Assembly: GCA_016867375.1 (NCBI GenBank)
Contig: VGJQ01000002.1
Coordinates: 368-64,367 of the forward strand
Direction: 5' to 3'
From: Candidatus Kaiserbacteria bacterium
GTDB taxonomy: Bacteria; Patescibacteriota; Minisyncoccia; Phycocordibacterales; UBA2100
Length of the DNA stretch: 64,000 nucleotides
In this document: positions 1 to 64,000 of the stretch, piece by piece
Layout of the letters: each line of letters starts with the position of its first letter
How positions within the stretch are numbered: the first letter of the stretch is position 1
The notes under the pieces: model-generated
Seen by the model: the letters and a program-made list of their open reading frames with translations, nothing else
What the model was told of the DNA's origin: nothing
The model's database searches: none
Made by a program: the position numbers and the translations under genes

Positions 1-69
1 AGCAAGCACCTCGACGACAACGACTACTGACACCAGCACGAGCACCGCGACCGCCATATGACCACTACT

Positions 70-215
70 AAGGGCTCGTCCACACATAACGTACCCGTTA
101 TGTGTGGACTATACTTATGGTCCCGTTCATTTAGTGTTGAACTCATTTATGAACGGGACCAAAATGTCAAAAGTCAGACTTTCTACAAATGTAGAAAGTC
201 TGACTTTTGACATTC
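70..215. repeat. Composite palindromic repeat upstream of the HUH transposase gene: module A (70-160; contains inverted repeat GTCCACACATAACG..CGTTATGTGTGGAC) followed by a 48-bp nested palindrome TGTCAAAAGTCAGACTTTCTACA/TGTAGAAAGTCTGACTTTTGACA (165-212)
   Basis: Inverted repeats read directly in the sequence. Module A recurs at about 10 other sites in the window (13614, 19160 rc, 28999, 32110 rc, 33120 rc, 46944, 50335 rc, 59456, 63154). Confidence 0.8.
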
Positions 216-234
216 TTTCTGGTATACTTTTCGC

Positions 235-936
235 ATGCGGATAGAACCATACGGGATCGACTCATTTGTGCACGTAATGAAGCGTGGCGCGCGCGGACTA
301 CCCATCACGAGTGATATCGCGGATTGTTGGCGTTTTACCCGGCTCCTCTATCATATGAATGATGAATACAAATGTGACCCGTGGGAGAGAGATACTTTTG
401 GTATGGGGATTTTTGACAGGCCGAGCTCTTGGCCTGAACGTAGTCCTTTGGTAAAAGTACTCGCGTGGGTCCTGATGCCCAATCATTTCCATTTGGTATT
501 GAAAGAGATTCGTGAAGGAGGCGTATCAAAGTACATGCAGAAGATAGGTGGCAGTATGACGACTCACCATAATGCAAAACATGAAGAGAAGGGGAGTATA
601 TTTCAGGGTGCATTCAAGTCGCGGACGCTGGATGATGACTTCTACCTGAAACATGTCGCATCATACGTGATGGTGAAAAATGTTTTTGAGCTATATCCAG
701 GTGGATATGATCGTGCTGTTGCTGAGTTTGATAAGGCTTGGAAGTGGGCGGTAGAAGAATATCCGTTTTCGAGCCTTGCGGATTATGCGACCATGCGCAA
801 CTCGCCGATCCTAGAGAAAGACATCTTCGGTGAGTTGTTCCCGTCACCCGCTACGTTTAAAGCGCACTCAAAAGAAATGATAATGAACAGGACGGTGGAG
901 TCTCATACGGGGCTCTACAAAGCTGCGCTTGAGTAA
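235..936 (+). CDS. IS200/IS605-family HUH tyrosine transposase, REP-associated (RAYT/TnpA_REP-like)
   Basis: HUH motif LMPNHFHLVL, a downstream segment typical of Y1 transposases (IFQGAFKSRTLDDDFYLKHVASYVMVKN) and family-typical size of 233 aa. The gene is bracketed on both sides by palindromic repeats, as for REP/RAYT loci. Confidence 0.7.
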   Translation: MRIEPYGIDSFVHVMKRGARGLPITSDIADCWRFTRLLYHMNDEYKCDPWERDTFGMGIFDRPSSWPERSPLVKVLAWVLMPNHFHLVLKEIREGGVSKYMQKIGGSMTTHHNAKHEEKGSIFQGAFKSRTLDDDFYLKHVASYVMVKNVFELYPGGYDRAVAEFDKAWKWAVEEYPFSSLADYATMRNSPILEKDIFGELFPSPATFKAHSKEMIMNRTVESHTGLYKAALE

Positions 937-942
937 TGCAAA

Positions 943-1035
943 ATGTCAAAAGTCTGACTTTCTACATGGGACTCTGTCAAAAGTCAGACTTTTGACATTT
1001 TTCAGTGTCCTAGAGGCGTCGCCTCTAGGATTTTG
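943..1035. repeat. Downstream flank of the RAYT gene: half-palindrome ATGTCAAAAGTCTGACTTTCTACAT (943-967), perfect palindrome TGTCAAAAGTCAGACTTTTGACA (975-997), and hairpin CCTAGAGGCG-TC-GCCTCTAGG + TTTTGG (1009-1035), a likely terminator
   Basis: Palindromes read directly; same GTCAGAC-core hairpin family as 165-212. Confidence 0.75.
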
Positions 1036-1100
1036 GCTTTTGGAGCAGTATCTCCTCAGTTAGTCTTTCTGTGGACGACGAAGTAGGGCATACTAGGGGG

Positions 1101-2465
1101 ATGAATTATCGAGTCGTCGGCGGCAAGGCATTGAAAGGCGAAGTCACTACCAATATCTCCAAGAATGCTGCGGTCGGCCTCCTTTGCGCTTCTCTATTAA
1201 ATAGAGGCACGACGACGCTCAAGCGCATGCCGCGTATCGAGGAGCTCAAGCGCCTCATCGAAGTAATGGAATCCATCGGCGTCGGTGTGAAATGGCAAGA
1301 TAATGGCCCCGTAAAAGACGGAGAACCGTCTCACGGGGCAGGCGATATGATCATCACGCCGCCTCAGCAGATCGACCTCTCTGGCATCAATCGCGCATCG
1401 GCCGAGCGGACGCGCTCTATTGCGATGTTTATCCCCGCGCTCGTGCATCGGCTTTCCTCGAACGAGCTCGGAACAAGCGGCAGCTTCGAGCTTCCGGCTC
1501 CCGGCGGATGCGATCTGGGCAAGCGCAGCCTCGGTGCGCATATCGATGCGCTCGCGCGTCTTGGTATCTATATCACTGCATCGGCAGACAAGAAGTCGTA
1601 CCATATAGAGGCTGCTGATCTGCGTCCAGCGGAGATCGTCATGTATGAGGCATCTGATACCGGAGTGGAAAATGTCCTCATGGCCGCCGCGCTCATACCG
1701 GGCGTGACCACGATCAAATTCGCAAGCGCCAACTACATGGTGCAAGACCTCTGCGTGTTCTTGGAAAGCTGTGGCGTGCGTATCGAAGGGATCGGCACCT
1801 CGACGCTCGTTGTGCATGGCGTCGATCGGATCGAAGGCGATATCACAGGCTATCCGAGCGAAGATCCGATCGAATCGATGTTTTTTATTTCACTTGCGGC
1901 GACGACGCGTTCGGAGATTGTCGTCAAGCGCTGCCCGATCGACTTTCTCGAACTTGAGCTCTATACGCTCGCGCAGATGGGACTCCGCTATAAGCGTTCG
2001 GCTCCGTATGTGGCAGAAAACGGCCGTACCGTGCTCGTCGATCTCACGATGAAGCCGTCTGATCTTGTAGCGCCGCCGGAAAAGATCGCACCTCGCCCGT
2101 ATCCCGGCATCAATATCGACAATCTGCCATTTTTTGTGCCCGTAGCGACACAGGCGACGGGGCGGACGCTCATCCACGATTGGGTATATGAGGGACGTGC
2201 TGTCCACTATATGGAGATGAAAAAGCTCGGTGCGGATATGGTGCTGGCTGATCCGCATCGCGTGTTTGTCACCGGCCCGACGCCGCTGAAAGCAGCTATC
2301 ATCGAGGCGCCGCCAGCCTTGCGGCCCGCGACGATTCTCCTCATTGGTATGCTTGCGGCGCAGGGGGAGTCCGAGCTCAAGAATGTGTATCCGATCAGTC
2401 GCGGATACGAGAATCTGCACGAGCGACTGCGGGCGATCGGGGCCTCCATCGAAGCGGTGGAATAA
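1101..2465 (+). CDS. murA: UDP-N-acetylglucosamine 1-carboxyvinyltransferase MurA
   Basis: N-terminus MNYRVVGGKALKGEV..NISKNAAVGLL is typical MurA and is collinear over ~450 aa. GGGGG Shine-Dalgarno-like stretch before ATG 1101; the ORF could also begin at 1071. Confidence 0.85.
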   Translation: MNYRVVGGKALKGEVTTNISKNAAVGLLCASLLNRGTTTLKRMPRIEELKRLIEVMESIGVGVKWQDNGPVKDGEPSHGAGDMIITPPQQIDLSGINRASAERTRSIAMFIPALVHRLSSNELGTSGSFELPAPGGCDLGKRSLGAHIDALARLGIYITASADKKSYHIEAADLRPAEIVMYEASDTGVENVLMAAALIPGVTTIKFASANYMVQDLCVFLESCGVRIEGIGTSTLVVHGVDRIEGDITGYPSEDPIESMFFISLAATTRSEIVVKRCPIDFLELELYTLAQMGLRYKRSAPYVAENGRTVLVDLTMKPSDLVAPPEKIAPRPYPGINIDNLPFFVPVATQATGRTLIHDWVYEGRAVHYMEMKKLGADMVLADPHRVFVTGPTPLKAAIIEAPPALRPATILLIGMLAAQGESELKNVYPISRGYENLHERLRAIGASIEAVE

Positions 2466-2542
2466 AAGGTCCACTAAGTATAGAATAGCCCCTATCGGGC
2501 ATGTGGCGGAATTGGTCTGTTCAGTATTTTCCTGTCTTGAGT

Positions 2543-2624
2543 GGGCGTGTGGCGAAATTGGTACACGCGTACGTCTCAGAAGCGTATCCCGCAAGGGTTG
2601 GGAGTTCGAGTCTCCCCACGCCCA
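2543..2624 (+). tRNA. tRNA-Leu (anticodon CAG) with long variable arm
   Basis: Acceptor stem GGGCGTG/CACGCCC, anticodon stem TACGT/GCGTA with loop CTCAGAA, variable hairpin CCCGCAAGGG, T-arm GGGAG-TTCGAGT-CTCCC, discriminator A. Confidence 0.75.
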
Positions 2625-2676
2625 CTCAGAACAGGATGGCGTACGTCGGAGATGCGTATGGGAAAACCAGTGGGAG

Positions 2677-3759
2677 CTATTTGTGTGCCGAGAGTACCTT
2701 GTGTATGCGCACTGAGAATTGGGTGCCTTTGCCTTCTTCGGATTTGACCATCACCTCGGCGCCGTGTTCGTTGAAGATATTTTTGGCGACGTAGAGTCCG
2801 AGACCCGAGCCATCGGGACGCATCTTCATCGCGACTTTGCCGCGGTGCATCTTGCCAAAGAGATTGGCCAGGTCTTCTTGTGACATGCCGATGCCCGTAT
2901 CCTTGATGGTGATATCGACAAACTCATCGACTTGTGTGATTGAGATAGATACCGTGCCGCCCGAGGGTGTGTATTCGATCGCGTTGGAGAGTACGTTGGA
3001 AAGTGCGATCGAGATGCGATCGGCGTCTGCAAGTACCGGCGGGATATCTGGCGCACTTTCGAATACCAATTTGACTCCGCGGCTGTCAGCGTGGCTTCGC
3101 GTTGATTCGACGAGCTTTTCTACGATGGGCTTCAGATCGGCTTCTGCAAATACGTATCCGAAACGGCCCTCACCGATGCGTGCGGCATTAATGATATCTT
3201 GGACGGTCCCCGATATGCGCGCAACAGCACCAGTCACCTCGGTGGGGACCTGTACAGTCTCAAGCGACCATTTGAGCTGGGTGAGCGCGGTGCGCAGCTG
3301 GTGTTCGATGAGTGTGATGGTGTCGCTTTTGTGTTGGAGTAGCTCGCGTTCGTGTTCGCCTGCTTGCCAGATGGCTGAGATAGCTGCGCTCATTGATTGC
3401 GCCATGTTGCCTATTTCATCGGATGATTGTACCGGCGGGGGAGACACACGTTCGTAATTTACATCACGCGACTGTTTGAACCATGTAAGGAGTGTATGCA
3501 CGGGATGTATAAACAAAAAATGTGTGACTGCGAGGAGATATAAAGACCAGATGGTCAGGAGAATGAGTGCTCGGGAGAGATCTGCGTGCGTCTGAAAGAA
3601 TGGTACAAAAAACAGCAGTGTGCTGAGAATTCCGATGCCAAGGAGCATAAAAAGGAGAAGCTTGACGGAGAGGGGGAAGAGTCTGCGGGGACGCGTCACG
3701 GTTTGCGATGTGGATGGGGGAGTCGAGATACGGACGCCCTGCTCAATCTGGTCTGCCAT
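2677..3759 (-). CDS. Sensor histidine kinase (two N-terminal TM helices, HisKA + HATPase_c); no response regulator adjacent
   Basis: H-box region and C-terminal ATPase motifs (GGTVSISITQVDEFVDITIKDTGIGM, GSGLGLYVAK). Hydrophobic N-terminus. Confidence 0.8.
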   Translation of the reverse strand: MADQIEQGVRISTPPSTSQTVTRPRRLFPLSVKLLLFMLLGIGILSTLLFFVPFFQTHADLSRALILLTIWSLYLLAVTHFLFIHPVHTLLTWFKQSRDVNYERVSPPPVQSSDEIGNMAQSMSAAISAIWQAGEHERELLQHKSDTITLIEHQLRTALTQLKWSLETVQVPTEVTGAVARISGTVQDIINAARIGEGRFGYVFAEADLKPIVEKLVESTRSHADSRGVKLVFESAPDIPPVLADADRISIALSNVLSNAIEYTPSGGTVSISITQVDEFVDITIKDTGIGMSQEDLANLFGKMHRGKVAMKMRPDGSGLGLYVAKNIFNEHGAEVMVKSEEGKGTQFSVRIHKVLSAHK

Positions 3760-3824
3760 ATATTGTCAATTCTACCATTCTCCGCGTACTATCCGTGGGT
3801 ATAAGGACGGGGTATATTGTGCAT

Positions 3825-5168
3825 ATGGAAGGTTATCGAAGCTTTTTTGAGGGCAAGAAAGTCACCGTCATGGGGCTCGGTCTCTTGGGTCGTGCGGCGG
3901 GCGATGCGGCATTCATCGCGAGCTGTGGTGCGCAAGTCCTCGTCACTGATATGAAGACGCGCGAAGCGCTCGCTGCATCGGTGGTGCGGCTTGAGCAGTA
4001 TCCGAATATTTCTTTCCGCCTCGGCGAGCATAGGGAGGAGGATTTCACTTCATGCGACATGGTGATCAAGGCTGCCGGTGTGCGGCTTGATTCGCCCTAC
4101 ATCGCGGCGGCGCGCGCGGCTGGGGTACCGGTGTACATGTCGACGGCGCTTTTTGCGAAATGCGCCTCTGATGTCGGAGCGCAGATCGTCGGTATCACCG
4201 GCACGCGCGGCAAATCGACCGTGACAAATATGATATATCATGTCCTAACTCACACGAAGCTGCTTCGTGTATTTTTGGGTGGCAACGTGCGCGGGGTCTC
4301 GACGCTCGCGATGCTGCCGGAGGTGAAAGCGGGCGACGTCGCAGTGCTTGAGCTCGACTCGTGGCAGCTGCAGGGATTTGGTGATTTGCAGATCAGTCCG
4401 CATGTCGCAGTATTTACGAATCTTCTGCCCGATCATCAAAATTACTATAAGGACATGGATGAGTATTTTGCCGACAAGGCGAATATTTTTCGGAATCAGA
4501 AGGTGGGAGATACGTTGGTAGTAGGCGAGCAGGTCGCGGGGCGCGTGCGGGCGGCACAACCGCCTTTAGAGGCGGTTGTGCCGCCCGCACTCCCGGATGA
4601 CTGGCACCTGTGCATGCCAGGCATGCACAACCGCGAAAATGCCGCGCTTGCTAAAGCAGCGCTTGAAGCGCTCGGTATTCCCGAGACGACTATCCAAGAA
4701 AGCCTTGAATCATTTACCGGAGTCGAAGGCCGCCTCCAATTCGTCCGCGAGATCAGGGGTGTCAAAATCTACAACGACAACAATGCCACGACGCCCGATG
4801 CGACGATTGCCGCACTGCGCGCGCTGACAGCCCCTCGACTAAGCTCGGGACATAATCAAGATAAAAATATTATTTTGATTATGGGTGGGGCTGACAAAGG
4901 GCTTGATATGAACAATCTGCTCTATGAAATCGCGGGGAGCTGCAAGCGTGTAATCCTGCTCGCAGGTACCGGCAGCAGTCGCATCGCACCTCTGATGCAA
5001 GATGTGTCTGTCTATGATGATTTTGAGCAGGCAGTCCACGAGGCGGTGGGTAGTGCACAGGGAGGCGACACCATCCTATTTAGCCCGGCCTTTGCCTCAT
5101 TTGGTATGTTCAAAAACGAATACGATCGCAATGATCGGTTTTTGTCCCTCGTGGAACATATAGTATGA
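3825..5168 (+). CDS. murD: UDP-N-acetylmuramoylalanine--D-glutamate ligase MurD
   Basis: KVTVMGLGLLGRA N-terminal Rossmann segment, P-loop GITGTRGKST, Mur ligase middle and C domains. ATG at 3825 is the first in-frame start after the upstream stop; the track ORF begins at 3708. Confidence 0.85.
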   Translation: MEGYRSFFEGKKVTVMGLGLLGRAAGDAAFIASCGAQVLVTDMKTREALAASVVRLEQYPNISFRLGEHREEDFTSCDMVIKAAGVRLDSPYIAAARAAGVPVYMSTALFAKCASDVGAQIVGITGTRGKSTVTNMIYHVLTHTKLLRVFLGGNVRGVSTLAMLPEVKAGDVAVLELDSWQLQGFGDLQISPHVAVFTNLLPDHQNYYKDMDEYFADKANIFRNQKVGDTLVVGEQVAGRVRAAQPPLEAVVPPALPDDWHLCMPGMHNRENAALAKAALEALGIPETTIQESLESFTGVEGRLQFVREIRGVKIYNDNNATTPDATIAALRALTAPRLSSGHNQDKNIILIMGGADKGLDMNNLLYEIAGSCKRVILLAGTGSSRIAPLMQDVSVYDDFEQAVHEAVGSAQGGDTILFSPAFASFGMFKNEYDRNDRFLSLVEHIV

Positions 5169-5198
5169 TCACACAAGAGATGTACCGGGAGTATTCGA

Positions 5199-5396
5199 AT
5201 GTCAGGACAAGAATCCAAATCAAATAATGCTTCACTGGACGATCTTGAGCGTATCCTTAATGCGCCGTTTTCATATACAGAGAAAGAACTTGCTGAAGCA
5301 CGGGCGGCGCTTGAGCGCATACGCGCATATAAGCCGGTTCCGGCGGAAGAGTGGGCGGAACGTTTGGCCAAAGATCTCGCCAAGTTCACCGATTAG
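5199..5396 (+). CDS. Small hypothetical protein (65 aa, acidic, helical)
   Basis: Intact ORF followed by a hairpin terminator; no recognisable domain. Confidence 0.45.
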   Translation: MSGQESKSNNASLDDLERILNAPFSYTEKELAEARAALERIRAYKPVPAEEWAERLAKDLAKFTD

Positions 5397-5410
5397 ACAA
5401 CGAGCCCCCA

Positions 5411-5445
5411 ACGAGCCCCGAACGTTTGGGGCTCGTTTCTTTACG
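5411..5445 (+). terminator. Rho-independent-like terminator (ACGAGCCCC-N8-GGGGCTCGT, then T-rich tract)
   Basis: 9-bp GC-rich stem followed by TTTCTTT. Confidence 0.55.
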
Positions 5446-5597
5446 AGTTTTGGTTCACGCACTGAAGGGAGAGGTGCGACAGCTCACCAACCTTAATTTT
5501 TTGTGTCGCACTCGGCATCGCTGTATCCACCGAAGTTGGTGCAGTGGAGCTAGCCGATACTCTCCCTTCAATACGCGAATAAAGAGCGAGGGAAGAT

Positions 5598-5672
5598 TAC
5601 AAAAAGCCGCCTCCGAAGAGGCGGCCCTTTGCCTTCTCAGGTTGAGCCGAGAAACGGAATTGCCATCCCAGT
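5598..5672 (-). ncRNA. Candidate small RNA transcription unit on the minus strand: promoter (-35 TTGACA at 5707-5702, 17-nt spacer, -10 TAACAT at 5684-5679) to terminator (GCCGCCTC-TTCG-GAGGCGGC + TTTTTGT, 5625-5594)
   Basis: Promoter-like hexamers with correct spacing and a strong terminator are seen on the minus strand of the 400-bp murD/murC spacer. No ORF; predicted transcript ~75 nt. Confidence 0.3.
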
Positions 5673-5742
5673 AAAGAAATGTTAGCGCCCCTATCAATTT
5701 TTGTCAAGGTTTATTAAAATGTGGATAATCCGCTGCGGGTTG

Positions 5743-5810
5743 TGGAGGTGACGGGATTCGAACCCGCGAGAATTGGGATGGCAATTCCATTCCCGGACCA
5801 ACCCACCCCC
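5743..5810 (-). ncRNA. tRNA-like element (degenerate tRNA or pseudo-tRNA): 7-bp acceptor stem GGGGGTG/CACCTCC, canonical T-arm GCGGG-TTCGAAT-CCCGT, discriminator A, but no foldable D-arm and an 8-nt anticodon-like loop
   Basis: Plus strand reads TGGAGGTGACGGGATTCGAACCCGC, the reverse complement of a tRNA 3' end. The 68-nt unit does not fit a canonical cloverleaf. Confidence 0.3.
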
Positions 5811-5852
5811 ACAACGGCGAGAGTATATCGTGAAGAACTTATAAGACAGACC

Positions 5853-7211
5853 ATGGATTACAAAAAAGTATATTTTATAGGTATCGGTGGGATCGGCATG
5901 TCTGGACTCGCGCAACTTCTGGTGCAGCAGGGCAAACAGGTGAGCGGCTCCGATAGGGAAGAATCGCCGACGACGGAGATGCTCGCGCGCAAAGGTATCA
6001 GTGTGACGATCGGGCAAACTGCGGACAATGTCGCACTGGATACAGACCTCGTGATCTACAGCGATGCGGTGTATGCCGACAATCCAGAGCGCATGCGCGC
6101 GGCGGACATGGGCATACCGCAATATTCATATTTCGAGGCACTCGGTGAAGTGTCGCGTAGTATGCGCACGATCGCCGTGGCGGGCACGCACGGCAAGACG
6201 ACCACCACTGGCATGCTCGCCAAGATGTTGTCGGATGCGGCGGTCGAGCCGACCGCAATCATCGGATCGATCGTACGCGATTTCGAATCCAACTACCTGC
6301 CCGGCAGACCCGATCTCTTTGTGGTAGAAGCATGCGAGTATAGGGATCACATCCTCAAACTCTCGCCCGAAATACTCGTCATCACCAATGTCGAGCTCGA
6401 TCACACCGACTATTTTCCCGACCTCGCCGCGCTCCAAGAGACGTTTCGCATTGCGGCAGAAAAAGTCCCCTCCTTCGCTCAAGCTTCGGAGGGCGGGCCT
6501 GCACAGGGCGGTGTCATTGTGACGAACCCAAGTGATCCCAATATCGCCCCCATTCTTCAAAATGTTACGGCAAAGGTGATCGATTACACTCAGGTACACA
6601 CACCGACGCTGCAGCTCATCGGCGAGTTTAATCGCGAGAATGCACAGGCGGCCAAGGCTGCGGCCTTGGCCGCATTTCCCGACCTCGACGAGCGCACGAT
6701 CGACGAATCACTCTCGTCATATCGAGGCGCATGGCGCCGATTTGAATACCGCGGCAAGACGCCGTCAGGTGCACTCGTCTACGACGACTACGCACATCAT
6801 CCGACCGCGATCATGAAGACGATCGAAGCAGCGCGCGCACGTTTTCCCGGCAAAAAGATAGTGGTCGCATTTCACCCTCACCTCTACAGCCGCACGAAGT
6901 CACTCATACATGAGTTTGCGGCAGCGCTTGCGACAGCCGATTTCGCTATCGTCGCACCCATCTACGCCGCGCGTGAAGCACTTGATCCGACTGTATCCAA
7001 CCATATTCTCGCAAAGCTCATCAATAGTACGATGCGGCAGGGGTACAAGTCAGACTTGTGCCTTGGCACAAGTCTGACTTGTGCCCCTGCAATCGCGATC
7101 GACTCATTCGACGAGATCCGCGATCGACTCCTGCAGGAAGGCGAAGACGCACTCATTATCACTATGGGCGCAGGGGATATTTATAAAGTAGCGCAGCAAA
7201 TCGCTGATTAG
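5853..7211 (+). CDS. murC: UDP-N-acetylmuramate--L-alanine ligase MurC
   Basis: N-terminus MDYKKVYFIGIGGIGMSGLAQLL and P-loop GTHGKTTTTGM. Carries an in-frame palindromic insert at 7046-7083. The track ORF starts at 5721 and runs through the tRNA-like element; ATG 5853 is preferred. Confidence 0.85.
   Translation: MDYKKVYFIGIGGIGMSGLAQLLVQQGKQVSGSDREESPTTEMLARKGISVTIGQTADNVALDTDLVIYSDAVYADNPERMRAADMGIPQYSYFEALGEVSRSMRTIAVAGTHGKTTTTGMLAKMLSDAAVEPTAIIGSIVRDFESNYLPGRPDLFVVEACEYRDHILKLSPEILVITNVELDHTDYFPDLAALQETFRIAAEKVPSFAQASEGGPAQGGVIVTNPSDPNIAPILQNVTAKVIDYTQVHTPTLQLIGEFNRENAQAAKAAALAAFPDLDERTIDESLSSYRGAWRRFEYRGKTPSGALVYDDYAHHPTAIMKTIEAARARFPGKKIVVAFHPHLYSRTKSLIHEFAAALATADFAIVAPIYAAREALDPTVSNHILAKLINSTMRQGYKSDLCLGTSLTCAPAIAIDSFDEIRDRLLQEGEDALIITMGAGDIYKVAQQIAD
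7046..7083. repeat. Nested perfect palindrome ACAAGTCAGACTTGTGCC-TT-GGCACAAGTCTGACTTGT (18-bp arms) embedded in frame in murC
   Basis: Read directly; same GTCAGAC hairpin family as the RAYT flanks. Encodes KSDLCLGTSLTC near the MurC C-terminus. Confidence 0.8.
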
Positions 7212-7214
7212 AAT

Positions 7215-7427
7215 ATGCAATCAGAAACGCATGTACGCACGCTTACCAAGACCATCGTCTGGCGCATCATCGCGACCTGTATTTCAATCGGTATTATATA
7301 TTCATTCACTGGCGCACTAGAGCAATCGGTGGAGATATCGCTTGTCGGGGCATTGATCGGTATGGCCACCTACTACCTACACGAACGATTTTGGAACAAA
7401 GTGCAGTGGGGGAGGGTGGAGAAATAA
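7215..7427 (+). CDS. DUF2061-like small membrane protein (70 aa)
   Basis: KTIVWRII..two TM..HERFWN pattern characteristic of DUF2061. Confidence 0.6.
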   Translation: MQSETHVRTLTKTIVWRIIATCISIGIIYSFTGALEQSVEISLVGALIGMATYYLHERFWNKVQWGRVEK

Positions 7428-7433
7428 AAAGAA

Positions 7434-7463
7434 GCGGCCATCGGAATGTCCGATGGCCGCTTT
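7434..7463. terminator. Bidirectional hairpin terminator GCGGCCATCGG-AATGT-CCGATGGCCGC between convergent genes
   Basis: 11-bp perfect stem with T-rich flanks on both strands. Confidence 0.65.
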
Positions 7464-7476
7464 GATTCAAGCCCGC

Positions 7477-7749
7477 TTACCCAGCGAAAAGTGGAAAATG
7501 ATTCATTTCTCCAATGAGGAGGGTAAGCCCTAGAAGCGCCACTCCGCCAATGAAGACGTACATTCCCGCAAGCGATCGTTCCTTGATGCGTCGATACTCC
7601 GTGTATCCCCAGGATCTTATCTCGGGATATGTCCTGCCGAGATACCCTAAGTAAGCGTCCGCAAAGAGGGAATCGACAATTAAGATGATTCCGATCAATG
7701 TGGTGAAGCCGGTGATCAGACTTGCGATCACAAAAATCATGAAGCCCAT
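7477..7749 (-). CDS. Hypothetical small membrane protein (90 aa, 3 predicted TM helices)
   Basis: Hydrophobic ORF convergent with 7215..7427 and sharing its terminator. Confidence 0.5.
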   Translation of the reverse strand: MGFMIFVIASLITGFTTLIGIILIVDSLFADAYLGYLGRTYPEIRSWGYTEYRRIKERSLAGMYVFIGGVALLGLTLLIGEMNHFPLFAG

Positions 7750-7822
7750 GTCGTGTCTCCTGTAGTATGGGGCGAATGCCCGCAGATTGACCTAGGGGTG
7801 ATTAAATACTATAGTCTTATCA

Positions 7823-8572
7823 ATGTCAAGCGGAATATTGAGCATCGTCGCGACCCCCATAGGCAATCTCGAAGACATCACGCTTCGGGCACTGCGCACG
7901 CTACGCGAGGCCGATGTTGTCTTTGCCGAGGATACGCGGGTGGCTGCTAAGCTCTTGGCCCACCACGAGATCAAGGTACCGGTCCATCGGTGTGATGCAG
8001 AGGTGGAGGCCAAGGTCGCCACAGAGGTGGGCCTCCGGCTCGAGCGTGGCGAGCGTGTCGTATACATCTCCGATGCGGGGACGCCAGGGCTTTCGGACCC
8101 GGGCTCGCGGCTCGTGGCGCACGTGCGTAGTGCAATGGGCACCATTGCACCAACAGGCGGAAGCGCAAAAAGTGTTTCCTCTGCGCCGCCCCCATTTACA
8201 ATCGAAGCCATCCCGGGCCCCTCGGCACTGACCGCACTCATTTCAATCGCCGGTATCAATGAACCATCGTTCACCTTTCTCGGATTCTTGCCACATAAGA
8301 AAGGTCGTCAGACCGCACTCAAAAAGATCGCCGCATTGGTTCGATCAGACTCACCACAGGCAGGACATCCGGTCGTGCTCTATGAATCGCCGCATCGCAT
8401 CATCAAGCTCCTCAAAGAGCTATCACAATTCACGCCGGACAAGCACGTCGTCATCGGTCGCGAGCTGACGAAAATGCACGAGGAAGTCATATCCGGCACC
8501 CCAGCGGAAGCGATCTATTCGCTCGAGTCTCGCAATGCCGTACGCGGTGAATTCGTCGTCATCGTGTTCTAA
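7823..8572 (+). CDS. rsmI: 16S rRNA (cytidine1402-2'-O)-methyltransferase RsmI
   Basis: N-terminus LSIVATPIGNLEDITLRALRTL and a tetrapyrrole-methylase fold motif (PGPSA). The stop codon lies inside a palindrome. Confidence 0.8.
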   Translation: MSSGILSIVATPIGNLEDITLRALRTLREADVVFAEDTRVAAKLLAHHEIKVPVHRCDAEVEAKVATEVGLRLERGERVVYISDAGTPGLSDPGSRLVAHVRSAMGTIAPTGGSAKSVSSAPPPFTIEAIPGPSALTALISIAGINEPSFTFLGFLPHKKGRQTALKKIAALVRSDSPQAGHPVVLYESPHRIIKLLKELSQFTPDKHVVIGRELTKMHEEVISGTPAEAIYSLESRNAVRGEFVVIVF

Positions 8573-8593
8573 GGCTAAGCCTTAGAACACCTA
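8567..8593. repeat. Perfect palindrome GTGTTCTAAGG-CTAAG-CCTTAGAACAC overlapping the rsmI stop codon; a related copy lies at 32270-32292
   Basis: Read directly. Confidence 0.7.
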
Positions 8594-8866
8594 TTGCATT
8601 TCTTCTCTATTGGCTATACCCTAATCACTATCCATATGACTCTTGATGCAGTAATAATGCTCGTCGGCGCCATCGTCGCTATCCTGCCTTTCCTAGGTTT
8701 CCCGAGTAGCTGGGATTCCGTCTTGTACTTTATCCTCGGCGTGATCGTCATCGCGCTTGGGATCGTCGTCCGTCGCCGCAGCGCACATACGACGTCCGAT
8801 GCCAAACGTGTGTCTGCCAAAGACACCTACGTCGAGGCTGTCCCGTCCTCACGCGATATCACATAA
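8594..8866 (+). CDS. Hypothetical small membrane protein (90 aa)
   Basis: Two hydrophobic helices then a charged tail; upstream of the TraD-like gene. Confidence 0.45.
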   Translation: MHFFSIGYTLITIHMTLDAVIMLVGAIVAILPFLGFPSSWDSVLYFILGVIVIALGIVVRRRSAHTTSDAKRVSAKDTYVEAVPSSRDIT

Positions 8867-8976
8867 GGGTTCACCCACACACAACGCACCCGCTGTGCGT
8901 GGCGGCCACCTATAGGCTCGTTCATTTTGTGTTGTGTTGGTGGAAAAAATCTCGCTTTGCGGGGTATACTAGTAGT

Positions 8977-11166
8977 ATGTCGTCCGACCAGAAAAACGAC
9001 GATCGCCGGATCACCTATTTCGCCGCCACGCACACGCGCGGCAAGCGAGAGATGTTTGGTATCCGTGCGATTGATCGCGGCAAGCACATGTACGTGATCG
9101 GCAAGACGGGTATGGGCAAATCGACCATGCTCGAAAACATGGCGATCCAAGACATCCAAAATGGCGAAGGGATTGCCTATATCGACCCACATGGTTCGAC
9201 GGCCGACAAGCTTCTCGATTTCGTCCCATACGATCGCATCAAAGATGTCGTCTACTTCGCGCCGTTTGACGTCGATCATCCGCTCGGATTCAACGTGATG
9301 GAAGACGTCGGCTACGACAAGCGGCATCTCGTGGTTTCCGGCCTCATGGGGGCACTCAAGCGCATCTGGGTCGATGCGTGGAGTGCGCGCATGGAATACA
9401 TCCTGCAGAATACGCTCCTGGCGCTTCTCGAATACCCCGGCTCCAATCTTCTCGACGTCAATCGCATGCTTACCAACAAAACGTTCCGTACCGTAGTGGT
9501 CGAGAAGATCACCGACCCGATCGTGCGTGCATTTTGGACGGAAGAGTTTGCCAACTTCACCGACACCTATACGCGCGAGGCGACGCCAGCTATTCAAAAC
9601 AAAATCGGCCAGTTCACCGCTAATCCGCTCATACGCAACATCGTCGGCCAGTCGCACTCATCGTTTGATCTGCGCAAGATCATGGATGAGAAAAAGATAT
9701 TCATCGTAAATCTCTCAAAAGGCCGCATGGGCGAATCCAATGCATCGCTCTTGGGCTCGATGCTCACAGTCAAGATCTATCTCGCGGCGATGAGCCGCGC
9801 CGACGAGCCGCCCGCGCGCATGGCGCGGCTGCCGCGCTGTTATTTCTACGTGGACGAATTCCAGTCGATGATGAACGAAGCCTTCGCCGACATCCTCTCC
9901 GAATCGCGCAAATACAAGCTCGCGCTCACGCTCGCCAATCAGTACATCGAACAGATGGAAGAAAATGTCCGCGACGCCGTCTTCGGCAACGTCGGCACCT
10001 TGATCACATTTCGCGTGGGGCCGTTTGACGCCGAGACCCTAAAGACGGTATTTGAGCCGACCTTTACCGCCGAAGATTTGGTGGGCCTCGGTATCGGCGA
10101 AATATACCTCACACTCATGATCGACGGTGTGGGATCGGCGCCGTTTTCTGCGCAGACGATCCCGCCGATCGAAGCGCCCAACATCTCGTACCGCGAAGAT
10201 GTGATCACCCATTCACGCGAACACTACGGACGTCCGCGGCCCGAAGTCGAAAAAGCGATCACTGAGCGCCAGCGCGAGTTCATCCCGCCGCCACCCGAGC
10301 CCAAGAAAAAGCGCGAGTACGGCCGGCCAGGCGGTGGAAGCGGCATGATGGGCGGTGGCGGTGGCGGCGGAGGAGGCCCGTTTGGGCAGCCGCGCTCCAA
10401 CAATTTCAACAATACGCATACGCAGCAACAGGGCGGCCATGGTGCACCAGTGCGCGATGGCGGAGGATTTGCACCGCGTCCATCGATTCTCCCGCCACAT
10501 GTCGCGGCACAGGTACAGACACAGACACAGACACAGACGCAAGCCGAACCTTCTGCGCGAGAGAGTGTACAACAAACATCGTCCCCGTCTCCTGCGCGAG
10601 AGCATGTGCCACCGCTGGTACACGCGCGTACGTCGTCGCCTGTCGCTCCTGTGCGCCCGTACGCCGAGCAGTCGCGCGGACACTTCGTCCCTGCTGCGCG
10701 CAAAGACCCGAGCGATCCGCGCGATGCGCTTCGTGCTGCAATCAGTACCGCACGGAAAGCCGAAGAAGAGCATAACCGCCCAAAACCTGCCGAACGTTCT
10801 CCTCTCGACATCTTGCATGAGCGGAAGAAGACGCATGACACTCCCTCAAAGCATGAGGTTCCCCCAAAGCCTGAACGCGACGAGCGCCGATTTTCCCATG
10901 ATGTACGCGATAATCGCCCGTATCAGCATACGAATGATCAGCCGCCACGCGCGCATTATGCGAATGTACCGAAACCTTCGTATGGAGAGAGGGCCGACAG
11001 TGCTGGCATGGCGACGCCTACACACTCACAGGGATCATCTCCCGGCCCACGTCCGCAAGCGCGCCAAGAGACACCTCAAAAAGACTATAGTGATGGCACG
11101 GGTGAGATATCTCATGAGGTGCTCAGGAGTGTACTACGGCAGGATGATCGTGAGGGAGGGATGTGA
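8977..11166 (+). CDS. TraD/TrwB/VirD4-family P-loop ATPase (type IV coupling-protein-like, TrwB_AAD_bind-type) with a ~300-aa low-complexity Gly/Gln/Pro-rich C-terminal tail
   Basis: HMYVIGKTGMGKST Walker A, IAYIDPHGS, FYVDEFQSM Walker-B-like. Paralogous to 50440-53205. Start could be 8899. Confidence 0.75.
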   Translation: MSSDQKNDDRRITYFAATHTRGKREMFGIRAIDRGKHMYVIGKTGMGKSTMLENMAIQDIQNGEGIAYIDPHGSTADKLLDFVPYDRIKDVVYFAPFDVDHPLGFNVMEDVGYDKRHLVVSGLMGALKRIWVDAWSARMEYILQNTLLALLEYPGSNLLDVNRMLTNKTFRTVVVEKITDPIVRAFWTEEFANFTDTYTREATPAIQNKIGQFTANPLIRNIVGQSHSSFDLRKIMDEKKIFIVNLSKGRMGESNASLLGSMLTVKIYLAAMSRADEPPARMARLPRCYFYVDEFQSMMNEAFADILSESRKYKLALTLANQYIEQMEENVRDAVFGNVGTLITFRVGPFDAETLKTVFEPTFTAEDLVGLGIGEIYLTLMIDGVGSAPFSAQTIPPIEAPNISYREDVITHSREHYGRPRPEVEKAITERQREFIPPPPEPKKKREYGRPGGGSGMMGGGGGGGGGPFGQPRSNNFNNTHTQQQGGHGAPVRDGGGFAPRPSILPPHVAAQVQTQTQTQTQAEPSARESVQQTSSPSPAREHVPPLVHARTSSPVAPVRPYAEQSRGHFVPAARKDPSDPRDALRAAISTARKAEEEHNRPKPAERSPLDILHERKKTHDTPSKHEVPPKPERDERRFSHDVRDNRPYQHTNDQPPRAHYANVPKPSYGERADSAGMATPTHSQGSSPGPRPQARQETPQKDYSDGTGEISHEVLRSVLRQDDREGGM
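10516..10539. repeat. (CAGACA)4 hexanucleotide microsatellite inside the TraD-like tail (encodes QTQTQTQT)
   Basis: Read directly; in-frame unit of two codons. Confidence 0.8.
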
Positions 11167-11222
11167 GAGGGTGCGGCGCGGGCGCATTGATGCGCCCGCG
11201 CCGCATATGCTATGGTAGCCTC

Positions 11223-11924
11223 ATGACACGGGGTCTCATACTCACCATACTGGGGTGTTTCTTGCCGCTTATGGTATCGGCGCAGATCACCATCACCGAT
11301 ATCGTCTATGATCCGCCGGGTGCTGATACGGGGCGCGAATGGGTCGGTATCACCAATACGGGTACCTCGTCGGTACGCGTGTCCGATTTCAAAGTGCGTA
11401 CTCGCAGCGGTGTCAATCACAAGATCACGCCTTTGTCGGGAGTCGACACGATCGCTCCCGGCGAGCGTGCGGCGATCGTCCAGGATGCGACGCTTTTTTC
11501 CGCAGACAACGCCTCTTTCTCGGGGACACTCTTTCGTGCGTCGTTTACGCTCACCAACAAAGGCGGCACAGTCGAGATCGCAGACAAGACAGGCGCTATC
11601 GTCGCGACCAAATCATATCAGGTGCCGCCTCCTGCGCCGCGCCCGACAGCGCAAAAATCTGCGCGGCCGAAAGCGGCTGCGCAGACGATAGAAGAGATAT
11701 CGACCGCTCTTCCAGCAGACGAAAATGAGGAGACGCGAGAAAGAAAGCTACACGAAAAACCTCAATCTGCGGCGTTTACGGCGAGTGCGGTTTCCGCATC
11801 ATCGACCGTGCTATGGCTTGCCGCTGTCGTGGCGATCGCAGGATTCGCATTTCTCGCCGTGTTTGCCGCGCGCCGCGTGGCAAAAGGGGAGTGGGAGATC
11901 GTAGAAGAAAAAGAAGGGGATTGA
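11223..11924 (+). CDS. Lamin-tail-domain (LTD) surface protein with signal peptide, Pro-rich linker and C-terminal TM anchor
   Basis: ITDIVYDPPGADTGREWVGITNTGTSSVRVSDF..GGTVEI matches the LTD beta-sandwich signature. N-terminal signal and C-terminal hydrophobic helix. Confidence 0.65.
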   Translation: MTRGLILTILGCFLPLMVSAQITITDIVYDPPGADTGREWVGITNTGTSSVRVSDFKVRTRSGVNHKITPLSGVDTIAPGERAAIVQDATLFSADNASFSGTLFRASFTLTNKGGTVEIADKTGAIVATKSYQVPPPAPRPTAQKSARPKAAAQTIEEISTALPADENEETRERKLHEKPQSAAFTASAVSASSTVLWLAAVVAIAGFAFLAVFAARRVAKGEWEIVEEKEGD

Positions 11925-11978
11925 TGTATGTAAGAGCTGTGCACACCACGGGGTCTTTGCGGCATATATAATGTACCT

Positions 11979-13532
11979 ATGCACTCAGGAGAAGACTCGC
12001 GGCCAATTGTCGAGCAGCTGCGCGCAGAGGGGATGGACGATACGGTCATTCGGGCGCGTATGGAGCTTGAAGGATGGGATGAAGCAGATATCAAAGCTGC
12101 CTTTCAAGCGCTGCCCACGCCAGATCATCACGCGGCAAAGACATCGACACATCACCATCGGCGGACCAGGCGTCGCCGACACACTGTGACAGCTGCCATC
12201 GCCGCGATCGCGTTTTTCGGCGTCGGCATGTTTGGCGGTTTTACCTTCCATACGCCGCCGGTCTACTCGATATCCCTTCCACCGCTTTCAGGAGCGACGT
12301 CCACGGTACCCGAGCTTACCTATGGCGCTTTACCTGCGCTCGTCGATCCTGAATACTATGCAGACGTGAAAAATGCGCTCATCGTCGGACGCGCCGATTT
12401 CATCACTGCCGATCTGACCCACATGCAGCTGGATGTCTACCAGGCGGGGCTGGTCGCGCATACGGCGCCGATCATCGCCAAAGGCAAAGTCGGTTCGTGG
12501 TGGGAGACGCCGGTCGGGATTTACAAGATCGAGACGAAAGAAAAAGATCACTACTCGACCTTTAGTAAAGTGCATATGCCATGGAGCATGCAATTCCAAG
12601 GCAATTTCTTCATCCATGGCTTGCCTTATTACAGCGATGGGACGCCAGTCTCATCATCGTACTCGGGAGGCTGTATCCGTCTTTCGACTGAAGACACCGA
12701 AGAGGTCTTTCATCTCGCGTATGTCGGGATGCCGGTCATCGTCTACAAAGAATCCGATGAAGTGTCTACCTTCTCGTATCGATTCAGGACGCCACGCGTG
12801 GCTGCGACCGAATACCTCGTCGCCGATGTCAACAATGGCTCAGTGCTTGCGAGCAAAAATGCGAGCTCACTGGTGCCGATCGCTTCGATCACGAAGCTTG
12901 TCACCGCACTTACGGCGACCGAATACATAAACCTCGATCGTGATGTCATGGTGCAGTCGAACGCGCTCGTGTACACGGCGAATCCACGATTGCGCCCCGG
13001 GGACCATAAGCGCGCATACGATCTGCTCTATTTGTTGCTGCAAGAATCATCCAACGAAGCCGCTGAAGTGATCGCTTCGGTGATGGGGCGCGATGAGTTT
13101 GTCGCTTTCATGAACGCAAAAGCGCGTGCGATCGGGCTCACACGCACGACATTCGCCGATCCTTCCGGTGCCAAGAGCGACATGTCGACTCCGGAAGACC
13201 TCTTTACGCTCCTGCGCTACGTTCATGCCAATCGGCGCTTCGTCTTTGGCATTACCGCAGGGACGCTCAAAGATAGCGCATACGGGAATCATTCGTTTGC
13301 AAACATTTCCAACTACAACATCATCAAGAGTCTCCCCGCGTCATACACCTTTGTCGGCGGGAAGGTCGGCCAGACCAATGAGGCGGGAGAGACGTACGCA
13401 GGCGTCTTCTCGGTGCCTATCGGAGGTGTGAGACGCGACATTGCGGTGGTCGTGCTCGGCTCGACCGACGCTTCCAGCGATGTCGTGTCGCTTCTGAAAT
13501 TTGTCTCCTCATCATACGCAGCGGATCAGTAG
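11979..13532 (+). CDS. Bifunctional peptidoglycan enzyme: L,D-transpeptidase (YkuD) domain fused to a serine D-Ala-D-Ala carboxypeptidase (peptidase S11/PBP5-like) domain, with an N-terminal TM anchor
   Basis: YkuD motif HGLPYYSDG..SGGCIRL. S11 motifs SITKL (SxxK), SSNEAAE (SxN) and KVGQT (KTG). Confidence 0.7.
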   Translation: MHSGEDSRPIVEQLRAEGMDDTVIRARMELEGWDEADIKAAFQALPTPDHHAAKTSTHHHRRTRRRRHTVTAAIAAIAFFGVGMFGGFTFHTPPVYSISLPPLSGATSTVPELTYGALPALVDPEYYADVKNALIVGRADFITADLTHMQLDVYQAGLVAHTAPIIAKGKVGSWWETPVGIYKIETKEKDHYSTFSKVHMPWSMQFQGNFFIHGLPYYSDGTPVSSSYSGGCIRLSTEDTEEVFHLAYVGMPVIVYKESDEVSTFSYRFRTPRVAATEYLVADVNNGSVLASKNASSLVPIASITKLVTALTATEYINLDRDVMVQSNALVYTANPRLRPGDHKRAYDLLYLLLQESSNEAAEVIASVMGRDEFVAFMNAKARAIGLTRTTFADPSGAKSDMSTPEDLFTLLRYVHANRRFVFGITAGTLKDSAYGNHSFANISNYNIIKSLPASYTFVGGKVGQTNEAGETYAGVFSVPIGGVRRDIAVVVLGSTDASSDVVSLLKFVSSSYAADQ

Positions 13533-13613
13533 CATGCATGGACAGCCTATAACCCCTTGGGTACGAGGGTCTTTCAGATCGTACCTCTCAGACATACTCA
13601 AGTGTCCACAGCT

Positions 13614-13796
13614 AAGGGCTCGTCCACAAATAACGTACCCATTATTTGTGGACTACACTTATGGGCCCGTTCATTTGGTGTTGAACTTATAAGTGCACAC
13701 TTGCATACATGACCAAAAGTCATGTATGCAGAAGTGAGCCTTATGAACGGGACCTAATATGCTATCTCTACGCTATAGCGCAGAGATAGCATACGT
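13614..13796. repeat. Composite repeat: module A (13614-13688), module C inverted (13691-13744; palindrome TGCATACATGAC-CAAAAG-TCATGTATGCA), then module D palindrome ATGCTATCTCTACGC-TATA-GCGCAGAGATAGCAT (13760-13796)
   Basis: Near-identical modules recur elsewhere (19099, 26484, 27385, 32056, 50251, 58234, 58947). Confidence 0.8.
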
Positions 13797-13850
13797 CATC
13801 AGCATACATATTCTCTTGCGCTGTCCTACCATATCCGCTACTCTGACACT

Positions 13851-14735
13851 ATGGCAGACAAAAAGACAGTCATTGTGACAGGTGGCGCAGGGCTCATCGG
13901 ACCCTATCTGATCGAGCTCTTGCTGCAGAAGGGGTACCGCGTCGTCTCACTCGACAATTACTTCATCGGTACTGAAGCCAACCATATCGAAGGTGCCGAA
14001 TACCACAAAGGCCACACCAAAGATATCGAAGCGATCCTTGGGCACGAGAATCCAGAGATTATCTTCCATCTTGCCGAGTATTCACGCATTAGGCAGAGCT
14101 TCGCTGAGCCCGCATTTGTCTGGGATCTCAATGTGGCAGGCACCTTTGCGGTGCTCGAATACTGGCGCAAGCGTAAGTGCCGCCTGCAATACGCTGCGTC
14201 GAGCACCAAATTCTCGATAGGTGATGTCGGTCGCGATGCCTCGCCCTATGCGTGGATGAAAGCGATCAATGCCGACCTCGTCACCAACTATGGCACATGG
14301 TACGACCTCCCGTATACGATCACCTACTTCTACAATAATTACGGCCGCCGCGAACTCTCGACGGGCGAGTATGCCTCCGTCATCGGCAATTTCAAAACAC
14401 ATTTTCTCAATGGCGAGCCGTTACCCGTGATCGCTCCCGGCACGCAGATGCGCAATTTCACCTTCGCCGGAGACACAGCGCGCGGACTCCTTGAGGCGGG
14501 TGAGCGAGGGCAGGGTGATGGGTATGGCTTTGCCAGCAAAGAATCATTCTCTATTCTTGAGCTCGCGAAGATGTTTGGCGACAATATCGAAATGCAGCCC
14601 GCAGTCCCCGGTGATCGCAAAGCGACGACCGTCGAGACCGAAAAGGCCGAAAAAGAATTCGGCTGGCATGCCGAACGCCACCTCAAAGACTATATAGAAG
14701 ACATCAAAGCCGGCCGCGATTTATCGCGGTGGTAA
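13851..14735 (+). CDS. NAD-dependent epimerase/dehydratase (extended SDR; UDP-sugar 4-epimerase / dTDP-glucose 4,6-dehydratase-like)
   Basis: TGGAGLIG Rossmann motif and catalytic Y..K region (YAWMK). Confidence 0.7.
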   Translation: MADKKTVIVTGGAGLIGPYLIELLLQKGYRVVSLDNYFIGTEANHIEGAEYHKGHTKDIEAILGHENPEIIFHLAEYSRIRQSFAEPAFVWDLNVAGTFAVLEYWRKRKCRLQYAASSTKFSIGDVGRDASPYAWMKAINADLVTNYGTWYDLPYTITYFYNNYGRRELSTGEYASVIGNFKTHFLNGEPLPVIAPGTQMRNFTFAGDTARGLLEAGERGQGDGYGFASKESFSILELAKMFGDNIEMQPAVPGDRKATTVETEKAEKEFGWHAERHLKDYIEDIKAGRDLSRW

Positions 14736-14763
14736 TCTCTCGAAAGGAGTGTGTACATTAACA

Positions 14764-14795
14764 TCTAAAAGCGCCGCGGGAGCAAAACCCGCGGC
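14764..14795. repeat. Hairpin GCGCCGCGGG-AGCAAAA-CCCGCGGCGC; a near-identical copy at 15397-15428 brackets the downstream TA pair
   Basis: 23-nt core GCCGCGGGAGCAAAACCCGCGGC is identical in both copies. Confidence 0.7.
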
Positions 14796-14833
14796 GCTTG
14801 CAAAATACAGAATTTCTGTAATACTGTATTTTT

Positions 14834-15100
14834 ATGAGCACAACGATCAAGGTACAAGAGCGTGGGGTCATTACTTTGCCGAAGCGTTTGCGGGACAAAG
14901 TAGGCATCACGCCCGGTGCAATGTTCGACGTCGAAGAACACGGCGGTACTATTGTCATGAAGCCCGTCTCGCATATTGCACCCGAGATATTACAGGATCT
15001 CAAAAGCGCACTAGAGGATTTGCGCGCAGGAAATTTTATCACATTTTCAACAATTGAAGAGTTCCATAAGAAGCGCCAGGCTAAATGGGGTAAAAAGTAG
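14834..15100 (+). CDS. AbrB/MazE/SpoVT-type (swapped-hairpin) antitoxin
   Basis: VQERGVITLPKRLRDKVGITPG looped-hinge helix motif, 88 aa, 5 nt upstream of a RelE-like ORF. Confidence 0.65.
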   Translation: MSTTIKVQERGVITLPKRLRDKVGITPGAMFDVEEHGGTIVMKPVSHIAPEILQDLKSALEDLRAGNFITFSTIEEFHKKRQAKWGKK

Positions 15101-15105
15101 GGGAT

Positions 15106-15351
15106 ATGCGGATTGGTTTCTCCAAAACTGCCAATGATGATTATAAAAGTCTTTCACCAGCTTTGCGTAAGGCGGCAGATAAACAATTTGTCTATCTCGC
15201 TAAAGATATTCGCCACCCGTCGCTCCATGCGAAGAAATATGATGAGTCGATGGGTATCTGGCAGGCGCGCATCAGTCAATCGTGGCGTTTCTATTTTCTC
15301 ATTCATCGCGACCTGTATTATATAATCAGCATACGGAATCATCCGAAATGA
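15106..15351 (+). CDS. relE: RelE/ParE-family type II toxin
   Basis: GIWQARISQSWRFYFLIHRDLYYIISIRNH matches the RelE C-terminal core (LRVGdYRiiY..vvyil.ighR). Confidence 0.65.
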   Translation: MRIGFSKTANDDYKSLSPALRKAADKQFVYLAKDIRHPSLHAKKYDESMGIWQARISQSWRFYFLIHRDLYYIISIRNHPK

Positions 15352-15396
15352 CCATAAAAGGCCCATGTTTCGCAATGGAGAATAAAATCACTTCGG

Positions 15397-15428
15397 TGCC
15401 GCGGGAGCAAAACCCGCGGCACTTTTCT
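15397..15428. repeat. Hairpin GTGCCGCGGG-AGCAAAA-CCCGCGGCAC + T-tract (second copy of 14764-14795), probable terminator
   Basis: Read directly. Confidence 0.7.
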
Positions 15429-15456
15429 TTTTACCCGCCTTTGCTAGGATAGGGAC

Positions 15457-15834
15457 ATGAAAAAGCAAGGAGATGGTTTTGACCGGATTGAAAAGAAGAT
15501 TGATGCACTTATCGAGTTTTCTGTGTTCGTTAAGAAAAAACTCACAGCGCATGACAAGCGATTTGATTCACACGACAACCAGTTCGAGAAAGTAGTTGAA
15601 ATTATTGAACGTGATTTTGGTGCCGTTGCAGAAGATATTTCGGGACTCGCAACCATAGAGCATGCAATAGTAATTGGTTCGCAGGTGGCAGGTATCGAAC
15701 GCGAACTGCGCGACATCAAACGTGATCTCGTATGTATGGCTGATTCGACGCACAAACACGACAAAGACTTGGCAGAAGCGTTCCGGCGCATTGCAAAATT
15801 GGAGAAACGTCTCGACGCCTTCGCCGGCAAATAG
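15457..15834 (+). CDS. Hypothetical coiled-coil protein (125 aa)
   Basis: Charged, heptad-like composition; no recognisable domain. Confidence 0.45.
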   Translation: MKKQGDGFDRIEKKIDALIEFSVFVKKKLTAHDKRFDSHDNQFEKVVEIIERDFGAVAEDISGLATIEHAIVIGSQVAGIERELRDIKRDLVCMADSTHKHDKDLAEAFRRIAKLEKRLDAFAGK

Positions 15835-15839
15835 TAGGC

Positions 15840-17063
15840 ATGAAACGCATTCTTATTTTTTCGCTCACGTATCATCCTTACATCGGCGGAGCGGAGGTGG
15901 CGATCAAGGAGATCACGGATCGGATCGATTCGTCCCGCTATCAGTTTGATATGATCACCTTGCGTTTCGACCGCAATCTGCCGGCGGTCGAGCGTGTGGG
16001 AAATGTTACCGTGCATCGCATCGGCTTCACTGCCGATGCACCCAAGATTTCCGACCGCCGCATGCCCCTGCAATGCAAGATCGCCAAGATTCTTTTCCCA
16101 TTCACGTCGTTTGTGAAAGCGGTATCGCTTCATCGGGAGCATGCATACGACATGATCTGGGCGATGATGGCCAATTATGCTGCGTTCGGCGCGCTCGCTT
16201 TCAAATACACACATCCACGCGTGCCGTATCTGCTTGAGCTGCAGGATGGCAATTCGCTCGCGCAGGTCAAAGAGCGTCAACCGGTCCTGCGCCTTCTGTG
16301 GCCGCTCTACCGTCGGCTCTACCTGAAGGCCGATGTGATCAAAGCGATCTCACGATTCATCGAGCGGCTCACGCGCGAGGTGGGCTACGCGGGCCCGGTC
16401 GTCGTCATCCCGAATGCGGTGGATACAACGAAGTTTTCCGCACCCGTCCCGCAGGAAAAGCTCGACGAACTGAAAAATCGTTTCGATAAAAAGAAAGGCG
16501 ACACCTTTCTTTTTACTGCATCGCGCCTCGTGCTCTCGCGCGGTGTCGAGGATGTGATACGCGCCTTGCCGCATCTGCCCGTGTATGTGAAGTTTCTCAT
16601 TGCCGGTGATGGACAAGATCGGGAGAAGCTCGAGTCGATCGCGCGCGAGGCGGGCGTGTACGACCGTGTGATATTTGCCGGACATGTCGGACACGACGAG
16701 CTGCCCGCGTATTTCAAAGTGTCGGATATCTTTGTACGTCCGTCGATCATCGAAGGATTTGGCAATGCGTTCGTCGAGGCGTTTGCCGCCGGCATCCCCG
16801 TGGTGGCGACAGAGGTGGGCGGTATCCCGGATTTCCTTTTCGATCCGATCGAAAATCCTGATCACGCGCCGACGGGGATTTTTTGCAAAGTGCGCGATCC
16901 CGAATCGGTCGCGAGTGCGGTACGCCGGTATCTCGATGATCCGGCTCTTGCGCAGCAGATGGTCACAAACGCGCGCGCGCTTGCGATCGAGAAATACGAC
17001 TGGCATACGATTGCAGCGGATATGGAACGGGAGGTATTTGGACCGTTTGGGTCCCGTTCATAA
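15840..17063 (+). CDS. Glycosyltransferase family 4 (GT-B, Glycos_transf_1)
   Basis: C-terminal EGFGNAFVEAFAAGIPVVATEVGGIPD motif typical of GT4 enzymes. Confidence 0.8.
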   Translation: MKRILIFSLTYHPYIGGAEVAIKEITDRIDSSRYQFDMITLRFDRNLPAVERVGNVTVHRIGFTADAPKISDRRMPLQCKIAKILFPFTSFVKAVSLHREHAYDMIWAMMANYAAFGALAFKYTHPRVPYLLELQDGNSLAQVKERQPVLRLLWPLYRRLYLKADVIKAISRFIERLTREVGYAGPVVVIPNAVDTTKFSAPVPQEKLDELKNRFDKKKGDTFLFTASRLVLSRGVEDVIRALPHLPVYVKFLIAGDGQDREKLESIAREAGVYDRVIFAGHVGHDELPAYFKVSDIFVRPSIIEGFGNAFVEAFAAGIPVVATEVGGIPDFLFDPIENPDHAPTGIFCKVRDPESVASAVRRYLDDPALAQQMVTNARALAIEKYDWHTIAADMEREVFGPFGSRS

Positions 17064-17126
17064 TCATTGCCTCTTTCTCACTTTATGATTTAATGACGCC
17101 CAGAAGCAGAAGCATGGGAGGTTGGC

Positions 17127-17258
17127 ATGATGTACATTCTCGGTGTGGTTGCGTTTCTTTTGATCGCGTGCTTCCTCTATCCCGTCACCTATGAGTGGTT
17201 TGGTGAGCGGGAGTCGGATCGTCGGACGGGGGCGTCGTGGCGGAAGAATCTGGAGTGA
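17127..17258 (+). CDS. Possible small membrane peptide (43 aa, single TM)
   Basis: GGGAGG SD-like 7 nt upstream, hydrophobic core, followed by a strong terminator. Too short for the ORF track, so low confidence. Confidence 0.3.
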   Translation: MMYILGVVAFLLIACFLYPVTYEWFGERESDRRTGASWRKNLE

Positions 17259-17272
17259 TCTTGGTCTCTAAT

Positions 17273-17305
17273 GCGGCCGGTCATATGACCGGCCGCCCCT
17301 TTTTC
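17273..17305 (+). terminator. Rho-independent terminator GCGGCCGGTCATATGACCGGCCGC + CCCTTTTTCC
   Basis: Perfect 11-bp stem with a T-tract. Confidence 0.7.
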
Positions 17306-17343
17306 CTAGAAAATGATAAAATGGCAGGGTCAGTGATTCCGAT

Positions 17344-26599: not shown

Positions 26600-27082
26600 T
26601 TAGGCCGATTTCACCTTTTCCTTGCTGACCTTGAACCAGCCGAAGATGGTTCGGAAGAATTCCGGATCCTGGCGCCACAGGTAGTAAGCGATCAACATGA
26701 TCAGAGCGAGATCCACGAGTGGTTTCATCCAAACGAAGATGCCGAATCCGAAAGCCATGGTAAGCACACCGACCGTTCGCATATGCTTCCATACAGCGAA
26801 ATTCCATTCGCCGAGGAAGTCGAAGAAGTCCGGCGCAAAGGTCGCCAAGACGATACCTGCGCCGATGACGGCAGGGAAGAGTCCGGTGCGGAACTCAAGC
26901 ACTATCATCGCGAGCACGTAGATCGCTGGCAGGAGCCAGGGCGGATTCATCCGCGTGACCCATTCCGTGTTGCGGAAAGGGTTGGTCATGCCGACCCAGG
27001 TGACCGGATCGAAAGTCTGCGGCCATTTAAAGCCGACGAACATGACAGCTCCCAGAAAGAGCGCGATTTCGACGAGAAACAT
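26600..27082 (-). CDS. Hypothetical integral membrane protein (161 aa, 5 TM helices)
   Basis: GGAGAGG SD 5 nt upstream of ATG 27082; the track ORF extends to 27244. Confidence 0.55.
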   Translation of the reverse strand: MFLVEIALFLGAVMFVGFKWPQTFDPVTWVGMTNPFRNTEWVTRMNPPWLLPAIYVLAMIVLEFRTGLFPAVIGAGIVLATFAPDFFDFLGEWNFAVWKHMRTVGVLTMAFGFGIFVWMKPLVDLALIMLIAYYLWRQDPEFFRTIFGWFKVSKEKVKSA

Positions 27083-27384
27083 AGTTCCTCTCCTGTTAAG
27101 AATGTTAAGAACGCATTGCCAGAGTCCGGATGGGTATGGCAGGTGGTAGGGGTATGGGTGATGCCCAGCGGACCGACGATATGTATAACGCGTGGTCGCG
27201 TGGAAGTCAATACTCGACATTTGGATGCGCACAAGATTGCGCAAGATTCACTAGTACAGGTATATGTTCATTGTAGCGCAGAGATCGTTTTGTGCGCCAC
27301 CAGGTATGGAGAGACTCTTATGAATTGACAATCAAGCACAACAAGATACCCTGGAAGAGTAGTCACTGTCGACTACGTGTTCCT

Positions 27385-27445
27385 AAGGCTCACTTCTGTA
27401 CAAATGACTTCTAGTCATTTGTACAAGTGTGCACTTACTTATGGG
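27385..27445. repeat. Module C variant (AAGGCTCACTTCTGTACAAATGAC-TTCTA-GTCATTTGTACAAGTGTGCACTTA)
   Basis: Same architecture as module C, with a diverged inner palindrome. Confidence 0.65.
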
Positions 27446-27463
27446 AAGAGTTGGAGTAAAAAG

Positions 27464-28018
27464 ATGCGGAGTAGATTCCTGGCACTCGTGTGCATACTCA
27501 GTCTCGCGGTCATCACGTGGCCCGGAGGCGCTGCGGCGCAGTACTTTGGCCCGTACGGGCCTTACGGTCCCTATGGTCCGTATGATCACGGACCTCCTCA
27601 GGGATACGGACACCATGGTCCGCCGGCGGGTTTTCGCGAGCCTCCTTCGTGTCGCGTCCAGAATGGCGTCGACTATGGTGGTAGGTGGGAAGCTTGCACC
27701 GCGGCGGTCGAAAGAGCAAATCGGAACAATCGTTTGGATCGTGTTAACTATGAATGCGATTCATTTTGCACACTGAGACTTGGTGGACGTAATGTGTGCG
27801 TGACGCCGGATGCGCGCTTCGGGTTTCATGGCATATCCTATGGCGGCCCGTATAGCCAGAATATTAACCCGCGAGGGAATGCGATGTTCTTGCGTCGCTT
27901 GCCCTGGCAGATCCAAGCGTGGGTGCTGAGTCATGATGCGCTCGCTTCCAAAAGGATGACGTATATGTCTGGCAGTGAGGCAATCGCACTCGGCATCCGC
28001 CAGTGTCCGGGTAGCTGA
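27464..28018 (+). CDS. Secreted hypothetical protein with (GPY)4 repeat and a Cys-containing C-terminal domain
   Basis: Signal peptide MRSRFLALVCILSLAVITWPGGAAA, then YGPYGPYGPYGPYDHGPPQGYGHHGPP. GGAG SD present. Confidence 0.55.
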   Translation: MRSRFLALVCILSLAVITWPGGAAAQYFGPYGPYGPYGPYDHGPPQGYGHHGPPAGFREPPSCRVQNGVDYGGRWEACTAAVERANRNNRLDRVNYECDSFCTLRLGGRNVCVTPDARFGFHGISYGGPYSQNINPRGNAMFLRRLPWQIQAWVLSHDALASKRMTYMSGSEAIALGIRQCPGS

Positions 28019-28037
28019 TCTTTCCATATCATGACGA

Positions 28038-28072
28038 AAAAAGCCGGCTCATACGCATGAGCCGGCTTTTTC
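28038..28072 (+). terminator. Rho-independent terminator AAGCCGGCTCAT-ACGC-ATGAGCCGGCTT + TTTTCT
   Basis: 12-bp stem with a T-tract. Confidence 0.7.
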
Positions 28073-28198
28073 TACGGGGAGCCGAATACCCCGCAGCTCT
28101 GCTGTGGAGTAGGAGACGAGTAGATGAAAAGCATCGGTGGGCACTTCCGCAAATCGACATCCATATATACACGATAGGGCAACGCGTGTTCTTCTGCT

Positions 28199-28915
28199 AT
28201 GATGCCCCGCATGAAGCGACAGCGCGATTTTTGGAACAAAGAATACAAAGACCCGGAGCACCTGGCACTCTCTACCGCTGTCTCGGAAGACCTGGAAAAA
28301 TTCACCCGGTTTTTGGAGCGCGCCGAAGGCAAACTCCACCTCAATCCGATCGCGCTTGCGGTCGATCTGGGATGTGGCAATGGGCGCAATCTGATCTATC
28401 TCGCAGAGCGCTACGGCATGCGCGGTATCGGGTACGACATCTCCGATGAGGCGATCAAGCAGGCACAGCAGCTTTCCGAAGGATTGCCGATCCACTACGA
28501 GGCGCGCAGTATCGACGGCGATTTCTCCGGCATCAAAGACGGCTCAGTCTCGCTCGTGCTCGACATGATGAGTTCGCACTTCCTCAAGCGTGCGGCGCGC
28601 GAGCATTTGCGCGATGAGATCGTGCGTATCCTGCGCCCGGGCGGATGGCTCTTTTTCAAATCGTTCCTCGGCGAAGGCGATCTCAATGCGCAGCGCATGC
28701 TCAAAGACTATCCAGCAGGGGAGGGTGAGGACAACGCATATATCCATCCCAGGCTTGGCGTCTACGAATACGTCTGGCGCGATGCCGACGCAATACGGGA
28801 ATTCTTTGAACCGTATTTTGAGGTACACAAGGTCGACAAATCGCATCGCCATCTTACCAAGCACGGCGAGCCCAATAAGCGCCGCACTGTGGCGGTGTAT
28901 TTGCAGAAGCAATAG
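28199..28915 (+). CDS. Class I SAM-dependent methyltransferase
   Basis: Motif I LDLGCGNGRN and motif post-I/II ILRPGGWLFF. Confidence 0.7.
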   Translation: MMPRMKRQRDFWNKEYKDPEHLALSTAVSEDLEKFTRFLERAEGKLHLNPIALAVDLGCGNGRNLIYLAERYGMRGIGYDISDEAIKQAQQLSEGLPIHYEARSIDGDFSGIKDGSVSLVLDMMSSHFLKRAAREHLRDEIVRILRPGGWLFFKSFLGEGDLNAQRMLKDYPAGEGEDNAYIHPRLGVYEYVWRDADAIREFFEPYFEVHKVDKSHRHLTKHGEPNKRRTVAVYLQKQ

Positions 28916-28927
28916 AGGCCTACCTAC

Positions 28928-29273
28928 CCACCTACACTTATCTGTGCCTATAGGCACGGATAAGTGTAGGTGGTGGATGCATTGTTGTTTGGTCGTGTAA
29001 GGGTTCGTCCACAAATTAACGAATCCGTTATGTGTGGACTACACGTATGGGCCCGCTCATTTTGTGTTGAACTTACTTATGAACGAGCCCTTAGGGCTCG
29101 TCCGTAAATAAATCGACCCTCTCTGAGCTCATTGCATCGCCGACTACAACCACTCCTCAATCGCAAAAAGCTCATCGTACCTCGGGTACGCCTCGCTTTT
29201 TGCTCAATCGTCGCGGCCGTATTCGACGCGCACTGAGTCATATAGGGTCAATTTATTTACGGAAGAGCCCTAA
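28928..29273. mobile_element. MITE-like composite. 48-bp perfect palindrome CCACCTACACTTATCTGTGCCTATAGGCACGGATAAGTGTAGGTGG (28928-28975), module A (28999-29092), then a ~115-bp core bounded by ~26-bp terminal inverted repeats GGGCTCGTCCGTAAATAAATCGACCC / GGGTCAATTTATTTACGGAAGAGCCC (29093-29118, 29245-29270)
   Basis: Inverted repeats read directly; non-coding; left boundary of a repeat-bounded island. Confidence 0.65.
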
Positions 29274-29345
29274 CTGTCGGGATGCGCCGTTTGAACGCGC
29301 GGCTTGAACGGTGCGAAGAATCTTTGCGTGGTGTATCATTTCCCC

Positions 29346-30653
29346 ATGGACCGAATGGAAAAGTGGCAGAAGCCGGTACGTGCGCCGGAGACAGGTGGTG
29401 GATCTTCTGATGAGGACCATGAAGAAAGTGACTTCGACCGTCTTAATCGAATAGATCAGGAGGCATTTGACTTCGATCTTCAGCGAGAAACCGAGTTTCT
29501 GAACAAGGTTGAGTGGGCTGATTCTGTGACCCAAAAACAACTTGCCTTACAAGCGATTGCTGATGGAAACGGATGGATGGTGCGGAACAATCCGTTTGAG
29601 TTTAATGCTGCATGTCGCGACAAAGAAATGCTCCTGGCAGTCATTAACGATAGTAATGGTTTATGGGATCAAGACTGGGTATACTGCAAAAGGGCTCATG
29701 AGTCTGATTTGGATAATGATGTCGCACATGCCATCGTACGCGCCGCGCAAGCGGGACCGACTTCATTCCCAAAAATACTGTCGGGAAGCGGTGAGTTTCA
29801 TGGTCTCGATAGTCAAATCGCGCACTATTTGATTGAAGATGGATGGCGAGAGGCAGTGATCAAACATCTCGATAACTTTACTCATCTCGGTAAGGAGACA
29901 TTTTTAACATTGTGGAGAAGTGTGGAAGAATGGATAGAGCATGCTGTGGAGCATGGCAATGCCATACCACCCACTATTGGCGATCGCGTCGATCTTTTAC
30001 GGAATCTCGATAGATTTGATGGGCTCGACAAAAAAGTGCTTGAGAAGATTTTACAGAGCCCGGGTAGCTTCAACGTCTTTGCCAACCTTACATATTTCCC
30101 CAGCGTAACGCATGACGAAATCGCGGAGATGCTCGTAGCACATGGATATTCGAACCAGCTCGCTGCTCATATACATCTTCTTACCGTTTCAGATAAAAAA
30201 GCTCTTTTGAAAAGCTTTATGGACAGCGGCAATGGTGCCGCTATCGTCGGTAATATCGAGAAGTGGAAAGATGTGGTATCCATCGAGCAGGCGACTGATT
30301 GGTTTCATAAAAAGATGGCACAAGTGCTTGAGAAAGAACACACTATTGAAAACACCGAACATTGGGTGGATGAAGACATTGATGAGTATGATGAATTTGA
30401 TGCGTTCCGATACGACGGGGCAATGGAAAATTTACAAAAACTTGTGCAACGAACGTGTGCCATAAATGACGCTTATAACGGGAAAATTGACCCTGTATTA
30501 GGTCGCCTGATGAAAGAGTACGAAACGTGGCCGGGATCCGACATATATCAGGCATATCAAGCACTTCTCACGGAAGGACGTGTTCCACAGCATATATCCG
30601 AGCTCGGCGTGATGCATGGTGGAGAAGTCGGACTCAATCAACTTACCGAGTGA
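29346..30653 (+). CDS. Hypothetical protein (435 aa, acidic, helical, no signal peptide or TM)
   Basis: Long intact ORF (the track starts at TTG 29304). Its stop abuts the start of the next large ORF, so the two are likely co-transcribed and translationally coupled. Confidence 0.55.
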   Translation: MDRMEKWQKPVRAPETGGGSSDEDHEESDFDRLNRIDQEAFDFDLQRETEFLNKVEWADSVTQKQLALQAIADGNGWMVRNNPFEFNAACRDKEMLLAVINDSNGLWDQDWVYCKRAHESDLDNDVAHAIVRAAQAGPTSFPKILSGSGEFHGLDSQIAHYLIEDGWREAVIKHLDNFTHLGKETFLTLWRSVEEWIEHAVEHGNAIPPTIGDRVDLLRNLDRFDGLDKKVLEKILQSPGSFNVFANLTYFPSVTHDEIAEMLVAHGYSNQLAAHIHLLTVSDKKALLKSFMDSGNGAAIVGNIEKWKDVVSIEQATDWFHKKMAQVLEKEHTIENTEHWVDEDIDEYDEFDAFRYDGAMENLQKLVQRTCAINDAYNGKIDPVLGRLMKEYETWPGSDIYQAYQALLTEGRVPQHISELGVMHGGEVGLNQLTE

Positions 30654-32045
30654 TTGCGAGATGTTCGCGGGAAGATCATTCGCGAACAATACGACCCTCA
30701 CATGATCGTGCAGAATCCTTTTGTAAAACACCTCGCCATTGATCTGGTGCGCTATGAACATAGTGATTTTGCTAAAGGAAGTGCGAGGCAGTTTGAGAGT
30801 CAGGTGCTTGAATATATCGGTTTGAAGGACCATATTAAAGGTGGCTTTAAGCCGTTGAACGAAACATACACACCAAGCGATGTGCTCAATATCGCAAAAG
30901 TCGACAAAACGCGCGAAGCGGAGTTCAAGCACACGAAGGATTTTTTCAGCCGGTGGGGGCGCGTTCTCGCGGCGCTTGAGCAGGCGCAATACCTGCTGCA
31001 CAACAAAGGCTCGCGCGGCCTCGGAGAGTTGCGCGAAAGCATCGAGCGGCATGTCGGTGCATACATCGGACGCTTGCGCACCGAGATGCATCAGCCGCCA
31101 AAACGAGTGAACGCCAGAGACAAACCGCTTCCACCGCTTACGTCGCAGCAAATGGAGCAGCGGGTACGGCATATGGAGCAAACGATCGAGCGCCTGCAAA
31201 GCGTCCTTGATCACCGGCCATCGTTGCAAGAGCAATTCAATATATTGCGGTCGATTAAAGGGGAGTTTGATGATGAATTGATGCAACTGATGTTCTTCTT
31301 GGGTTTTCGGTACAACCGTGGCTATGTCAGCGAGCCTCTTCCCTCCTATTCTCTCGAGAATCCGACTCTCGATGAAATCACGTGGGTGATGAACTTCGTC
31401 GATCACATCGTGGGCCAAGAGACACTCTCGAAATACTTTACCGACAAAAAGGCGGCAAAGTCATTTCGCGATCTTATCGATCTTTCGGCGCTCGAGCAGG
31501 GTGTCGCGCGGATGCAAAATGCGCTCGGTACCGCGGGCGCCATGCATATGCAATTCTTGCCCAATCGCGGCTTGCTCGCCGAATTCTCCGGACAAATTGC
31601 CGACGCCTGTTGGGCGACGACGCATGGCATCGGCCTGCTGGAGAAATTCCCCCACATCACGACGCTCCTCATGGTCCAAAATCCCGAGACGGTGCACGAG
31701 CGGCTCGCGGGGGCCGCGCTCCTGATAGAGACTGTCAGCGCGAATGATGAGCCGCTCCTAGTGATCCGTGGTTTGAATCCAATCCAAAATGTCATCAACC
31801 AGCTCGATGTAAAAGACTTTTATCAGCACACAATCACATACCTCAAGACGATAGCGCAGAAGCAGGGTAGGAAGCTCGCCATCGTTATCGACGACCATTC
31901 CGGCGGAGCAGCGACTAATCGACCCGTTCTTTTCACGTATCTCGATCAACTCAAATCATCTCTGCAAAAGGTACGCCTCAAATCAGCACAGGACACGACC
32001 TTCAATGACTACAGTATCGTGAATGATTGTTACCTTGTGGCTTGA
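30654..32045 (+). CDS. Hypothetical protein (463 aa; 448 aa if it starts at ATG 30699)
   Basis: Long intact ORF co-oriented with 29346..30653; no recognisable catalytic motif. Confidence 0.55.
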   Translation: MRDVRGKIIREQYDPHMIVQNPFVKHLAIDLVRYEHSDFAKGSARQFESQVLEYIGLKDHIKGGFKPLNETYTPSDVLNIAKVDKTREAEFKHTKDFFSRWGRVLAALEQAQYLLHNKGSRGLGELRESIERHVGAYIGRLRTEMHQPPKRVNARDKPLPPLTSQQMEQRVRHMEQTIERLQSVLDHRPSLQEQFNILRSIKGEFDDELMQLMFFLGFRYNRGYVSEPLPSYSLENPTLDEITWVMNFVDHIVGQETLSKYFTDKKAAKSFRDLIDLSALEQGVARMQNALGTAGAMHMQFLPNRGLLAEFSGQIADACWATTHGIGLLEKFPHITTLLMVQNPETVHERLAGAALLIETVSANDEPLLVIRGLNPIQNVINQLDVKDFYQHTITYLKTIAQKQGRKLAIVIDDHSGGAATNRPVLFTYLDQLKSSLQKVRLKSAQDTTFNDYSIVNDCYLVA

Positions 32046-32055
32046 AGAAGTTTTT

Positions 32056-32336
32056 AGGTCCCGTTCATAAGGCTCACTTCTGCATACATGACTTTTGGTC
32101 ATGTATGCAAGTGTGCACTTATAATTTCAACACAAAATGAACGGGCCCATAAGTGTAGTCCACAAATAACGAGTACGTTAATTTGTGGACGAGTCCTTAA
32201 AGTACTTGTTTATGATTCGCGGCCGCGAATCATAAACAAGTACTTTTATCCGGACAATATATTTTGGGATGTTCTAAGGCTTAACCTTAGAACAGATATG
32301 CTATCTTTGCGCTATAGCGTGGAGATAGCATACAGA
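32056..32336. repeat. Composite repeat: module C + module B (32056-32200), 46-bp perfect palindrome AAGTACTTGTTTATGATTCGCGG|CCGCGAATCATAAACAAGTACTT (32199-32246), palindrome GTTCTAAGG-CTTAA-CCTTAGAAC (32270-32292), module D (32297-32336)
   Basis: Read directly; right boundary of the two-gene island. Confidence 0.8.
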
Positions 32337-32414
32337 TATTGAAGCGGGACTTCGTTTGCTTTGAGCATATCCCAAATCGATGAATACTACTCATGACCTC
32401 CGATGTATCAATAG

Positions 32415-33116
32415 ATGTCCTATAGATCTCTTATTCATACGTGGTTTTGCGAACATGCTAAGGACCCGTCCATAAGGGCGGCCTTTTCCTCGATGGTGTT
32501 GCGGGTGCGCGCGGAGTGCAATGGGCACCATTGCACTACCGTGTATGATTGCATCGTTTCGGGGGAATATTACAATGTGCAGACGATGGCCTACTATTAT
32601 TCGCCGTTTCGGAAGGTATATGCAAAACCGTCTGAAGGGTGCCCTTTTTGTACAAGCGCCACGTTTGCAGAGCAGATCATCACTTCAGGGCACGGTATGG
32701 CAGTCGAGAATGAGCATTATCGATGGATCATTAATGCATATCCAAAATTTGAAGGCCATACCATGGTGGTGCCTAAGCGTCATGTGACTACTCTTGGCGA
32801 TGAGAGTGCTGAAGAAATTGTCGCTCGGGAAGAGCTCATTGTGTTGGCGTCAAACACACTTCGGAAGCTGTATCCAGGGTCGGGAATTGAAGTATTTATA
32901 CAAACAGGAGAGGGTTCAGAAAGTAGCGTAGCCCATTTGCACTGGCATGTAGTGCCTTCACTTCCCGAGGATCATCTGCGCGGCTTTGACAAACTCGGTC
33001 ATTTCTTTACGATTGAGCAAGACAAGGAAAAGGTAATCGTCTTTCCGGTGCCGATTCGATTGGCACAAAGCGATCTCCTCAACGCCTTGAGAGATGTTCT
33101 TAGGTCCCGTTCATAA
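32415..33116 (+). CDS. HIT-superfamily (GalT/Ap4A-phosphorylase-like) nucleotidyl hydrolase or transferase
   Basis: Histidine-triad-like HLHWHVVP and a CPFC zinc-knuckle-like motif. The 3' end and stop codon lie inside a module B repeat. Confidence 0.55.
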   Translation: MSYRSLIHTWFCEHAKDPSIRAAFSSMVLRVRAECNGHHCTTVYDCIVSGEYYNVQTMAYYYSPFRKVYAKPSEGCPFCTSATFAEQIITSGHGMAVENEHYRWIINAYPKFEGHTMVVPKRHVTTLGDESAEEIVAREELIVLASNTLRKLYPGSGIEVFIQTGEGSESSVAHLHWHVVPSLPEDHLRGFDKLGHFFTIEQDKEKVIVFPVPIRLAQSDLLNALRDVLRSRS

Positions 33117-33194
33117 ATAATTTCAACACCAAATGAACGGGTCCATAAGTGTAGTCCACAAATAACGAGTACGTTATTTGTGGACGAGCCCTTA
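33099..33194. repeat. Module B copy overlapping the last ~6 codons and stop of the HIT-family gene
   Basis: GGTCCCGTTCAT..GTTATTTGTGGACGAGCCCTTA. Confidence 0.75.
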
Positions 33195-33219
33195 CACAAA
33201 CCACATAAGGAACGTACAG

Positions 33220-33500
33220 ATGAAAGCAATCATAATGGCTGGTGGTCGTGGAACGCGACTGGGTCTTTTAACGCATGACAACGTGAATAAACACATGTTG
33301 CCGGTCTACGATCGTCCCATGATCGAATATGTCATACAGACCTTGGTAAAAGGTGGACTCACTGACATTCGCGTCTCTCTGAATTAGAGCAATCCTCAGA
33401 TTTTGATGGCACAGCTCGAAGATGGTGCGCGTCTCGGATGCGACATCCACTACATGTATCATCGCGGCGCGTTTGCGGGGCCTGCCAGACACTTTCTCCA
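33220..33500 (+). pseudogene. Glucose-1-phosphate thymidylyl/uridylyltransferase (RfbA/nucleotidyl-transferase) remnant: 56 intact N-terminal codons, stop, then a frameshifted ~30 codons of residual similarity, then unrelated sequence
   Basis: MKAIIMAGGRGTRLGLLTHDNVNKHMLPVYDRPMIEYVIQTLVKGGLTDIRV aligns with the RfbA N-terminus (MKGIILAGGSGTRLYPLT..KQLLPVYDKPMIYY). A stop at 33385 and loss of homology afterwards. Confidence 0.55.
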
Positions 33501-33794
33501 TTGTGATAGGATAGTAGTGCTTTGTCAATACATCAAGAGCAATGTGTTGTTTTTGATGTGTGAGCACAAACATACAAGTCTGACTTGTTCAAAACAAAGT
33601 TATACACAAGCGTGTATCGATGCGGCTTTTTATGCGATAAAATTGACATGGTTTTTATTTTTTATTAAACGGCAATCGTTTACCTGTCGAGGCGCGAGAC
33701 GTCTCTCGAAGTATGGCCCATATACGGAAAAGCAACCGCTTTTCCCGGCAAAACCATGCTCTCGAGAACAAGTCATGCATAATTACTGAACATC

Positions 33795-36700
33795 ATGCGA
33801 AACATAATACGTTTCTTTGGCGCGTTGGGTATTTTATCAGTGTTTCTTTTTACGGGGCTCCACATCGCCTCCGCCGCGATCACGTCGAATACGGCCGCTG
33901 ATCTCACCATCACGGGGCAGACGATCAAAGCCTCGTCGACGCCGCTTGCGGTCATCGGGTTGAACGTCGCTGTAAATGCGGGTGAAAAACTCGCCTCGAC
34001 CTCGATCATGATCGCCGGCTCGAACGGCTTCGCGGTCGCGACCGACCTCGCCCCCCTCGGCACGGCGACATCGTCGGGTATCGCGCTCTACCGCGACACC
34101 AACGGCAACGGCCGCTTCGATGCGGCGGCGGATACCGTCGTCCCGCTTGCAAGCGCACCTGTCTTCACAGGCGCCACGACCACACTTTCGCTCACCGGGG
34201 CGGGCGAAACGCCCATCTCGAACGCGGGCGGCAACAACTACTTCCTCGTCGTGCAAACCGCTGGCGCAGCGGTGAATGGGCACGCGTTCACCGTGAGCAT
34301 CTATCCTGGCAACATTCAGTACAGCTCGGCCACTCCCGCTGGCTCGCCGACGGCCCTCACCACGAATACCATTACCGTCGACACGACGGCGCCCGCGCTC
34401 AATGCGGGCATGACGGGCCCCATGAACGGCTCGACCGGTGTACCCATCTCGACCTTTATCCACATGGGCTTCAATGAAAACCTCGACCAGACGACCCTTA
34501 ATTCATCCAACATCACTCTCACCGCGGGCGGCTCGCCCGTGGGCATCGCGGTACGACCCTTCCCCGACGGCTTCGATGTGGTCGTCTCCAACCCGCCCTC
34601 CTATGCGGCAAGTTCGCGCTTCGCCAAAGCCTCGACCGTCTCCACGGGCTTCTTCGGCGTCAACGGCACCAACACCATCTTCCCGCAGGGCACTTATACC
34701 GCGCCTGTGGTGGGCGATATCGTCTTCACCCAGTTCGACACCTTCGCGCCCGATATCGGCATCGTGACCAACAACACGCTTACCTCGGGCACCTTCGGCG
34801 TGAACGGTTTTGCGCTCTTCCGCCCTGCACAGATCACCAAATTCGCCGTGCCGAATTCGATCGGCGCTGTAACCGCGGCGACGGGTGTGGGCATAGGCGA
34901 TCTCATAGTCGTCAATACGAGCGCTAACCCGACCGACGTCAAGTACAACTGGCACGTCGTTACGACGGCGGACGCCGTCAATGGCGCGAGCTTGCGCCTC
35001 GACGGTTCGGGCGCCGCGCCCACGTACCAGAGCGGCTCATCGTTTAGCCGCCTTTTGCCCGCCGCGACTTCGACAGTCAATGGCTCGGGCGTCTTGAATG
35101 CCTCGACGACGTTTGCCGTGGGTGATCTTGTCTTCGCCCATCTTTCTGCAGGCGGGGATAATCTCAACCGGTACGCGTGGCATCTCGTGACCGCCGTTAC
35201 GGGCGCGGGCATTCTCGGCCCGCAGGGCGGTGGCGGCACCATTTCGCTCGACGGCGGTACGCCCACCTTTGCCAATAACTCGGTCGTCGCCAAGTTGACG
35301 ACCGCGGGCAACGGCGCCGTCGATACAGGCACTCCAGACGCTACAAGCTTCTCCTTCGGCGACATCATGTTCTCCAAAGTGACGGCAAACGCGGGCAACA
35401 CCGGTTCGTACGCCTTCCACATGATCTCAAACGGCGCCACCGGCGCGACCTCGACCGCGTTGCGCCTCGACAACAGCGCGTCCAATCTCCTACCCTCGAC
35501 CGCGTACGTCGCGACCGCAAGCACGGGAGTCAAGGATGCGGCGGGCAACGCTCTTGCATCACCCGTCACGCTCTCCTTCACCACCGGCTCGACCGGCGGC
35601 ACCAACACGACGCCCCCCGCAGTCATGAACACCCAGCCGCAGCAGGGCAACCAGCAATTCGCCCCCAATGGCAAAATTGCGTTGACCTTCAGCGTGACGA
35701 TGCTCGCCGACGGCGGCGCCAATGCCGTCAATAACGCGGCGGTCGTCGTGCTCTCGACGTCGGTCAATGGCGCACCGGGTTCCGCGGTGACGGCTACGCG
35801 CAGCTATGACGCGACAACCAACACGCTCACCGTCACGCCGAGCGCCAATCTTGCCACGAATACCGAGTATGTCGTTCAGGTGACGACCGCCGCGCGCACG
35901 ACGACCGGCGTTTCGATGCCCGGCGAGTATCGCCTGTACTTCCGCACGGCTTCGGCGGTCGACAACACGGCCCCGACCGTCCCCGGCGTCAACCCCGCCG
36001 CAGGTTCGACCGGCATTTCGCTCTCGCAAGTCTTTACCGCCGGATTCTCCAAAGACATGGATCCGGCGACCGTCTCGACGAGCACCGTCAAGCTCCTTAC
36101 GCAAGTCGGCGGTACGGCCGTCGCAGGCAACGTCTCGTACAACCCCATGAGCCGCTCGGCCAATTTCGTGCCGTCGGTCGTGCTCAACACCTCGACCGGG
36201 TACCGCTTCCAGATCGGCGCGGGCCTCACCGGGCCGGCGGATCTTGCCGGCAATCGTCTCGCCGCGACGTCAACTTCGTTTGCGACGACGACGGCATCGG
36301 CCGATGCGGTATCACCGATCGTCTCCTTCGCGAGCGCCGACAACTTCGGCATCGCCGTCACTTTCTCCGAGACGATGAAAACCGGCAGCGGCCCCAATGC
36401 GGCCGACAACATTGCCAACTACACGCTCGAAAGTCCGACGGGCACTTCGATCTCGCTCGGCGGAAAGACGGTCGTCTATGACGCCGGCACCAGGACGGCG
36501 CGTATCTCGGGCCTTTCGCTCCAAAACGGCAACACCTTCAAGGTGACGATCGCCACGCCCGTGCAAGATCTTGCGGGCAACGGCATCTCGACCGCCGGAA
36601 CACCCGCAGGCAATCTCTCTTTCGGCACCGTACAAAGCTCCTCAATGACGGGCGGCCAGCTTGGCCCCGGCACCGGCACGATGGATCAATCGCAGCAGGG

Positions 36701-39700
36701 TATGAATCCGATTCGCGTGAGTCCGATGAGCCGTAGCGCGGGGGTTATATCGCAGTACAACGTAACGTTTCCCGCCGCGACCTCGATTCCGCTTGGCGGT
36801 CAGATTGTGCTCACCTTCCCCTCCGGTTTCGACGTGACAAATGCCGCGATGGTCGCCACCTCCTCGAACGCCTCATTCTGCAACACCGACGTCAACGGCC
36901 CCATGAGCGGTTCGCCGTACATCTTGAGCGTGTCGAACGACGCCAATGCCGGCACCATCACGCTCAATACCGCCGGCGCCGCATCCGGCGCAAACGCGTT
37001 CGTTTGCCTCGACATCGCGGGCATCGTGAATTCGACCGTGCCGTCCACTGCCGGGTACGTCGTTGACCTCAAAACGCGCGACACCGCCGGCAATAACCGC
37101 GCGATTCTCGAAACAAAGAGCGCGGCGCCGTTCTTCCTCGGCGTTGCGGGCACACGCACGCTCACCGTCAATGTCTTCAACGACGGCAACGCAAACAGCA
37201 CGATCAACGCCAATGAAGGCATCGGTAACGTAAAGGTATTTCTGTTCTCGCCAGCGTCCGGAGGACAAATGGCGACGACATCCGCATCGGGTGTTGCGAC
37301 GTTTACCTCGCTCGCCGACGGCGATTACATGCTCGGCCTCGATCCAGGCTCACTCGCGACTGCCTCCTCGACCGTCACCTACAATTCCGCGCCTCAAAAC
37401 TTCACCGTCTCGGCCACCACGCTTGTCAAAAACATCATCGTCTCGGGCGCGGGCAGCACCGTAACGATCTCCGGCACGATCACCGGCCCGTCGGGCACGT
37501 CGATCGACATCTTCGCTTCAAGCCCCAACGGTTTCTCCAAGAAAACGATGACTCTGACCGCCGGCCCCGATGCGTACTCGATCCCCGTTCAGACCAACAG
37601 CACGTACAACATCGGCGTCGGTCCGGCAATGCCCGACACCGCCTTCATCCCGGGCGCTCCGCCACCGCCACCGCCGACGTTCACCTTCATGCCGCCGCCG
37701 TCCTTGATGGTCACGGTCGCTACCACCTCGGTTTCGGGCAAGAACTTCACCCTCTCGAGCGCCTCGAAGACGATCACCGGATCGGTCTTGGATTCCGCGG
37801 GCAACGCCGTATCGAACGCCGGCGTCTTCGCGCGCCCCGTCTCCAATTCGACCGGCGCGGGCGGCGCATCGGGATCGGATCTCGGCTTCGGCACCGGCGG
37901 CATGACCAACACCTCGGGCGCGTTCACGCTCAATGTGGTGCCGGGCACGTACCTCGTCGGCGTGTTCAAGCCGGGTATGCCCAACGTGCCGGATCAGCAA
38001 ATCACCGTGCCGTCGAGCGGCGCCAACACGCCTTCCTCGCTTACCTTCAAGCTCGGCGTCGGCTCGTCGCTCACCATATCGGGTACCGTCAAGGATGACA
38101 GCGGCAATGCGGTACCATATTCCGGCGTTTCCGGCCGCAAAATCACCTCGACATCCGATACGACGCCGATCGGCGGCGGGCAGGGCAACTTCGTCGGCGG
38201 GCCGGCCGACGCCAACGGCGCTTACACGCTCTACGTCACCAACGGTGTCTGGCAAATCGAGGCCTATGCACCGGGCTTCGGGAAGCTCGGCTCCAAGACC
38301 ATTACCGTAGCAGGCTCCTCGCTCTCCGGCCAAGACTTCTCGGCCCAAACGCTTTCGATTGGCACGATTACCGGCTCGACGACCGTGGCATCGGCCGGCG
38401 TGCAGGGTGTGATCGTCCGCGCCGAGGGCGCCAACGGCGCCAACATGGCCGTCTCGGATGCGACCGGCTCGTATAGCCTCAAGGTCCCGGCCGGCACCTA
38501 CACGCTCACGTGCGTCTTCCCGGGACAGGGCGATTCGACCCCGACGACCGGTGTTGCCGTCACGGCCAACAACACTACGAGCGGCCAAGATTGTGCGCTT
38601 GCCGCGCCGATCACCGTCACCGTCAGGCTCACCGACGGCACCAATCCGATCACCAACGCCTTCGTCGACGCGCGCACCTCGACCGGCCGTGGCAATGGCA
38701 CCGGCGACAACGCCACGAGCAGTATCTACGGCGTCTACACGCTCACGCTCGCGCCGGGCACGTACACTATCCGCGCGGGCAGTCCCGCATTCGGCCCCAT
38801 CGGCTCGACCGCCGGGGTCTCCTCGACGCAAACCATCACCTACACAACGCCTAAACTCTACAGCGTAACGGGCACCGTCTCGGCCTCGGGTGTGGGTGCG
38901 ATTAACACATGGGTATCGCTCACGGGAACGCCCACAGGCCAGACCAACATCATTACGACCGGTTCGCAAACGGGCGCGGGCGGCGCCTTCGCGATCTCCG
39001 TGCCGGCGGGGAGTTACCAGATCCGCGCGGACAAACCGGGTTTCATCTCATCGACGCCTTCGACTGTCACCGTCACCGGCGATACCGCGGCGGGGACGCT
39101 CGCGCTCACGACCGCATCCCTCACGATCTCGGGCCAGGTCACGTTGTCGGGTAGCGGCGTCTCGGGCGCATTCGTCGACGCGACGAACGGCTCGGGTGGC
39201 TTTGCAGTAGCGCAAACTGACGCTTCCGGTAACTATTCGCTCGCCGTTTCTTCGGGTACATGGACGGTAACCGCGCGCTCGATAGGGTATTCAGGTGCGA
39301 CAACCGCCTCGGTGGTCGGCGGATCCGCCTCGGGGCAAAACATTGCGCTTTCGGCGATCAGCGGCTTCACGGTCAGGCCCGAGCGCCAGGAAAACGTCAC
39401 GCCGACCATGGGCGGCCTCCTCACTAATTCCGACATCGGCAACGCCTTCAAACTCAACATTCCGGCGAACGCCTTGGGCACCGGTTCAAACGCGGGTACG
39501 GTCAAGACGCAGAACAATACCGCGCTTCCCAATATCGTCAACGGCACCGTGCTCGCTAAAAGCGGCGTTTCGATCAGTGCGGTCGATGCGTCCGGCCAGC
39601 CGGTGAAAAACCTCAACGATAGCGTTACGATTACCGTACCTTACAACGAAAGCGATATTCCGAGCGGCCGATCAGAGAGTGATTTGCAACTCGGCGTGTG

Positions 39701-40751
39701 GAATGATGCGACGGCTGCGTACGACATCCTCCCGACCACGGTCGATGCGGTGAACAATACTTTGACCGCGACCGTGTCCCACTTCTCGGATTTCGCGCCG
39801 ATAGTCCCTGCACAATCGACGACTCCCGGCGTGACGCCCGCAAGCACCCCCGTTGGCAATGGTGCGCCGGTGGGCGGCGGAGGCGGAGGCGGAGGCGGTT
39901 CCACAGGCCCCGCGCCGCGTGCGCAGATCATCTATCCGGATGGTCGTATCGTGTACCTCGATCAGATGAACGGTTCGGAAGCGAAGGTGACCGCTGCTGC
40001 GGCGCCTGCCCAATTCACGAACGCTCCGAAGTCTCTCTCCGACATTCATATCGGCACCACTGTTTCCGGTCGCTTCGTTGCTGCGCTCAAACAAGGTTCA
40101 CGCGGCAAGGACGTTTCGCGCCTGCAAAAGCTCCTTGGCGTCGAAGAAACGGGTTACTTCGGTCTCAAGACCGTAAAAGCCGTGCAAGAATTTCAGCTCA
40201 CTTACGGTGTCGTAAAGAAAAACGGCTCTGGTTACGGGTTGCTCGGCCCCAAGACACGCGCCAAACTCGAAGAAGTATTTTCTTCGAGAGCGATATCGGC
40301 GCAAGCGAGTGCACAAGGACAAACGTCGAGCGGCAACGCTTCGGCTGTTGCAGCCGTCCCGTTCACGCGCACACTCACGGTGGGGATGACAGGCGACGAC
40401 GTGAAGCTTCTCCAGATCATCCTCAACGGCGATCCCGATACGCGGCTTGCCGCATCGGGCGACGGCAGCCCCGGTATGGAGACAAACAAGATTGGCCGCC
40501 TCACCATAAGAGCCATTGAGAAGTTCCAGATCAAACATGGGCTTGTCAAGAAAGGTGCGAGCGGTTTCGGCAATCTCGGCCCCAAGACACGCGCCAAGTT
40601 GAACGAAATCCTCACGGCGCCGGTCGTGGTGACGGAAACAGTCGTCGCGACTTCCTCGCCATCCGTCCCTTCGGTCGCTACGACGACGGCAGCGTCGGCT
40701 GGCGCAACGGTGACGGCAACGACGACCGTCGCCACCAGCACCGCGCAATAG
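33795..40751 (+). CDS. Giant cell-surface protein (2318 aa): signal peptide, many Ig-like and carboxypeptidase-regulatory-like beta-sandwich repeats, Gly9 and Pro6 linkers, two C-terminal peptidoglycan-binding (PGBD-type) repeats
   Basis: Single uninterrupted ORF. N-terminus MRNIIRFFGALGILSVFLFTGLHIASA. Recurrent ..TGSV.D..G..V..A.V......G.Y.L.V..G.Y.. modules. Two copies of LKQGSRGKDVSRLQKLLG..GYFG..T..AV..FQ...GL...G..G.LGPKTRAKL at the C-terminus. Confidence 0.8.
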   Translation: MRNIIRFFGALGILSVFLFTGLHIASAAITSNTAADLTITGQTIKASSTPLAVIGLNVAVNAGEKLASTSIMIAGSNGFAVATDLAPLGTATSSGIALYRDTNGNGRFDAAADTVVPLASAPVFTGATTTLSLTGAGETPISNAGGNNYFLVVQTAGAAVNGHAFTVSIYPGNIQYSSATPAGSPTALTTNTITVDTTAPALNAGMTGPMNGSTGVPISTFIHMGFNENLDQTTLNSSNITLTAGGSPVGIAVRPFPDGFDVVVSNPPSYAASSRFAKASTVSTGFFGVNGTNTIFPQGTYTAPVVGDIVFTQFDTFAPDIGIVTNNTLTSGTFGVNGFALFRPAQITKFAVPNSIGAVTAATGVGIGDLIVVNTSANPTDVKYNWHVVTTADAVNGASLRLDGSGAAPTYQSGSSFSRLLPAATSTVNGSGVLNASTTFAVGDLVFAHLSAGGDNLNRYAWHLVTAVTGAGILGPQGGGGTISLDGGTPTFANNSVVAKLTTAGNGAVDTGTPDATSFSFGDIMFSKVTANAGNTGSYAFHMISNGATGATSTALRLDNSASNLLPSTAYVATASTGVKDAAGNALASPVTLSFTTGSTGGTNTTPPAVMNTQPQQGNQQFAPNGKIALTFSVTMLADGGANAVNNAAVVVLSTSVNGAPGSAVTATRSYDATTNTLTVTPSANLATNTEYVVQVTTAARTTTGVSMPGEYRLYFRTASAVDNTAPTVPGVNPAAGSTGISLSQVFTAGFSKDMDPATVSTSTVKLLTQVGGTAVAGNVSYNPMSRSANFVPSVVLNTSTGYRFQIGAGLTGPADLAGNRLAATSTSFATTTASADAVSPIVSFASADNFGIAVTFSETMKTGSGPNAADNIANYTLESPTGTSISLGGKTVVYDAGTRTARISGLSLQNGNTFKVTIATPVQDLAGNGISTAGTPAGNLSFGTVQSSSMTGGQLGPGTGTMDQSQQGMNPIRVSPMSRSAGVISQYNVTFPAATSIPLGGQIVLTFPSGFDVTNAAMVATSSNASFCNTDVNGPMSGSPYILSVSNDANAGTITLNTAGAASGANAFVCLDIAGIVNSTVPSTAGYVVDLKTRDTAGNNRAILETKSAAPFFLGVAGTRTLTVNVFNDGNANSTINANEGIGNVKVFLFSPASGGQMATTSASGVATFTSLADGDYMLGLDPGSLATASSTVTYNSAPQNFTVSATTLVKNIIVSGAGSTVTISGTITGPSGTSIDIFASSPNGFSKKTMTLTAGPDAYSIPVQTNSTYNIGVGPAMPDTAFIPGAPPPPPPTFTFMPPPSLMVTVATTSVSGKNFTLSSASKTITGSVLDSAGNAVSNAGVFARPVSNSTGAGGASGSDLGFGTGGMTNTSGAFTLNVVPGTYLVGVFKPGMPNVPDQQITVPSSGANTPSSLTFKLGVGSSLTISGTVKDDSGNAVPYSGVSGRKITSTSDTTPIGGGQGNFVGGPADANGAYTLYVTNGVWQIEAYAPGFGKLGSKTITVAGSSLSGQDFSAQTLSIGTITGSTTVASAGVQGVIVRAEGANGANMAVSDATGSYSLKVPAGTYTLTCVFPGQGDSTPTTGVAVTANNTTSGQDCALAAPITVTVRLTDGTNPITNAFVDARTSTGRGNGTGDNATSSIYGVYTLTLAPGTYTIRAGSPAFGPIGSTAGVSSTQTITYTTPKLYSVTGTVSASGVGAINTWVSLTGTPTGQTNIITTGSQTGAGGAFAISVPAGSYQIRADKPGFISSTPSTVTVTGDTAAGTLALTTASLTISGQVTLSGSGVSGAFVDATNGSGGFAVAQTDASGNYSLAVSSGTWTVTARSIGYSGATTASVVGGSASGQNIALSAISGFTVRPERQENVTPTMGGLLTNSDIGNAFKLNIPANALGTGSNAGTVKTQNNTALPNIVNGTVLAKSGVSISAVDASGQPVKNLNDSVTITVPYNESDIPSGRSESDLQLGVWNDATAAYDILPTTVDAVNNTLTATVSHFSDFAPIVPAQSTTPGVTPASTPVGNGAPVGGGGGGGGGSTGPAPRAQIIYPDGRIVYLDQMNGSEAKVTAAAAPAQFTNAPKSLSDIHIGTTVSGRFVAALKQGSRGKDVSRLQKLLGVEETGYFGLKTVKAVQEFQLTYGVVKKNGSGYGLLGPKTRAKLEEVFSSRAISAQASAQGQTSSGNASAVAAVPFTRTLTVGMTGDDVKLLQIILNGDPDTRLAASGDGSPGMETNKIGRLTIRAIEKFQIKHGLVKKGASGFGNLGPKTRAKLNEILTAPVVVTETVVATSSPSVPSVATTTAASAGATVTATTTVATSTAQ

Positions 40752-40902
40752 AGGGGTGTTGCCGCAAAAACAACCGAGTAAAGCACCTACGCAAGCCTGG
40801 CTCGCATGTATACCTACTCTCGGTCGAGCGACTCTCGGTCGTGGTGCGTTAAGCTTCCAACAGATGGTCGGTGCCCGTCTTGCCCATGGAAGCAGACACC
40901 GA

Positions 40903-40938
40903 ATAGGCGGCCGCTGACTAAAAAAGTCAGCGGCCGCC
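40903..40938 (+). terminator. Strong hairpin GGCGGCCGCTGAC-TAAAAAAG-TCAGCGGCCGCC downstream of the giant gene
   Basis: 13-bp perfect stem; no clean T-tract, so terminator function is uncertain. Confidence 0.45.
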
Positions 40939-40948
40939 ACTCTCTTGT

Positions 40949-40978
40949 TGACTTTCACGGGCGTTTCGCATATATTTA
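40949..40978 (+). promoter_or_regulatory. Candidate sigma70-type promoter for the rpsZ-secY ribosomal cluster (-35 TTGACT, 17-nt spacer, -10 TATATT), followed by a ~180-nt leader
   Basis: Hexamer match and spacing read directly. Confidence 0.4.
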
Positions 40979-41158
40979 CTCCTGCCTCGTAGGGGCTTCG
41001 TTTTTGGCTGATCTTGGGTCTCTCTTGGCCCAGATATCGCAAGAATCAAGCCACACAGGGGAATCCCATAACCAGGTACCGAAAGGTCTGGTGCAGGGTC
41101 TCCGAAACTCCTCTAGGCAACCCCTCGACATGGCTCGGGGTACAATTCTTCGCATTTT

Positions 41159-41344
41159 ATGGCTAAAACATCAATGAAAGTGAAGGCACTTCGCACCCCG
41201 AAATTCAAGTCGCGGGTCGTTCGTCGCTGCTTCAAGTGTGGCCGCCCGCGTGGTTTTATGCGTGATTTCAATCTCTGCCGCATTTGCTTCCGCGAAGAAT
41301 CTCTCGAGGGCAATATCCCTGGCATTAAGAAATCGAGCTGGTAG
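41159..41344 (+). CDS. rpsN: 30S ribosomal protein S14 type Z (zinc-ribbon form, 61 aa)
   Basis: [23 protein letters not shown] (CxxC..CxxC). Confidence 0.9.
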
Positions 41345-41371
41345 TCCAAAATATCTCACTATAAAAATCCT

Positions 41372-41767
41372 ATGGTTACAGATCCTGTCGCAGACTTCAT
41401 AAATCGTCTCACCAACGCTGGCGCGGTGGGCCACAAGACCGTTTCGCTCCCGTTTTCACTCTTTAAGGCTGCAATCGCCGAGAAGCTCAAAGAAGCTGGC
41501 TATGTCGCCGCGATCGAGAAAAAGGGCAAGAAAGTCCGCAAGACTCTCGATATTACCCTCAAATACGACGAGGCAGGCAAGCCGGTGATCCATGGCGTCA
41601 AGCGCATTTCCAAGCCAGGCCGTCGCCTGTATCGAAGCGTCAATGAAATCATTCCCGTCCGCTACGGACACGGCGCACTCGTGCTCTCTACTCCCAAAGG
41701 CATCATGACGGACAAAGAGGCCCGTAAGGCTAATGTCGGCGGCGAGGCCCTGTTTGAAATCTGGTAA
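41372..41767 (+). CDS. rpsH: 30S ribosomal protein S8
   Basis: MVTDPVADFINRLTNA N-terminus and ..GGEALFEIW C-terminus. Confidence 0.9.
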   Translation: MVTDPVADFINRLTNAGAVGHKTVSLPFSLFKAAIAEKLKEAGYVAAIEKKGKKVRKTLDITLKYDEAGKPVIHGVKRISKPGRRLYRSVNEIIPVRYGHGALVLSTPKGIMTDKEARKANVGGEALFEIW

Positions 41768-41969
41768 GGTTTGTCCCACGAAATGAGCGCATTCCGTGCG
41801 TTCATTTCGTGGCTGACAAACCTTACCCAGCACCTTTTCAAGTACGAATCAATGGTAACTTGGCAGGGTCTCGGGAAAAAGGTATGTTTAGTCACCACAG
41901 TACCAATAGCGTGAAAGGTGCTGGGTGTAAGAGCTTCTAAGCTCGTTACACTCGCTAATAATCTCTAAC

Positions 41970-42506
41970 ATGAGTCGACTTGGCAAAAAATCAATCCATA
42001 TTCCGTCGGGGACTGAGGTCGCCGTCTCGGGGCACGAAATCACCGTCAAGGGCAAAAACGGTACCCTCAAGAAGTCGATCCATCCGGCGGTCTCTATCAT
42101 GGTCGCAGATGGCGCTGTCTCGGTCTCTCCGGCGACCTCGAGCCGCCTTTCCAAGGCCCTCTGGGGTACGTATGCGGCCCACGTAGGCAATATGCTCAAA
42201 GGTGCCTCTACCGCCTTTTCAAAGAAGCTCGAAGTGCAGGGCATCGGTTACAAGGTCGAGCTCTCCGGTAAGACGCTCAACCTCTCGGTCGGATTTTCGC
42301 ATCCGGTCAAGGTCGAGATACCTGAAGGCATCTCGGTGACAGTCGAGAAGAATACGATCACGATTTCAGGAGCTGATAAGGATGCGGTCGGACAGTTTGC
42401 CGCCAATGTCCGCGCTATTAAGAAGCCAGAACCATACAAGGGCAAGGGCATCCGGTATGAAGGCGAGGTCGTACGCATGAAGGAAGGTAAGAAAGCGGGA
42501 GCATAA
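41970..42506 (+). CDS. rplF: 50S ribosomal protein L6
   Basis: [17 protein letters not shown]..; spc-operon order. Confidence 0.9.
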
Positions 42507-42517
42507 TCCACATTTTT

Positions 42518-42862
42518 ATGGCACTTACAAAAACACAACAGAGACAGCGTCGTCACAATCGCGTCCGCGCGAAGGTCGTCGGCACCGCAGATCGCCCGCG
42601 CTTGTCGGTCTTCAAGTCCAATACACGCCTCGTCGCGCAGATCATCGACGATACCAAGATGGTGACGATCGCCGCTATCTCTTCAGACAAGGAGAAGGGC
42701 AAGACCCCGCGCGAGCGCGCGGAAGCATCGGCAGTGACGCTCGCAAAGGCAGCACGGGGGAAGGGTATCAAGGCAGTGGTGTTTGATCGCGGCGGATTCC
42801 AGTACAAGGGTACTATCCAGGTATTTGCCGATGCGGTCCGCGCTGCGGGATTAGATTTCTAA
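42518..42862 (+). CDS. rplR: 50S ribosomal protein L18
   Basis: [18 protein letters not shown]..; operon position. Confidence 0.85.
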
Positions 42863-42874
42863 TATATTCATAGT

Positions 42875-43447
42875 ATGGCAACCGAACACACAACGGAAAA
42901 GGAGGAAGCAAAGGTCGTCGAGAATGGTCGCGCTGATCATCGCGGTCCGCGCGGTCGCGGTGGAGATCGAGGGGGTCGTGGCGGCAGGGGTCCGCGCGAT
43001 GATCGCGCTCCCCGCAGCGAGTATTCGCAAAAGCTCATCGGCATCCGTCGTGTCGCACGCGTCATGGCAGGCGGTCGCCGCTTCAATTTCAGCGTATGCA
43101 TAGTGATCGGCGACAAGAAAGGCTCAGTCGGTGTCGGCTTGGGTAAAGCGGCAGACACAGCGCTTGCGATCGAGAAGGCTACCCGCGATGCCAAGACCAA
43201 TATGATCAAGATCTCCCTCACCAAAAATCGCTCAATCAAGCACGACGTATCATCCAAATATTGCGCATCGGTCGTCGGTATCCGCCCCAGCCCTGGCCGT
43301 GGTCTCGTCGCGGGCTCGTCCGTCCGTACCGTGCTCGAGCTCGCCGGCGTATCCGATGTCACCGCCAAGCTCCTCTCTCGCAGCAAGAATCCGATTAACA
43401 ACGCGCGTGCAGCTGTCGATGCGCTGCGCCAGGTAATAGAAAAATAA
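42875..43447 (+). CDS. rpsE: 30S ribosomal protein S5 with RGG-rich N-terminal extension
   Basis: IRRVARVMAGGRRFNFSVCIVIGDKKGSVGVGLGKA core, N-terminal GRGGDRGGRGGRGP. Confidence 0.9.
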   Translation: MATEHTTEKEEAKVVENGRADHRGPRGRGGDRGGRGGRGPRDDRAPRSEYSQKLIGIRRVARVMAGGRRFNFSVCIVIGDKKGSVGVGLGKAADTALAIEKATRDAKTNMIKISLTKNRSIKHDVSSKYCASVVGIRPSPGRGLVAGSSVRTVLELAGVSDVTAKLLSRSKNPINNARAAVDALRQVIEK

Positions 43448-43473
43448 CGAGCACAGCAAGTATATTTTTCATT

Positions 43474-43578
43474 ATCCAGCACCACTTTTGACTTTCAGTT
43501 GAAAATATGAAAAACTATCTTCTCATGTTACAGACAGGTATCACCATATCGCACTCGCACTCAAAAGTGGTGCTGGAT
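43474..43578. repeat. Perfect 18-bp inverted repeat ATCCAGCACCACTTTTGA / TCAAAAGTGGTGCTGGAT separated by 69 nt, in the rpsE-rplO spacer where rpmD (L30) normally resides
   Basis: Read directly; no L30 ORF is present. Confidence 0.75.
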
Positions 43579-43617
43579 GGTGATTTTTATTGTCGCTTCG
43601 CTCTGTAAAAATCTACC

Positions 43618-44067
43618 ATGGCAAACCTTAATTCTCTCAAACGGGTAGGCGCGACGAAGAAGATGCGTGTCGGACGCGGTGGCAAGCGCGGCAAGACTTC
43701 TGGTCGCGGTACCAAGGGTCAGAGCGCGCGTGCAGGCAACAAAAAGCGCCCGGAATTGCGCGATATCATCAAGCGTCTCCCAAAGCGCCGCGGATATGGC
43801 AAGAATCGCGCCAAGGGTGTGATCGGCTCATACATAAAGCCGCTCGCGATTCCAGTCGGTCGCCTCGAAAATCTCTTCGACACAGGTGCGGAGGTAAATC
43901 CGCAGACGCTCGCGATGCGCGGCATCGTCAAAGGCAAGGGGAGCCGCGTCCCGCAGATCAAGATCGTCGCAGGCGGCGATTTCTCCAAGAAATTGTCATT
44001 TAGCAAGGTCGGTGTCTCCGCTGCTGCCAAGACGGTGATTGAAAAGGCAGGGGGCAGTGTAGTATAA
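43618..44067 (+). CDS. rplO: 50S ribosomal protein L15
   Basis: MANLNSLKRVGATKKMRVGRGGKRGKTSGRG.. Confidence 0.9.
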   Translation: MANLNSLKRVGATKKMRVGRGGKRGKTSGRGTKGQSARAGNKKRPELRDIIKRLPKRRGYGKNRAKGVIGSYIKPLAIPVGRLENLFDTGAEVNPQTLAMRGIVKGKGSRVPQIKIVAGGDFSKKLSFSKVGVSAAAKTVIEKAGGSVV

Positions 44068-44070
44068 ATA

Positions 44071-44101
44071 TGCAGTTTACAGTTTACAGTTTACAGTTTA
44101 C
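44071..44101. repeat. (CAGTTTA)4.4 tandem heptanucleotide repeat followed by three degenerate CCACTGTC repeats, between rplO and secY
   Basis: cagtttacagtttacagtttacagtttacag read directly. Confidence 0.85.
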
Positions 44102-44162
44102 AGAAACTCGCGGTCGAGCCGGTTTCCACTGTCCTCTGTCCACTGTCTACTGTTAACTTCTT

Positions 44163-45437
44163 ATGTTCGAGACTTTCATTCGCAAACTCAAGCTTGTCTT
44201 TGAAGACAAGACGATCCGGACGCGTATCCTCTTCGTGCTCGGGGCGCTTATTGTATTTCGCTTGCTCGCCGCGATCCCTGTGCCGGGTATCAATGCCGCC
44301 GAACTCCAGGCATTTCTCACCAACAATCAATTCCTCGGACTTCTCAACGTCTTCTCGGGAGGCGGTTTTTCCAATCTTTCGATCGTCATGCTCGGCGTCG
44401 GTCCATATATCACTGCGTCTATCGTGATGCAGCTTTTGACCGTGCTCGTACCCAAGCTCAAGGAGATGTATCAGGAAGAGGGGGATGCTGGCCGAGCTCG
44501 TTTTATGCAGTATTCTCGCTACCTCACGCTTCCGCTCGCGCTCATCCAGGGTTTTGGTTTCATCTTGCTTCTTCAGCAGAATGGCATTTTGCCGGAACTC
44601 ACGATCCTCGGCTTTGTCACCAATATGATGGTCACTGCTGCCGGCTCGATCCTTCTTATGTGGATCGGAGAGCTCATCTCAGAATACGGCGTCGGCAATG
44701 GTGTATCGCTCATCATCTTTGCCGGCATCGTCGCTGCGATCCCGACGAGCGCCGCGCAGTTCTTCTACTCGTTTGACCCTGCACAGCTTCCCGCATACGT
44801 CGGATTCTTCGCGGTCGGTATCGCCATCATGGCGGGTGTCGTCTTCATCACCGAGGCCGAGCGCCCGATCCCTGTCACGTATGCGCGCCGCGTGCGCGGT
44901 ATGAAGGTCATGGGCGGCGTATCCACGTATCTCCCGCTTCGCGTGAATCAGGCGGGAGTCATGCCCATCATCTTTGCGCTCTCTATCCTGCTTTTCCCTC
45001 AGATGATCGCGACCTTCCTCTCCAAGAGCTCGATCCTCTGGCTTGCCGAAGCTGCGCGCGCCGTCGTCGTCGCACTCAACAATCAGTGGCTCTATGGCGC
45101 GCTCTATTTCGTCCTCGTATTTATCTTCACGTATTTCTACACAGCGATCACCTTTGAGCCGCATCAGCTTGCGAAGAATCTGCAGAAGAACGGCGCTTTC
45201 ATCCCCGGCGTGCGCCCAGGCCAGAATACTTCAGAATATCTCGCCAACATCATCACGCGCATCACGCTCGTCGGCGCCCTCTTCCTCGGGTTTCTCGCCG
45301 TCTTGCCGATCATCCTTCAGGGCATTACGGGTATCACTGCGATCACAATCGGCGGCACCGCACTCCTCATCGTCGTCTCCGTAGTCCTCGACCTCGTCAA
45401 AAAGGTCGACGCGCAGACCTCGATTCGGGAGTATTGA
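44163..45437 (+). CDS. secY: Preprotein translocase subunit SecY
   Basis: Ten TM helices, conserved LNVFSGGGFSNLSIVMLGVGPYITASI plug and TM2 region. Confidence 0.9.
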   Translation: MFETFIRKLKLVFEDKTIRTRILFVLGALIVFRLLAAIPVPGINAAELQAFLTNNQFLGLLNVFSGGGFSNLSIVMLGVGPYITASIVMQLLTVLVPKLKEMYQEEGDAGRARFMQYSRYLTLPLALIQGFGFILLLQQNGILPELTILGFVTNMMVTAAGSILLMWIGELISEYGVGNGVSLIIFAGIVAAIPTSAAQFFYSFDPAQLPAYVGFFAVGIAIMAGVVFITEAERPIPVTYARRVRGMKVMGGVSTYLPLRVNQAGVMPIIFALSILLFPQMIATFLSKSSILWLAEAARAVVVALNNQWLYGALYFVLVFIFTYFYTAITFEPHQLAKNLQKNGAFIPGVRPGQNTSEYLANIITRITLVGALFLGFLAVLPIILQGITGITAITIGGTALLIVVSVVLDLVKKVDAQTSIREY

Positions 45438-45506
45438 CAAGAATACATAGTATGTGATATACTTTATTTTAGAGTACAAACTGCAGTACTCGGATTGGAG
45501 GGTGCG

Positions 45507-45905
45507 ATGGCTACTCGTGAGAAGGTACTTGAATTCCTATCAGCTATTCAGGCTGAGCAAAATGCGCTGAAGATCATCCGATCGATCTCGGACCAAAACG
45601 TCGAGTTGTCTGACTTGGACGAGAAAGGTCTCGAGGTGGTTGGGCGGGCTTATACGGCGGCTATTGAGAAAATGTTGCCGAATCTTCTGGATATCACCGC
45701 TGGCGTATACGCGAAGCATTATACCGACGACGAGATCAGCCAACTCACGACCTTCTATACCTCGCCTCTTGCGCAAAGACAAACCTCTCTAGCGAAAGAG
45801 ATCAACGAGGCCGTCGGCGAATATCTTGAGGGGGCAAAGGAAGATATTGTGAAGATTATTAAAGGAGCCATCGACGACGTCGATGGCATAAAGAAGTCCG
45901 ACTGA
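45507..45905 (+). CDS. Hypothetical cytoplasmic protein (132 aa)
   Basis: GGAGGG SD 8 nt before ATG 45507 (track start 45495 is TTG). Confidence 0.5.
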   Translation: MATREKVLEFLSAIQAEQNALKIIRSISDQNVELSDLDEKGLEVVGRAYTAAIEKMLPNLLDITAGVYAKHYTDDEISQLTTFYTSPLAQRQTSLAKEINEAVGEYLEGAKEDIVKIIKGAIDDVDGIKKSD

Positions 45906-45934
45906 TGTTGTCCCGCGCCACCGTGTATACGGCC

Positions 45935-45969
45935 GGCGCGGGATTCTTTTTATTTTTTTTGGTATAGTG
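45935..45969 (+). promoter_or_regulatory. First copy of a 33-bp direct repeat GCGGGATTCTTTTTATTTTTTTGGTATAGT containing an extended -10 (TGgTATAGT); second copy at 47630-47664
   Basis: Direct repeats bracket the hicBA/phd-relE island; -10-like hexamer TATAGT at 45964-45969. Confidence 0.5.
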
Positions 45970-46041
45970 TCGCAGGTCGGGCTTATGACACTAGCGAGGA
46001 ATTCATTTTGTATATGGGTAGATTCGGGGTATACTACAAAT

Positions 46042-46326
46042 ATGAAAAAGCGCGCCAAGAAGATCAAGACGGAGGTACAGACCGATTACGGATTGTTCGC
46101 GGTTGTGCTTGAGAGCGAACCCGATATGGGTGGGTACATGATAACGGTGCCGAAAGTACCACCTGTAATTACGTGTGGAAGAAACATAACACATGCCAAA
46201 GAAATGGCTCGCGAGGCGATCGAATTAACGCTTGAGACGCAAACACTCCATGCTGCAGAGCAGGCAGGTCGGATCAAGTTCACAAAGAAAGCGTCATTGC
46301 CGGCTCATGGTGTTGCTTTTGCATGA
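46042..46326 (+). CDS. hicB: HicB-family antitoxin
   Basis: GGYMITVPKVPPVITCGRNITHAKEMAREAIELTLE matches the HicB N-terminal RNase-H-like domain. TATACT sits 6 nt upstream of the ATG, so the mRNA is possibly leaderless. Track ORF starts at 45967 (GTG). Confidence 0.65.
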   Translation: MKKRAKKIKTEVQTDYGLFAVVLESEPDMGGYMITVPKVPPVITCGRNITHAKEMAREAIELTLETQTLHAAEQAGRIKFTKKASLPAHGVAFA

Positions 46327-46544
46327 GCACATTGCCGATACTTTCGGCGCGAGAAACGATGCGCCGACTCATACGGCTCGGATTTCGCGTTGAAGGATAT
46401 CGGGGAAGTCATGCGATATTGGTGCACGATCGAACAGGACGGGAAACCACCGTACCGATGCATCCAGGCGACCTTGGCCGGAAGTTGCTCTCCGGCATCA
46501 TCAAACAATCCGGCGTGAATCTTCAGGATTTTCTGAGTGCGTAA
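46323..46544 (+). CDS. hicA: HicA-family toxin (mRNA interferase)
   Basis: RLIRLGFRVEGYRGSHAILVHDRTGRETTVPMHPGDLGRKLLSGIIKQSGV has the HicA dsRBD-like fold signature (GSH..vp.H). 4-nt overlap with hicB. Confidence 0.7.
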   Translation: MSTLPILSARETMRRLIRLGFRVEGYRGSHAILVHDRTGRETTVPMHPGDLGRKLLSGIIKQSGVNLQDFLSA

Positions 46545-46670
46545 GATAGAGAGTGGTCGATATAATCACGATTGGCGGCACGGCGCTTCCCATCGCATCT
46601 GCGTAGTCCTCGACCTCGTCAAAAAGATCGACGCGCAGACGAGTATAAGGGTTCATTTTGAATACAGTAA

Positions 46671-46913
46671 ATGATGAGGTATAATGTAAATGTGAATATT
46701 ATAACCATTCCACAAAGAATCATATCGAACGACGATCTCGTTATCATCCCTCGCAAGGAGTACGAGGCGCTCAAGGCGCGGCCGGTTGTCGCTGAGTTTG
46801 CGCCATCATCGGCGCAGGTGCGCACACTCTCCCGTGCACGCAAGCATTTCAAAGAGGGCAAAACCATTTCCTATGATGAAATCGTCAAGCGAGTGGCGGC
46901 TCGCGGTCGATAA
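46671..46913 (+). CDS. Phd/YefM-type antitoxin
   Basis: IITIPQRIISNDDLVIIPRKEYEALKA matches the Phd/YefM N-terminal pattern (..pvvItrrgkpvaVlls.eeYeaL). A relE-like remnant lies downstream. Confidence 0.55.
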   Translation: MMRYNVNVNIITIPQRIISNDDLVIIPRKEYEALKARPVVAEFAPSSAQVRTLSRARKHFKEGKTISYDEIVKRVAARGR

Positions 46914-46943
46914 CAGTGTCGACAAAATGCTCGGTCGCATCCC

Positions 46944-47035
46944 GCATAAGGGCTCGTCCACACATAATGTACCCATTATTTGTGGACTACACTTATGGGC
47001 CCGTTCATTTGGTGTTGAACTTCGGGACCTAAGGA
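46944..47035. repeat. Module A repeat inserted between the phd-like antitoxin and the truncated relE
   Basis: AAGGGCTCGTCCACACATAATGTACCCATTATTTGTGGACTACACTTATGGGCCCGTTCATTTGGTGTTGAAC. Confidence 0.8.
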
Positions 47036-47048
47036 TGCGGAAGCCCTG

Positions 47049-47231
47049 TTGGATGTCGTTGCGTCCCTCGTCATCAATCCATTCTTGGGTGATATTCAGA
47101 AGATGAAAGGCAAAGACAACGTTTGGCGCAGACGTATCGGCGCATATCGTATATTCTTCGAGATTTACCCATTGGTACGAATTGTGCATGTGTATCACAT
47201 CGAACGCCGCACATCGTCGACATATCGATAG
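47049..47231 (+). pseudogene. relE: RelE/ParE-family toxin lacking its N-terminal ~25 codons (5' truncation coincident with the module A insertion)
   Basis: ..NPFLGDIQKMKGKDNVWRRRIGAYRIFFEIYPLVRIVHVYHIERRTSSTY aligns with the RelE C-terminal two-thirds. There is no in-frame ATG; an upstream in-frame stop lies at 47016, inside the repeat. Confidence 0.55.
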
Positions 47232-47305
47232 TATTCGGGAGTATTGACGTGCAGGCAATACCCAATTACTATCTGCCTCAGACGTAATCAGGAAAGGGTA
47301 AGGAT

Positions 47306-47587
47306 ATGGCTATGAAGGCTCGCTACGCTCTGTTTCTCATACTACTGCTCCCGCTTGCGAGCAGCGCTGCTTTCTACATAAAGCCGGACGATCGGAAGTG
47401 GCCCGAAAAGCCATCGATCTACCTCGTGGAGGCGAAGATTATCATCATGGAGTATGTCGAAGAAATGTCGCAACTGTATAAAACACATATGGGGCAGGAA
47501 TTGTCAGCTCAACAGAAGGCTGAGATAAGGGACGAGACGCTTACCCACATGATCGCACAAGGGAGCTACCGGTTTATAGCACCATAA
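47306..47587 (+). CDS. Small secreted hypothetical protein (93 aa)
   Basis: Signal peptide MAMKARYALFLILLLPLASSAA; followed by a terminator. Confidence 0.5.
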   Translation: MAMKARYALFLILLLPLASSAAFYIKPDDRKWPEKPSIYLVEAKIIIMEYVEEMSQLYKTHMGQELSAQQKAEIRDETLTHMIAQGSYRFIAP

Positions 47588-47593
47588 TCTGAA

Positions 47594-47621
47594 AATCCAG
47601 AGCGTCGCTCTGGATTTTTTC
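47594..47621 (+). terminator. Rho-independent terminator ATCCAGAG-CGTCG-CTCTGGAT + TTTTTT
   Basis: Read directly. Confidence 0.7.
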
Positions 47622-47629
47622 TTGTGGCG

Positions 47630-47664
47630 TAAAGCGGGATTCTTTTTTATTTTTTTGGTATAGT
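47630..47664 (+). promoter_or_regulatory. Second copy of the 33-bp direct repeat. -10 TATAGT at 47659-47664 lies only 7 nt before the gmk ATG, so gmk is probably leaderless
   Basis: Identity with 45935-45969 read directly. Confidence 0.5.
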
Positions 47665-47671
47665 AGGTGCC

Positions 47672-48259
47672 ATGCAGCTCAAACAAGTCGTGGTGATTGC
47701 AGGACCTTCCGGTAGCGGGAAAAATGCGGTGATCGACGAGATCATCAAGATATGTCCGCGCTGCGAACGGCTCGTCACGGCGACCACGCGCGCTCCACGG
47801 GTAGGGGAGATCAACGGTGTCGATTATCATTTCCTCAAACGCGATGAGTTTGACCGGGCGCTTGCAAGCGGAGATATCCTCGAACATCGCTATGTCAGCT
47901 CGCTCGACACGCATTATGGTGTATACAAGCCCGATCTTGAGAGTCGCCTGACGCTCGGTCAGGTCGTGTTCGCGCATCTCGATATTATCGGTGCACGTTA
48001 CCTCAAGGAGCATTACAATGCGACGACGATTTTCATCATGCCGGATTCACTTGAAATATTGGAGAGTCGTGTGCGCGGACGCAACCACGATATGCCGGAG
48101 GAAGAAGTGCAGAAGCGCATGGCGATTGCACGCACCGAAGTCACCGAACATGCTCCAAAATACGACTACCGTGTATTGAATATAAACGGCAAGCTTGATC
48201 AGACGATAGCGCAGGTCGTGGAGATATTAAAAAAGGAAGGATACGACCTGTCGCCATGA
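47672..48259 (+). CDS. gmk: Guanylate kinase
   Basis: P-loop GPSGSGKNA, TTRAPR guanylate-kinase motif, ..GVDYHFL. Confidence 0.8.
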   Translation: MQLKQVVVIAGPSGSGKNAVIDEIIKICPRCERLVTATTRAPRVGEINGVDYHFLKRDEFDRALASGDILEHRYVSSLDTHYGVYKPDLESRLTLGQVVFAHLDIIGARYLKEHYNATTIFIMPDSLEILESRVRGRNHDMPEEEVQKRMAIARTEVTEHAPKYDYRVLNINGKLDQTIAQVVEILKKEGYDLSP

Positions 48260-48840
48260 CGCCCGTCTCCCTACTTTTTTTCGGTTCGCAGGGCTCTGGT
48301 AAGGGGACACAGGTCACCAAGGTCATCGAGTATCTCGCATCCAAATCCGATCGCAAGGTGATCCGTATCGATATGGGTGCGGAATTGCGTGCCATGGTCG
48401 GTGAAGGTGGTCATACCGGACCCTTGGTCAATGCCGTGATTAGCGCGGGCAAGCGCATGCCGGATTTCATGCCAATCTATCTCTCCACTAAAAAGTTCAT
48501 CGAACAGTTCACAGGGACAGAGCACATCATTGCCGACGGTCTCGCGCGTGGTGACGATCAGACGCGTGGCTTTGACGACATGATGCAATTTTACGGACGC
48601 GGCGATTATCAGGTCATCCATCTCGTGCTTTCCGAAGAGGTCGCTGTCCAGAGACTCCTTGCGCGCGGCCGTCCGGACGATACCGAAGAGGCAATCCGTG
48701 CTCGCCTCATCTGGAACAAGCAGATCGTCGAGCCGCAGATTGAGCTTTTGCGCACCCGTGGCAGGCTCGTACATCAGATCAACGGTGAGCAAGATCCCGA
48801 CCTAGTGCATCGCGACATCCTCTTCGCCCTCAAGTGGTAA
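48256..48840 (+). CDS. adk: Adenylate kinase (short, no zinc lid)
   Basis: P-loop GSQGSGKGTQ and GRPDDTEE (RxDD) motifs; 4-nt overlap with gmk. Confidence 0.75.
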   Translation: MTPVSLLFFGSQGSGKGTQVTKVIEYLASKSDRKVIRIDMGAELRAMVGEGGHTGPLVNAVISAGKRMPDFMPIYLSTKKFIEQFTGTEHIIADGLARGDDQTRGFDDMMQFYGRGDYQVIHLVLSEEVAVQRLLARGRPDDTEEAIRARLIWNKQIVEPQIELLRTRGRLVHQINGEQDPDLVHRDILFALKW

Positions 48841-48848
48841 GGGTATTA

Positions 48849-48888
48849 AAAGGCGACGCCTTTTAGGCAAAAAGGCGTCGCCTTTTTC
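48849..48888 (+). terminator. Rho-independent terminator AAAAGGCGACGCC-TTTTAGGCAAAA-AGGCGTCGCCTTTTT
   Basis: Read directly. Confidence 0.65.
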
Positions 48889-48940
48889 TCGCCTTTTGCT
48901 CGACTATGTGTCTGGTGCCCGGGATGGTACAGTGGTCCCT

Positions 48941-49711
48941 ATGATTGCAAAGACCGCAGAAGACCTACAGACGCTACGCGAGGGTGGCCGGCGGCTTGCG
49001 CGGCACGTGAGCACACTGATCGAGATGGTGCAGCCTGGAGTCGATGTGAGAGATATCGAAAGCCTGGCGCGCGATATGGTGGCCCAAGACGGCGATGAGC
49101 TCGCTTTTTTTGGCTACCCGTCGGGCAAGCGTGGTGAGAGATATCCCACCGCAATCTGTCTCTCCATCAACGATGCGATCGTCCATGGCATTCAGAGCCA
49201 GACCGATTATGTGATTCAGGAAGGCGATGTGGTGTCGATTGATTTCGGTATCAAGCACAAAGGCCTCTATACCGATCATGCCAAGACCGTGATCGCGGGG
49301 TCTCCGCTCAATGCCGCGGACGAACGGCTCGTACGCGGCACCTACGAGGCGCTTGCGGTCGGTATCGCAGCGGCGCGCGAAGGCGGCAGGACGGGAGATA
49401 TCGGTGCGGCAGTGGAGGCGATTGCCCAGAAATACGGCTTTGGCTTCCCGCGCGATCTTGCTGGACATGGTGTGGGCAGGGCACTCCACGAAGAACCGCA
49501 TGTGCCCAATTATGGCACCAAGGGCACCGGTGCCTTACTCGAACACCATCTCGTGATCGCGATCGAACCGATGATGACCTTGGGTACCGGCAATCTCTAT
49601 GTCGACAAAGACAATTTTACCTATCGCACCAAAGACGGTTCCCGTGCCGCACACGCCGAGCATACAGTGATCATCACCCCCGAAGGCGCCGAGATTTTAA
49701 CGAAGGAATGA
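48941..49711 (+). CDS. map: Methionine aminopeptidase type I
   Basis: MIAKTAEDLQTLREGGRRLA aligns with the MAP N-terminus. Metal ligands D..D..H..E..E are in conserved blocks (DVVSIDFG, GHGVGRALHEEP). Track ORF starts at 48896. Confidence 0.85.
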   Translation: MIAKTAEDLQTLREGGRRLARHVSTLIEMVQPGVDVRDIESLARDMVAQDGDELAFFGYPSGKRGERYPTAICLSINDAIVHGIQSQTDYVIQEGDVVSIDFGIKHKGLYTDHAKTVIAGSPLNAADERLVRGTYEALAVGIAAAREGGRTGDIGAAVEAIAQKYGFGFPRDLAGHGVGRALHEEPHVPNYGTKGTGALLEHHLVIAIEPMMTLGTGNLYVDKDNFTYRTKDGSRAAHAEHTVIITPEGAEILTKE

Positions 49712-49972
49712 TTAATCGTAGATATCGTGATCGCCGATTTCGTAGAAATGAACGATTTCTTTTGTTGTACCAAAATCGAAAATGATCCGATACTCATTAT
49801 TGACCGAAAAGGCGAGAAAGCCATCGAGAGATCCGGATAATTTGTGCGTCTTCAAGCGTTGATCAAAAGGATCCGCCTGGAATATTTGCACCCTTTTCTC
49901 CGTAAGTAATTTGATGGATAGAGGCAATTTCTTGTATTGCCGCATGAACTTTGAGAGATACTGTATTTCCAT
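49712..49972 (-). CDS. RelE/YafQ-family type II toxin
   Basis: ..THKLSGSLDGFLAFSVNNEYRIIFDF..IVHFYEIGDHDIY resembles the YafQ/RelE core (dHpLqG...ahv.pdwlliY...l.l.rtGtH). Convergent and abutting the map stop. Confidence 0.6.
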   Translation of the reverse strand: MEIQYLSKFMRQYKKLPLSIKLLTEKRVQIFQADPFDQRLKTHKLSGSLDGFLAFSVNNEYRIIFDFGTTKEIVHFYEIGDHDIYD

Positions 49973-49988
49973 GACCCCTTGATACTTG

Positions 49989-50204
49989 CTATCGCCAGTC
50001 TTGTAATGATTTTAAGACCTTGCCCTTGCCTTGGTCAAATTGGCGGCGTTGTGCGTATAAGCTGCGCGCCAGTTGTGCTCGTTTATACTCTCGAATGAGC
50101 GTACGGATAAACTCGCTCGTCGAGGCAAATCCTTCGCGCCTTACCTCGCGCTTGAGCTCATCGGCCATTTCCTTTGGTAACGATATGTTTACGATTGTTC
50201 GCAT
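49989..50204 (-). CDS. Ribbon-helix-helix (CopG/RelB-like) antitoxin
   Basis: MRTIVNISLPKEMADELKREVRREGFASTSEFIRTLIREY; 16 nt upstream of the toxin on the same strand. Confidence 0.6.
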   Translation of the reverse strand: MRTIVNISLPKEMADELKREVRREGFASTSEFIRTLIREYKRAQLARSLYAQRRQFDQGKGKVLKSLQDWR

Positions 50205-50250
50205 GTAATACATTGTATTACACCCTGTTTGAAATGCAAGTGAAGTTAAT

Positions 50251-50412
50251 TTAGGTCCCATTCATAAATTAAGGCTCACTTTTGCTATGCAAGTGTGCAC
50301 TTATGGGCCGATGTATATTCTTATACATCGGCCCGAAGTTCAACACAAAATGAACGGGCCCATACGTGTAGTCCACAAATAATGTACCCGTTATGTGTGG
50401 ACGAGCCCTTAA
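50251..50412. repeat. Composite repeat: module C deletion variant (50262-50310), perfect palindrome GGGCCGATGTATA-TTCT-TATACATCGGCCC (50302-50331), module B (50335-50412)
   Basis: Read directly. Confidence 0.8.
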
Positions 50413-50439
50413 TCATTTACTGAATGCTATACTTTCAGT

Positions 50440-53205
50440 ATGGAAACGCGCGGGATGGAGCGGACATCTTTTACCTCGTCGGAAAAATTTAAATCTCCCC
50501 AAGAGGAGCTTGCCTATCTGCGCGAGCGTGTGCGCGAAAGAGAGCGAGAGCTTGATATCTCGAGCAATCGCCACGAGAGCGATCGTATCGCGCGTCGCGA
50601 GGTCAAAGCGTATGGCGAAGTCCCGGCATCACGCGTCTTGCATGAGCATTTCGTCATACCCGAACACGAAGCAGTCCGCGAGATGATCAAGCTCGAGCCT
50701 GAGACACACGACAAACAGATCGATGGTCTGCTCGACATGGTCGCGCGCAGCGGCATCCGCAATGCGCTTTCGGTCGCATCGCGCATGAAGAATCCCCACC
50801 TCGAAGATGATCTCCATCGCGCGATCGTGCAGTATGTGGCAGAAGGTTTGCCCGACAAAGGTATGGGCGCTCCCGAAAAGGTCCGCAAAGGCCTCACTAT
50901 GGTGCTTTTCGAAGTGCATCCCCAGGCGCACGGCGAAGGGGATCAGAGCAAACAGCCGCACAAGCTCGAGCAACTGCTCTCGTCATCCGAACAGCTCTAT
51001 GCCGGCATCATCTCGCTCGTCGGTGAGGGAGAATCATTCTCGCTCGAGATTGCCGTAGGGCAGGGTACGGAAGAGGCGTCGCTGTATCTGGCTGTACCGC
51101 GCTCAAAGCGGGACCTCGCGGAGCGTCTGATCGCGTCGGTCTTTCCCAATGCGCGTATCACCGAAAATCGCGGAGATTACAACATCTTCAATTATGACGG
51201 CGAACACGCGGCTGCCTATGGAAAGCTCTCCCAGCACCCGGCACTGCCCTTGAAGACGTATGAATCGTTCGAGCACGATCCCCTCAATGTGCTCCTCGTA
51301 GCCTTTGCCCGGATCAAGAAACATGGCGAAGGGGCGGCGTTGCAGATCGTACTCTCCAGCGAAGGCGATCGCTACAACAAACACTACCGCAAAATGCTCC
51401 GCGAGCTCGAGAAGGGAAAGTCTTTGGGTGAGGCGCTGCGTGTGCCCGAGACTATTTTTGGTGAAGTGGTGCATGATCTGGCGAGCTCGATGTTTACGAA
51501 CGATGCGGACAAGGAGAAGGAGAAAGAGCGCGAAATGCGCCGTGTGACCGATTCGGTATCGGCGGAATCTTTGGGTCGCAAGATCAAGACCCGTATCGTG
51601 CCCGCGACGATCCGTATCGTCACCTCCGCACCGACCGCCGAGCGCGCGCATGAGATGCTTACGAATCTCGAGAGTGCATTCGGACAGTTTGACGATGCCA
51701 AGGGCAATACAATGACCTTCAAAAGCGTATCCTCGTGGTATATGCGCGATTTTCTGCGCGCATTTACCTTCCGCGAATTTGACGACTCTGTCATGATGCC
51801 GCTCTCGCTTTCCGAGATCACCTCTGTCTTTCATTTCACCGCCGAGCAGGTGACGACCTCGCGCGAGCTCAAAAAATCCTATGCCAAACAGACTCCCGCA
51901 CCGGTCGAAATGCCTGAAGACGGTATCGTCATCGGTGTCAATCGCTATGGTGGGCAGGAGACGCCAGTGCGTTTTGGTGTCGCCGACCGCTTGCGCCATG
52001 CGTACGTGATCGGTCAGACAGGTACCGGTAAGACGGGTCTCCTCAAAAATATGATCATTCAGGATATGCGCAATGGTGAAGGTGTGGCCTACATCGATCC
52101 GCATGGCAACGATATCGAAGAGCTCCTCGCTGCCGTGCCGCCCGAACGGTACGACGACGTGATCTACTTTGATCCGGCATACACAGCGCGTCCGATGGGA
52201 CTCAACATGCTCGAATACGATATCAGTCGTCCCGAAATGAAGACGTTTGTCATCGATGAAGTGTACGGCATTTTCCGTAAGCTCTATTCGGATGTGCCCG
52301 AGGCGTTTGGTCCGATGTTTGAGCAGTACTACCGCAATGCTGTACAGCTCGTGCTCGAAGATCCCGATACGGGCAACACCTTCGTCGAAGTCGCGCGTAT
52401 ATTTGCCGACTCATATTTCCGCGACATGAAGCTCGCACACTGCAAGAATCCGATCGTCGTGCAGTTTTGGCGCAAGATCGCCGAGCAGGCACAAGGAGAT
52501 CCGTCGCTTGAAAACATCGCTCCGTACATTGTCGGCAAGTTCGATGTGTTCCTGACCAATGACATCATGCGACCGATTGTTGCGCAGGAGCATTCTGCCT
52601 TCGACTTCCGTGAGATTATGGACGATCGCAAGATCTTCCTCGCCAATCTCTCCAAAGGCCGCTTGGGCGATCGTAACACCAGCCTGCTAGGCCTTGTGCT
52701 TGTGTCCAAGTTCCTCCAAGCGGCGTTTTCACGCGTGGATACGCGCGGGGATTTGCCGCCGTTTTACTTCTATATTGACGAATTCCAAAACTTCGCGACA
52801 CCCTCGATCTCGACGATCCTTTCTGAAGCGCGCAAATACAAGCTCTCACTGACGATCGCTCACCAATTCATCGCACAGCTCGACGAAGGCATCCGCGACG
52901 CCGTGATCGGCAACGTCGGTACGAAGGCAGCTTTTCGTGTCGGTACCACCGATGCCGAATTCCTCGCCAAACAATTCGAGCCGGCCTTTGCTGCCTCAGA
53001 CCTCGAAAATCTTCCCAATCGTAATGCCGTGCTCGCTCTCTTGGTCAATGGCAGACCCGCGCGCCCCTTCACAGTCGAGACGATCGAGCTACCAAAAGTC
53101 GACTTCACCAAGGTCGATGCACTTAAGAAGCTTTCATACGATCGATTTGGTAGTGATAGGGGAGAAGTGGAAGCCGACATCCAGCGCAAATTTGACCAAC
53201 TCTAG
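50440..53205 (+). CDS. TraD/TrwB/VirD4-family P-loop ATPase paralog (921 aa) with a ~500-aa N-terminal domain of unknown function
   Basis: Core HAYVIGQTGTGKTGLLKNMIIQDMRNGEGVAYIDPHGN.., FYFYIDEFQNF and LTIAHQFIAQLDEG are collinear with 8977-11166. The N-terminal half has no recognisable motif. Confidence 0.75.
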   Translation: METRGMERTSFTSSEKFKSPQEELAYLRERVRERERELDISSNRHESDRIARREVKAYGEVPASRVLHEHFVIPEHEAVREMIKLEPETHDKQIDGLLDMVARSGIRNALSVASRMKNPHLEDDLHRAIVQYVAEGLPDKGMGAPEKVRKGLTMVLFEVHPQAHGEGDQSKQPHKLEQLLSSSEQLYAGIISLVGEGESFSLEIAVGQGTEEASLYLAVPRSKRDLAERLIASVFPNARITENRGDYNIFNYDGEHAAAYGKLSQHPALPLKTYESFEHDPLNVLLVAFARIKKHGEGAALQIVLSSEGDRYNKHYRKMLRELEKGKSLGEALRVPETIFGEVVHDLASSMFTNDADKEKEKEREMRRVTDSVSAESLGRKIKTRIVPATIRIVTSAPTAERAHEMLTNLESAFGQFDDAKGNTMTFKSVSSWYMRDFLRAFTFREFDDSVMMPLSLSEITSVFHFTAEQVTTSRELKKSYAKQTPAPVEMPEDGIVIGVNRYGGQETPVRFGVADRLRHAYVIGQTGTGKTGLLKNMIIQDMRNGEGVAYIDPHGNDIEELLAAVPPERYDDVIYFDPAYTARPMGLNMLEYDISRPEMKTFVIDEVYGIFRKLYSDVPEAFGPMFEQYYRNAVQLVLEDPDTGNTFVEVARIFADSYFRDMKLAHCKNPIVVQFWRKIAEQAQGDPSLENIAPYIVGKFDVFLTNDIMRPIVAQEHSAFDFREIMDDRKIFLANLSKGRLGDRNTSLLGLVLVSKFLQAAFSRVDTRGDLPPFYFYIDEFQNFATPSISTILSEARKYKLSLTIAHQFIAQLDEGIRDAVIGNVGTKAAFRVGTTDAEFLAKQFEPAFAASDLENLPNRNAVLALLVNGRPARPFTVETIELPKVDFTKVDALKKLSYDRFGSDRGEVEADIQRKFDQL

Positions 53206-53207
53206 CG

Positions 53208-53231
53208 CGTATACAGGTCTGACCTGTGTAC
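53208..53231. repeat. Palindrome GTATACAGGTC-T-GACCTGTGTAC (GTC-N-GAC hairpin family); a second copy at 53722-53746 brackets the small membrane-protein cassette
   Basis: Read directly. Confidence 0.75.
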
Positions 53232-53271
53232 GTGCGGGAATGGGTGCAAATATGGGGTGCAAATATGGGGA

Positions 53272-53328
53272 TTGACATGATGTACTTTTGATTGTTACAA
53301 TGACATCAGGTTGCCGATCTGGTTGGCA
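53272..53328 (+). promoter_or_regulatory. Near-consensus sigma70 promoter (-35 TTGACA 53272-77, 18-nt spacer, -10 TACAAT 53296-53301) plus operator-like inverted repeat TTGCC-N9-GGCAA (53310-53328); preceded by tandem GGTGCAAATATGG x2 (53247-53272)
   Basis: Hexamers and spacing read directly; GAAGGAGT SD before ATG 53350. Confidence 0.55.
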
Positions 53329-53349
53329 ATATAATGAAGGAGTAGGTCC

Positions 53350-53670
53350 ATGTTGGCACTGTTTGGGCTTTTTATCATCGTCGGCGCACTCTTTGCTTAT
53401 ATCGCAGGGCGTACGCGCTGTCTGTCTCGCGGCCCGAGTATACTCTGCGAAGCTTTTGCATGGGTTGCGACAGGGACAGGGTCACTTGGCTATACATTAC
53501 GCTTCGGCGTTAAGAATGGGCCAATGCCTAACCCCGGCTCAACCGACTACTTTCTCCATACGGTCCATATAGGACTTATCATCTGGCTTACGATGATAGT
53601 CATTGGCGTAGTGGTCCTCATAAGCAAAGAATGTGGACGGAAGGGAAAGCCGCTTATGTTCAAGTTCTGA
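53350..53670 (+). CDS. Small integral membrane protein (106 aa, 3 TM helices)
   Basis: Strong SD (AAGGAG), own promoter, hydrophobic sequence. Confidence 0.6.
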   Translation: MLALFGLFIIVGALFAYIAGRTRCLSRGPSILCEAFAWVATGTGSLGYTLRFGVKNGPMPNPGSTDYFLHTVHIGLIIWLTMIVIGVVVLISKECGRKGKPLMFKF

Positions 53671-53721
53671 ATCGAAGACGAAAGGGTGTCTCACAAGGCG
53701 CCCTTTTTCTATTTCACACAG

Positions 53722-53746
53722 ATACACAGGTCTGACCTGTGTACTT
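53722..53746. repeat. Palindrome GATACACAGGTC-T-GACCTGTGTAC (second copy)
   Basis: Read directly. Confidence 0.75.
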
Positions 53747-53792
53747 GGGGGCGCGGATGCTTTCGGCCAGCATTTGAGCCACGTATTGGCGA

Positions 53793-53851
53793 TTGACTTT
53801 ATTTTTAGAGGTGCTATAATTATACTATGAATCAGTCAATGTGACTGATTC
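53793..53851 (+). promoter_or_regulatory. Near-consensus promoter (-35 TTGACT 53793-98, 16-nt spacer, extended -10 TGcTATAAT 53812-20) followed by a perfect 10-bp inverted repeat GAATCAGTCA-ATG-TGACTGATTC (53829-53851, operator-like)
   Basis: Read directly. Confidence 0.55.
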
Positions 53852-53875
53852 TAAATGGTGAGGGAGAAACCACAA

Positions 53876-54013
53876 TGAATCGCATCGTCCCCATTTTGTT
53901 CTTTTTTGCCATGCTCGTGTTTGCCGCCGTCACGACGACGGCCGACGGCCTCGACGGCCCGAGCGATACTCTGCCGAGTTATCCGTGGGGAAACTTCGTC
54001 CCCCCCGGGTGAG
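53876..54013 (+). CDS. Small secreted peptide precursor (45 aa; signal peptide then a ~20-aa Pro/Gly/Asp-rich mature region)
   Basis: MNRIVPILFFFAMLVFAAVTTTA|DGLDGPSDTLPSYPWGNFVPPG. GAGGGAG SD, own promoter/operator, terminator immediately downstream. Below the ORF-track size cutoff. Confidence 0.4.
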
Positions 54014-54022
54014 GCAAACCAA

Positions 54023-54052
54023 AAAGCGCGTCCCCGGGACGCGTTTTGCTTT
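54023..54052 (+). terminator. Rho-independent terminator (CGCGTCC-CCGG-GGACGCG, then TTTTGCTTTT)
   Basis: Read directly. Confidence 0.6.
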
Positions 54053-54108
54053 TGTATGAGTCCGTTATCCGTTGTATTATGGCTGAAAATTGCTATAGTA
54101 TCGCGCAT

Positions 54109-54633
54109 ATGGCACATGTAAAAAACGAGCGTACATTTATTATTGTGAAGCCTGACGGGGTACAGCGCGGCCTTGTCGGCGAGATTATTACGCGATTCGA
54201 GCGCGTGGGCCTCAAGATCGTCGGCACAAAGATGATCGATCCATCCGTCGAGCATTATCACCATCATTACGAAACCATCGGCAAGATGGTATCGCGTCGC
54301 GGCCAAAAGGTGTTTGACGTGACCCTTGAGATGATGAAGGTTGGTCCCGTGATCGCTTTTGTACTCGAAGGTATTGAGGCGGTGTCTTTGGTGCGCAAGA
54401 TGGTGGGTGCCACGGAGCCCAAATCGGCGCTCCCTGGGACGATTCGCGGTGACTATGCGCATATGAGTTTTGCGCATGCTGACGCTCAAAACATGGGTGC
54501 AAACAACCTCATTCATGCCTCGGGAGATCCTACAGAGGCGGCTGCAGAGATCGCGCACTGGTTTGCCGAGACAGAACTCTTTGACTACGAGACGACGCAC
54601 GACAAATTTACCCAGAAAACAAAAGGGAAATAG
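54109..54633 (+). CDS. ndk: Nucleoside diphosphate kinase with a ~35-aa C-terminal extension
   Basis: ERTFIIVKPDGVQRGLVGEIITRFE and the active-site His region NLIHASGD. Alternative starts at 54079 and 54046. Confidence 0.85.
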   Translation: MAHVKNERTFIIVKPDGVQRGLVGEIITRFERVGLKIVGTKMIDPSVEHYHHHYETIGKMVSRRGQKVFDVTLEMMKVGPVIAFVLEGIEAVSLVRKMVGATEPKSALPGTIRGDYAHMSFAHADAQNMGANNLIHASGDPTEAAAEIAHWFAETELFDYETTHDKFTQKTKGK

Positions 54634-54734
54634 TCTAATTCGATATAAGAAGCGGGCCGCCCTGTGAGATAGCGAGCTATCGAGCTCTAGCTCACGGGGC
54701 GGCTCGTTTCGTTTGTTCTGATATACTGCACTAC

Positions 54735-55040
54735 ATGAGCTACCAATACATTCATCAATCCCATTACGGTCATGCGGGTGGTGTGCACACCGCAAAGCCC
54801 ATCATGGCGATGGACAAGCACGGCAATTTTTTCGACATGAAAGATGGGAAGCCCTCCGTATTGCCTATCTATCAGACGCGCGGCGGTAAGGTATTTGCCA
54901 CCGAATATCACCCGAGCGGTGTTTCAAATCATGCGATGTTTGAGATAAAGGGCGACAAGATCCACACGACCGCCGCTCATCCGTCGCACAATGCGTCATC
55001 GCATACCTTTGTGATTAAGCCCGGCGAGATGTACACCTGA
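54735..55040 (+). CDS. Hypothetical His-rich small protein (101 aa)
   Basis: Intact ORF with a downstream terminator; no known domain. Confidence 0.45.
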   Translation: MSYQYIHQSHYGHAGGVHTAKPIMAMDKHGNFFDMKDGKPSVLPIYQTRGGKVFATEYHPSGVSNHAMFEIKGDKIHTTAAHPSHNASSHTFVIKPGEMYT

Positions 55041-55177
55041 AAAGTCGGGTGTATACTATATACAGCGGTCGAAAACCTCTTGGGACATTTTTGGGAGACC
55101 TACATCGCTTATTGCATTGCGCTCTAATGCTGCGGTCACCCACCTGGATTACCCAGGTGCCCTCGACCGCATTTCAA

Positions 55178-55207
55178 AAAAGACCCTGCCTAGGCGGGGT
55201 CTTTTTG
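55178..55207 (+). terminator. Rho-independent terminator AGACCC-TGCCTAGGC-GGGGTCT + TTTTGT
   Basis: Read directly. Confidence 0.6.
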
Positions 55208-55231
55208 TGCATGAAATGCTAGAATACAAAG

Positions 55232-56650
55232 ATGAAAGATGCGTCGCACAAAGCCTCGATCACATTTTATGGTGGCGCGGGTGTCGTGACGGGAGCCAAT
55301 TTCCTCTTGGATGCGGGAGATGTAAAGATCCTCATCGATTGCGGTGCGGTCGAACGTGAAATAGCTCATCATGCGATCGATTCCGGGTCGGCACGAATGA
55401 TGATCCCTGTCTGCGACTCAATCAACACACAGCCGTTTGCATACGATCCAGCGGGTATCGACGCGCTCATCGTCACGCATGCACATGCCGATCATATTGG
55501 GCGCATCCCAAAGCTCGTCCATGATGGCTTCACGGGGCCGATCTACTCGACGCCCGCTACGCGCGATCTCGCTGCACTCATGTTTGATGACGCAATTCGT
55601 GTAATGGAGGGCGAAAATGAGCGTCATGGCTGTGACATGGTGTACCAGAAAGAGGATGCAGCGGCGGCACTCGCGCTCTGGCAGCCACACGAATACCACG
55701 AGCCGTTTGAGATAAGATCGGCCACGGTCGAATTTTTCGATGCGGGGCACATCCTCGGTGCGGCGATGGTCAGATGCACACGCAATGGCCGCAGTATTCT
55801 CTTCACTGGTGACTTGGGTAATTCTCCCGAGCCGCTACTCAATGACACCGAGATTCCTGATGGTATCAATTATGTCCTCATGGAGAGTGTCTACGGCGAT
55901 CGTGTGCATGAAGGGCGAGACCAGAGGGCAGAGATATTGCGTGGGGTGATCGAGGATGTGCGTCGGCGCGGCGGTGCACTCCTCATTCCTTCGTTTTCGA
56001 TTGAGCGTACACAAATCCTGCTCTACGAGATTGAGCGGATGCTCGAAGATGGGTCCATGGCGCCCATCCCCGTGTATCTCGATGCACCGCTTGCTATCCG
56101 GGTCACGGAGGTATTCCGGCGCTACATGCGCCTTTTGAAGCCGGAAGTACAAGCGCGCTTCGAGAGTGGCAATGACCCGTTCCAATTCCCCGGACTCACG
56201 CTGACAGAAGATATCTCCGAATCGCGCACCATTCACACCGCTCCAAATCCAAAAGTGATCATCGCTGGCGCGGGCATGTCTGCAGGCGGTCGTATCCGCT
56301 CGCACGAAACGCACTATTTGTCGGATGCAAATGCGACCGTGCTCTTCGTCGGGTATCAGGCGCCGGGATCTCTTGGACGGCGTATCCAAGATGGCAACAA
56401 ACACGTGACGATTGACGGCAAAAAGGTCCGCGTGCGCGCACGCATCGCCGCGCTCACCGGATACTCTGGTCATCGTGACCGTGATGGACTCATGGATTTC
56501 ATTGAGCAGCTCGGACCATCGGTCGAACGTGTCTTCGTGGCGATGGGGGAGCCACGCTCGGAGATGTTTCTCTCACAGCGCATTCGCGATTTTCTCGGTA
56601 TCGACGCACATGCGCCGGAGCAAGGTCAGAAGATCGAAATAGATTGGTAA
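55232..56650 (+). CDS. MBL-fold beta-CASP family RNA-metabolising hydrolase (CPSF73/RNase-J-like)
   Basis: HAHADH zinc motif, beta-CASP motifs including TGYSGHRD, 472 aa. Confidence 0.75.
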   Translation: MKDASHKASITFYGGAGVVTGANFLLDAGDVKILIDCGAVEREIAHHAIDSGSARMMIPVCDSINTQPFAYDPAGIDALIVTHAHADHIGRIPKLVHDGFTGPIYSTPATRDLAALMFDDAIRVMEGENERHGCDMVYQKEDAAAALALWQPHEYHEPFEIRSATVEFFDAGHILGAAMVRCTRNGRSILFTGDLGNSPEPLLNDTEIPDGINYVLMESVYGDRVHEGRDQRAEILRGVIEDVRRRGGALLIPSFSIERTQILLYEIERMLEDGSMAPIPVYLDAPLAIRVTEVFRRYMRLLKPEVQARFESGNDPFQFPGLTLTEDISESRTIHTAPNPKVIIAGAGMSAGGRIRSHETHYLSDANATVLFVGYQAPGSLGRRIQDGNKHVTIDGKKVRVRARIAALTGYSGHRDRDGLMDFIEQLGPSVERVFVAMGEPRSEMFLSQRIRDFLGIDAHAPEQGQKIEIDW

Positions 56651-56701
56651 CTATCACATAGCGTGCGGCACCTACTGCTATTTGAATGATATAATAAAAA
56701 A

Positions 56702-57385
56702 ATGGTAAAGCGCATCACACACCCCAATCACACGGCAGTTCCTAAAAAGCTCTGTCGTGTCCCCGATGGGTACGGCATCATCAAGATCGGTGTGTCGGGT
56801 TCTGCCGAGCTCGCGCATCTCGGCCTCGATGTCTTTGAGCGTGCCAAGGATGTCGGTCGGGAGATTGCGCGTCAGGGCGCCATTATCACCTCGGGGGCGA
56901 CGACCGGATTCCCGATGTACAGCGCGATGGGTGCCAAGGACGAGTGCGGGCTCTCGATCGGATTTTCCCCCGCGTCGACCGAAGACGAGCACGTCAATAC
57001 GTACAAGCTCCCGCTCGAATTCATGGATATGATCGTGTACACCGGTTTTGGATATTCGGGCCGCGATCTGCTCTTCGTCCGATCATCCGATGCGATGATC
57101 ATCGGCCCGGGACGCATCGGCACCCTCAACGAATTCTCCGTGGCATTCGAAGATCATAAGCCATTGGGAATCCTTGAAGGCAACTGGGATACCGACGAGC
57201 TCATCCAGCTGGTGATCGACGCGGCACATCGACCCAATCCCAATATCATTTTCGATTCCGACGCCAAGGCGCTCGTGGAGCGGCTGATCGAAATGGTGAA
57301 AAAGCGCCAGGAAAAAGGCGCTCCTGTCTACAACAACCGCGATGGTTGGTCCGCCACCGGCAAAAACGCGCAGGTGATTTTGTAG
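56702..57385 (+). CDS. LOG-family (TIGR00725-type Rossmann) protein
   Basis: GVSGSAE..AIITSGATTG and PGRIGTLNEF (PGGxGTxxE-like) motifs. Confidence 0.65.
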   Translation: MVKRITHPNHTAVPKKLCRVPDGYGIIKIGVSGSAELAHLGLDVFERAKDVGREIARQGAIITSGATTGFPMYSAMGAKDECGLSIGFSPASTEDEHVNTYKLPLEFMDMIVYTGFGYSGRDLLFVRSSDAMIIGPGRIGTLNEFSVAFEDHKPLGILEGNWDTDELIQLVIDAAHRPNPNIIFDSDAKALVERLIEMVKKRQEKGAPVYNNRDGWSATGKNAQVIL

Positions 57386-57439
57386 GGCGCTTGTGGTCTT
57401 GCGCGTATCACAGTAGTATCGACTCAGAGTATAAAGAAA

Positions 57440-58114
57440 GTGAGGAATACAGTGCGAGTAGTTCCGCGACTGATCTTTGATCTCGATGGAACGATTGCGG
57501 ATACGCAAGGGCCGATATCGCGACGCGAATCACTCTTTTTCTTACGGCACGGGATACATATTTCGCCCCATAAGATCACGAGAAAGTATTCGGGTGTTTC
57601 TTCTACGGATATGATCCCGGACGTATTTCGGGCTTACAGCAAGACGTTCGATGATCTGGATGCTCTCTGTGCAGAGCGGTGGCAGTTTGTATCCACCATC
57701 CCCGATGAGGAAATCGTCCCTGTGCCTGGTACGGTTGAAGCGATTCATCACTGGTATAAGTTAACGGGTCCACTCGCTATTGCGTCCGCTTCACGGCTTG
57801 AATTCATTGAACGTGTGACGAGGGTACTTCGAATACGCGAACACTTCGGGGTCATTGCGAGCTCGCATGAAGTAGTGCGCGGCAAACCTGCACCTGATGT
57901 CTTTCTCTTGGCGGCAAAACGTCTCGGTTTCAGTCCATCAGAATGCATCGTGATCGAAGACGGTGTGGCGGGGATGCTCGCCGCACAGGCCGCTCACATG
58001 AAATGCATTGCGCTCGTGCGGGGAGGGGGTGGAGACTATCCCGCCGACCTCGTCGTAGATGACCTGCGCAAAGTGACTGATACTGATCTCACCAAGCTTC
58101 TCCAGAGAAGCTAA
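57440..58114 (+). CDS. HAD-superfamily hydrolase, subfamily IA (beta-phosphoglucomutase-like)
   Basis: Motif I LIFDLDGTIADT; motif III/IV region GKPAPDVF..DGVAG. Confidence 0.75.
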   Translation: MRNTVRVVPRLIFDLDGTIADTQGPISRRESLFFLRHGIHISPHKITRKYSGVSSTDMIPDVFRAYSKTFDDLDALCAERWQFVSTIPDEEIVPVPGTVEAIHHWYKLTGPLAIASASRLEFIERVTRVLRIREHFGVIASSHEVVRGKPAPDVFLLAAKRLGFSPSECIVIEDGVAGMLAAQAAHMKCIALVRGGGGDYPADLVVDDLRKVTDTDLTKLLQRS

Positions 58115-58233
58115 ACAAAAACCGCGACTCTTCGAGAGTCGCGGTTTCTCATTTGGCATACCTATAGCAGATATCCGAGCAGATAGTGGAAAATCCATAC
58201 CCGTAACCCGCACCATATCGCAAGACATATTCA

Positions 58234-58270
58234 TATGCTATTGTGTTGCTATAGCGTAGTCATAGCATAT
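58234..58270. repeat. Module D palindrome variant ATATGCTATTGTGTTGC-TATAGC-GTAGTCATAGCATAT
   Basis: Paired with 58947-58984 around the PaaX-like gene. Confidence 0.7.
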
Positions 58271-58341
58271 ACTGGAGTGACAGGGATGTGGGTGTTATGT
58301 GCGGGTGTTATGTGCGTACTTTCTTACACATTTGAAATTTT

Positions 58342-58911
58342 ATGGGACACATAGAAATGCGGGGAAGAAGGCGGGCGCGTAAGCGCAATTTTCAGCATGC
58401 ACTTCTCTCGACTATCGCGGTCGCGGGTGTCCTGGCTCTTGCCGCTGTACCGTCAAATCTGCCGATTGCTTTGCATAAGCTCGGTATGTTGCCCACAGGG
58501 CCGAAAGATATAGGGACGGTGAATCGTGCGCGGAATCGCCTTCTCAAGAAAGGGTTGCTCATGCGTACAAAGGACGGCTTCTTGCGCCTTACACCAACGG
58601 GTGAGCGAGCATTGCGTACATTCGAACTTCAGGGCTCTCTCAAGAAACCGCGGCGATGGGATGGCCGGTGGCGTGTGCTCATTTTTGATATTCCCGAAAA
58701 ACGCAAACCGATGCGCCAAAAACTGCGCACCATGCTTCGCTCATCTGGTTTTTACCTTTTGCAAGATAGTGTATGGGTGTATCCGTATGACTGTGAAGAT
58801 TTTGTTGCACTCCTCAAATCAGATCTCAAGATTGGTAGCAGCCTGCTCTATATGATTGTCGATGAAATGGAAGGGGATAAGTCGCTGCGTCAGCATTTTG
58901 AGTTGTCATGA
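58342..58911 (+). CDS. PaaX-family-like transcriptional regulator (winged-helix N-terminus, WDGRW-type C-terminal domain)
   Basis: ..RLTPTGERAL.. then RRWDGRWRVLIFDIPEKRKPMRQKLRTMLRSSGFYLLQDSVWVYP resembles the PaaX C-terminal region (WDGRW..vpE..R..R..Lr..L...GFg.l..g.Wvsp). Confidence 0.5.
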   Translation: MGHIEMRGRRRARKRNFQHALLSTIAVAGVLALAAVPSNLPIALHKLGMLPTGPKDIGTVNRARNRLLKKGLLMRTKDGFLRLTPTGERALRTFELQGSLKKPRRWDGRWRVLIFDIPEKRKPMRQKLRTMLRSSGFYLLQDSVWVYPYDCEDFVALLKSDLKIGSSLLYMIVDEMEGDKSLRQHFELS

Positions 58912-58946
58912 TTTCCCATACCCATCCACAACTTCGCAAAATTTCG

Positions 58947-58984
58947 ATATGCTATTGTTGCGCTATAGCATAGAGATAGCATAT
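58947..58984. repeat. Module D palindrome ATATGCTATTGTTGCGC-TATAGC-ATAGAGATAGCATAT
   Basis: Read directly. Confidence 0.7.
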
Positions 58985-59148
58985 TTGTGTGGGATGGATT
59001 TGATATTCCAGGATTTTTGAAACTCCGTTGCATCGGACCAGGAAGAGAAATGACCAGAAAGAGGCCAGGAAGAGAAATTGCGGATATTTTTTGAGTGTGA
59101 TATTTTTCAATCAGACACAGTACACCGTCTCACACAAGGAGTAGCTCA

Positions 59149-59457
59149 ATGTGCCCGTATCCGCCGTTTTTACATGCTTCAGAACTTGATGACGAGTCGG
59201 ATCTTGTTGATCTTGATCCGGACACTGCTGCACAAGCAAGGGATTTGCGTATGCATTGCAAGAAGATGATCCTAAAAGTGCGTGAGTATTATGTAGCAGT
59301 CCAGACACAATTGGAGAGTGAGCATTGGGGCGAGTGGATAATCTTCCACGTCCCGACAGGGAAGTATGTCGTTGGACAAAATGTGGAGGAAGTAGAGGCG
59401 CGTTTTGCAAGCGAGGTTTCTACTACGGATTCCTATGGATTTAGGATCGGTGGTTAA
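59149..59457 (+). CDS. Hypothetical protein (102 aa)
   Basis: Intact ORF; its stop overlaps a partial module A copy (59456-59498). Confidence 0.45.
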   Translation: MCPYPPFLHASELDDESDLVDLDPDTAAQARDLRMHCKKMILKVREYYVAVQTQLESEHWGEWIIFHVPTGKYVVGQNVEEVEARFASEVSTTDSYGFRIGG

Positions 59458-59527
59458 GGGCTCGTCCATTTTGTGAGCCGTATGTATGAACGGGATCCAA
59501 ATCGCCGAAGACACAACAACTCAATAA

Positions 59528-59551
59528 AAAGACCCCTTTGCGGGGTCTTTT
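59528..59551. terminator. Bidirectional terminator AAAAGACCCC-TTTGC-GGGGTCTTTT
   Basis: Perfect stem with A/T runs on both sides. Confidence 0.75.
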
Positions 59552-59556
59552 GTTTT

Positions 59557-59901
59557 CTATTTGATGGTCTCGATGAGGCGGGTGAAGGCCTCGGGGTGGT
59601 CTTTGGCGAGTGCGGCGAGGGCCTTGCGGTCGAGGGCGATGTCGGCTTTCTTGAGGGTATCGATGAAGCGTGAGTAGGAGAGGCCAGCAGGGCGGACGGC
59701 AGCATTGATGCGGATCGTCCAGACGTTGCGGGCGAGGCGCTTTTTGGTCTTGCGGTCACGGAATGCATTGCGACCCGCATGGGAGATGGCCTCCTTGGCA
59801 GTGCGCTCTTTCGTGGAGCGGCCGAAGCGGTAGCCCTTGGTCTGGGCCAAGATATTGCGGCGGCGCTTAAGCTTTGTGGTACCTCGTTTGACGCGTGACA
59901 T
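59557..59901 (-). CDS. rplT: 50S ribosomal protein L20
   Basis: MSRVKRGTTKLKRRRNILAQTKGYRFGRST.. Confidence 0.9.
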   Translation of the reverse strand: MSRVKRGTTKLKRRRNILAQTKGYRFGRSTKERTAKEAISHAGRNAFRDRKTKKRLARNVWTIRINAAVRPAGLSYSRFIDTLKKADIALDRKALAALAKDHPEAFTRLIETIK

Positions 59902-59939
59902 AAAGGATAGATAAGAAAATTAAAACAAAAAACAATACA

Positions 59940-60122
59940 TCAGCTCGGGAGGAATCGGCTCCGGTCTTTAACTGACATATTGATACTCACTGCGCGGCTA
60001 TGGCGCATGCGGCTGCTGCCGGACTGTTTGGCATTGAAATGGTTCTGTCCCGGGACGCGGGCAAGGATTTTGCCGTTGCGGGTGACGCGGAGCCGCTTGC
60101 TGTATGATTTATTGGTTTTCAT
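59940..60122 (-). CDS. rpmI: 50S ribosomal protein L35
   Basis: 60-aa basic protein MKTNKSYSKRLRVTRNGKILAR..; infC-rpmI-rplT order. Confidence 0.85.
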   Translation of the reverse strand: MKTNKSYSKRLRVTRNGKILARVPGQNHFNAKQSGSSRMRHSRAVSINMSVKDRSRFLPS

Positions 60123-60753
60123 ATGTTTGTTCTTCCTCGGCGCTTATTTCCGGGGTTTCTTGAGGCCTCTCTTTCGGGGTGGCAGGGGCTTTTGGTGCTC
60201 CTGCTTTCTTGGAAGAATCACGCTCAAGGACGACCGAGAGGCCCTTGGGGCTCTTCTTGATCTCATCGGCGATTTTATACGATTCTGGGATTATTGCAAG
60301 GAATCGCTCGAGACGGTCCTTGAGGAACTCGAATTCCATGTATTTGTAGCGCCCCCAGAGGAAGAGGTCGACTTTGACCCGGTGCCCCTCCCGGAGCCAG
60401 AGGGCGGCTTTGGAGGCTTTGATGTGCATATCGCGCTCAGAGGTGCCTATCTTGACCTGAGTGACCTTGGTCTCGGTCACGATGGCTTTTGATTTGACCT
60501 CCTTGTCTTTTTTCTTTTGTTCGTACTTAAACTTGCCGTAATCGGTGATTTTGGCGACCGGTGGGACGGCATTGGGGGAGATCTCGATGAGGTCGAAGCC
60601 CATTTCTACCGCCTTGGCGAGCGCTTCGCGTATGGGGAGGACGCCAAAATTCTCCCCATCGGGGCCGATGACGCGTACTTCGCGTGCGCGGATGCTTTCG
60701 TTCATCCGAATCTGTTCTTTTTCCGCCTGTGATGTGTATTTTGTGAATCCCAT
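60109..60753 (-). CDS. infC: Translation initiation factor IF-3 with Lys/Glu-rich C-terminal extension
   Basis: ..NESIRAREVRVIGPDGENFGVLPIREALAKAVEMGFDLIEISPNA.. is the canonical IF3 N-domain. The true start is uncertain (IF3 genes often use atypical start codons); 14-nt overlap with rpmI. Confidence 0.8.
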   Translation of the reverse strand: MGFTKYTSQAEKEQIRMNESIRAREVRVIGPDGENFGVLPIREALAKAVEMGFDLIEISPNAVPPVAKITDYGKFKYEQKKKDKEVKSKAIVTETKVTQVKIGTSERDMHIKASKAALWLREGHRVKVDLFLWGRYKYMEFEFLKDRLERFLAIIPESYKIADEIKKSPKGLSVVLERDSSKKAGAPKAPATPKERPQETPEISAEEEQTYENQ

Positions 60754-60804
60754 TTCGAGCGTTTACTGTAACACAGCTATGGCAAAAGATACAGGTCCGT
60801 GAGC

Positions 60805-62664
60805 TTAGTATCGTACGCTCGGAGAAGTGAATACATTCATGAGCGCGATACGGAGGTTCATCCAGATCCTCTGCATGAACGACATATTCGGGGTGAAGTA
60901 GTAGGAATTGTTGAGTCCCACAGGACTCACAAACGTGCTTCCGGGGGTGTATCTGGTCGGTACACTATACCCATTGCCGTATGGGTAGACATTGGCTGCA
61001 TGCCCGTTGTTCGTCGCGATGGTATTGAATCCGGGAATCGGCGAAAAGCCGTTTCCAACGATGGGTGCGGGTTTCTGTGTCGTGACCATAGGAGCGCCCG
61101 AAGAGAGTTGGCGGAGCTGTGCGAGTATCTGTGCGGGGATACTGGTGGCAGAGGTGCTTGCAGTCGATGAGGCAGCTACGGGCATACATGCATCTCCAGA
61201 AGTAGCGCATCCATACATGCAGACCTGATTGATCTGCACTGCGCAGACGTTGTTTTGGTAATACACGATGCTGTTTTGGCAGATGGAGCGCGGTGTGCAC
61301 TGAGGAGTCGTCGATCCGGTGTCGTCGGTGCCAGGTCTCCCAGTGTTTCCGGTCTGTATGGATGGTCTGCCTGACATTGGTTGCCCACCTGGTTGCTTCA
61401 TACCTCCTTGCATAGGGATGTTTGGCATCGGCATACCGTTTTGATTTTGGGAGAATGGTATGCATTGGGTATTCATGCGGATGTAGCCGATGGGGCATTG
61501 CTGACTGTATTGCTGTTGATTGCAGCTTATGGTCTGTACCGGATTGAGGCTGATGACTGCGTATGGTGAAAACCCATTGCATTGTGTCGGTGCACATTGG
61601 CCGTTGACATATACATAGCCGACCTGGCAGTAGGACTGGCCGGGGATGCCGATGCTCGTCGGGAATGGTTGTGAGGTCGAGGATGGAACGCAGGTTTTGT
61701 AGGCAGTCCCAGCATCAAAATCTTGCACAGCCATGGGGATATATCCGGTCGGGCAGATGCCTGAGGCGTTGGGAAGTACGACTTCATCGGGCACGAGGTG
61801 GCACTGACCGTTGACGAGCATATAATCGCCTTCACATGTCTGAGCTCCGGTATTGGGGTCTCGCTTGGGTGGGAGCGGCACGTGAGGCGTTTGTGTCGAC
61901 CCGGGAGCGTGTGCGGACCCTGCACCCCTGCAGGCAGATTGAGGTTGCATATGCACTGCGTCGGTGATGGGTAGTGTAAAGATCAAATTCATCGAAGAAG
62001 CGAGCTGATGAAGCTCTCTTTGTCTGCCATTTTGCGATTTGATGTCGAGGGCGATTCCGGCGACATGTGGACAGTGGGAGAACGTCGTGCAGCCTTTGCT
62101 GCGTCCACAGACGACGGAATTGCTCCGATCCAAACATGATGCTCGCTGATGCGCGACGGTACGAAGTGCGGCTGTGATGCAAGGGTTTAGCCCCCGCTGC
62201 CGAGCTTCGTTGAGAAACTGTGAGGCACATTGGAGAAACTTGGGATCCATGCCCTGAGATGGGTTGGATACACTGAAATACACGTGGTTTCGTTTGAGGG
62301 TGGCGGGGTCGAGTGATGCGTCGTATCCGACTTTATACCCAGGGCAGACGAAATTCGCCAGATTTTTTTGGGATTGTAATGCGCCACTATCGAGTCCGGT
62401 ACCACTCAATAATCCTTGATTTAGGCACGTGCCGACTGTGATAATCCCGCCGTTGAGTTCGCGCATGGCGACCACGTCTTCGGCGGTCGCTTTTCGGACA
62501 GTCCCTGGTGGGCATTCGGCGATGTCGGCGGCGTGGGCTTTTGGGACGACAGTTGGCGTCAGGGTCAGGAGGAGGGTGAATAATGAGATGACAATAAGAG
62601 ATGGAATGCGCAACATACTCAATAGTGTAACACTGTGATGGGTCCGTATTGGATTGCTATTCAC
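60805..62664 (-). CDS. Secreted Cys-rich protein with an N-terminal peptidase-M15 (VanY/D-Ala-D-Ala carboxypeptidase-like) domain, followed by repeated Cys-bounded modules
   Basis: Signal peptide ..MLRIPSLIVISLFTLLLTLTPTVVPKAHA. HVAGIALD fits the M15 H-x-x-G-x-A-x-D zinc-binding motif. Repeated C..GY(I/V).(M/V)N.QC units. Alternative start at 62616. Confidence 0.5.
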   Translation of the reverse strand: MNSNPIRTHHSVTLLSMLRIPSLIVISLFTLLLTLTPTVVPKAHAADIAECPPGTVRKATAEDVVAMRELNGGIITVGTCLNQGLLSGTGLDSGALQSQKNLANFVCPGYKVGYDASLDPATLKRNHVYFSVSNPSQGMDPKFLQCASQFLNEARQRGLNPCITAALRTVAHQRASCLDRSNSVVCGRSKGCTTFSHCPHVAGIALDIKSQNGRQRELHQLASSMNLIFTLPITDAVHMQPQSACRGAGSAHAPGSTQTPHVPLPPKRDPNTGAQTCEGDYMLVNGQCHLVPDEVVLPNASGICPTGYIPMAVQDFDAGTAYKTCVPSSTSQPFPTSIGIPGQSYCQVGYVYVNGQCAPTQCNGFSPYAVISLNPVQTISCNQQQYSQQCPIGYIRMNTQCIPFSQNQNGMPMPNIPMQGGMKQPGGQPMSGRPSIQTGNTGRPGTDDTGSTTPQCTPRSICQNSIVYYQNNVCAVQINQVCMYGCATSGDACMPVAASSTASTSATSIPAQILAQLRQLSSGAPMVTTQKPAPIVGNGFSPIPGFNTIATNNGHAANVYPYGNGYSVPTRYTPGSTFVSPVGLNNSYYFTPNMSFMQRIWMNLRIALMNVFTSPSVRY

Positions 62665-62737
62665 ATCGCGCAGTCATTGCTTTTTCATATTTTAGTGGCA
62701 TAATGCATCTAGACGTTGCACGCCATAGGAGAGGGAT

Positions 62738-63154
62738 ATGAGGAAGCTTATGCTCGGATTGGTCGCTTGTCTCGCTCTTGCGGGTGTGGCGGCCGCTCAA
62801 AGTCAGCTAACAGAAGGAATGACGGAATTGCGCGCCAGCATAAAACACCTGGCGCTCGCTCGGACGACAAACGATCGGGGAGAATTGACGGACCGCATGT
62901 GGAGGATGGTTATCCATCGTGGTGTCGAGATACAGTTTCAAGAACTCGGCTATCAGGGATGTGCATTCGTGCATATGGAAAAGACCGGATATGTCCCTGT
63001 GTGCGTGAACTATCGGGAAGATATATACGCGCGGCTGGTGTCGGGCGAGGTGGAAAAGATCGATGAAGCGATCACCCTCATCGAGATCAGGGCGATGCAG
63101 ATGGGACTGATCCCGTATGAGGAGTCCGACGTAAACGAACAAGAGGAACTGTAA
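62738..63154 (+). CDS. Small secreted hypothetical protein (138 aa)
   Basis: Signal peptide MRKLMLGLVACLALAGVAAAQ; the stop abuts a partial module A copy (63154-63195). Confidence 0.5.
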   Translation: MRKLMLGLVACLALAGVAAAQSQLTEGMTELRASIKHLALARTTNDRGELTDRMWRMVIHRGVEIQFQELGYQGCAFVHMEKTGYVPVCVNYREDIYARLVSGEVEKIDEAITLIEIRAMQMGLIPYEESDVNEQEEL

Positions 63155-63192
63155 GGGCTCGTCCGCACATAACGTACCCTATGTATGATAGA

Positions 63193-63258
63193 GCCCGCAT
63201 CCGTTGCGGGCTTTCTTTTTAATAACCCCCGCGAGCAATGTGCTCGCGGGGGTTTTCT
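63193..63258. terminator. Two tandem hairpin terminators (GCCCGCATCCGTTGCGGGC + TTTCTTTTT, then CCCCCGCGAGCAATGTGCTCGCGGGGG + TTTTCT), serving convergent genes
   Basis: Read directly. Confidence 0.7.
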
Positions 63259-64000
63259 ATTCAAGGATCGATCGTATCTGCTGATCTACGTCTACGATAG
63301 TCGCTCGCGGATCATGGGACTCTGCGATTGATATATTGATCATGAATCGTCGGTCGGCAGCGTAGATGGTGGATGTGAGATCGCCGCCTTGCGGGCCCAC
63401 GCCAGGGATCAGGAACGGTATGTCTGGGACGGTGTCGCGGACATGTTCGATCACATCGGGATAGGTGGCACCCACGACCAAGCCACAATTTCTGTGGGTG
63501 TTGTGGTGTGTGCCAAGATGAGCGGCAAGTTTCTGATAGAGCGGCACACCATTCTGGTCGCATTCATCCTGGAATTCTCCGCTCTCGGGATTCGAGGTCT
63601 TGCAGAGGACGAAGATTCCTTTGTCCGCATATGCAAAGAATGGTTCGAGTGCCCCGAGACCAGGATACGCGCTCACGGTGAGCGCATCGAAGCGCAGATA
63701 GTCGAACGCGAATCGCGCATAGTGCGTATTGGTCTTCCCGATATCGCCGAATTTGCCATCCAGGATCATCGGCACATCGTCTGCGACGCAGGTGATATGG
63801 GCGGTCGAGTTGCGAAGCAGCGAGAAACAATGGTGTCCGAATGTAAGAAAGGGTGCGAAATTGAACTTGTACGCACAGACGAGGTCGCGAGTTTTGTCGA
63901 TCAGACTCGTGATGTGCTCGAAACAACGCTCTTTTCCGTCGTCGCCGGGGAACATATCGACGTTGATATCGACGCCCGCGCAGACGTGTTTTCCCTCATT
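63257..64000 (-). CDS. pyrF: Orotidine-5'-phosphate decarboxylase (partial; N-terminus lies beyond the window end)
   Basis: ILDGKFGDIGKT (DxKxxDIxxT) motif and ..FLIPGVGPQGG C-terminal motif. Confidence 0.75.
   Translation of the reverse strand, partial: NEGKHVCAGVDINVDMFPGDDGKERCFEHITSLIDKTRDLVCAYKFNFAPFLTFGHHCFSLLRNSTAHITCVADDVPMILDGKFGDIGKTNTHYARFAFDYLRFDALTVSAYPGLGALEPFFAYADKGIFVLCKTSNPESGEFQDECDQNGVPLYQKLAAHLGTHHNTHRNCGLVVGATYPDVIEHVRDTVPDIPFLIPGVGPQGGDLTSTIYAADRRFMINISIAESHDPRATIVDVDQQIRSILE

Follow-up and report, generated by a model that had tools for sequence, protein, structure and literature searches.

A short palindromic repeat probably interrupts a RelE-like toxin gene and leaves an orphan antitoxin in a Kaiserbacteria genome

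The locus considered here lies in the window, that is, the whole 64 kb stretch of Candidatus Kaiserbacteria DNA that was analysed, and is best explained as an archaeal-type RelB/RelE-like type II operon in which the toxin gene has been interrupted by a short, hairpin-rich, non-autonomous repeat, leaving a toxin pseudogene and an orphan antitoxin. A probability of about 0.86 can be placed on this reading. The toxin gene is a member of the RelE/ParE superfamily (PF05016, RelE branch) in the form of an interrupted pseudogene, and the locus contains no continuous gene from which the complete RelE domain could be translated. The features on which the argument rests are collected in Table 1.

Table 1 Coordinates of the features of the interrupted operon, as positions in the window
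Feature	Position	Strand	Evidence
Promoter-like site TTGAAT-16-TATAAT	46658..46685	+	10/12 matches; ends 6 nt before antitoxin start
Antitoxin gene, intact, 73 aa	46692..46913	+	likely start GTG 46692; identical to NCBI FJY93_00715
Toxin 5' part, codons 1-25 (MKSSSEWRLAVDNSVDKMLGRIPHK), frame 1	46876..46950	+	homolog-only HMM nodes 1-25, E=3e-6
ORF read from native toxin start, 76-aa chimera	46876..47106	+	frame-1 translation, ends TGA 47104-47106
Left TAA direct repeat	46947..46949	+	repeats 47030-47032
Inserted repeat 'module A', 80 bp, GGGCTCGTCCA...CGGGACC	46950..47029	+	nhmmer E=1e-24
Right TAA direct repeat	47030..47032	+	sequence comparison of flanks
Toxin 3' part, frame 0, codons 25/26-90 (KDAEALLDVV...ERRTSSTYR) and stop	47031..47231	+	HMM nodes 25-89, E=2e-32

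The earlier note on this DNA had described, downstream of the antitoxin, an ORF holding the C-terminal two-thirds of a RelE toxin without an ATG, and this much is borne out. The ORF, which ends at 47231, lies in another frame than the antitoxin and encodes ...RIGAYRIFFEIYPLVRIVHVYHIERR..., matches Pfam ParE_toxin PF05016 over profile positions 35-87 (25.2 bits for the 60-aa fragment alone), and has no in-frame ATG at its head; NCBI lists a 61-aa piece of it as FJY93_00720, a hypothetical protein of Candidatus Kaiserbacteria bacterium. Why, then, did the N-terminus of the toxin appear to be lost? It was overlooked because it overlaps the 3' end of the antitoxin gene in another frame. On three-frame translation, frame 1 reads MMKSSSEWRLAVDNSVDKMLGRIPHK from ATG 46873/46876, past the end of the antitoxin gene, to the AAG at 46948-50, and frame 0 restarts with KDAEALLDVVASL... 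at AAG 47031. When a homolog-only toxin profile, built without any sequence from the window, is placed on the three raw frames, frame 1 gives a match to nodes 1-25 and frame 0 one to nodes 25-89, with both matches abutting the element. The 5' part spans beta1, alpha1 and the first turn of alpha2, and the 3' part spans the rest of alpha2 and beta2-beta5 with all its family-invariant residues; across both halves the invariant W7, G44, D45, K48, W56, R57-59, R64, R83-84 and Y89 are all retained.

The insertion point thus lies between codons 25 and 26 of a 90-codon toxin gene, after K25, with the lysine codon present twice, once on each side of the insert. With its 83 nt the insertion moves the reading frame by +2. 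Deletion of 83 bp rejoins the toxin into one open frame of 90-91 codons, and wherever the cut is set inside the direct TAAGG repeat (46947-51 and 47030-34), the rejoined protein is the same. The rejoined 91-aa ORF matches PF05016 over profile positions 3-86 of 89 with E=5.4e-7 and 30.6 bits, the cutoff for this family being 23 bits. The junction expected upon removal of the insert is CATAAGGATGCGG, and the longer synthetic empty site for the locus reads ...CGCATCCCGCATAAGGATGCGGAAGCC.... A removal of 86 bp, in which TAA is part of both ends and there is no duplication, also restores the frame, and was rejected on the loss of one residue from the conserved P-x-K-D spacing.

The inserted sequence is a copy of a repeat here called module A. 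The earlier note placed a copy of 92 bp at the junction of antitoxin and toxin. A copy does lie between the antitoxin and the toxin fragment, measuring 80 bp with a 3-bp TAA rather than 92 bp, and it sits not at the junction but within the toxin coding sequence, 37 nt 3' of the antitoxin stop; the in-frame stop seen inside the repeat is also there (TGA 47016-47018, frame 0). The terminal inverted repeat of the inserted copy is imperfect, with GGGCTCGTCCA and GGTCCCGTTCA matching at 8/11 positions. Its first hairpin is found at 46956-46987 and its second is shortened, the copy being without 9 bp (ATTTATGAA) of the right hairpin found in canonical copies. Fold z-scores of the element are -3.2 as RNA and -4.3 as DNA. 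An Rfam search of positions 44000-50600 at E<=1 gave no match, on which ground the insert was rejected as a known structured RNA or intron. The flanking duplication can be read as extending up to TAAGG (46947-46951 and 47030-47034), and the TAA pair is either a target-site duplication or a target/cleavage motif, since a fixed motif would look alike. Because the toxin halves are otherwise undamaged and the inserted copy is 97.3% identical to a sibling copy (c13603), the insertion appears to be recent.

Across the window nhmmer finds nine full copies and one partial copy of module A (E 1e-20 to 1e-27), six on the + strand and four on the -, with no strand bias. The unit, GGGCTCGTCCA...TGAACGGGACC, is 80-100 bp long, non-coding and multi-copy, and has a near-perfect 14-bp hairpin near its left end and a second hairpin at its right end; the left hairpin is conserved among copies, three of its pairs with compensatory changes, and several copies contain other nested modules. 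TAA flanks the left end in 10/10 copies and the right end in 6/8. As direct repeats these flanks match perfectly, and as inverted repeats the middle base is mismatched. Together with the single TAAGG of a homologous empty site (contig L007, described below), the flanks indicate either a TA/TAA target duplication or insertion beside a fixed TAA motif. With regard to gene context, 7/9 full copies are intergenic, one lies within the toxin gene, and one (c33122r) clips a HIT-family gene four codons before its stop, so that the ending ...RQTT and stop becomes ...RSRS and stop, with the last three codons changed. The family seems to prefer TAA sites and to persist mostly between genes; among coding targets, a toxin gene would be one of the rare cases in which loss can be tolerated, or may even be an advantage, as long as the antitoxin is kept. 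Searches for full module A elsewhere gave 0 matches for two patterns against species-representative genomes and 0 for the strict pattern against metagenomes. A relaxed pattern retrieved a single metagenomic contig (L006); the match there covers just part of a hairpin, BLAST finds no similarity between the contig and the window, and L006 was treated as unrelated.

What might have moved the element? The only transposase seen in the window is a RAYT-like Y1 gene, an ORF at 235-936 that lies 70 bp from a module A copy (c59) and matches Pfam Y1_Tnp with 28.5 bits (cutoff 23). Among NCBIfam models it scores best with that of the REP-associated tyrosine transposase, though its 38.9 bits stay below the equivalog cutoff of 80. 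The gene is bracketed by long inverted palindromes at 161-214 and 937-1004, an arrangement that has been described for RAYTs and REPINs (PMC3116915, PMC3337134). These flanking palindromes are of the ATGTCAAAAGTCAGACTTTCTACA type, another sequence type than module A, whose copy is merely adjacent, and the Y1 gene is therefore not one flanked by the same repeat, as a cognate HUH transposase of module A would be. Mobilisation would have been either of the HUH/RAYT type or that of a DDE-type MITE with TA(A) duplication. When the earlier note spoke of MITE-driven toxin-antitoxin decay, the insertion of a small repeat stands, and 'MITE' is a reasonable working label for module A, which may have been transposed by DDE or by HUH/RAYT chemistry.

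The comparison with intact relatives bears directly on the interruption. A database search with the rejoined toxin returned about 90 intact homologs, nearly all of 89 aa, at 98% coverage and up to 59% identity, and the only near-identical match was the 61-aa FJY93_00720, that is, the toxin fragment itself as annotated. The alignments, which the earlier note had proposed as a way of estimating the missing N-terminus, are gap-free at the junction, with the P-x-K-D motif conserved exactly there, and nothing is missing from the N-terminus once the 83 bp are removed. A relative without the repeat, for which the note had also proposed to look, is provided by a Logan contig, L007, which carries the closest relative of the antitoxin (P0096, 66% identity) in an intact operon. 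The L007 toxin is absent from the gene calls, and a toxin-profile scan finds it as an uninterrupted gene of 89 codons (E=1.6e-38) whose product is 67% identical to the rejoined toxin, without gaps. The operon-wide DNA alignment of the two loci has one clean 83-nt gap exactly at the element, and at the empty site, ...ACTTAAGGATGCGG..., L007 carries TAAGG only once. As L007 is a homolog (67% protein identity) and not a sister strain, it would represent the original empty site of this locus at one remove. The search brought up no strict ortholog that lacks the insert. The exact-protein look-up for P0001 and P0095 in other assemblies found none on record. The source of the sequence is a metagenome-assembled genome, and the population may be mixed for the insertion.

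The fold of the rejoined toxin is that of the family. Its AlphaFold model has a mean pLDDT of 89.5 and the compact beta-alpha-alpha-beta4 fold of RelE, with beta1 at residues 8-11, alpha1 at 13-21, alpha2 at 24-36 and four further strands, and the insertion falls at the start of helix alpha2. In a Foldseek search of this model the top matches are all RelE or YoeB (TM 0.70-0.81). It superposes on aRelE of P. horikoshii (1wmi_A) with a TM of 0.81 and an rmsd of 2.0 A, and also on the RelE of T. thermophilus (2khe) and the RelE1 of M. tuberculosis (9g12). The toxin family profile searched against the PDB retrieves the same aRelE chain with E=8e-9, as well as M. jannaschii RelE3 (3bpq_B) and the RelE structures 2khe and 9g12.

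The antitoxin gene is intact, as had been claimed. The mechanical ORF runs from ATG 46671 to the stop at 46913, though the true start is likely the GTG at 46692, giving a protein of 73 aa; the homologs of the antitoxin begin MNIITIP. The spacing between the promoter-like site and this start suggests a leaderless or near-leaderless operon mRNA, and in a homologous locus (L002) a TATAAT-like box also stands directly before the ATG. The description of the antitoxin as Phd-like did not hold. A Pfam search of the protein gave no match, Phd/YefM (Pfam PF02604) matched 0/51 members of its family, and the antitoxin profile retrieved no Phd or YefM chain from the PDB, where its best match, to RelB3 (3bpq_A), is non-significant (E=0.1) and covers 24 residues only. 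The AlphaFold model is extended and helical with a pTM of 0.37, and Foldseek found no fold match for it; across Pfam, NCBIfam, PDB profile search, AlphaFold and Foldseek there was nothing significant by which to assign a family. The protein belongs to a group of uncharacterised proteins of about 72 aa that are paired with the RelE subfamily of this toxin, of which 137 representatives were found. It is possible that the antitoxin is an archaeal-type RelB, and the pair as a whole looks closest to archaeal-type RelB/RelE. The layout of a type II toxin-antitoxin system, with a small upstream co-oriented antitoxin, is kept in the homolog loci L001, L002 and L007, and the overlap of the antitoxin 3' end with the toxin start, 38 nt here against 35 nt in L001 and L002, is normal for the family.

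Taken together, these features allow a simple sequence of events to be proposed. A repeat with a preference for TAA would have inserted after codon 25 of the toxin gene, adding 80 bp and a duplicated TAA. Translation from the native start would now yield the 76-aa chimera, consisting of 25 native residues followed by 51 residues of element and out-of-frame sequence, without alpha2 and without the whole beta-sheet that bears the conserved Arg, Lys and Tyr residues. The 60-65 codons downstream are left with no proper start and with beta1 and alpha1 missing. No active RelE is then likely to be made from this allele, and the toxin would be a pseudogene. The antitoxin, with its promoter-like site, would stay as an orphan, which may still act as an autorepressor or as a cross-neutraliser. 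The claim that the repeat had inactivated the toxin and spared the antitoxin is thus upheld in its outcome, by the split profile matches, the 83-nt gap against L007 and the gap-free homologs of 89 aa, and is amended in the mechanism by which this was said to have happened.

Four other explanations deserve consideration. The first, which is very unlikely, is that the insertion arose as an artefact during assembly or binning, or belongs to a minority of the population. The source is indeed a MAG, repeats are classic sites of misassembly, and the exact antitoxin is on record in no other assembly. Against this, the 83-bp insert is shorter than typical reads and is flanked by unique sequence left and right. 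The target duplication is perfect and stands exactly where real transposition would place it, and misassembly does not as a rule create such duplications.

The second explanation is that the interruption is conditional, being relieved by slippage excision at TAAGG, by translational bypass from AAG to AAG, or by removal of the insert at the RNA level. Several features give it some appeal: identical TAAGG pentamers bracket the insert, with a take-off AAG at 46948-50 and a landing AAG at 47031-33; a strong hairpin begins 6 nt past the first AAG; the CCGCAT/ATGCGG flanks can pair and so bring the two junctions together; and both toxin halves are undamaged. The matching codons are, however, an automatic by-product of the duplication, and since 7/9 full copies are intergenic the element is not one adapted to coding sequence. 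In the case of bypass, the codon directly after the take-off codon is GGC and not a stop, and a further 51 codons can be read in frame 1, so there is no reason for the ribosome to stall there. As for RNA-level removal, no self-splicing RNA was matched in Rfam, and known bacterial introns are longer than 80 nt. Conditional interruption as a whole is therefore most unlikely, and the particular proposal that ribosomes cross the hairpin by hopping between AAG 46948 and AAG 47031, or that the element is excised precisely between the TAAGG repeats, has scarcely any chance of being right; nothing positively supports excision or recoding. Read-through by a -1 frameshift, which would add an insertion of 27 aa, was rejected as well, there being no slippery X_XXY_YYZ heptamer in 46900-47110.

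A third explanation, that the C-terminal form of about 60 aa is native or neo-functional and expressed from TTG 47049 or CTG 47046, is scarcely plausible. The fragment is annotated as a gene (P0001), and on its own it passes the Pfam ParE_toxin cutoff (25.2 bits against 23). Yet nearly all of the roughly 90 other homologs are of about 85-90 aa and cover >=87% of the rejoined protein. The fold is a compact single domain, of which the fragment does not have beta1, alpha1 or the beginning of alpha2. Neither ATG nor GTG is present as a start, and directly upstream of the fragment there is no promoter-like site; the nearest one on the forward strand, at 46848-46877, lies at the start of the native toxin, some 170 nt further upstream. 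Neither of the findings that the earlier note had named as telling against toxin inactivation was encountered, in that the short form is not native among the homologs and no slippery frameshift site is present. The last explanation, that insertion took place at the antitoxin-toxin junction and cost the toxin its N-terminal third, by removal or replacement, fits a frame-0 fragment that has no ATG, has a stop upstream within the element and is all that NCBI annotates (61 aa), and it can be dismissed as next to impossible, refuted by codons 1-25 matching the family profile in frame 1 at 46876-46950 (E=3e-6), by the split profile matches and the L007 alignment, by the full-length gap-free RelE that removal of 83 bp gives, and by an element that begins 37 nt past the antitoxin stop, inside the toxin coding sequence.

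Interruption of the toxin gene by a small repeat thus remains the preferred reading, and the locus is apparently a case of ordinary, recent pseudogenisation. In terms of annotation, it should be described as a single, interrupted RelE pseudogene accompanied by an orphan antitoxin rather than as a 61-aa 'hypothetical protein' or a truncated gene, and it illustrates how gene callers and human readers alike miss an N-terminus when it overlaps the gene before it in a different frame. It also offers a clean, datable case of toxin-antitoxin decay in which the toxin was hit first and the antitoxin kept. The small genome of this CPR bacterium (Kaiserbacteria) nonetheless appears to host an active, nested, TAA-preferring palindromic repeat family together with a RAYT-like transposase. 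If excision were to prove true, the repeat would be a reversible off-switch of a RelE toxin in a CPR bacterium. It is well known that small mobile repeats insert into genes and that toxin-antitoxin modules decay with the toxin going first. New here are the repeat family and a clear-cut case from a CPR genome, which extend known processes to a poorly studied lineage and leave current understanding unchanged. A search of the literature on MITE-disrupted toxin genes and on MITEs in CPR genomes returned nothing relevant.

How does the locus compare with systems that are already known? Short palindromic insertions within genes include the Rickettsia palindromic elements, which lie in protein-coding genes, in frame, and are translated, and the bypass elements, such as that of T4 gene 60 and the mobile 'byps' of yeast mitochondria, where identical codons flank the insert. 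The 83-nt insert differs from the Rickettsia elements in that it shifts the frame. With the T4 gene 60 and 'byp' elements it shares matching AAG take-off and landing codons, a likeness trivially expected from the duplication, and it differs from them in having no stop codon past the take-off and no enrichment in coding regions. The REP/REPIN-RAYT systems and the palindromes derived from IS200/IS605 (PMC3116915, PMC3337134) resemble module A in their subterminal hairpins and in a fixed short motif 5' of the left end (TAA in 10/10 copies of module A), and the window resembles them in holding a single Y1/HUH gene bracketed by inverted palindromes and adjoining a module A copy. The differences are that the bracketing palindromes are unlike module A, that the NCBIfam score of 38.9 is below 80, and that there is no strand bias. 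REPs are, moreover, defined as extragenic (PMC3116915, PMC3337134), whereas the module A copy in the toxin gene is intragenic.

For the operon, the closest parallels are the archaeal-type RelBE systems, represented by P. horikoshii aRelB-aRelE (1wmi) and M. jannaschii RelB3-RelE3 (3bpq). The likeness lies in the antitoxin-first order and the small size of both proteins, in a toxin profile that matches 1wmi_A (E=8e-9) and 3bpq_B with a model that reaches TM 0.81 on 1wmi_A, and in the sole PDB resemblance of the antitoxin, which is to RelB3 of the same 3bpq complex, at a non-significant E=0.1. The toxin differs from the solved RelE structures in sequence, with 20-25% identity, and the operon differs in its CPR host, its gene overlap of 35-38 nt, and a toxin that is interrupted and presumably dead here.

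For the element, the parallel is with bacterial MITEs that carry TA or TAA duplications, among them Correia of Neisseria, RUP of Streptococcus pneumoniae, and MITEs derived from IS630 or IS5. Module A differs from these in its weak terminal inverted repeats (8/11), in having no DDE transposase partner identified, and in the finding of no full copy in the other genomes and metagenomes searched. It is like them in being 80-100 bp long, non-coding and multi-copy, with hairpins, imperfect terminal inverted repeats and TA(A) direct repeats, and in being mostly intergenic, with occasional disruption or remodelling of a gene and nesting within other copies. TAA(GG) on both sides of the insert, against the single TAAGG in L007, a homolog and not a sister strain, fits the target-site duplication of a MITE, and would fit a fixed target motif as well.

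Beyond the split RelE toxin gene, a HIT-family gene (32415-33116) is the second coding sequence to have been struck by module A. The point of insertion lies four codons ahead of the stop, such that the element itself supplies the stop codon of the gene along with the three residues ahead of it, and the product ends in ...RSRS* as found versus ...RQTT* when the element is excised in silico, with a length of 233 amino acids either way. A partial copy near the right-hand end of the window begins directly after a TAA that is also the stop codon of the ORF at 62738-63154, and thus the TAA flank of module A can double as the stop codon of a gene.

Features in the window discussed in the text
Feature	Position	Strand	Remark
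Module A copy	71-160		adjoins the palindrome-bracketed Y1 block 161-1004
Long palindromes, ATGTCAAAAGTCAGACTTTCTACA type	161-214 and 937-1004		either side of the Y1 gene
HUH/Y1 transposase gene, 233 aa	235-936		Pfam Y1_Tnp above threshold
Modules nested in module A	13690-13765, 19090-19160, 32050-32120, 50255-50335		
Module A copy	33101-33195	-	overlaps the 3' end of HIT-family gene 32415-33116
Single 2318-aa ORF	33795-40751		spans part of the window where GC content is highest
HicB-like/HicA pair	45967-46544		directly upstream of the RelBE-like pair
YafQ/HigB-like toxin with RHH antitoxin	49712-50261	-	downstream of the RelBE-like pair
Partial module A copy reduced to the left hairpin	63152-63187		starts directly after TAA

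Within the ribosomal-protein cluster, the toxin-antitoxin modules look like cassettes that were inserted into the secY-gmk-adk-map interval. Here the 3' end of secY, some 90 nt, is present twice (45340-45420 and 46560-46642), the second time just upstream of the antitoxin gene, and a 31-nt promoter-like repeat (45938-45968 and 47634-47664) encloses a block that holds a 93-aa ORF in addition to HicBA and the RelBE-like pair. On L007, the contig of the closest relative, direct repeats of about 44 nt lie on either side of the intact toxin-antitoxin cassette, at about 5-50 and about 555-600. They resemble the 3' half of a tRNA (T-arm GTTCGAGTC) and suggest an att-like duplication by an integrating cassette. 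A complete tRNA was not found by ARAGORN on the truncated L007 locus. Gene calling passed over the toxin gene of L007 and in its place reported a 52-aa ORF on the other strand.

Decay within this toxin family may extend to another member, P0094, a 138-aa RelE homolog on three Hainich groundwater contigs (L003-L005), whose match to the family is limited to the middle part, with the N- and C-terminal parts both diverging. Directly upstream, in the expected antitoxin position, no gene is called, the nearest being one of 416 aa. Within the window, an 81-aa ORF (15106-15351) without a Pfam match might, as a guess from its sequence, be RelE-like.

The genome holds a layered set of small repeats tied to TA sites. 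Further modules sit inside copies of module A, between ...GTGTTGAACTTA and TGAACGGGACC, one of them reading TAAGTGCACACTTGCATACATGACCAAAAGTCATGTATGCAGAAGTGAGCCTTA, and other palindromic families, D3 and D10, are present as well. The base composition is also uneven, with a GC content of 63% in the 36-40 kb bin versus about 53% elsewhere in the window.

At the left end of the window, the Y1 transposase gene together with its bracketing palindromes, which differ in type from module A, represents a RAYT/REPIN-like layout in a CPR genome, the best NCBIfam match of the product being the REP-associated tyrosine transposase model, at a score below the cutoff of that model.

Follow-up and report, generated by a model that had tools for sequence, protein, structure and literature searches.

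A predicted coupling-protein-type ATPase with a DUF8128 domain in conserved chromosomal synteny in Candidatus Kaiserbacteria

Coupling-protein homologues of Patescibacteria and the P2 locus

The coupling proteins (T4CPs) VirD4, TrwB, TraD and TraG (PF12696, PF10412 and PF02534) carry Walker A and Walker B motifs in a P-loop nucleotide-binding domain, with an all-alpha insertion between the two; they are anchored by two N-terminal transmembrane (TM) segments and are associated with a relaxase and/or with mating-pair formation. VirB4, the T4SS assembly ATPase (TrwK of R388; PDB 7O42, 7O43, 8RTB and 8RTD), begins with an alpha/beta domain and continues into a TrwB-like ATPase. Patescibacteria are a major component of bacterial diversity, and their exchange of material with host cells is very poorly understood. 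Quinonero-Coronel et al. 2025 (PMC12102498) report 5,713 VirD4-type homologues in 2,918 of 3,035 patescibacterial genomes, only 148 of them near virB4; no relaxase accompanies them, and the authors suggest an exaptation. Nearly every genome encodes about two such homologues, which are unlinked to a T4SS. VirB4 was recorded in 2,417 genomes, at least 501 fewer than have T4CP homologues, which argues that at least some of the latter work without a T4SS. In Southlakia epibionticum, the proteins SEML1_0142 and SEML1_0293 are both core and Patescibacteria-enriched and have ~360-380 residues each before the P-loop domain; Wang et al. 2023 (PMC10633639) class SEML1_0142 as essential (ES at every time point) and SEML1_0293 as dispensable.

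We analyzed a 64-kb stretch of Candidatus Kaiserbacteria DNA (64,000 nucleotides, here called the window) that encodes two proteins of this kind, P1 and P2. The gene under study, P2, is one unbroken ORF of 921 aa at 50440..53205 on the forward strand, as are P1, map, ndk and all the features of P2 given below. The public gene call of an identical protein (P0001) starts 5 codons later, at M6 (position 50455), yielding 916 aa; P0001 carries precomputed Pfam hits to PF26449 (DUF8128) and PF12696, and the PF26449 assignment of P2 is taken from these hits on the 100% identical protein. Judged from its sequence, P2 is a predicted soluble P-loop motor protein of the T4CP (VirD4/TrwB/TraD) lineage. 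It shares the nucleotide-binding domain and Walker motifs of the T4CPs and probably their intervening all-alpha insertion, but a DUF8128 domain of ~310 aa and a helical extension of 150 aa stand in place of the two-TM anchor, and P2 lacks the relaxase and mating-pair-formation association that its plasmid homologues have. With VirB4/TrwK it shares the order of an N-terminal alpha/beta domain and a TrwB-like ATPase, although the ATPase belongs to the T4CP and not the VirB4 lineage. P1 and P2 fit the pattern in PMC12102498, where VirD4-type homologues number about two to a genome and are hardly ever close to virB4. The portion of that study available to us describes neither DUF8128 and its VirB4-like predicted fold nor the two paralog classes and their synteny, and accessions of the P2 protein were not found in its tables. 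SEML1_0142 and SEML1_0293 resemble P1 and P2 as two T4CP-like proteins in one genome, and one of them may be an orthologue.

Domain architecture of P2

The ATPase half of P2 holds a T4CP-type nucleotide-binding domain (aa 496-885, 51925..53094), recognized by PF12696, Foldseek and its motifs. The translation contains a Walker A motif GQTGTGKT (aa 525-532, 52012-52035) and a Walker B motif FYFYIDEF (aa 775-782, 52762-52785), between which an AF2 model places seven helices, a candidate all-alpha insertion (aa ~599-705, 52234-52554); two C-terminal helices follow at aa 889-919 (53104..53196). PF12696 (TraG-D_C) clears its cut-off of 22 bits with 31.1 over aa 774-841. PF10412 (TrwB_AAD_bind), at 19.5 bits where 20.5 is required, covers the Walker A part only; this threshold is passed by the paralog P1 and by ABY1 orthologues. 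DUF87 (PF01935; HerA/FtsK) stays below threshold at 17.9 bits (cut-off 23.2), and the NCBIfam models SXT_TraD, conj_TOL_TraD, TraD_Ftype and CD1115 stay far below theirs, the best of which is TIGR03743 (SXT_TraD) with 44.3 bits against 366. Among 32 diverse homologues the Walker A residue K531 is invariant and the Walker B residues D780 and E781 are kept in at least 90%, and because both motifs are conserved P2 looks catalytically intact. In Foldseek comparisons the ATPase half superposes on TrwB with a TM(target) of 0.62-0.63 and also on Cag-beta and DotL (0.50-0.63 including TrwB), and HerA was matched as well. An HMM of the C-terminal domain (CTD-HMM) gave 565-683 bits for CPR P2 proteins, 418-433 for P1, 253 for the Embleya and 114-158 for the Bacillus homologues, and did not match pTi TraG.

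The N-terminal half had been regarded in a preliminary description of the locus as ~500 residues without recognizable motif, strongly charged and helical. This picture is accurate for aa 1-150 only. The following segment, aa ~153-464 (50896..51831), is a mixed alpha/beta domain with AF2 pLDDT values mostly of 80-95, supported by AF2 models, Foldseek, hhalign and conserved columns; it is catalogued as PF26449/DUF8128 (PF26449.1 on P0001 and nearly all homologues) and has sequence homologues on plasmids and in phages. Its invariant or near-invariant residues include E203, D246, N248, F250, G298, Q302, K381, R392, Q416, N423, R445, E459 and H465. When the model of this domain (NTD) was compared with the PDB using Foldseek, 13 matches had E<=1e-3, all of them to chains of TrwK/VirB4 with E values from 2.7e-6 to 2e-4; the match after these had E 0.02. 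Although VirB4/TrwK is thus the only significant PDB fold match, the superpositions have low TM-scores of 0.30-0.35 (rmsd 7-10 Å), and hhalign of the NTD against three VirB4 N-terminal domains gave no match. The likeness of DUF8128 to the VirB4 N-terminal domain is one of predicted fold only.

The charged helical extension in front of this domain (aa 1-150, 50440..50889) contains 18% K+R and 19% D+E, with AF2 helices at 20-134 (pLDDT 62-83) and a consensus motif PExHD...GIxNAL...NPHxxDDxHR. It is confined to the long Kaiserbacteria-type forms and stands where ABY1/Wolfebacteria orthologues have an N-terminal TM helix, a helix present in none of 120 long Kaiserbacteria-type forms as opposed to 117 of 120 ABY1 forms and 8 of 11 short-form representatives. 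No hydrophobic (TM) segment was found in P2 or P1, and both are without the N-terminal TM anchor typical of T4CPs. The N-terminal ~500 aa of P2, as had been supposed, are not the TM or all-alpha domain of a canonical coupling protein. A match to such a domain together with T4SS partners had been named beforehand as evidence against that view; the combination was not observed, because canonical T4SS partners are absent from the window.

Genomic context, paralogs and mobile relatives

P2 shares 70-84% identity with its best 120 homologues, and a relative is encoded in 572 of 600 candidate stretches of species-representative genomes. Across 81 Paceibacteria loci the synteny around P2 is secY-adk-map-X-ndk, with ndk, map, adk, RNase J and secY as recurrent neighbors and no T4SS gene or relaxase among the conserved ones. 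Neither canonical T4SS partners nor a relaxase were found in the 64-kb window. Upstream of P2, map (methionine aminopeptidase, 48896..49711) ends a secY-gmk-adk-map block, and 34 of the 81 loci have a homologue of map at -1 to -5. Downstream, ndk (nucleoside diphosphate kinase, 54046..54633; Pfam NDK 8.9e-40) is found at +1 to +5 in 37 loci, always on the same strand, and is the immediately following gene in 21. The GC content at P2 equals that of its surroundings. A toxin-antitoxin pair lies directly upstream of P2; related loci have no such pair there, so that the pair, and not P2, is the inserted element.

Immediately after P2, a 21-nt palindrome, TACACAGGTCTGACCTGTGTA, occurs at 53210 and again at 53723, bracketing a 106-aa two-TM ORF with its own promoter-like and terminator-like sites. 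A stable hairpin at 53205..53235 (dG -23.3 kcal/mol, z -4.7) overlaps the last base of the P2 stop codon. This hairpin lacks a T-run, shares its core palindrome with the copy at 53723 and is probably a transcript-end or stabilizing element. The palindrome-bracketed cassette described earlier is real, but the "composite repeat" said to lie upstream was overstated and amounts to a perfect 13-bp hairpin at 50305-50334 (dG -28.1, z -7.4) and a 15-nt direct repeat at 50228/50281. An association of P2 with the small membrane and peptide genes downstream, which the earlier description had suggested looking for, found no support, as neither has a homologue in ~100 related loci, including 80 species-level Paceibacteria loci with P2. 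These small genes are strain-specific, the 106-aa two-TM ORF among them, and no VirB3-like partner gene was found adjoining P2.

The ORF of P1 spans 8899..11166, but translation probably begins at M27 (position 8977), because a public protein of 729 aa, P0284, is 100% identical. P1 (8977..11166) has an ATPase core at aa ~18-396, neither DUF8128 nor a TM segment, and after the core a G/P/Q-rich, low-complexity C-terminal tail of ~290 aa; the Lamin-tail-domain (LTD) gene behind it has a start that overlaps the stop of P1. Residues 512-918 of P2 align with window positions 9055..10281, within P1, at 41.9% identity over 420 aa (E 7.6e-88) and the motifs quoted earlier are present, which confirms P2 as a second TraD/VirD4-like ATPase whose C-terminal part is collinear with the first. 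The P1 ATPase shares 84-93% identity with its best 120 matches, and the order murD-murC-rsmI-P1-LTD is kept in related loci (L099/L100). In a neighbor-joining (NJ) tree the P1/P2 duplication predates the split of Paceibacteria and ABY1. P1 and P2 are ancient, vertically inherited chromosomal core genes, with P1 the sister paralog lacking DUF8128. The lineage-specific expansion suggested earlier has to be abandoned, given the stable synteny of both conserved genes and the age of the duplication; about two T4CP homologues per genome is moreover the published norm (PMC12102498).

DUF8128 ATPases are also found on mobile elements, with the same two-domain architecture over ~680-760 residues. They share only 22-33% identity with P2, lack the aa 1-150 extension and lie in conjugation operons or phage genomes, whereas P2 lies in housekeeping synteny. 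The Bacillus plasmid versions (NZ_CP032854 and NZ_OX419581, "DUF87 domain-containing protein") are, like P2, without TM segments. In hhalign, the NTD profile matched the B. subtilis plasmid protein with Prob 97% (E 9e-11), an Embleya (actinomycete) plasmid T4CP with Prob 97% (E 7e-11) and gp156 of phage G with Prob 98% (E 5e-13). The B. subtilis homologue heads an operon with genes for a Replic_Relax relaxase, TcpC, TcpE and VirB4 (AAA_10), and is the sole T4CP candidate found on its 24.7-kb plasmid; a second Bacillus plasmid has the same operon layout, and the Embleya gene adjoins a VirB4-like gene and Replic_Relax. PHROG 5156, whose members include gp156 of Bacillus phage G and gp27.4 of SPO1 (tblastn), matches P2 with E 5.4e-66, aa 154-914 aligning to positions 28-804 of the 824 in the profile. 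We found no published characterization of these ATPases of Bacillus and Embleya plasmids or of phages G and SPO1.

Possible function and origin of P2

We give about even weight to the proposal that P2 is a motor of coupling-protein type that has been domesticated and docks through a VirB4-like domain. It would work as coupling proteins do, but in a cell-autonomous function or in interaction with the host, for which it would have been exapted from plasmid conjugation. The family assignment draws on the PF12696 match, the fold searches and the conserved Walker residues, the origin on the plasmid and phage homologues, and the domestication on the conserved chromosomal synteny, the wide distribution of relatives and the published counts. 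Against the proposal stand the fold-level nature of the VirB4 likeness, the wider spread of T4CP homologues than of VirB4, and the absence of a TM segment from the Kaiserbacteria protein and of T4SS genes from the window. Homology with TrwB and VirB4 suggests that P2 would assemble as an ATP-driven hexamer, with DUF8128 as a docking or oligomerization module in the way that the VirB4 N-terminal domain serves on VirB3/VirB8. The N-terminal TM helix would tether ABY1/Wolfebacteria orthologues to the membrane, with the helical extension replacing this tether in the Kaiserbacteria form, and the motor would deliver DNA or unfolded protein, as its polymer substrate, to a channel in the envelope. The VirB4-like predicted fold of the NTD in one paralog class supplies a structural hypothesis, namely docking through DUF8128.

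P2 could instead be a cytoplasmic housekeeping DNA motor without a secretion channel, a former coupling protein that now has the DNA of its own cell as substrate, with tasks such as segregating or resolving chromosomes, translocation linked to replication or the processing of imported DNA; we think this possible but not probable. Its location in Paceibacteria on the same strand, between the end of the ribosomal-protein/secY-adk-map block and ndk, would suit such a motor, as would dnaX adjoining or near in L007, L093 and L094, GIY-YIG, UDG, ExoVII and RecJ genes nearby in some loci, and ComFC with a type IV pilus cluster close by in Wolfebacteria. The absence of a TM segment from both Kaiserbacteria paralogs points the same way, together with the wider spread of T4CP homologues than of VirB4 in the genome counts quoted above and the homologues in the lytic Bacillus phages SPO1 and G, where conjugation is irrelevant. 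However, these neighborhood associations differ between lineages and could be chance, the nearest mobile-element homologues lie in conjugation operons, and the TM helix of ABY1 (117 of 120) and short-form (8 of 11) orthologues indicates action at the membrane. Rather unlikely, in our estimate, is an ordinary patescibacterial T4SS coupling protein encoded away from virB4 and recruiting protein or DNA for delivery to the host. T4CP genes often lie far from virB4 (PMC12102498), the patescibacterial T4SS comes from the monoderm MPF-FATA class and the closest non-CPR homologues of P2 are on monoderm conjugative plasmids, but only 148 of 5,713 homologues are near virB4, no relaxase is present, at least 501 genomes have T4CP homologues and no detected VirB4, and the Southlakia T4SS cluster has been described without a recognizable coupling protein (PMC10633639).

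It is very improbable that P2 is a divergent VirB4 and not a coupling protein. Such an identity would account for the domain order and for the Foldseek results, in which TrwK/VirB4 is the top match of full-length P2 (E 1e-14, ~900 aligned columns) and the NTD search matches VirB4 alone, but TIGR00929 (VirB4_CagE) reaches 29.5 of the 643 bits required, P2 has no AAA_10, P-loop_TraG or CagE_TrbE_VirB Pfam match, the CTD-HMM gives only ~16 bits for two VirB4-like proteins and no match to four others, and plasmids with a P2 homologue encode a separate bona fide VirB4. Published patescibacterial VirB4s carry PF19044 and lie beside TrsD/VirB3/VirB6, and P2 has neither feature. This candidate is largely refuted. 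We place as little credence in a recent lineage-specific expansion, a mobile-element or prophage remnant or a defense-system ATPase. Two paralogs within 64 kb, the adjacent toxin-antitoxin pair, an IS200-like gene at 235..936, phage and plasmid homologues and a weak PADLOC match to mad8 (MADS; E 8e-17, ATPase only, with HerA and DndH at ~1e-3) could be read in this way. Against this stand the unremarkable GC content, the conserved chromosomal synteny of both paralogs in many species, their identity of only 42%, their separation in the NJ tree before the Paceibacteria/ABY1 divergence, the absence of the toxin-antitoxin pair from that place in related loci, and the failure to find defense partners (NurA, Sir2 or Dnd/MADS) near P2; synteny and tree refute this candidate.

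A broader reading, which we hold to be doubtful, would make the DUF8128 ATPases a Patescibacteria-wide motor that preserves an evolutionary intermediate between VirB4 and VirD4, a docking domain of VirB4 type fused to a motor of T4CP type. It would have been captured from a monoderm mobile element early in the radiation, and after duplication it would have taken on, by exaptation, a core function independent of conjugation. The motor would then possibly be essential, if SEML1_0142 is the orthologue, and candidate functions would be the movement of host-derived or own nucleic acid, or of proteins, across or along the epibiont envelope. The combination of DUF8128 with a T4CP-type motor may be a link in the common ancestry that has been proposed for VirB4 and the coupling proteins. 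Some of the relatives that take the place of a coupling protein in Bacillus and actinomycete conjugation modules, or that are encoded by Bacillus phages, are in tractable hosts (B. subtilis plasmids, SPO1). For the window the outcome is mostly corrective, as P2 belongs to a family already catalogued, is conserved and unexceptional within it, and is not a local oddity. Its neighborhoods, the ribosomal/secY block and, in ABY1, dnaX, suit a housekeeping role equally well.

The ATPase gene and its two halves

The studied gene, P2, is a single unbroken open reading frame (ORF) on the forward strand (50440..53205, 921 aa), for which the public gene call begins at Met-6 (50455). A tblastn search of the window with P2 gave one other match, of residues 512–918 to 9055..10281 (41.9% identity over 420 aa, E 7.6e-88), which falls inside an ORF at 8899..11166. 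The true start of this paralog, P1, is probably Met-27 at 8977, because a public protein of 729 aa (P0284) is 100% identical to it. The preliminary description was thus right on the gene, its paralogy and the collinearity of the two ATPases, which are real and far beyond chance, and the Walker A (GQTGTGKT) and Walker B (FYFYIDEF) motifs that it quoted were confirmed in P2 at residues 525 and 775, respectively.

Analysis of P2 with Pfam gave a score above the cut-off for TraG-D_C (31.1 versus 22) and one just below it for TrwB_AAD_bind (19.5 versus 20.5); DUF87 was also below cut-off, and the NCBIfam models for TraD, VirD4 and VirB4 were all far under theirs. Seven helices (residues 599–705) lie between Walker A and Walker B in the P2 model, at the place that matches the all-alpha domain of TrwB. 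Among 32 homologues with identity down to 32%, Lys-531 is invariant, and Asp-780 and Glu-781 are at least 90% conserved; because of this conservation the motor looks catalytically competent.

The N-terminal half had been described as strongly charged and helical, with no recognisable motif. This fits residues 1–150 only (Lys and Arg 18%, Asp and Glu 19%; AlphaFold2 helices within 20–134), as residues ~153–464 form a mixed alpha/beta domain, DUF8128, with pLDDT mostly 80–95 in the AlphaFold2 models. The full-length model, built from a 32-sequence alignment, has a mean pLDDT of 82, and the model of the N-terminal half alone has a pLDDT of 79 and a pTM of 0.69. Precomputed annotation places PF26449 (DUF8128) and then PF12696 on the public protein identical to P2 (P0001) and on nearly all homologues. 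Sequence searches of Pfam (a set without the PF26449 model), NCBIfam and the PDB with the N-terminal half, either alone or as a 24-sequence profile, gave nothing significant, and matches to uS19 at E 0.04 were rejected as chance. None of the papers searched mentions DUF8128 or PF26449.

Foldseek comparison of the full-length model with the PDB placed TrwK/VirB4 of plasmid R388 at the top (E 1e-14, ~900 aligned columns), followed by HerA and TrwB and then by Cag-beta, VirB4 C-terminal domains and DotL, which aligned with the C-terminal half only. For the model of the N-terminal half, all 13 matches with E ≤ 1e-3 were TrwK/VirB4 chains (E 2.7e-6 to 2e-4, 402–429 aligned columns), with low TM-scores of 0.30–0.35 and an rmsd of 7–10 Å, and the next match had an E of 0.02. 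With pTi and pCW3 as the reference plasmids, hhalign of the N-terminal profile against three VirB4 sequences (pTi VirB4, pCW3 TcpF and a Bacillus plasmid VirB4) gave no signal. The predicted structures suggest a link, new here, between DUF8128 and the VirB4 N-terminal domain at the level of the fold.

Relatives on plasmids and phages

A tblastn search of plasmids with P2 matched 322 records, mostly from Bacillus, Streptomyces, Staphylococcus and Clostridium, with alignments that extend back to residue ~198, inside DUF8128. On a 24.7-kb Bacillus subtilis plasmid, an 886-aa homologue annotated as a 'DUF87 domain-containing protein' is first in an operon that continues with a Replic_Relax relaxase-family gene, TcpC, TcpE, a separate VirB4 (AAA_10, 3e-116) and a large conjugal transfer protein; the homologue is the sole coupling-protein candidate on this plasmid. 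This arrangement recurs on a B. subtilis plasmid of 63.6 kb, and on a linear plasmid of Embleya a PrgI-family gene is followed by a VirB4-like ATPase, an 812-aa homologue and Replic_Relax, in that order. As in P2, TM segments are absent from the Bacillus plasmid homologues, whereas the Embleya protein has one. We considered pLS20 as a source of these Bacillus proteins and rejected it; its coupling protein, p48, is a canonical two-TM VirD4 and therefore differs in class from the DUF8128 type.

The same architecture of DUF8128 and ATPase is encoded by lytic Bacillus phages, with homologues in 39 phage records that include phage G gp156, SPO1 gp27.4 and relatives. PHROG 5156, whose function is unassigned, matches P2 over residues 154–914 (E 5e-66). 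In phage G (88836-93336, locus L095), gp156 follows gp155, annotated as 'VirB-like', so the phage carries a VirB4-like/T4CP-like pair, T4CP denoting the coupling-protein type; SPO1 gp27.4 is locus L096. Using hhalign, the N-terminal profile of P2 matched the N termini of the Bacillus plasmid protein (probability 97.0%, E 9e-11, 254 columns), the Embleya protein (97.1%, E 7e-11, 309 columns) and gp156 (97.9%, E 5e-13, 294 columns). The DUF8128 N-terminal domain is common to P2 and to mobile-element proteins in the coupling-protein position. Judged by sequence, the DUF8128 ATPases are homologous to coupling-slot proteins associated with Replic_Relax and to Bacillus phage proteins, a relationship that is new here.

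Two paralog classes across Patescibacteria

An HMM of the C-terminal domain gave 565–683 bits for CPR proteins of the DUF8128 type, 418–433 for the P1 type, 253 for Embleya, 114–158 for the Bacillus plasmid proteins, 151 for phage G and 95 for SPO1. Two VirB4-like proteins scored ~16 bits, and there was no match to pTi VirB4, TcpF, the two Bacillus plasmid VirB4s, pTi TraG or TcpA. In a neighbour-joining tree of few taxa (374 match columns, 100 bootstraps), with an alignment model built from P2-type sequences, CPR P1 and P2 group together (95%) with Embleya as sister to the CPR clade (95%), and the Paceibacteria and ABY1 proteins of the DUF8128 type form a single clade (92%) with P1 as their sister. 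From this topology, the duplication predates the split between Paceibacteria and ABY1. The preliminary description had read the two paralogs as lineage-specific expansion, a reading that the age of the duplication contradicts, with recent expansion effectively excluded. The evidence for age is new here and points to two ancient paralog classes. Since the outgroups carry DUF8128, it was most simply lost by P1.

A search with the N-terminal half alone, against 1.84 billion representatives, gave 854 clusters (50% identity), of which 121 reached E ≤ 1e-30. The best 120 full-length P2 matches are 896–952 aa long and 70–100% identical and, where named, come from Kaiserbacteria, Paceibacterota or Parcubacteria. 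On contigs from one genome per species, a relative is encoded by at least 572 among the 600 pattern matches listed; the best 80 of these (Kaiser-, Nomura-, Taylor-, Zambryski-, Campbell-, Adlerbacteria and similar) match over the whole protein with 44–71% identity. Wolfebacteria and ABY1 (Magasanik-, Uhrbacteria) have shorter forms of 790–880 aa, which lack residues 1–150 and carry an N-terminal TM helix in their place. This helix was found in 117 of 120 ABY1 matches and 8 of 11 short representatives, as opposed to 0 of 120 Kaiserbacteria-type matches and 0 of 16 long representatives. A profile search for a Saccharibacteria orthologue, seeded with the TM-anchored forms, gave only ABY1 (Magasanik/Uhrbacteria) proteins.

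We considered whether the 1–150 module is a separate small upstream gene in the TM-anchored forms and rejected the idea for ABY1 and the related locus L007, whose upstream ORFs gave no match. A 131-aa ORF directly upstream in Wolfebacteria matches P2 residues 92–137 weakly (hhalign E 0.009), which leaves the separate gene as a weak lead.

The ATPase of P1 has 84–93% identity among the best 120 of at least 8,000 matches, and the order murD-murC-rsmI-P1-LTD/PKD protein-epimerase-glycosyltransferase is shared by the window and two Paceibacteria loci (L099 and L100). Adjacency kept in these two other genomes suggests that P1 and the LTD/PKD protein form a functional pair. The P1 stop codon overlaps the start of the LTD (Lamin-tail-domain) gene (11163..11924). 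P1 carries a low-complexity tail of ~290 aa that is rich in G, P and Q and contains a (QT)n run, and tail length is highly variable among its orthologues (437–756 aa in total).

P1 and P2 are a genuine pair, yet typical of the phylum and members of a catalogued, uncharacterised family. Quinonero-Coronel et al. 2025 (PMC12102498) counted 5,713 VirD4-type homologues, spread over 2,918 of the 3,035 Patescibacteria genomes, with just 148 of the homologues close to virB4 and relaxases almost absent; by these counts, two T4SS-unlinked T4CP-like genes per genome are the published norm. The same paper gives VirB4 in 2,417 genomes, so that at least 501 have T4CP homologues without detectable VirB4, and raises exaptation. 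Southlakia likewise has two T4CP-like genes (Wang et al. 2023, PMC10633639, Table S1), both flagged as core and Patescibacteria-enriched: SEML1_0142 (1,019 aa, P-loop 381–800) was called essential at every time point, together with the small gene immediately before it, and SEML1_0293 (921 aa, P-loop 361–795) is non-essential. We set these beside P1 and P2 by description only, as possible orthologues.

Genomic neighbourhood and possible function

In Kaiserbacteria, P2 follows a block of ribosomal-protein genes, secY, gmk, adk and map and precedes ndk and RNase J. When neighbour families within six genes of a P2 homologue were clustered over 81 loci, the recurring ones were ndk (37 loci, at position +1 in 21), map (34), adk (30), RNase J (25) and secY (21), nearly all on the same strand, and no T4SS, relaxase or pilus family was recurrent. 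In ABY1 and L007, a small co-directional ORF lies just upstream of the DUF8128 ATPase, with dnaX adjoining or nearby.

P2 is a conserved motor of the coupling-protein lineage with intact Walker motifs and without T4SS or relaxase linkage, and in Patescibacteria the family is chromosomally fixed, vertically inherited and anciently duplicated. Readings of P2 as a VirB4, a mobile-element remnant or a defence ATPase are effectively excluded. We propose that P2 would assemble as a hexamer, with DUF8128 as a putative VirB4-like docking or oligomerisation module and with a tether that would be the TM helix in ABY1 and Wolfebacteria or the helical extension in the Kaiserbacteria type; the motor may then pass a polymeric substrate on to machinery in the envelope. 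In the leading alternative, P2 would handle DNA in the cytoplasm only, a role suggested by its housekeeping and dnaX surroundings, by the homologues in phages and by the absence of any TM segment from P2 in Kaiserbacteria. P2 may also be the ordinary coupling protein of the patescibacterial T4SS.

Between map and P2 is inserted a reverse-strand pair of RHH antitoxin and YafQ/RelE-like toxin genes (49712..50261). Neither this pair nor two small ORFs downstream of P2, one of 106 aa with two TM segments and one of 45 aa resembling a signal peptide, has counterparts beside P2 homologues in the related loci. The suggested link of P2 with the downstream small membrane and peptide genes accordingly found no support, and the pair and the small ORFs are strain-specific insertions into conserved synteny rather than partners. 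The 106-aa ORF was also rejected as a VirB3-like partner, because the related loci contain no homologue of it or of the 45-aa ORF and small downstream ORFs vary by lineage. A perfectly paired stem of 13 bp with a loop of 4 nt (50305-50334; dG -28.1 kcal/mol, z -7.4) lies in the intergenic space from which the RHH antitoxin gene and P2 diverge. Downstream of P2 are two copies of a 21-nt palindrome, TACACAGGTCTGACCTGTGTA (53210-53230 and 53723-53743), the first a stable hairpin overlapping the last base of the P2 stop codon (dG -23.3, z -4.7); a related palindrome, ACAAGTCTGACTTGT, has three copies elsewhere, at 7045-7082 and 33574-33588 (7 matches versus 0.09 expected by chance). The palindrome family is absent from all related loci, the 21-nt palindrome being confined to the window among all loci. 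Rfam and tRNA scans gave nothing near P2. After ndk, a 101-aa His-rich ORF (54735..55040, forward strand) is found at the same position in L001 and L014-L016, with 53–70% identity.

Several features of the related loci were observed in passing. In the ABY1-type loci L093 (9386-15403) and L094 (8539-14442), the upstream small ORFs are 36% identical, with another in L008 (350-3410), and a conserved ~200-aa ORF (52% identity) lies downstream of the TM-DUF8128 ATPase, followed by dnaX; in L007 (1-4005), dnaX is immediately downstream. In the Wolfebacteria loci (L005:9602-22379 and L006), a distance of 1.7 kb separates the TM-anchored ATPase from a ComFC-like gene and a complete type IV pilus cluster (PilM, PilO, PilB, PilT, PilC, pilin and PilD). 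In 5 of the 81 loci, all from Paceibacteria, an ORF without a Pfam match (median length 878 aa; 916 aa in L067:9368-12118) lies directly 3' of the DUF8128 ATPase and in the same orientation.

Other ORFs of at least 150 aa in the window are housekeeping except for three without a Pfam match: an abutting forward-strand pair of similar size (449 and 463 aa; 29304..30653 and 30654..32045) and a 619-aa ORF on the reverse strand (60805..62664). The pair was likened, by size alone, to Pfam-less genes of 458 and 460 aa in the related loci L002/L003. An IS200-like Y1 transposase domain (Pfam 1.8e-6) is encoded at the left end of the window (235..936, forward strand). A forward-strand ORF of 2,318 aa (33795..40751) with Big_5, CarboxypepD_reg and PG_binding domains is a strong compositional outlier, with a GC content of 0.63–0.64 versus ~0.53 in the rest of the window.

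What the first reader, a model, noticed from the sequence alone, without database searches (positions are those of the whole stretch)
53205..54060. Two palindrome-bracketed mini-cassettes with near-consensus promoters and operator-like inverted repeats: small membrane protein plus a 45-aa secreted peptide
Cassette 1: GTC-N-GAC palindromes at 53208 and 53722 flank a TTGACA-18-TACAAT promoter, a TTGCC-N9-GGCAA inverted repeat, a strong SD and a 106-aa 3-TM protein. Cassette 2: TTGACT-16-TGcTATAAT promoter, perfect GAATCAGTCA-ATG-TGACTGATTC operator-like site, SD, a 45-aa ORF with a classic signal peptide and a ~20-aa Pro/Gly/Asp-rich mature part, then a terminator. Strong dedicated promoters with operators on tiny genes suggest a regulated secreted peptide (signalling or bacteriocin-like) with a membrane partner (immunity or receptor), located right after the TraD-like paralog.
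Basis: partly seen in the sequence, partly recalled or inferred. Interest (0 to 1): 0.6.

Follow-up and report, generated by a model that had tools for sequence, protein, structure and literature searches.

The report
Two orphan small genes between REPs
In a Kaiserbacteria (CPR) genome, an insertion of about 870 bp between two conserved genes carries two genome-specific small genes, each with its own strong promoter, leader hairpin and terminator; the "bracketing" palindromes are copies of a mobile REP repeat, not regulator sites, so this looks like an ordinary accessory-gene hot spot and not a demonstrated peptide-signalling or bacteriocin system.

Summary
The interpretation changes.

**Palindromes.** The GTC-N-GAC palindromes (53209-53231, 53723-53743) belong to a repeat family with core RGTCWGACY: 9 copies in 64 kb against 1.3 expected. 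Other copies flank a RAYT-type Y1 transposase (235-936) as doublets. Homologous transposases in three other CPR genomes are also flanked by REP doublets. One of them uses CACAAGTCAGACTTGTG, which differs from the finding's palindrome mainly by one compensated base pair. They are REP elements, not cassette brackets or operators.

**Operator-like repeats.** These start exactly 9 nt after the -10 hexamer. They differ in sequence, one needs three G·U pairs, and they are unique in the window. They fit 5'-terminal mRNA stem-loops best.

**The two ORFs (106 aa, 45 aa).** Both have good promoters, Shine-Dalgarno (SD) sites, terminators and host-like codon usage. Neither has a homologue in 5.8 billion proteins or in 80 syntenic relatives.

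**Context.** The block sits in a hypervariable TraD-like→ndk spacer. That spacer is under 300 bp in 34 of 67 relatives and holds unrelated cargo elsewhere. No receptor, export or processing genes are nearby.

Function of the two products remains inferred. Interest is modest.

The parts
53209..53231 (.). REP1: 23-nt palindrome GTATACAGGTC-T-GACCTGTGTAC, 4 nt after the stop of the TraD-like gene. With its flanks it forms a 14-bp hairpin of -23 kcal/mol. It is the only hairpin between that gene and promoter 1.
   Evidence: z = -5.98; no other terminator-like site there
53242..53267 (+). Tandem duplication of a 13-mer (GGGTGCAAATATG x2) between REP1 and the -35 hexamer.
   Evidence: D3
53272..53301 (+). 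Promoter 1: TTGACA-18-TACAAT, 11/12, with extended -10 TG.
53310..53330 (+). 5' leader stem-loop 1 (GUUGCCGAU-CUG-GUUGGCAAU): 9 bp including 3 G·U pairs, starting 9 nt after the -10 hexamer.
53350..53670 (+). p106: orphan 106-aa protein with 2-3 hydrophobic helices and a basic C-terminal tail. SD AAGGAG at 53337-53342.
53680..53707 (+). Intrinsic terminator of the p106 unit (12-bp stem plus T run).
   Evidence: z = -5.11
53723..53743 (.). REP2: perfect palindrome TACACAGGTC-T-GACCTGTGTA, 15 nt after terminator 1. The repeat shared with REP1 extends to 38 nt at 82% identity.
   Evidence: (D1, I13)
53793..53820 (+). Promoter 2: TTGACT-16-TATAAT, 11/12, with extended -10 TG.
53829..53851 (+). 5' leader stem-loop 2 (GAAUCAGUCA-AUG-UGACUGAUUC): 10 bp, starting 9 nt after the -10 hexamer.
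   Evidence: (z = -3.36)
53875..54012 (+). p45: orphan 45-aa ORF with a Sec-type signal-peptide-like N-terminus (MNR / 16 hydrophobic residues / TTTA|DG) and a 22-aa acidic C-terminal part rich in Pro and Gly. SD GAGGGAG at 53860-53866.
54023..54047 (.). Bidirectional intrinsic terminator closing the p45 unit, 10 nt after its stop codon.
   Evidence: z = -3.73
50440..53205 (+). Left border of the hot spot: the conserved TraD-like ATPase gene (DUF8128 / TraG-D_C), leaderless.
54109..54633 (+). Right border of the hot spot: ndk, leaderless (TATAGT ends 8 nt before the ATG). The promoter region resembles that of the closest relative from about 54079 onward.
235..936 (+). RAYT-type Y1 (HUH) transposase. 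This is the likely mobilising enzyme family for the palindromes. Only one copy is present in the window.
163..214 (.). REP doublet (REPIN) upstream of the transposase: ATGTCAAAAGTCAGACTTTCTACA / TGTAGAAAGTCTGACTTTTGACAT.
   Evidence: D11
945..997 (.). REP doublet downstream of the transposase.
7041..7088 (.). REP doublet of the ACAAGTCWGACTTGT type, inserted in frame (48 bp) in murC.
33574..33588 (.). REP singlet ACAAGTCTGACTTGT between the HIT gene and the gene for a 2318-aa surface protein.
45434..45491 (+). Third near-consensus promoter of the window (TTGACA-18-TATACT), followed by a 6-bp hairpin that again starts 9 nt after the -10 hexamer. It drives an SD-led DUF2059 gene in a separate small island.

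Best explanation
The region 53206 to about 54078 is a genome-specific insertion in a hypervariable spacer between the conserved TraD-like (DUF8128) ATPase gene and ndk of a Candidatus Kaiserbacteria genome.

It holds two independent monocistronic units. Each has a near-consensus extended -10 sigma-70 promoter, a stem-loop at the very 5' end of the transcript, a strong SD, a small orphan ORF and an intrinsic terminator. The products are most likely a small 2-3-helix membrane protein (p106) and a Sec-exported or membrane-anchored 45-aa peptide (p45).

The two palindromes are not part of the genes' control logic. They are singlet copies of a REP (repetitive extragenic palindrome) family, dispersed by a RAYT-type Y1 transposase like the one at 235-936. 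They landed, as REPs typically do, just 3' of the preceding transcription units. There they can serve at most as 3' hairpins for the TraD-like and p106 mRNAs.

The 'operator-like' repeats act at the RNA level as 5'-terminal stem-loops that protect the mRNA from 5'-end-dependent decay. Together with the strong promoter and SD, this points to high constitutive expression.

**Shown:** the anatomy, the repeat-family membership, orphan status and hot-spot variability.
**Inferred:** transcription start sites, export of p45, the stabilising role of the hairpins, and any function of the proteins.
For: **REP identity.**
- The core RGTCWGACY occurs 9 times in 64 kb against 1.27 expected; 0 of 100 shuffles reach 9.
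- Four copies flank, as doublets, an ORF matching Pfam Y1_Tnp (1.8e-6, above the cut-off). Its best NCBIfam hit is 'REP-associated tyrosine transposase'.
- The HUH motif NHFHL and Y144...K148-N149 are invariant in 11 CPR homologues.
- Homologues in three other genomes are each flanked on both sides by their own REP doublets. In L085 the REP is CACAAGTCAGACTTGTG. That is the motif at window 7045, 7068 and 33574, and it differs from the finding's CACAGGTCTGACCTGTG by a compensated A·T to G·C pair and the loop base.
- The exact 19-mer also occurs in an unrelated context, at the 3' end of a SET-domain gene.

**Hot spot.**
- The order map, TraD-like, ndk, p101, RNase J-like, SLOG is conserved in 80 Kaiserbacteria loci.
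- The TraD-like to ndk spacer is under 300 bp in 34 of 67 loci, including 53 bp in the closest relative. It is 0.5-3.7 kb with unrelated cargo (secreted proteins, toxin-antitoxin pairs) in the other 33.

**Genes.**
- Promoters score 11/12. Only 3 such sites occur in the window against 0.37 expected, and only 5 in 1.06 Mb of relatives.
- SD spacing is 7-8 nt and the terminators have z = -5.1 and -3.7.
- The codon-usage log-odds score is 0.415 per codon for p45, reached by 2% of spurious ORFs of that size. It is 0.132 for p106, reached by 8%. Both lie within the range of real gene segments.

**Hairpins.**
- All three strongest promoters are followed by a stem that starts exactly 9 nt after the -10 hexamer. 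Stems are 9, 10 and 6 bp. The background frequencies of such a stem at a given position are 0.006, 0.004 and 0.03.
- Stem 1 has three G·U pairs.
- Neither repeat recurs in the window.
Against: - No transcription or protein data exist, and transcription start sites are inferred from the -10 position.
- Both ORFs are orphans: only self-hits in 5.77e9 and 1.84e9 protein sets. Coding therefore rests on signals and codon usage alone, and p106's score is only moderately convincing.
- The GG/CC variant of the REP has just two copies in the window and one elsewhere. These copies are singlets, not doublets. The transposase in the window is flanked by a different variant (AAAAGTCWGACTTT).
- The rest of the genome could not be searched. 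The metagenome collection scanned does not seem to contain the source contig.
- Hairpin 1 is not much more stable than shuffled sequence (z = -1.35).
- A DNA-binding role for the perfect 10-bp repeat of unit 2 cannot be excluded.
Confidence: 0.6

Rival explanations
1. One reading: a regulated secreted peptide (signal or bacteriocin-like) and a membrane partner (immunity or receptor), controlled through operators.
For: p45 has a plausible Sec signal peptide and a short mature part. p106 is a membrane protein encoded next to it. Both have dedicated strong promoters. The same hot spot in relatives often carries secreted proteins.
Against: - The two genes are separate transcription units, and no co-occurrence data are possible because neither has a homologue.
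- No RRNPP/TPR receptor, histidine kinase, ABC/C39 exporter or modification gene lies nearby. The neighbours are ribosomal proteins, secY, gmk, adk, map, ndk, an RNase J-like gene, SLOG and HAD.
- The mature peptide is acidic and Cys-free and has no double-glycine leader.
- The 'operators' differ from each other, are unique, and are better explained as RNA stems.
Confidence: 0.1
2. The GTC-N-GAC palindromes are binding sites of a dimeric transcription factor that co-regulates a regulon of surface and secreted proteins, including the 2318-aa protein.
For: The sites have dyad symmetry. Three of them lie 130-214 nt upstream of genes for membrane or secreted proteins: 53220 before p106, 53733 before p45 and 33581 before the 2318-aa protein.
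Against: - Other copies lie inside murC, on both sides of the transposase as inverted doublets, and at the 3' end of a SET-domain gene in L083.
- Homologous transposases are flanked by such palindromes in other genomes.
- The arms co-vary (AAGTC/GACTT against AGGTC/GACCT), which preserves a hairpin and not a fixed half-site.
- Distances to the -35 hexamer differ (52 and 60 nt), and no good promoter follows the site at 33581.
Confidence: 0.08
3. One or both ORFs are not translated genes. The units would then be non-coding RNAs, decaying remnants, or chance ORFs in an inserted spacer.
For: No homologue exists anywhere and there is no family hit. p106's codon score is in the lower range of real genes (16th percentile). 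There is no population variation from which to measure selection, because the second contig is identical.
Against: - Each ORF has an optimally spaced strong SD in a genome where only 4 of 50 long ORFs have one.
- The ORF fills the space between leader and terminator.
- Codon usage favours the annotated frame over the five others.
- No Rfam family matches.
Confidence: 0.17
4. p45 is the toxin of a type I toxin-antitoxin module: a small hydrophobic membrane peptide controlled by an antisense RNA that shares the bidirectional terminator.
For: The size and single hydrophobic helix fit. The 5' leader is structured. The terminator is bidirectional, and there is a weak minus-strand promoter-like site at 54122-54095.
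Against: - That promoter scores only 9/12, at the chance level for the region (3 sites found against 2.6 expected).
- The predicted antisense RNA has no better complementarity to the p45 leader than shuffled sequence (-21.4 against a mean of -23.9 kcal/mol).
- The SD sits in a loop and is not sequestered.
- The C-terminal half is acidic and Pro-rich, unlike known type I toxins (own knowledge).
Confidence: 0.04
5. REP1, the p106 unit and REP2 form a mobilisable unit: cargo bracketed by two same-orientation REPs and moved in trans by the Y1 transposase, analogous to non-autonomous IS200/IS605 derivatives.
For: Two REP copies sharing a 38-nt repeat at 82% identity, in the same orientation, bracket exactly one promoter-gene-terminator unit. 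A Y1 transposase family with REP-flanked genes is present.
Against: The unit exists once. p106 occurs nowhere else in about 15 billion proteins. The p45 unit has no REP on its right side. REPs next to terminators and gene ends are the default pattern and need no cargo model.
Confidence: 0.04

Closest known systems
REP/REPIN-RAYT systems (E. coli, Pseudomonas; Nunvar 2010, Bertels & Rainey 2011, Ton-Hoang 2012; reviewed in PMC5581495 and PMC3337134)
   Same: Short hairpin-forming palindromes are over-represented in extragenic DNA and occur as singlets and inverted doublets. A conserved HUH/Y1 transposase gene, present once in the 64-kb window, is flanked by them. The REP sequence is lineage-specific while the transposase is conserved.
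   Different: The host is a CPR (Patescibacteria) lineage, for which the library searched holds no description of such a system. The transposase is about 233 aa and scores below the NCBIfam RAYT cut-off (38.9 against 80 bits). The copies at the finding are singlets of a G·C-compensated variant. One doublet sits in frame inside murC.
Phage 'morons' and autonomous accessory cassettes (promoter-gene-terminator units inserted between conserved genes; own knowledge, Hendrix and colleagues)
   Same: Each small gene is a self-contained transcription unit with its own promoter and terminator. It is inserted between two genes that are adjacent in relatives, and its expression signals are atypical for the host (SD-led in a mostly leaderless genome).
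   Different: The units are not in a prophage. There is no match in phage or plasmid collections or in PHROGs.
5'-terminal mRNA stabiliser stem-loops (E. coli ompA leader, B. subtilis aprE and ermC leaders; own knowledge)
   Same: A stable hairpin lies within a few nucleotides of the predicted 5' end, followed by an accessible SD. Position is conserved while sequence is not.
   Different: The transcription start and half-life have not been measured. The RNase set of this organism is only inferred; an RNase J-like beta-CASP gene lies at 55232-56650.
RRNPP-type signalling pre-peptides (Phr, PapR, NprX; 40-60 aa, Sec signal peptide, active C-terminal oligopeptide; own knowledge)
   Same: p45 has the size and layout of such a pre-peptide: an N-terminal signal peptide and a short polar C-terminal part.
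   Different: No adjacent TPR receptor gene and no oligopeptide permease are in the window, and there is no sequence similarity.
Integron gene cassettes with attC sites
   Same: Small genes alternate with imperfect palindromes.
   Different: These cassettes carry their own promoters. The palindromes are 21-23 nt, whereas attC sites are over 55 nt with an R' box (own knowledge). The palindromes belong to a dispersed REP family. No integrase was looked for or seen next to the array.

Membership tests
REP / REPIN elements | Short (about 20-40 nt) imperfect palindrome able to form a stable hairpin | tested here: met
   The palindromes are 21-23 nt. Folding energies are -23.0 and -14.0 kcal/mol with z = -5.98 and -2.32.
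REP / REPIN elements | Over-represented, dispersed copies in extragenic space of the same genome | tested here: inconclusive
   The family core has 9 copies in 64 kb against 1.27 expected, and 7 of 9 are intergenic. The exact GG/CC variant has only 2 copies in the window plus 1 in another contig. The rest of the genome is not available.
REP / REPIN elements | A RAYT gene in the genome that is itself flanked by REPs of the family | tested here: met
   The Y1 transposase at 235-936 is flanked by doublets at 163-214 and 945-997 that share the core. Homologues in L084, L085 and L086 are flanked likewise. The L085 REP is nearly identical to the finding's palindrome.
REP / REPIN elements | Arrangement as inverted doublets (REPINs) | tested here: not met
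   The two copies at the finding are singlets 513 bp apart in the same orientation. Doublets exist elsewhere in the family. Singlet REPs are common in known systems (PMC3337134).
RAYT (REP-associated tyrosine transposase), for ORF 235-936 | HUH motif and catalytic Tyr of the Y1 transposase fold | tested here: met
   Pfam Y1_Tnp matches at 1.8e-6, above the cut-off. NHFHL 83-87 and Y144/K148/N149 are invariant in 11 homologues.
RAYT (REP-associated tyrosine transposase), for ORF 235-936 | Scores as an equivalog of curated RAYTs | tested here: not met
   NCBIfam REP_Tyr_transpos is the best hit but scores 38.9 bits against a cut-off of 80. No PDB relative is found by sequence. One JGI homologue is named RayT.
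RAYT (REP-associated tyrosine transposase), for ORF 235-936 | Single copy, vertically inherited, not an IS | tested here: inconclusive
   There is one copy in the window. The gene is syntenic with gapdh in three genomes, but L085 has two copies. The whole genome is not available.
Sec-dependent or class II bacteriocin locus | Adjacent immunity gene co-transcribed with the peptide gene, a cationic mature peptide, and often a dedicated exporter | tested here: not met
   The genes are separate units with a terminator between them. The mature part has net charge -3. No exporter is in the neighbourhood.
RRNPP peptide signalling cassette | Pre-peptide gene adjacent to a TPR-domain receptor/regulator gene | tested here: not met
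   The neighbours are the TraD-like ATPase, p106 (no family hit) and ndk.
Operator-controlled promoter | The same inverted repeat recurs at co-regulated promoters, or a cognate regulator is encoded nearby | tested here: not met
   Both repeats are unique in the window at up to 3 mismatches. The only nearby DNA-binding protein is an RHH protein at 49989-50261, and its binding to these repeats was not tested.
Type I toxin-antitoxin | Antisense RNA with complementarity to the toxin mRNA | tested here: not met
   The antisense promoter is at chance level and the duplex energy is no better than shuffles.

The most novel reading that the evidence does not exclude
The REP copies are not bystanders. 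In this reading, CPR REP-RAYT systems capture and shuttle small promoter-gene-terminator units (REP1-p106-REP2), seeding hot spots with new, highly expressed surface or secreted micro-proteins. p45 and p106 would then be a lineage-specific secreted peptide and membrane protein pair used in the episymbiont's interaction with its host.
Probability: 0.05. Interest if true: 0.65.

Novelty: new member of a known kind. Interest (0 to 1): 0.3.

Why it matters
For annotation, palindromes that look like operators or cassette boundaries in CPR genomes can be REP elements. A conserved RAYT-like transposase family, with its flanking REP doublets, appears to be widespread in Patescibacteria: 670 homologues were found, and 4 of 4 contexts inspected have flanking REPs.

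For biology, the locus shows how an otherwise streamlined and mostly leaderless Kaiserbacteria genome acquires orphan small genes. These genes carry a distinct expression architecture for high output: a canonical -35/-10 promoter, a 5' stem-loop and an SD. They sit at a recurrent hot spot whose cargo in relatives is dominated by secreted proteins. If p45 and p106 are expressed, they are candidates for lineage-specific surface or host-interaction factors. Nothing here yet shows that.

Tried and rejected
- **Homology for p106 and p45.** I ran the word-indexed search of 5.77e9 proteins, an exhaustive HMMER search of 1.84e9 representatives for p106, and tblastn against 80 syntenic relatives. I also ran Pfam, NCBIfam, PHROGs and PADLOC. 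Only self-hits were found.
- **Remnant test.** Proteins encoded in the same spacer of relatives show no similarity to the window's spacer. p45 is therefore not a visible remnant of the 130-aa secreted family found there.
- **Mobile-element origin.** There is no blastn match in phage or plasmid collections.
- **Population variation.** The only other contig carrying the genes is 100% identical over 8.6 kb, so no dN/dS estimate is possible.
- **Metagenome scan.** The scan for the 19-mer palindrome returned one unrelated locus and not the source contig. It could not give a genome-wide copy number.
- **Shared promoter module.** Aligning the two upstream regions shows similarity essentially limited to the REP and the -35 hexamer. 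The upstream region of the 2318-aa gene has no good promoter at a comparable distance.
- **Rfam.** Nothing was found at the gathering threshold or at E<=1 apart from a chance miRNA-hairpin hit on REP1.
- **Type I toxin-antitoxin test.** Negative.
- **Structure.** The single-sequence AlphaFold2 model of p106 has pLDDT 60.6. It is usable only for helix count, so no fold search was attempted.
- **Integron reading.** Rejected on cassette and palindrome anatomy.

Full report
**What is there.**
- Four nt after the stop codon of a 921-aa TraD-like gene (50440-53205) lies the palindrome GTATACAGGTC-T-GACCTGTGTAC (53209-53231).
- A second, perfect copy TACACAGGTC-T-GACCTGTGTA lies at 53723-53743. The two copies share a 38-nt repeat at 82% identity.
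- Each palindrome is followed by a promoter scoring 11/12 with an extended -10 TG: TTGACA-18-TACAAT at 53272-53301 and TTGACT-16-TATAAT at 53793-53820.
- After each promoter come an inverted repeat, a strong SD 7-8 nt before an ATG, a small ORF (106 aa at 53350-53670; 45 aa at 53875-54012) and an intrinsic terminator (53680-53707; 54023-54047).
- The terminators and the second inverted repeat fold far better than shuffled sequence, with z = -5.1, -3.7 and -3.4.

**Are the promoters special?** Yes.
- Only three sites in the whole 64-kb window, on both strands, reach 11/12, against 0.37 in shuffles. Two of them are these.
- About 1.06 Mb of DNA from related genomes holds only five.
- The host genome is mostly leaderless. 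In 23 of 50 long ORFs a TAnnnT box lies 4-10 nt (mostly exactly 6) before the start codon, and only 4 of 50 have a strong SD.
- In relatives, genes at the same position are also leaderless.
- The two units therefore use an expression architecture that is unusual for this organism: a canonical -35/-10 promoter, a leader of about 41-47 nt and an SD.

**Organism and context.**
- The TraD-like protein (Pfam TraG-D_C; DUF8128 in precomputed hits) has relatives of 65-84% identity in 80 Candidatus Kaiserbacteria and Paceibacterota assemblies.
- The order map, TraD-like, ndk, p101, RNase J-like, SLOG is conserved.
- The TraD-like to ndk spacer is hypervariable. It is under 300 bp in 34 of 67 loci, including 53 bp in the closest relative. 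It is 0.5-3.7 kb in 33 loci, with unrelated cargo: a family of secreted proteins of about 130 aa, larger signal-peptide proteins and toxin-antitoxin pairs.
- The window's block of about 870 bp is one more such insertion.
- Similarity to the closest relative resumes near 54079, just upstream of the leaderless ndk promoter.
- The wider neighbourhood is housekeeping: ribosomal proteins, secY, gmk, adk and map. It holds no peptide exporter, receptor, kinase or modification enzyme.

**The palindromes are REP elements.**
- The core RGTCWGACY occurs 9 times in the window against 1.27 expected; none of 100 shuffles reach 9.
- Four copies form inverted doublets on both sides of ORF 235-936.
- That ORF matches Pfam Y1_Tnp above its cut-off. 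Its best NCBIfam match is 'REP-associated tyrosine transposase', though below that model's cut-off.
- It has the HUH motif NHFHL and a Tyr-x3-Lys-Asn motif, both invariant among 11 CPR homologues.
- The family has at least 670 members at E<=1e-5, mostly Patescibacteria, and one is named RayT by JGI.
- I fetched three homologue contexts. In each, the gene is flanked on both sides by REP doublets with a lineage-specific sequence.
- In L086 further copies are dispersed in the 20-kb locus.
- In L085 the flanking REP is CACAAGTCAGACTTGTG. The same motif occurs in the window at 7045, 7068 and 33574. The finding's CACAGGTCTGACCTGTG differs from it by one A·T to G·C pair changed on both arms, plus the loop base.
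- Such arm covariation preserves a hairpin, as expected for REPs recognised as single-stranded DNA (PMC3337134; PMC5581495).
- A metagenome scan for the exact 19-mer found one more copy, at the 3' end of a SET-domain gene beside a bidirectional terminator. That is a context unrelated to promoters.
- Seven of the nine window copies are intergenic. The two at the finding lie 15 nt (palindrome centre) after the TraD-like stop and 63 nt after the p106 stop. This is the usual REP position, 3' of a transcription unit.
- REP1 is the only hairpin between the TraD-like gene and promoter 1. It could serve as that mRNA's 3' stem-loop; this is inference.

**The 'operators'.**
- The two inverted repeats have unrelated sequences and occur once each in the window at up to 3 mismatches.
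- Repeat 1 is a 9-bp helix only as RNA, because three of its pairs are G·U. As DNA only TTGCC/GGCAA plus one A·T pair remain.
- Both stems begin exactly 9 nt after the -10 hexamer. So does the hairpin after the third strong promoter, at 45434.
- The background frequencies of a stem of that length starting at a given position are 0.006, 0.004 and 0.03.
- With a start site about 7 nt after the -10 hexamer, which is inferred, the stems sit at about +3. That is the geometry of 5'-terminal stabiliser stem-loops known from the ompA, aprE and ermC leaders (own knowledge).
- The SD of unit 2 lies in an open loop.
- I therefore favour an RNA-level role. A DNA-level role for the perfect repeat 2 is not excluded.

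**Are the ORFs genes?**
- Evidence for: the signal architecture, and codon usage resembling the window's long genes. p45 scores 0.415 per codon and 2% of spurious ORFs of similar size reach that. p106 scores 0.132 and 8% reach that. The annotated frame is the best of six for both.
- Evidence against: neither has any homologue in 5.77e9 clustered proteins, in 1.84e9 representatives (p106 only), in 80 syntenic relatives, or in Pfam, NCBIfam, PHROGs or PADLOC.
- The only other contig carrying them is identical.
- p106 has two strong hydrophobic segments and one weak one, and a basic C-terminal tail. A low-confidence model shows three helices.
- p45 has a textbook signal-peptide layout with a likely cleavage after TTA. 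That would leave a 22-aa acidic peptide rich in Pro and Gly and free of Cys. No predictor was available to score this.

**Function.**
- The best-supported statement is anatomical: two orphan, probably highly expressed genes for envelope or secreted micro-proteins in an accessory hot spot.
- A functional peptide-partner pair is possible but rests on adjacency only.
- Membership tests for a bacteriocin locus, an RRNPP cassette, a type I toxin-antitoxin module and an integron all fail on features that could be tested.

**Verdict.**
- The most useful correction is that the palindromes are REP elements of a REP-RAYT system in a CPR bacterium.
- The library searched holds no description of REP-RAYT systems in Patescibacteria. 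Automated annotations do already name some of these proteins RayT, so this is a new member of a known kind.

Noticed in passing
window 7041-7088 (inside murC, 5721-7211): A 48-bp REP doublet, GGGGTACAAGTCAGACTTGTGCC-TT-GGCACAAGTCTGACTTGTGCCCC, lies in frame inside the C-terminal domain of MurC. Alignment to a solved MurC (9ir5) shows an insertion of about 16 residues exactly there. An essential gene appears to tolerate a REPIN insertion.
   Followed up: partly
window 235-936 with 163-214 and 945-997; L084 9923-10756; L085 9953-10726; L086 9931-10745: A conserved family of leaderless Y1/HUH transposases of about 233 aa is widespread in Patescibacteria, with at least 670 homologues. Each of the four contexts inspected is flanked by lineage-specific REP doublets. 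The gene is often next to gapdh. This looks like a REPIN-RAYT system in CPR bacteria.
   Followed up: partly
window 59-146, 8854-8941, 13603-13690, 28989-29076, 46937-47024, 63152-63179 (+); 19164-19241, 32126-32203, 33122-33199, 50339-50416 (-): A dispersed structured element of about 75-88 nt (TAAGGGCTCGTCCACAnATAACG...CGTTATnTGTGGACTACACTTATGGGCCCGTTCATTTnGTGTTGAAC) has about 10 copies in 64 kb, mostly 79-99% identical to their reference copy, with two divergent copies (66%) and one truncated. One copy lies just upstream of the TraD-like gene. It has no Rfam match and its nature is unknown; it could be a MITE or a structured RNA.
   Followed up: partly
window 13702-13730, 19122-19150, 27397-27425, 32081-32109; 13756-13793, 26483-26520, 32295-32332, 58232-58269, 58946-58983; 8564-8590, 32270-32294: There are several further families of repeated intergenic palindromes, for example TGCATACATGAC-N5-GTCATGTATGCA and AATATGCTATCTCT...AGAGATAGCATA. 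For a small CPR genome this window is unusually rich in palindromic repeats.
   Followed up: no
window 45376-46640: The 3' end of secY is duplicated (45376-45418 against 46598-46640, 95% identity). The duplicates bracket an island of about 1.2 kb. It carries a DUF2059 gene under the window's third near-consensus promoter, with a 5' hairpin and SD, and a HicB/HicA-like pair named here from sequence appearance only.
   Followed up: partly
whole window: Gene expression signals are predominantly leaderless. A TAnnnT box ends exactly 6 nt before the ATG for the transposase, both TraD-like paralogues, the RNase J-like gene, SLOG and others. Strong SD sites are rare, at 4 of 50 long ORFs.
   Followed up: partly
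window 54109-54633 and loci L003-L082: ndk exists as two divergent allele types among Kaiserbacteria: 70-76% identity to the window's copy in a few genomes and 35-45% in most, including the closest relative. This suggests replacement at the edge of the hot spot.
   Followed up: no
L051 9498 and 10228 (minus strand): This is another tandem pair of small ORFs (72 and 66 aa, not hydrophobic). Each lies behind an 11/12 promoter with a leader of about 42 nt and an SD. This is the same mini-cassette architecture in a relative, at a different locus.
   Followed up: no
window 50440-53205 and 8899-11166: The conserved TraD-like DUF8128 ATPase hits the PADLOC model mad8 (7.6e-17) and has a paralogue in the window, with 70-72% DNA identity over two stretches. 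It is a core syntenic gene in Kaiserbacteria, so a defence role is doubtful.
   Followed up: no
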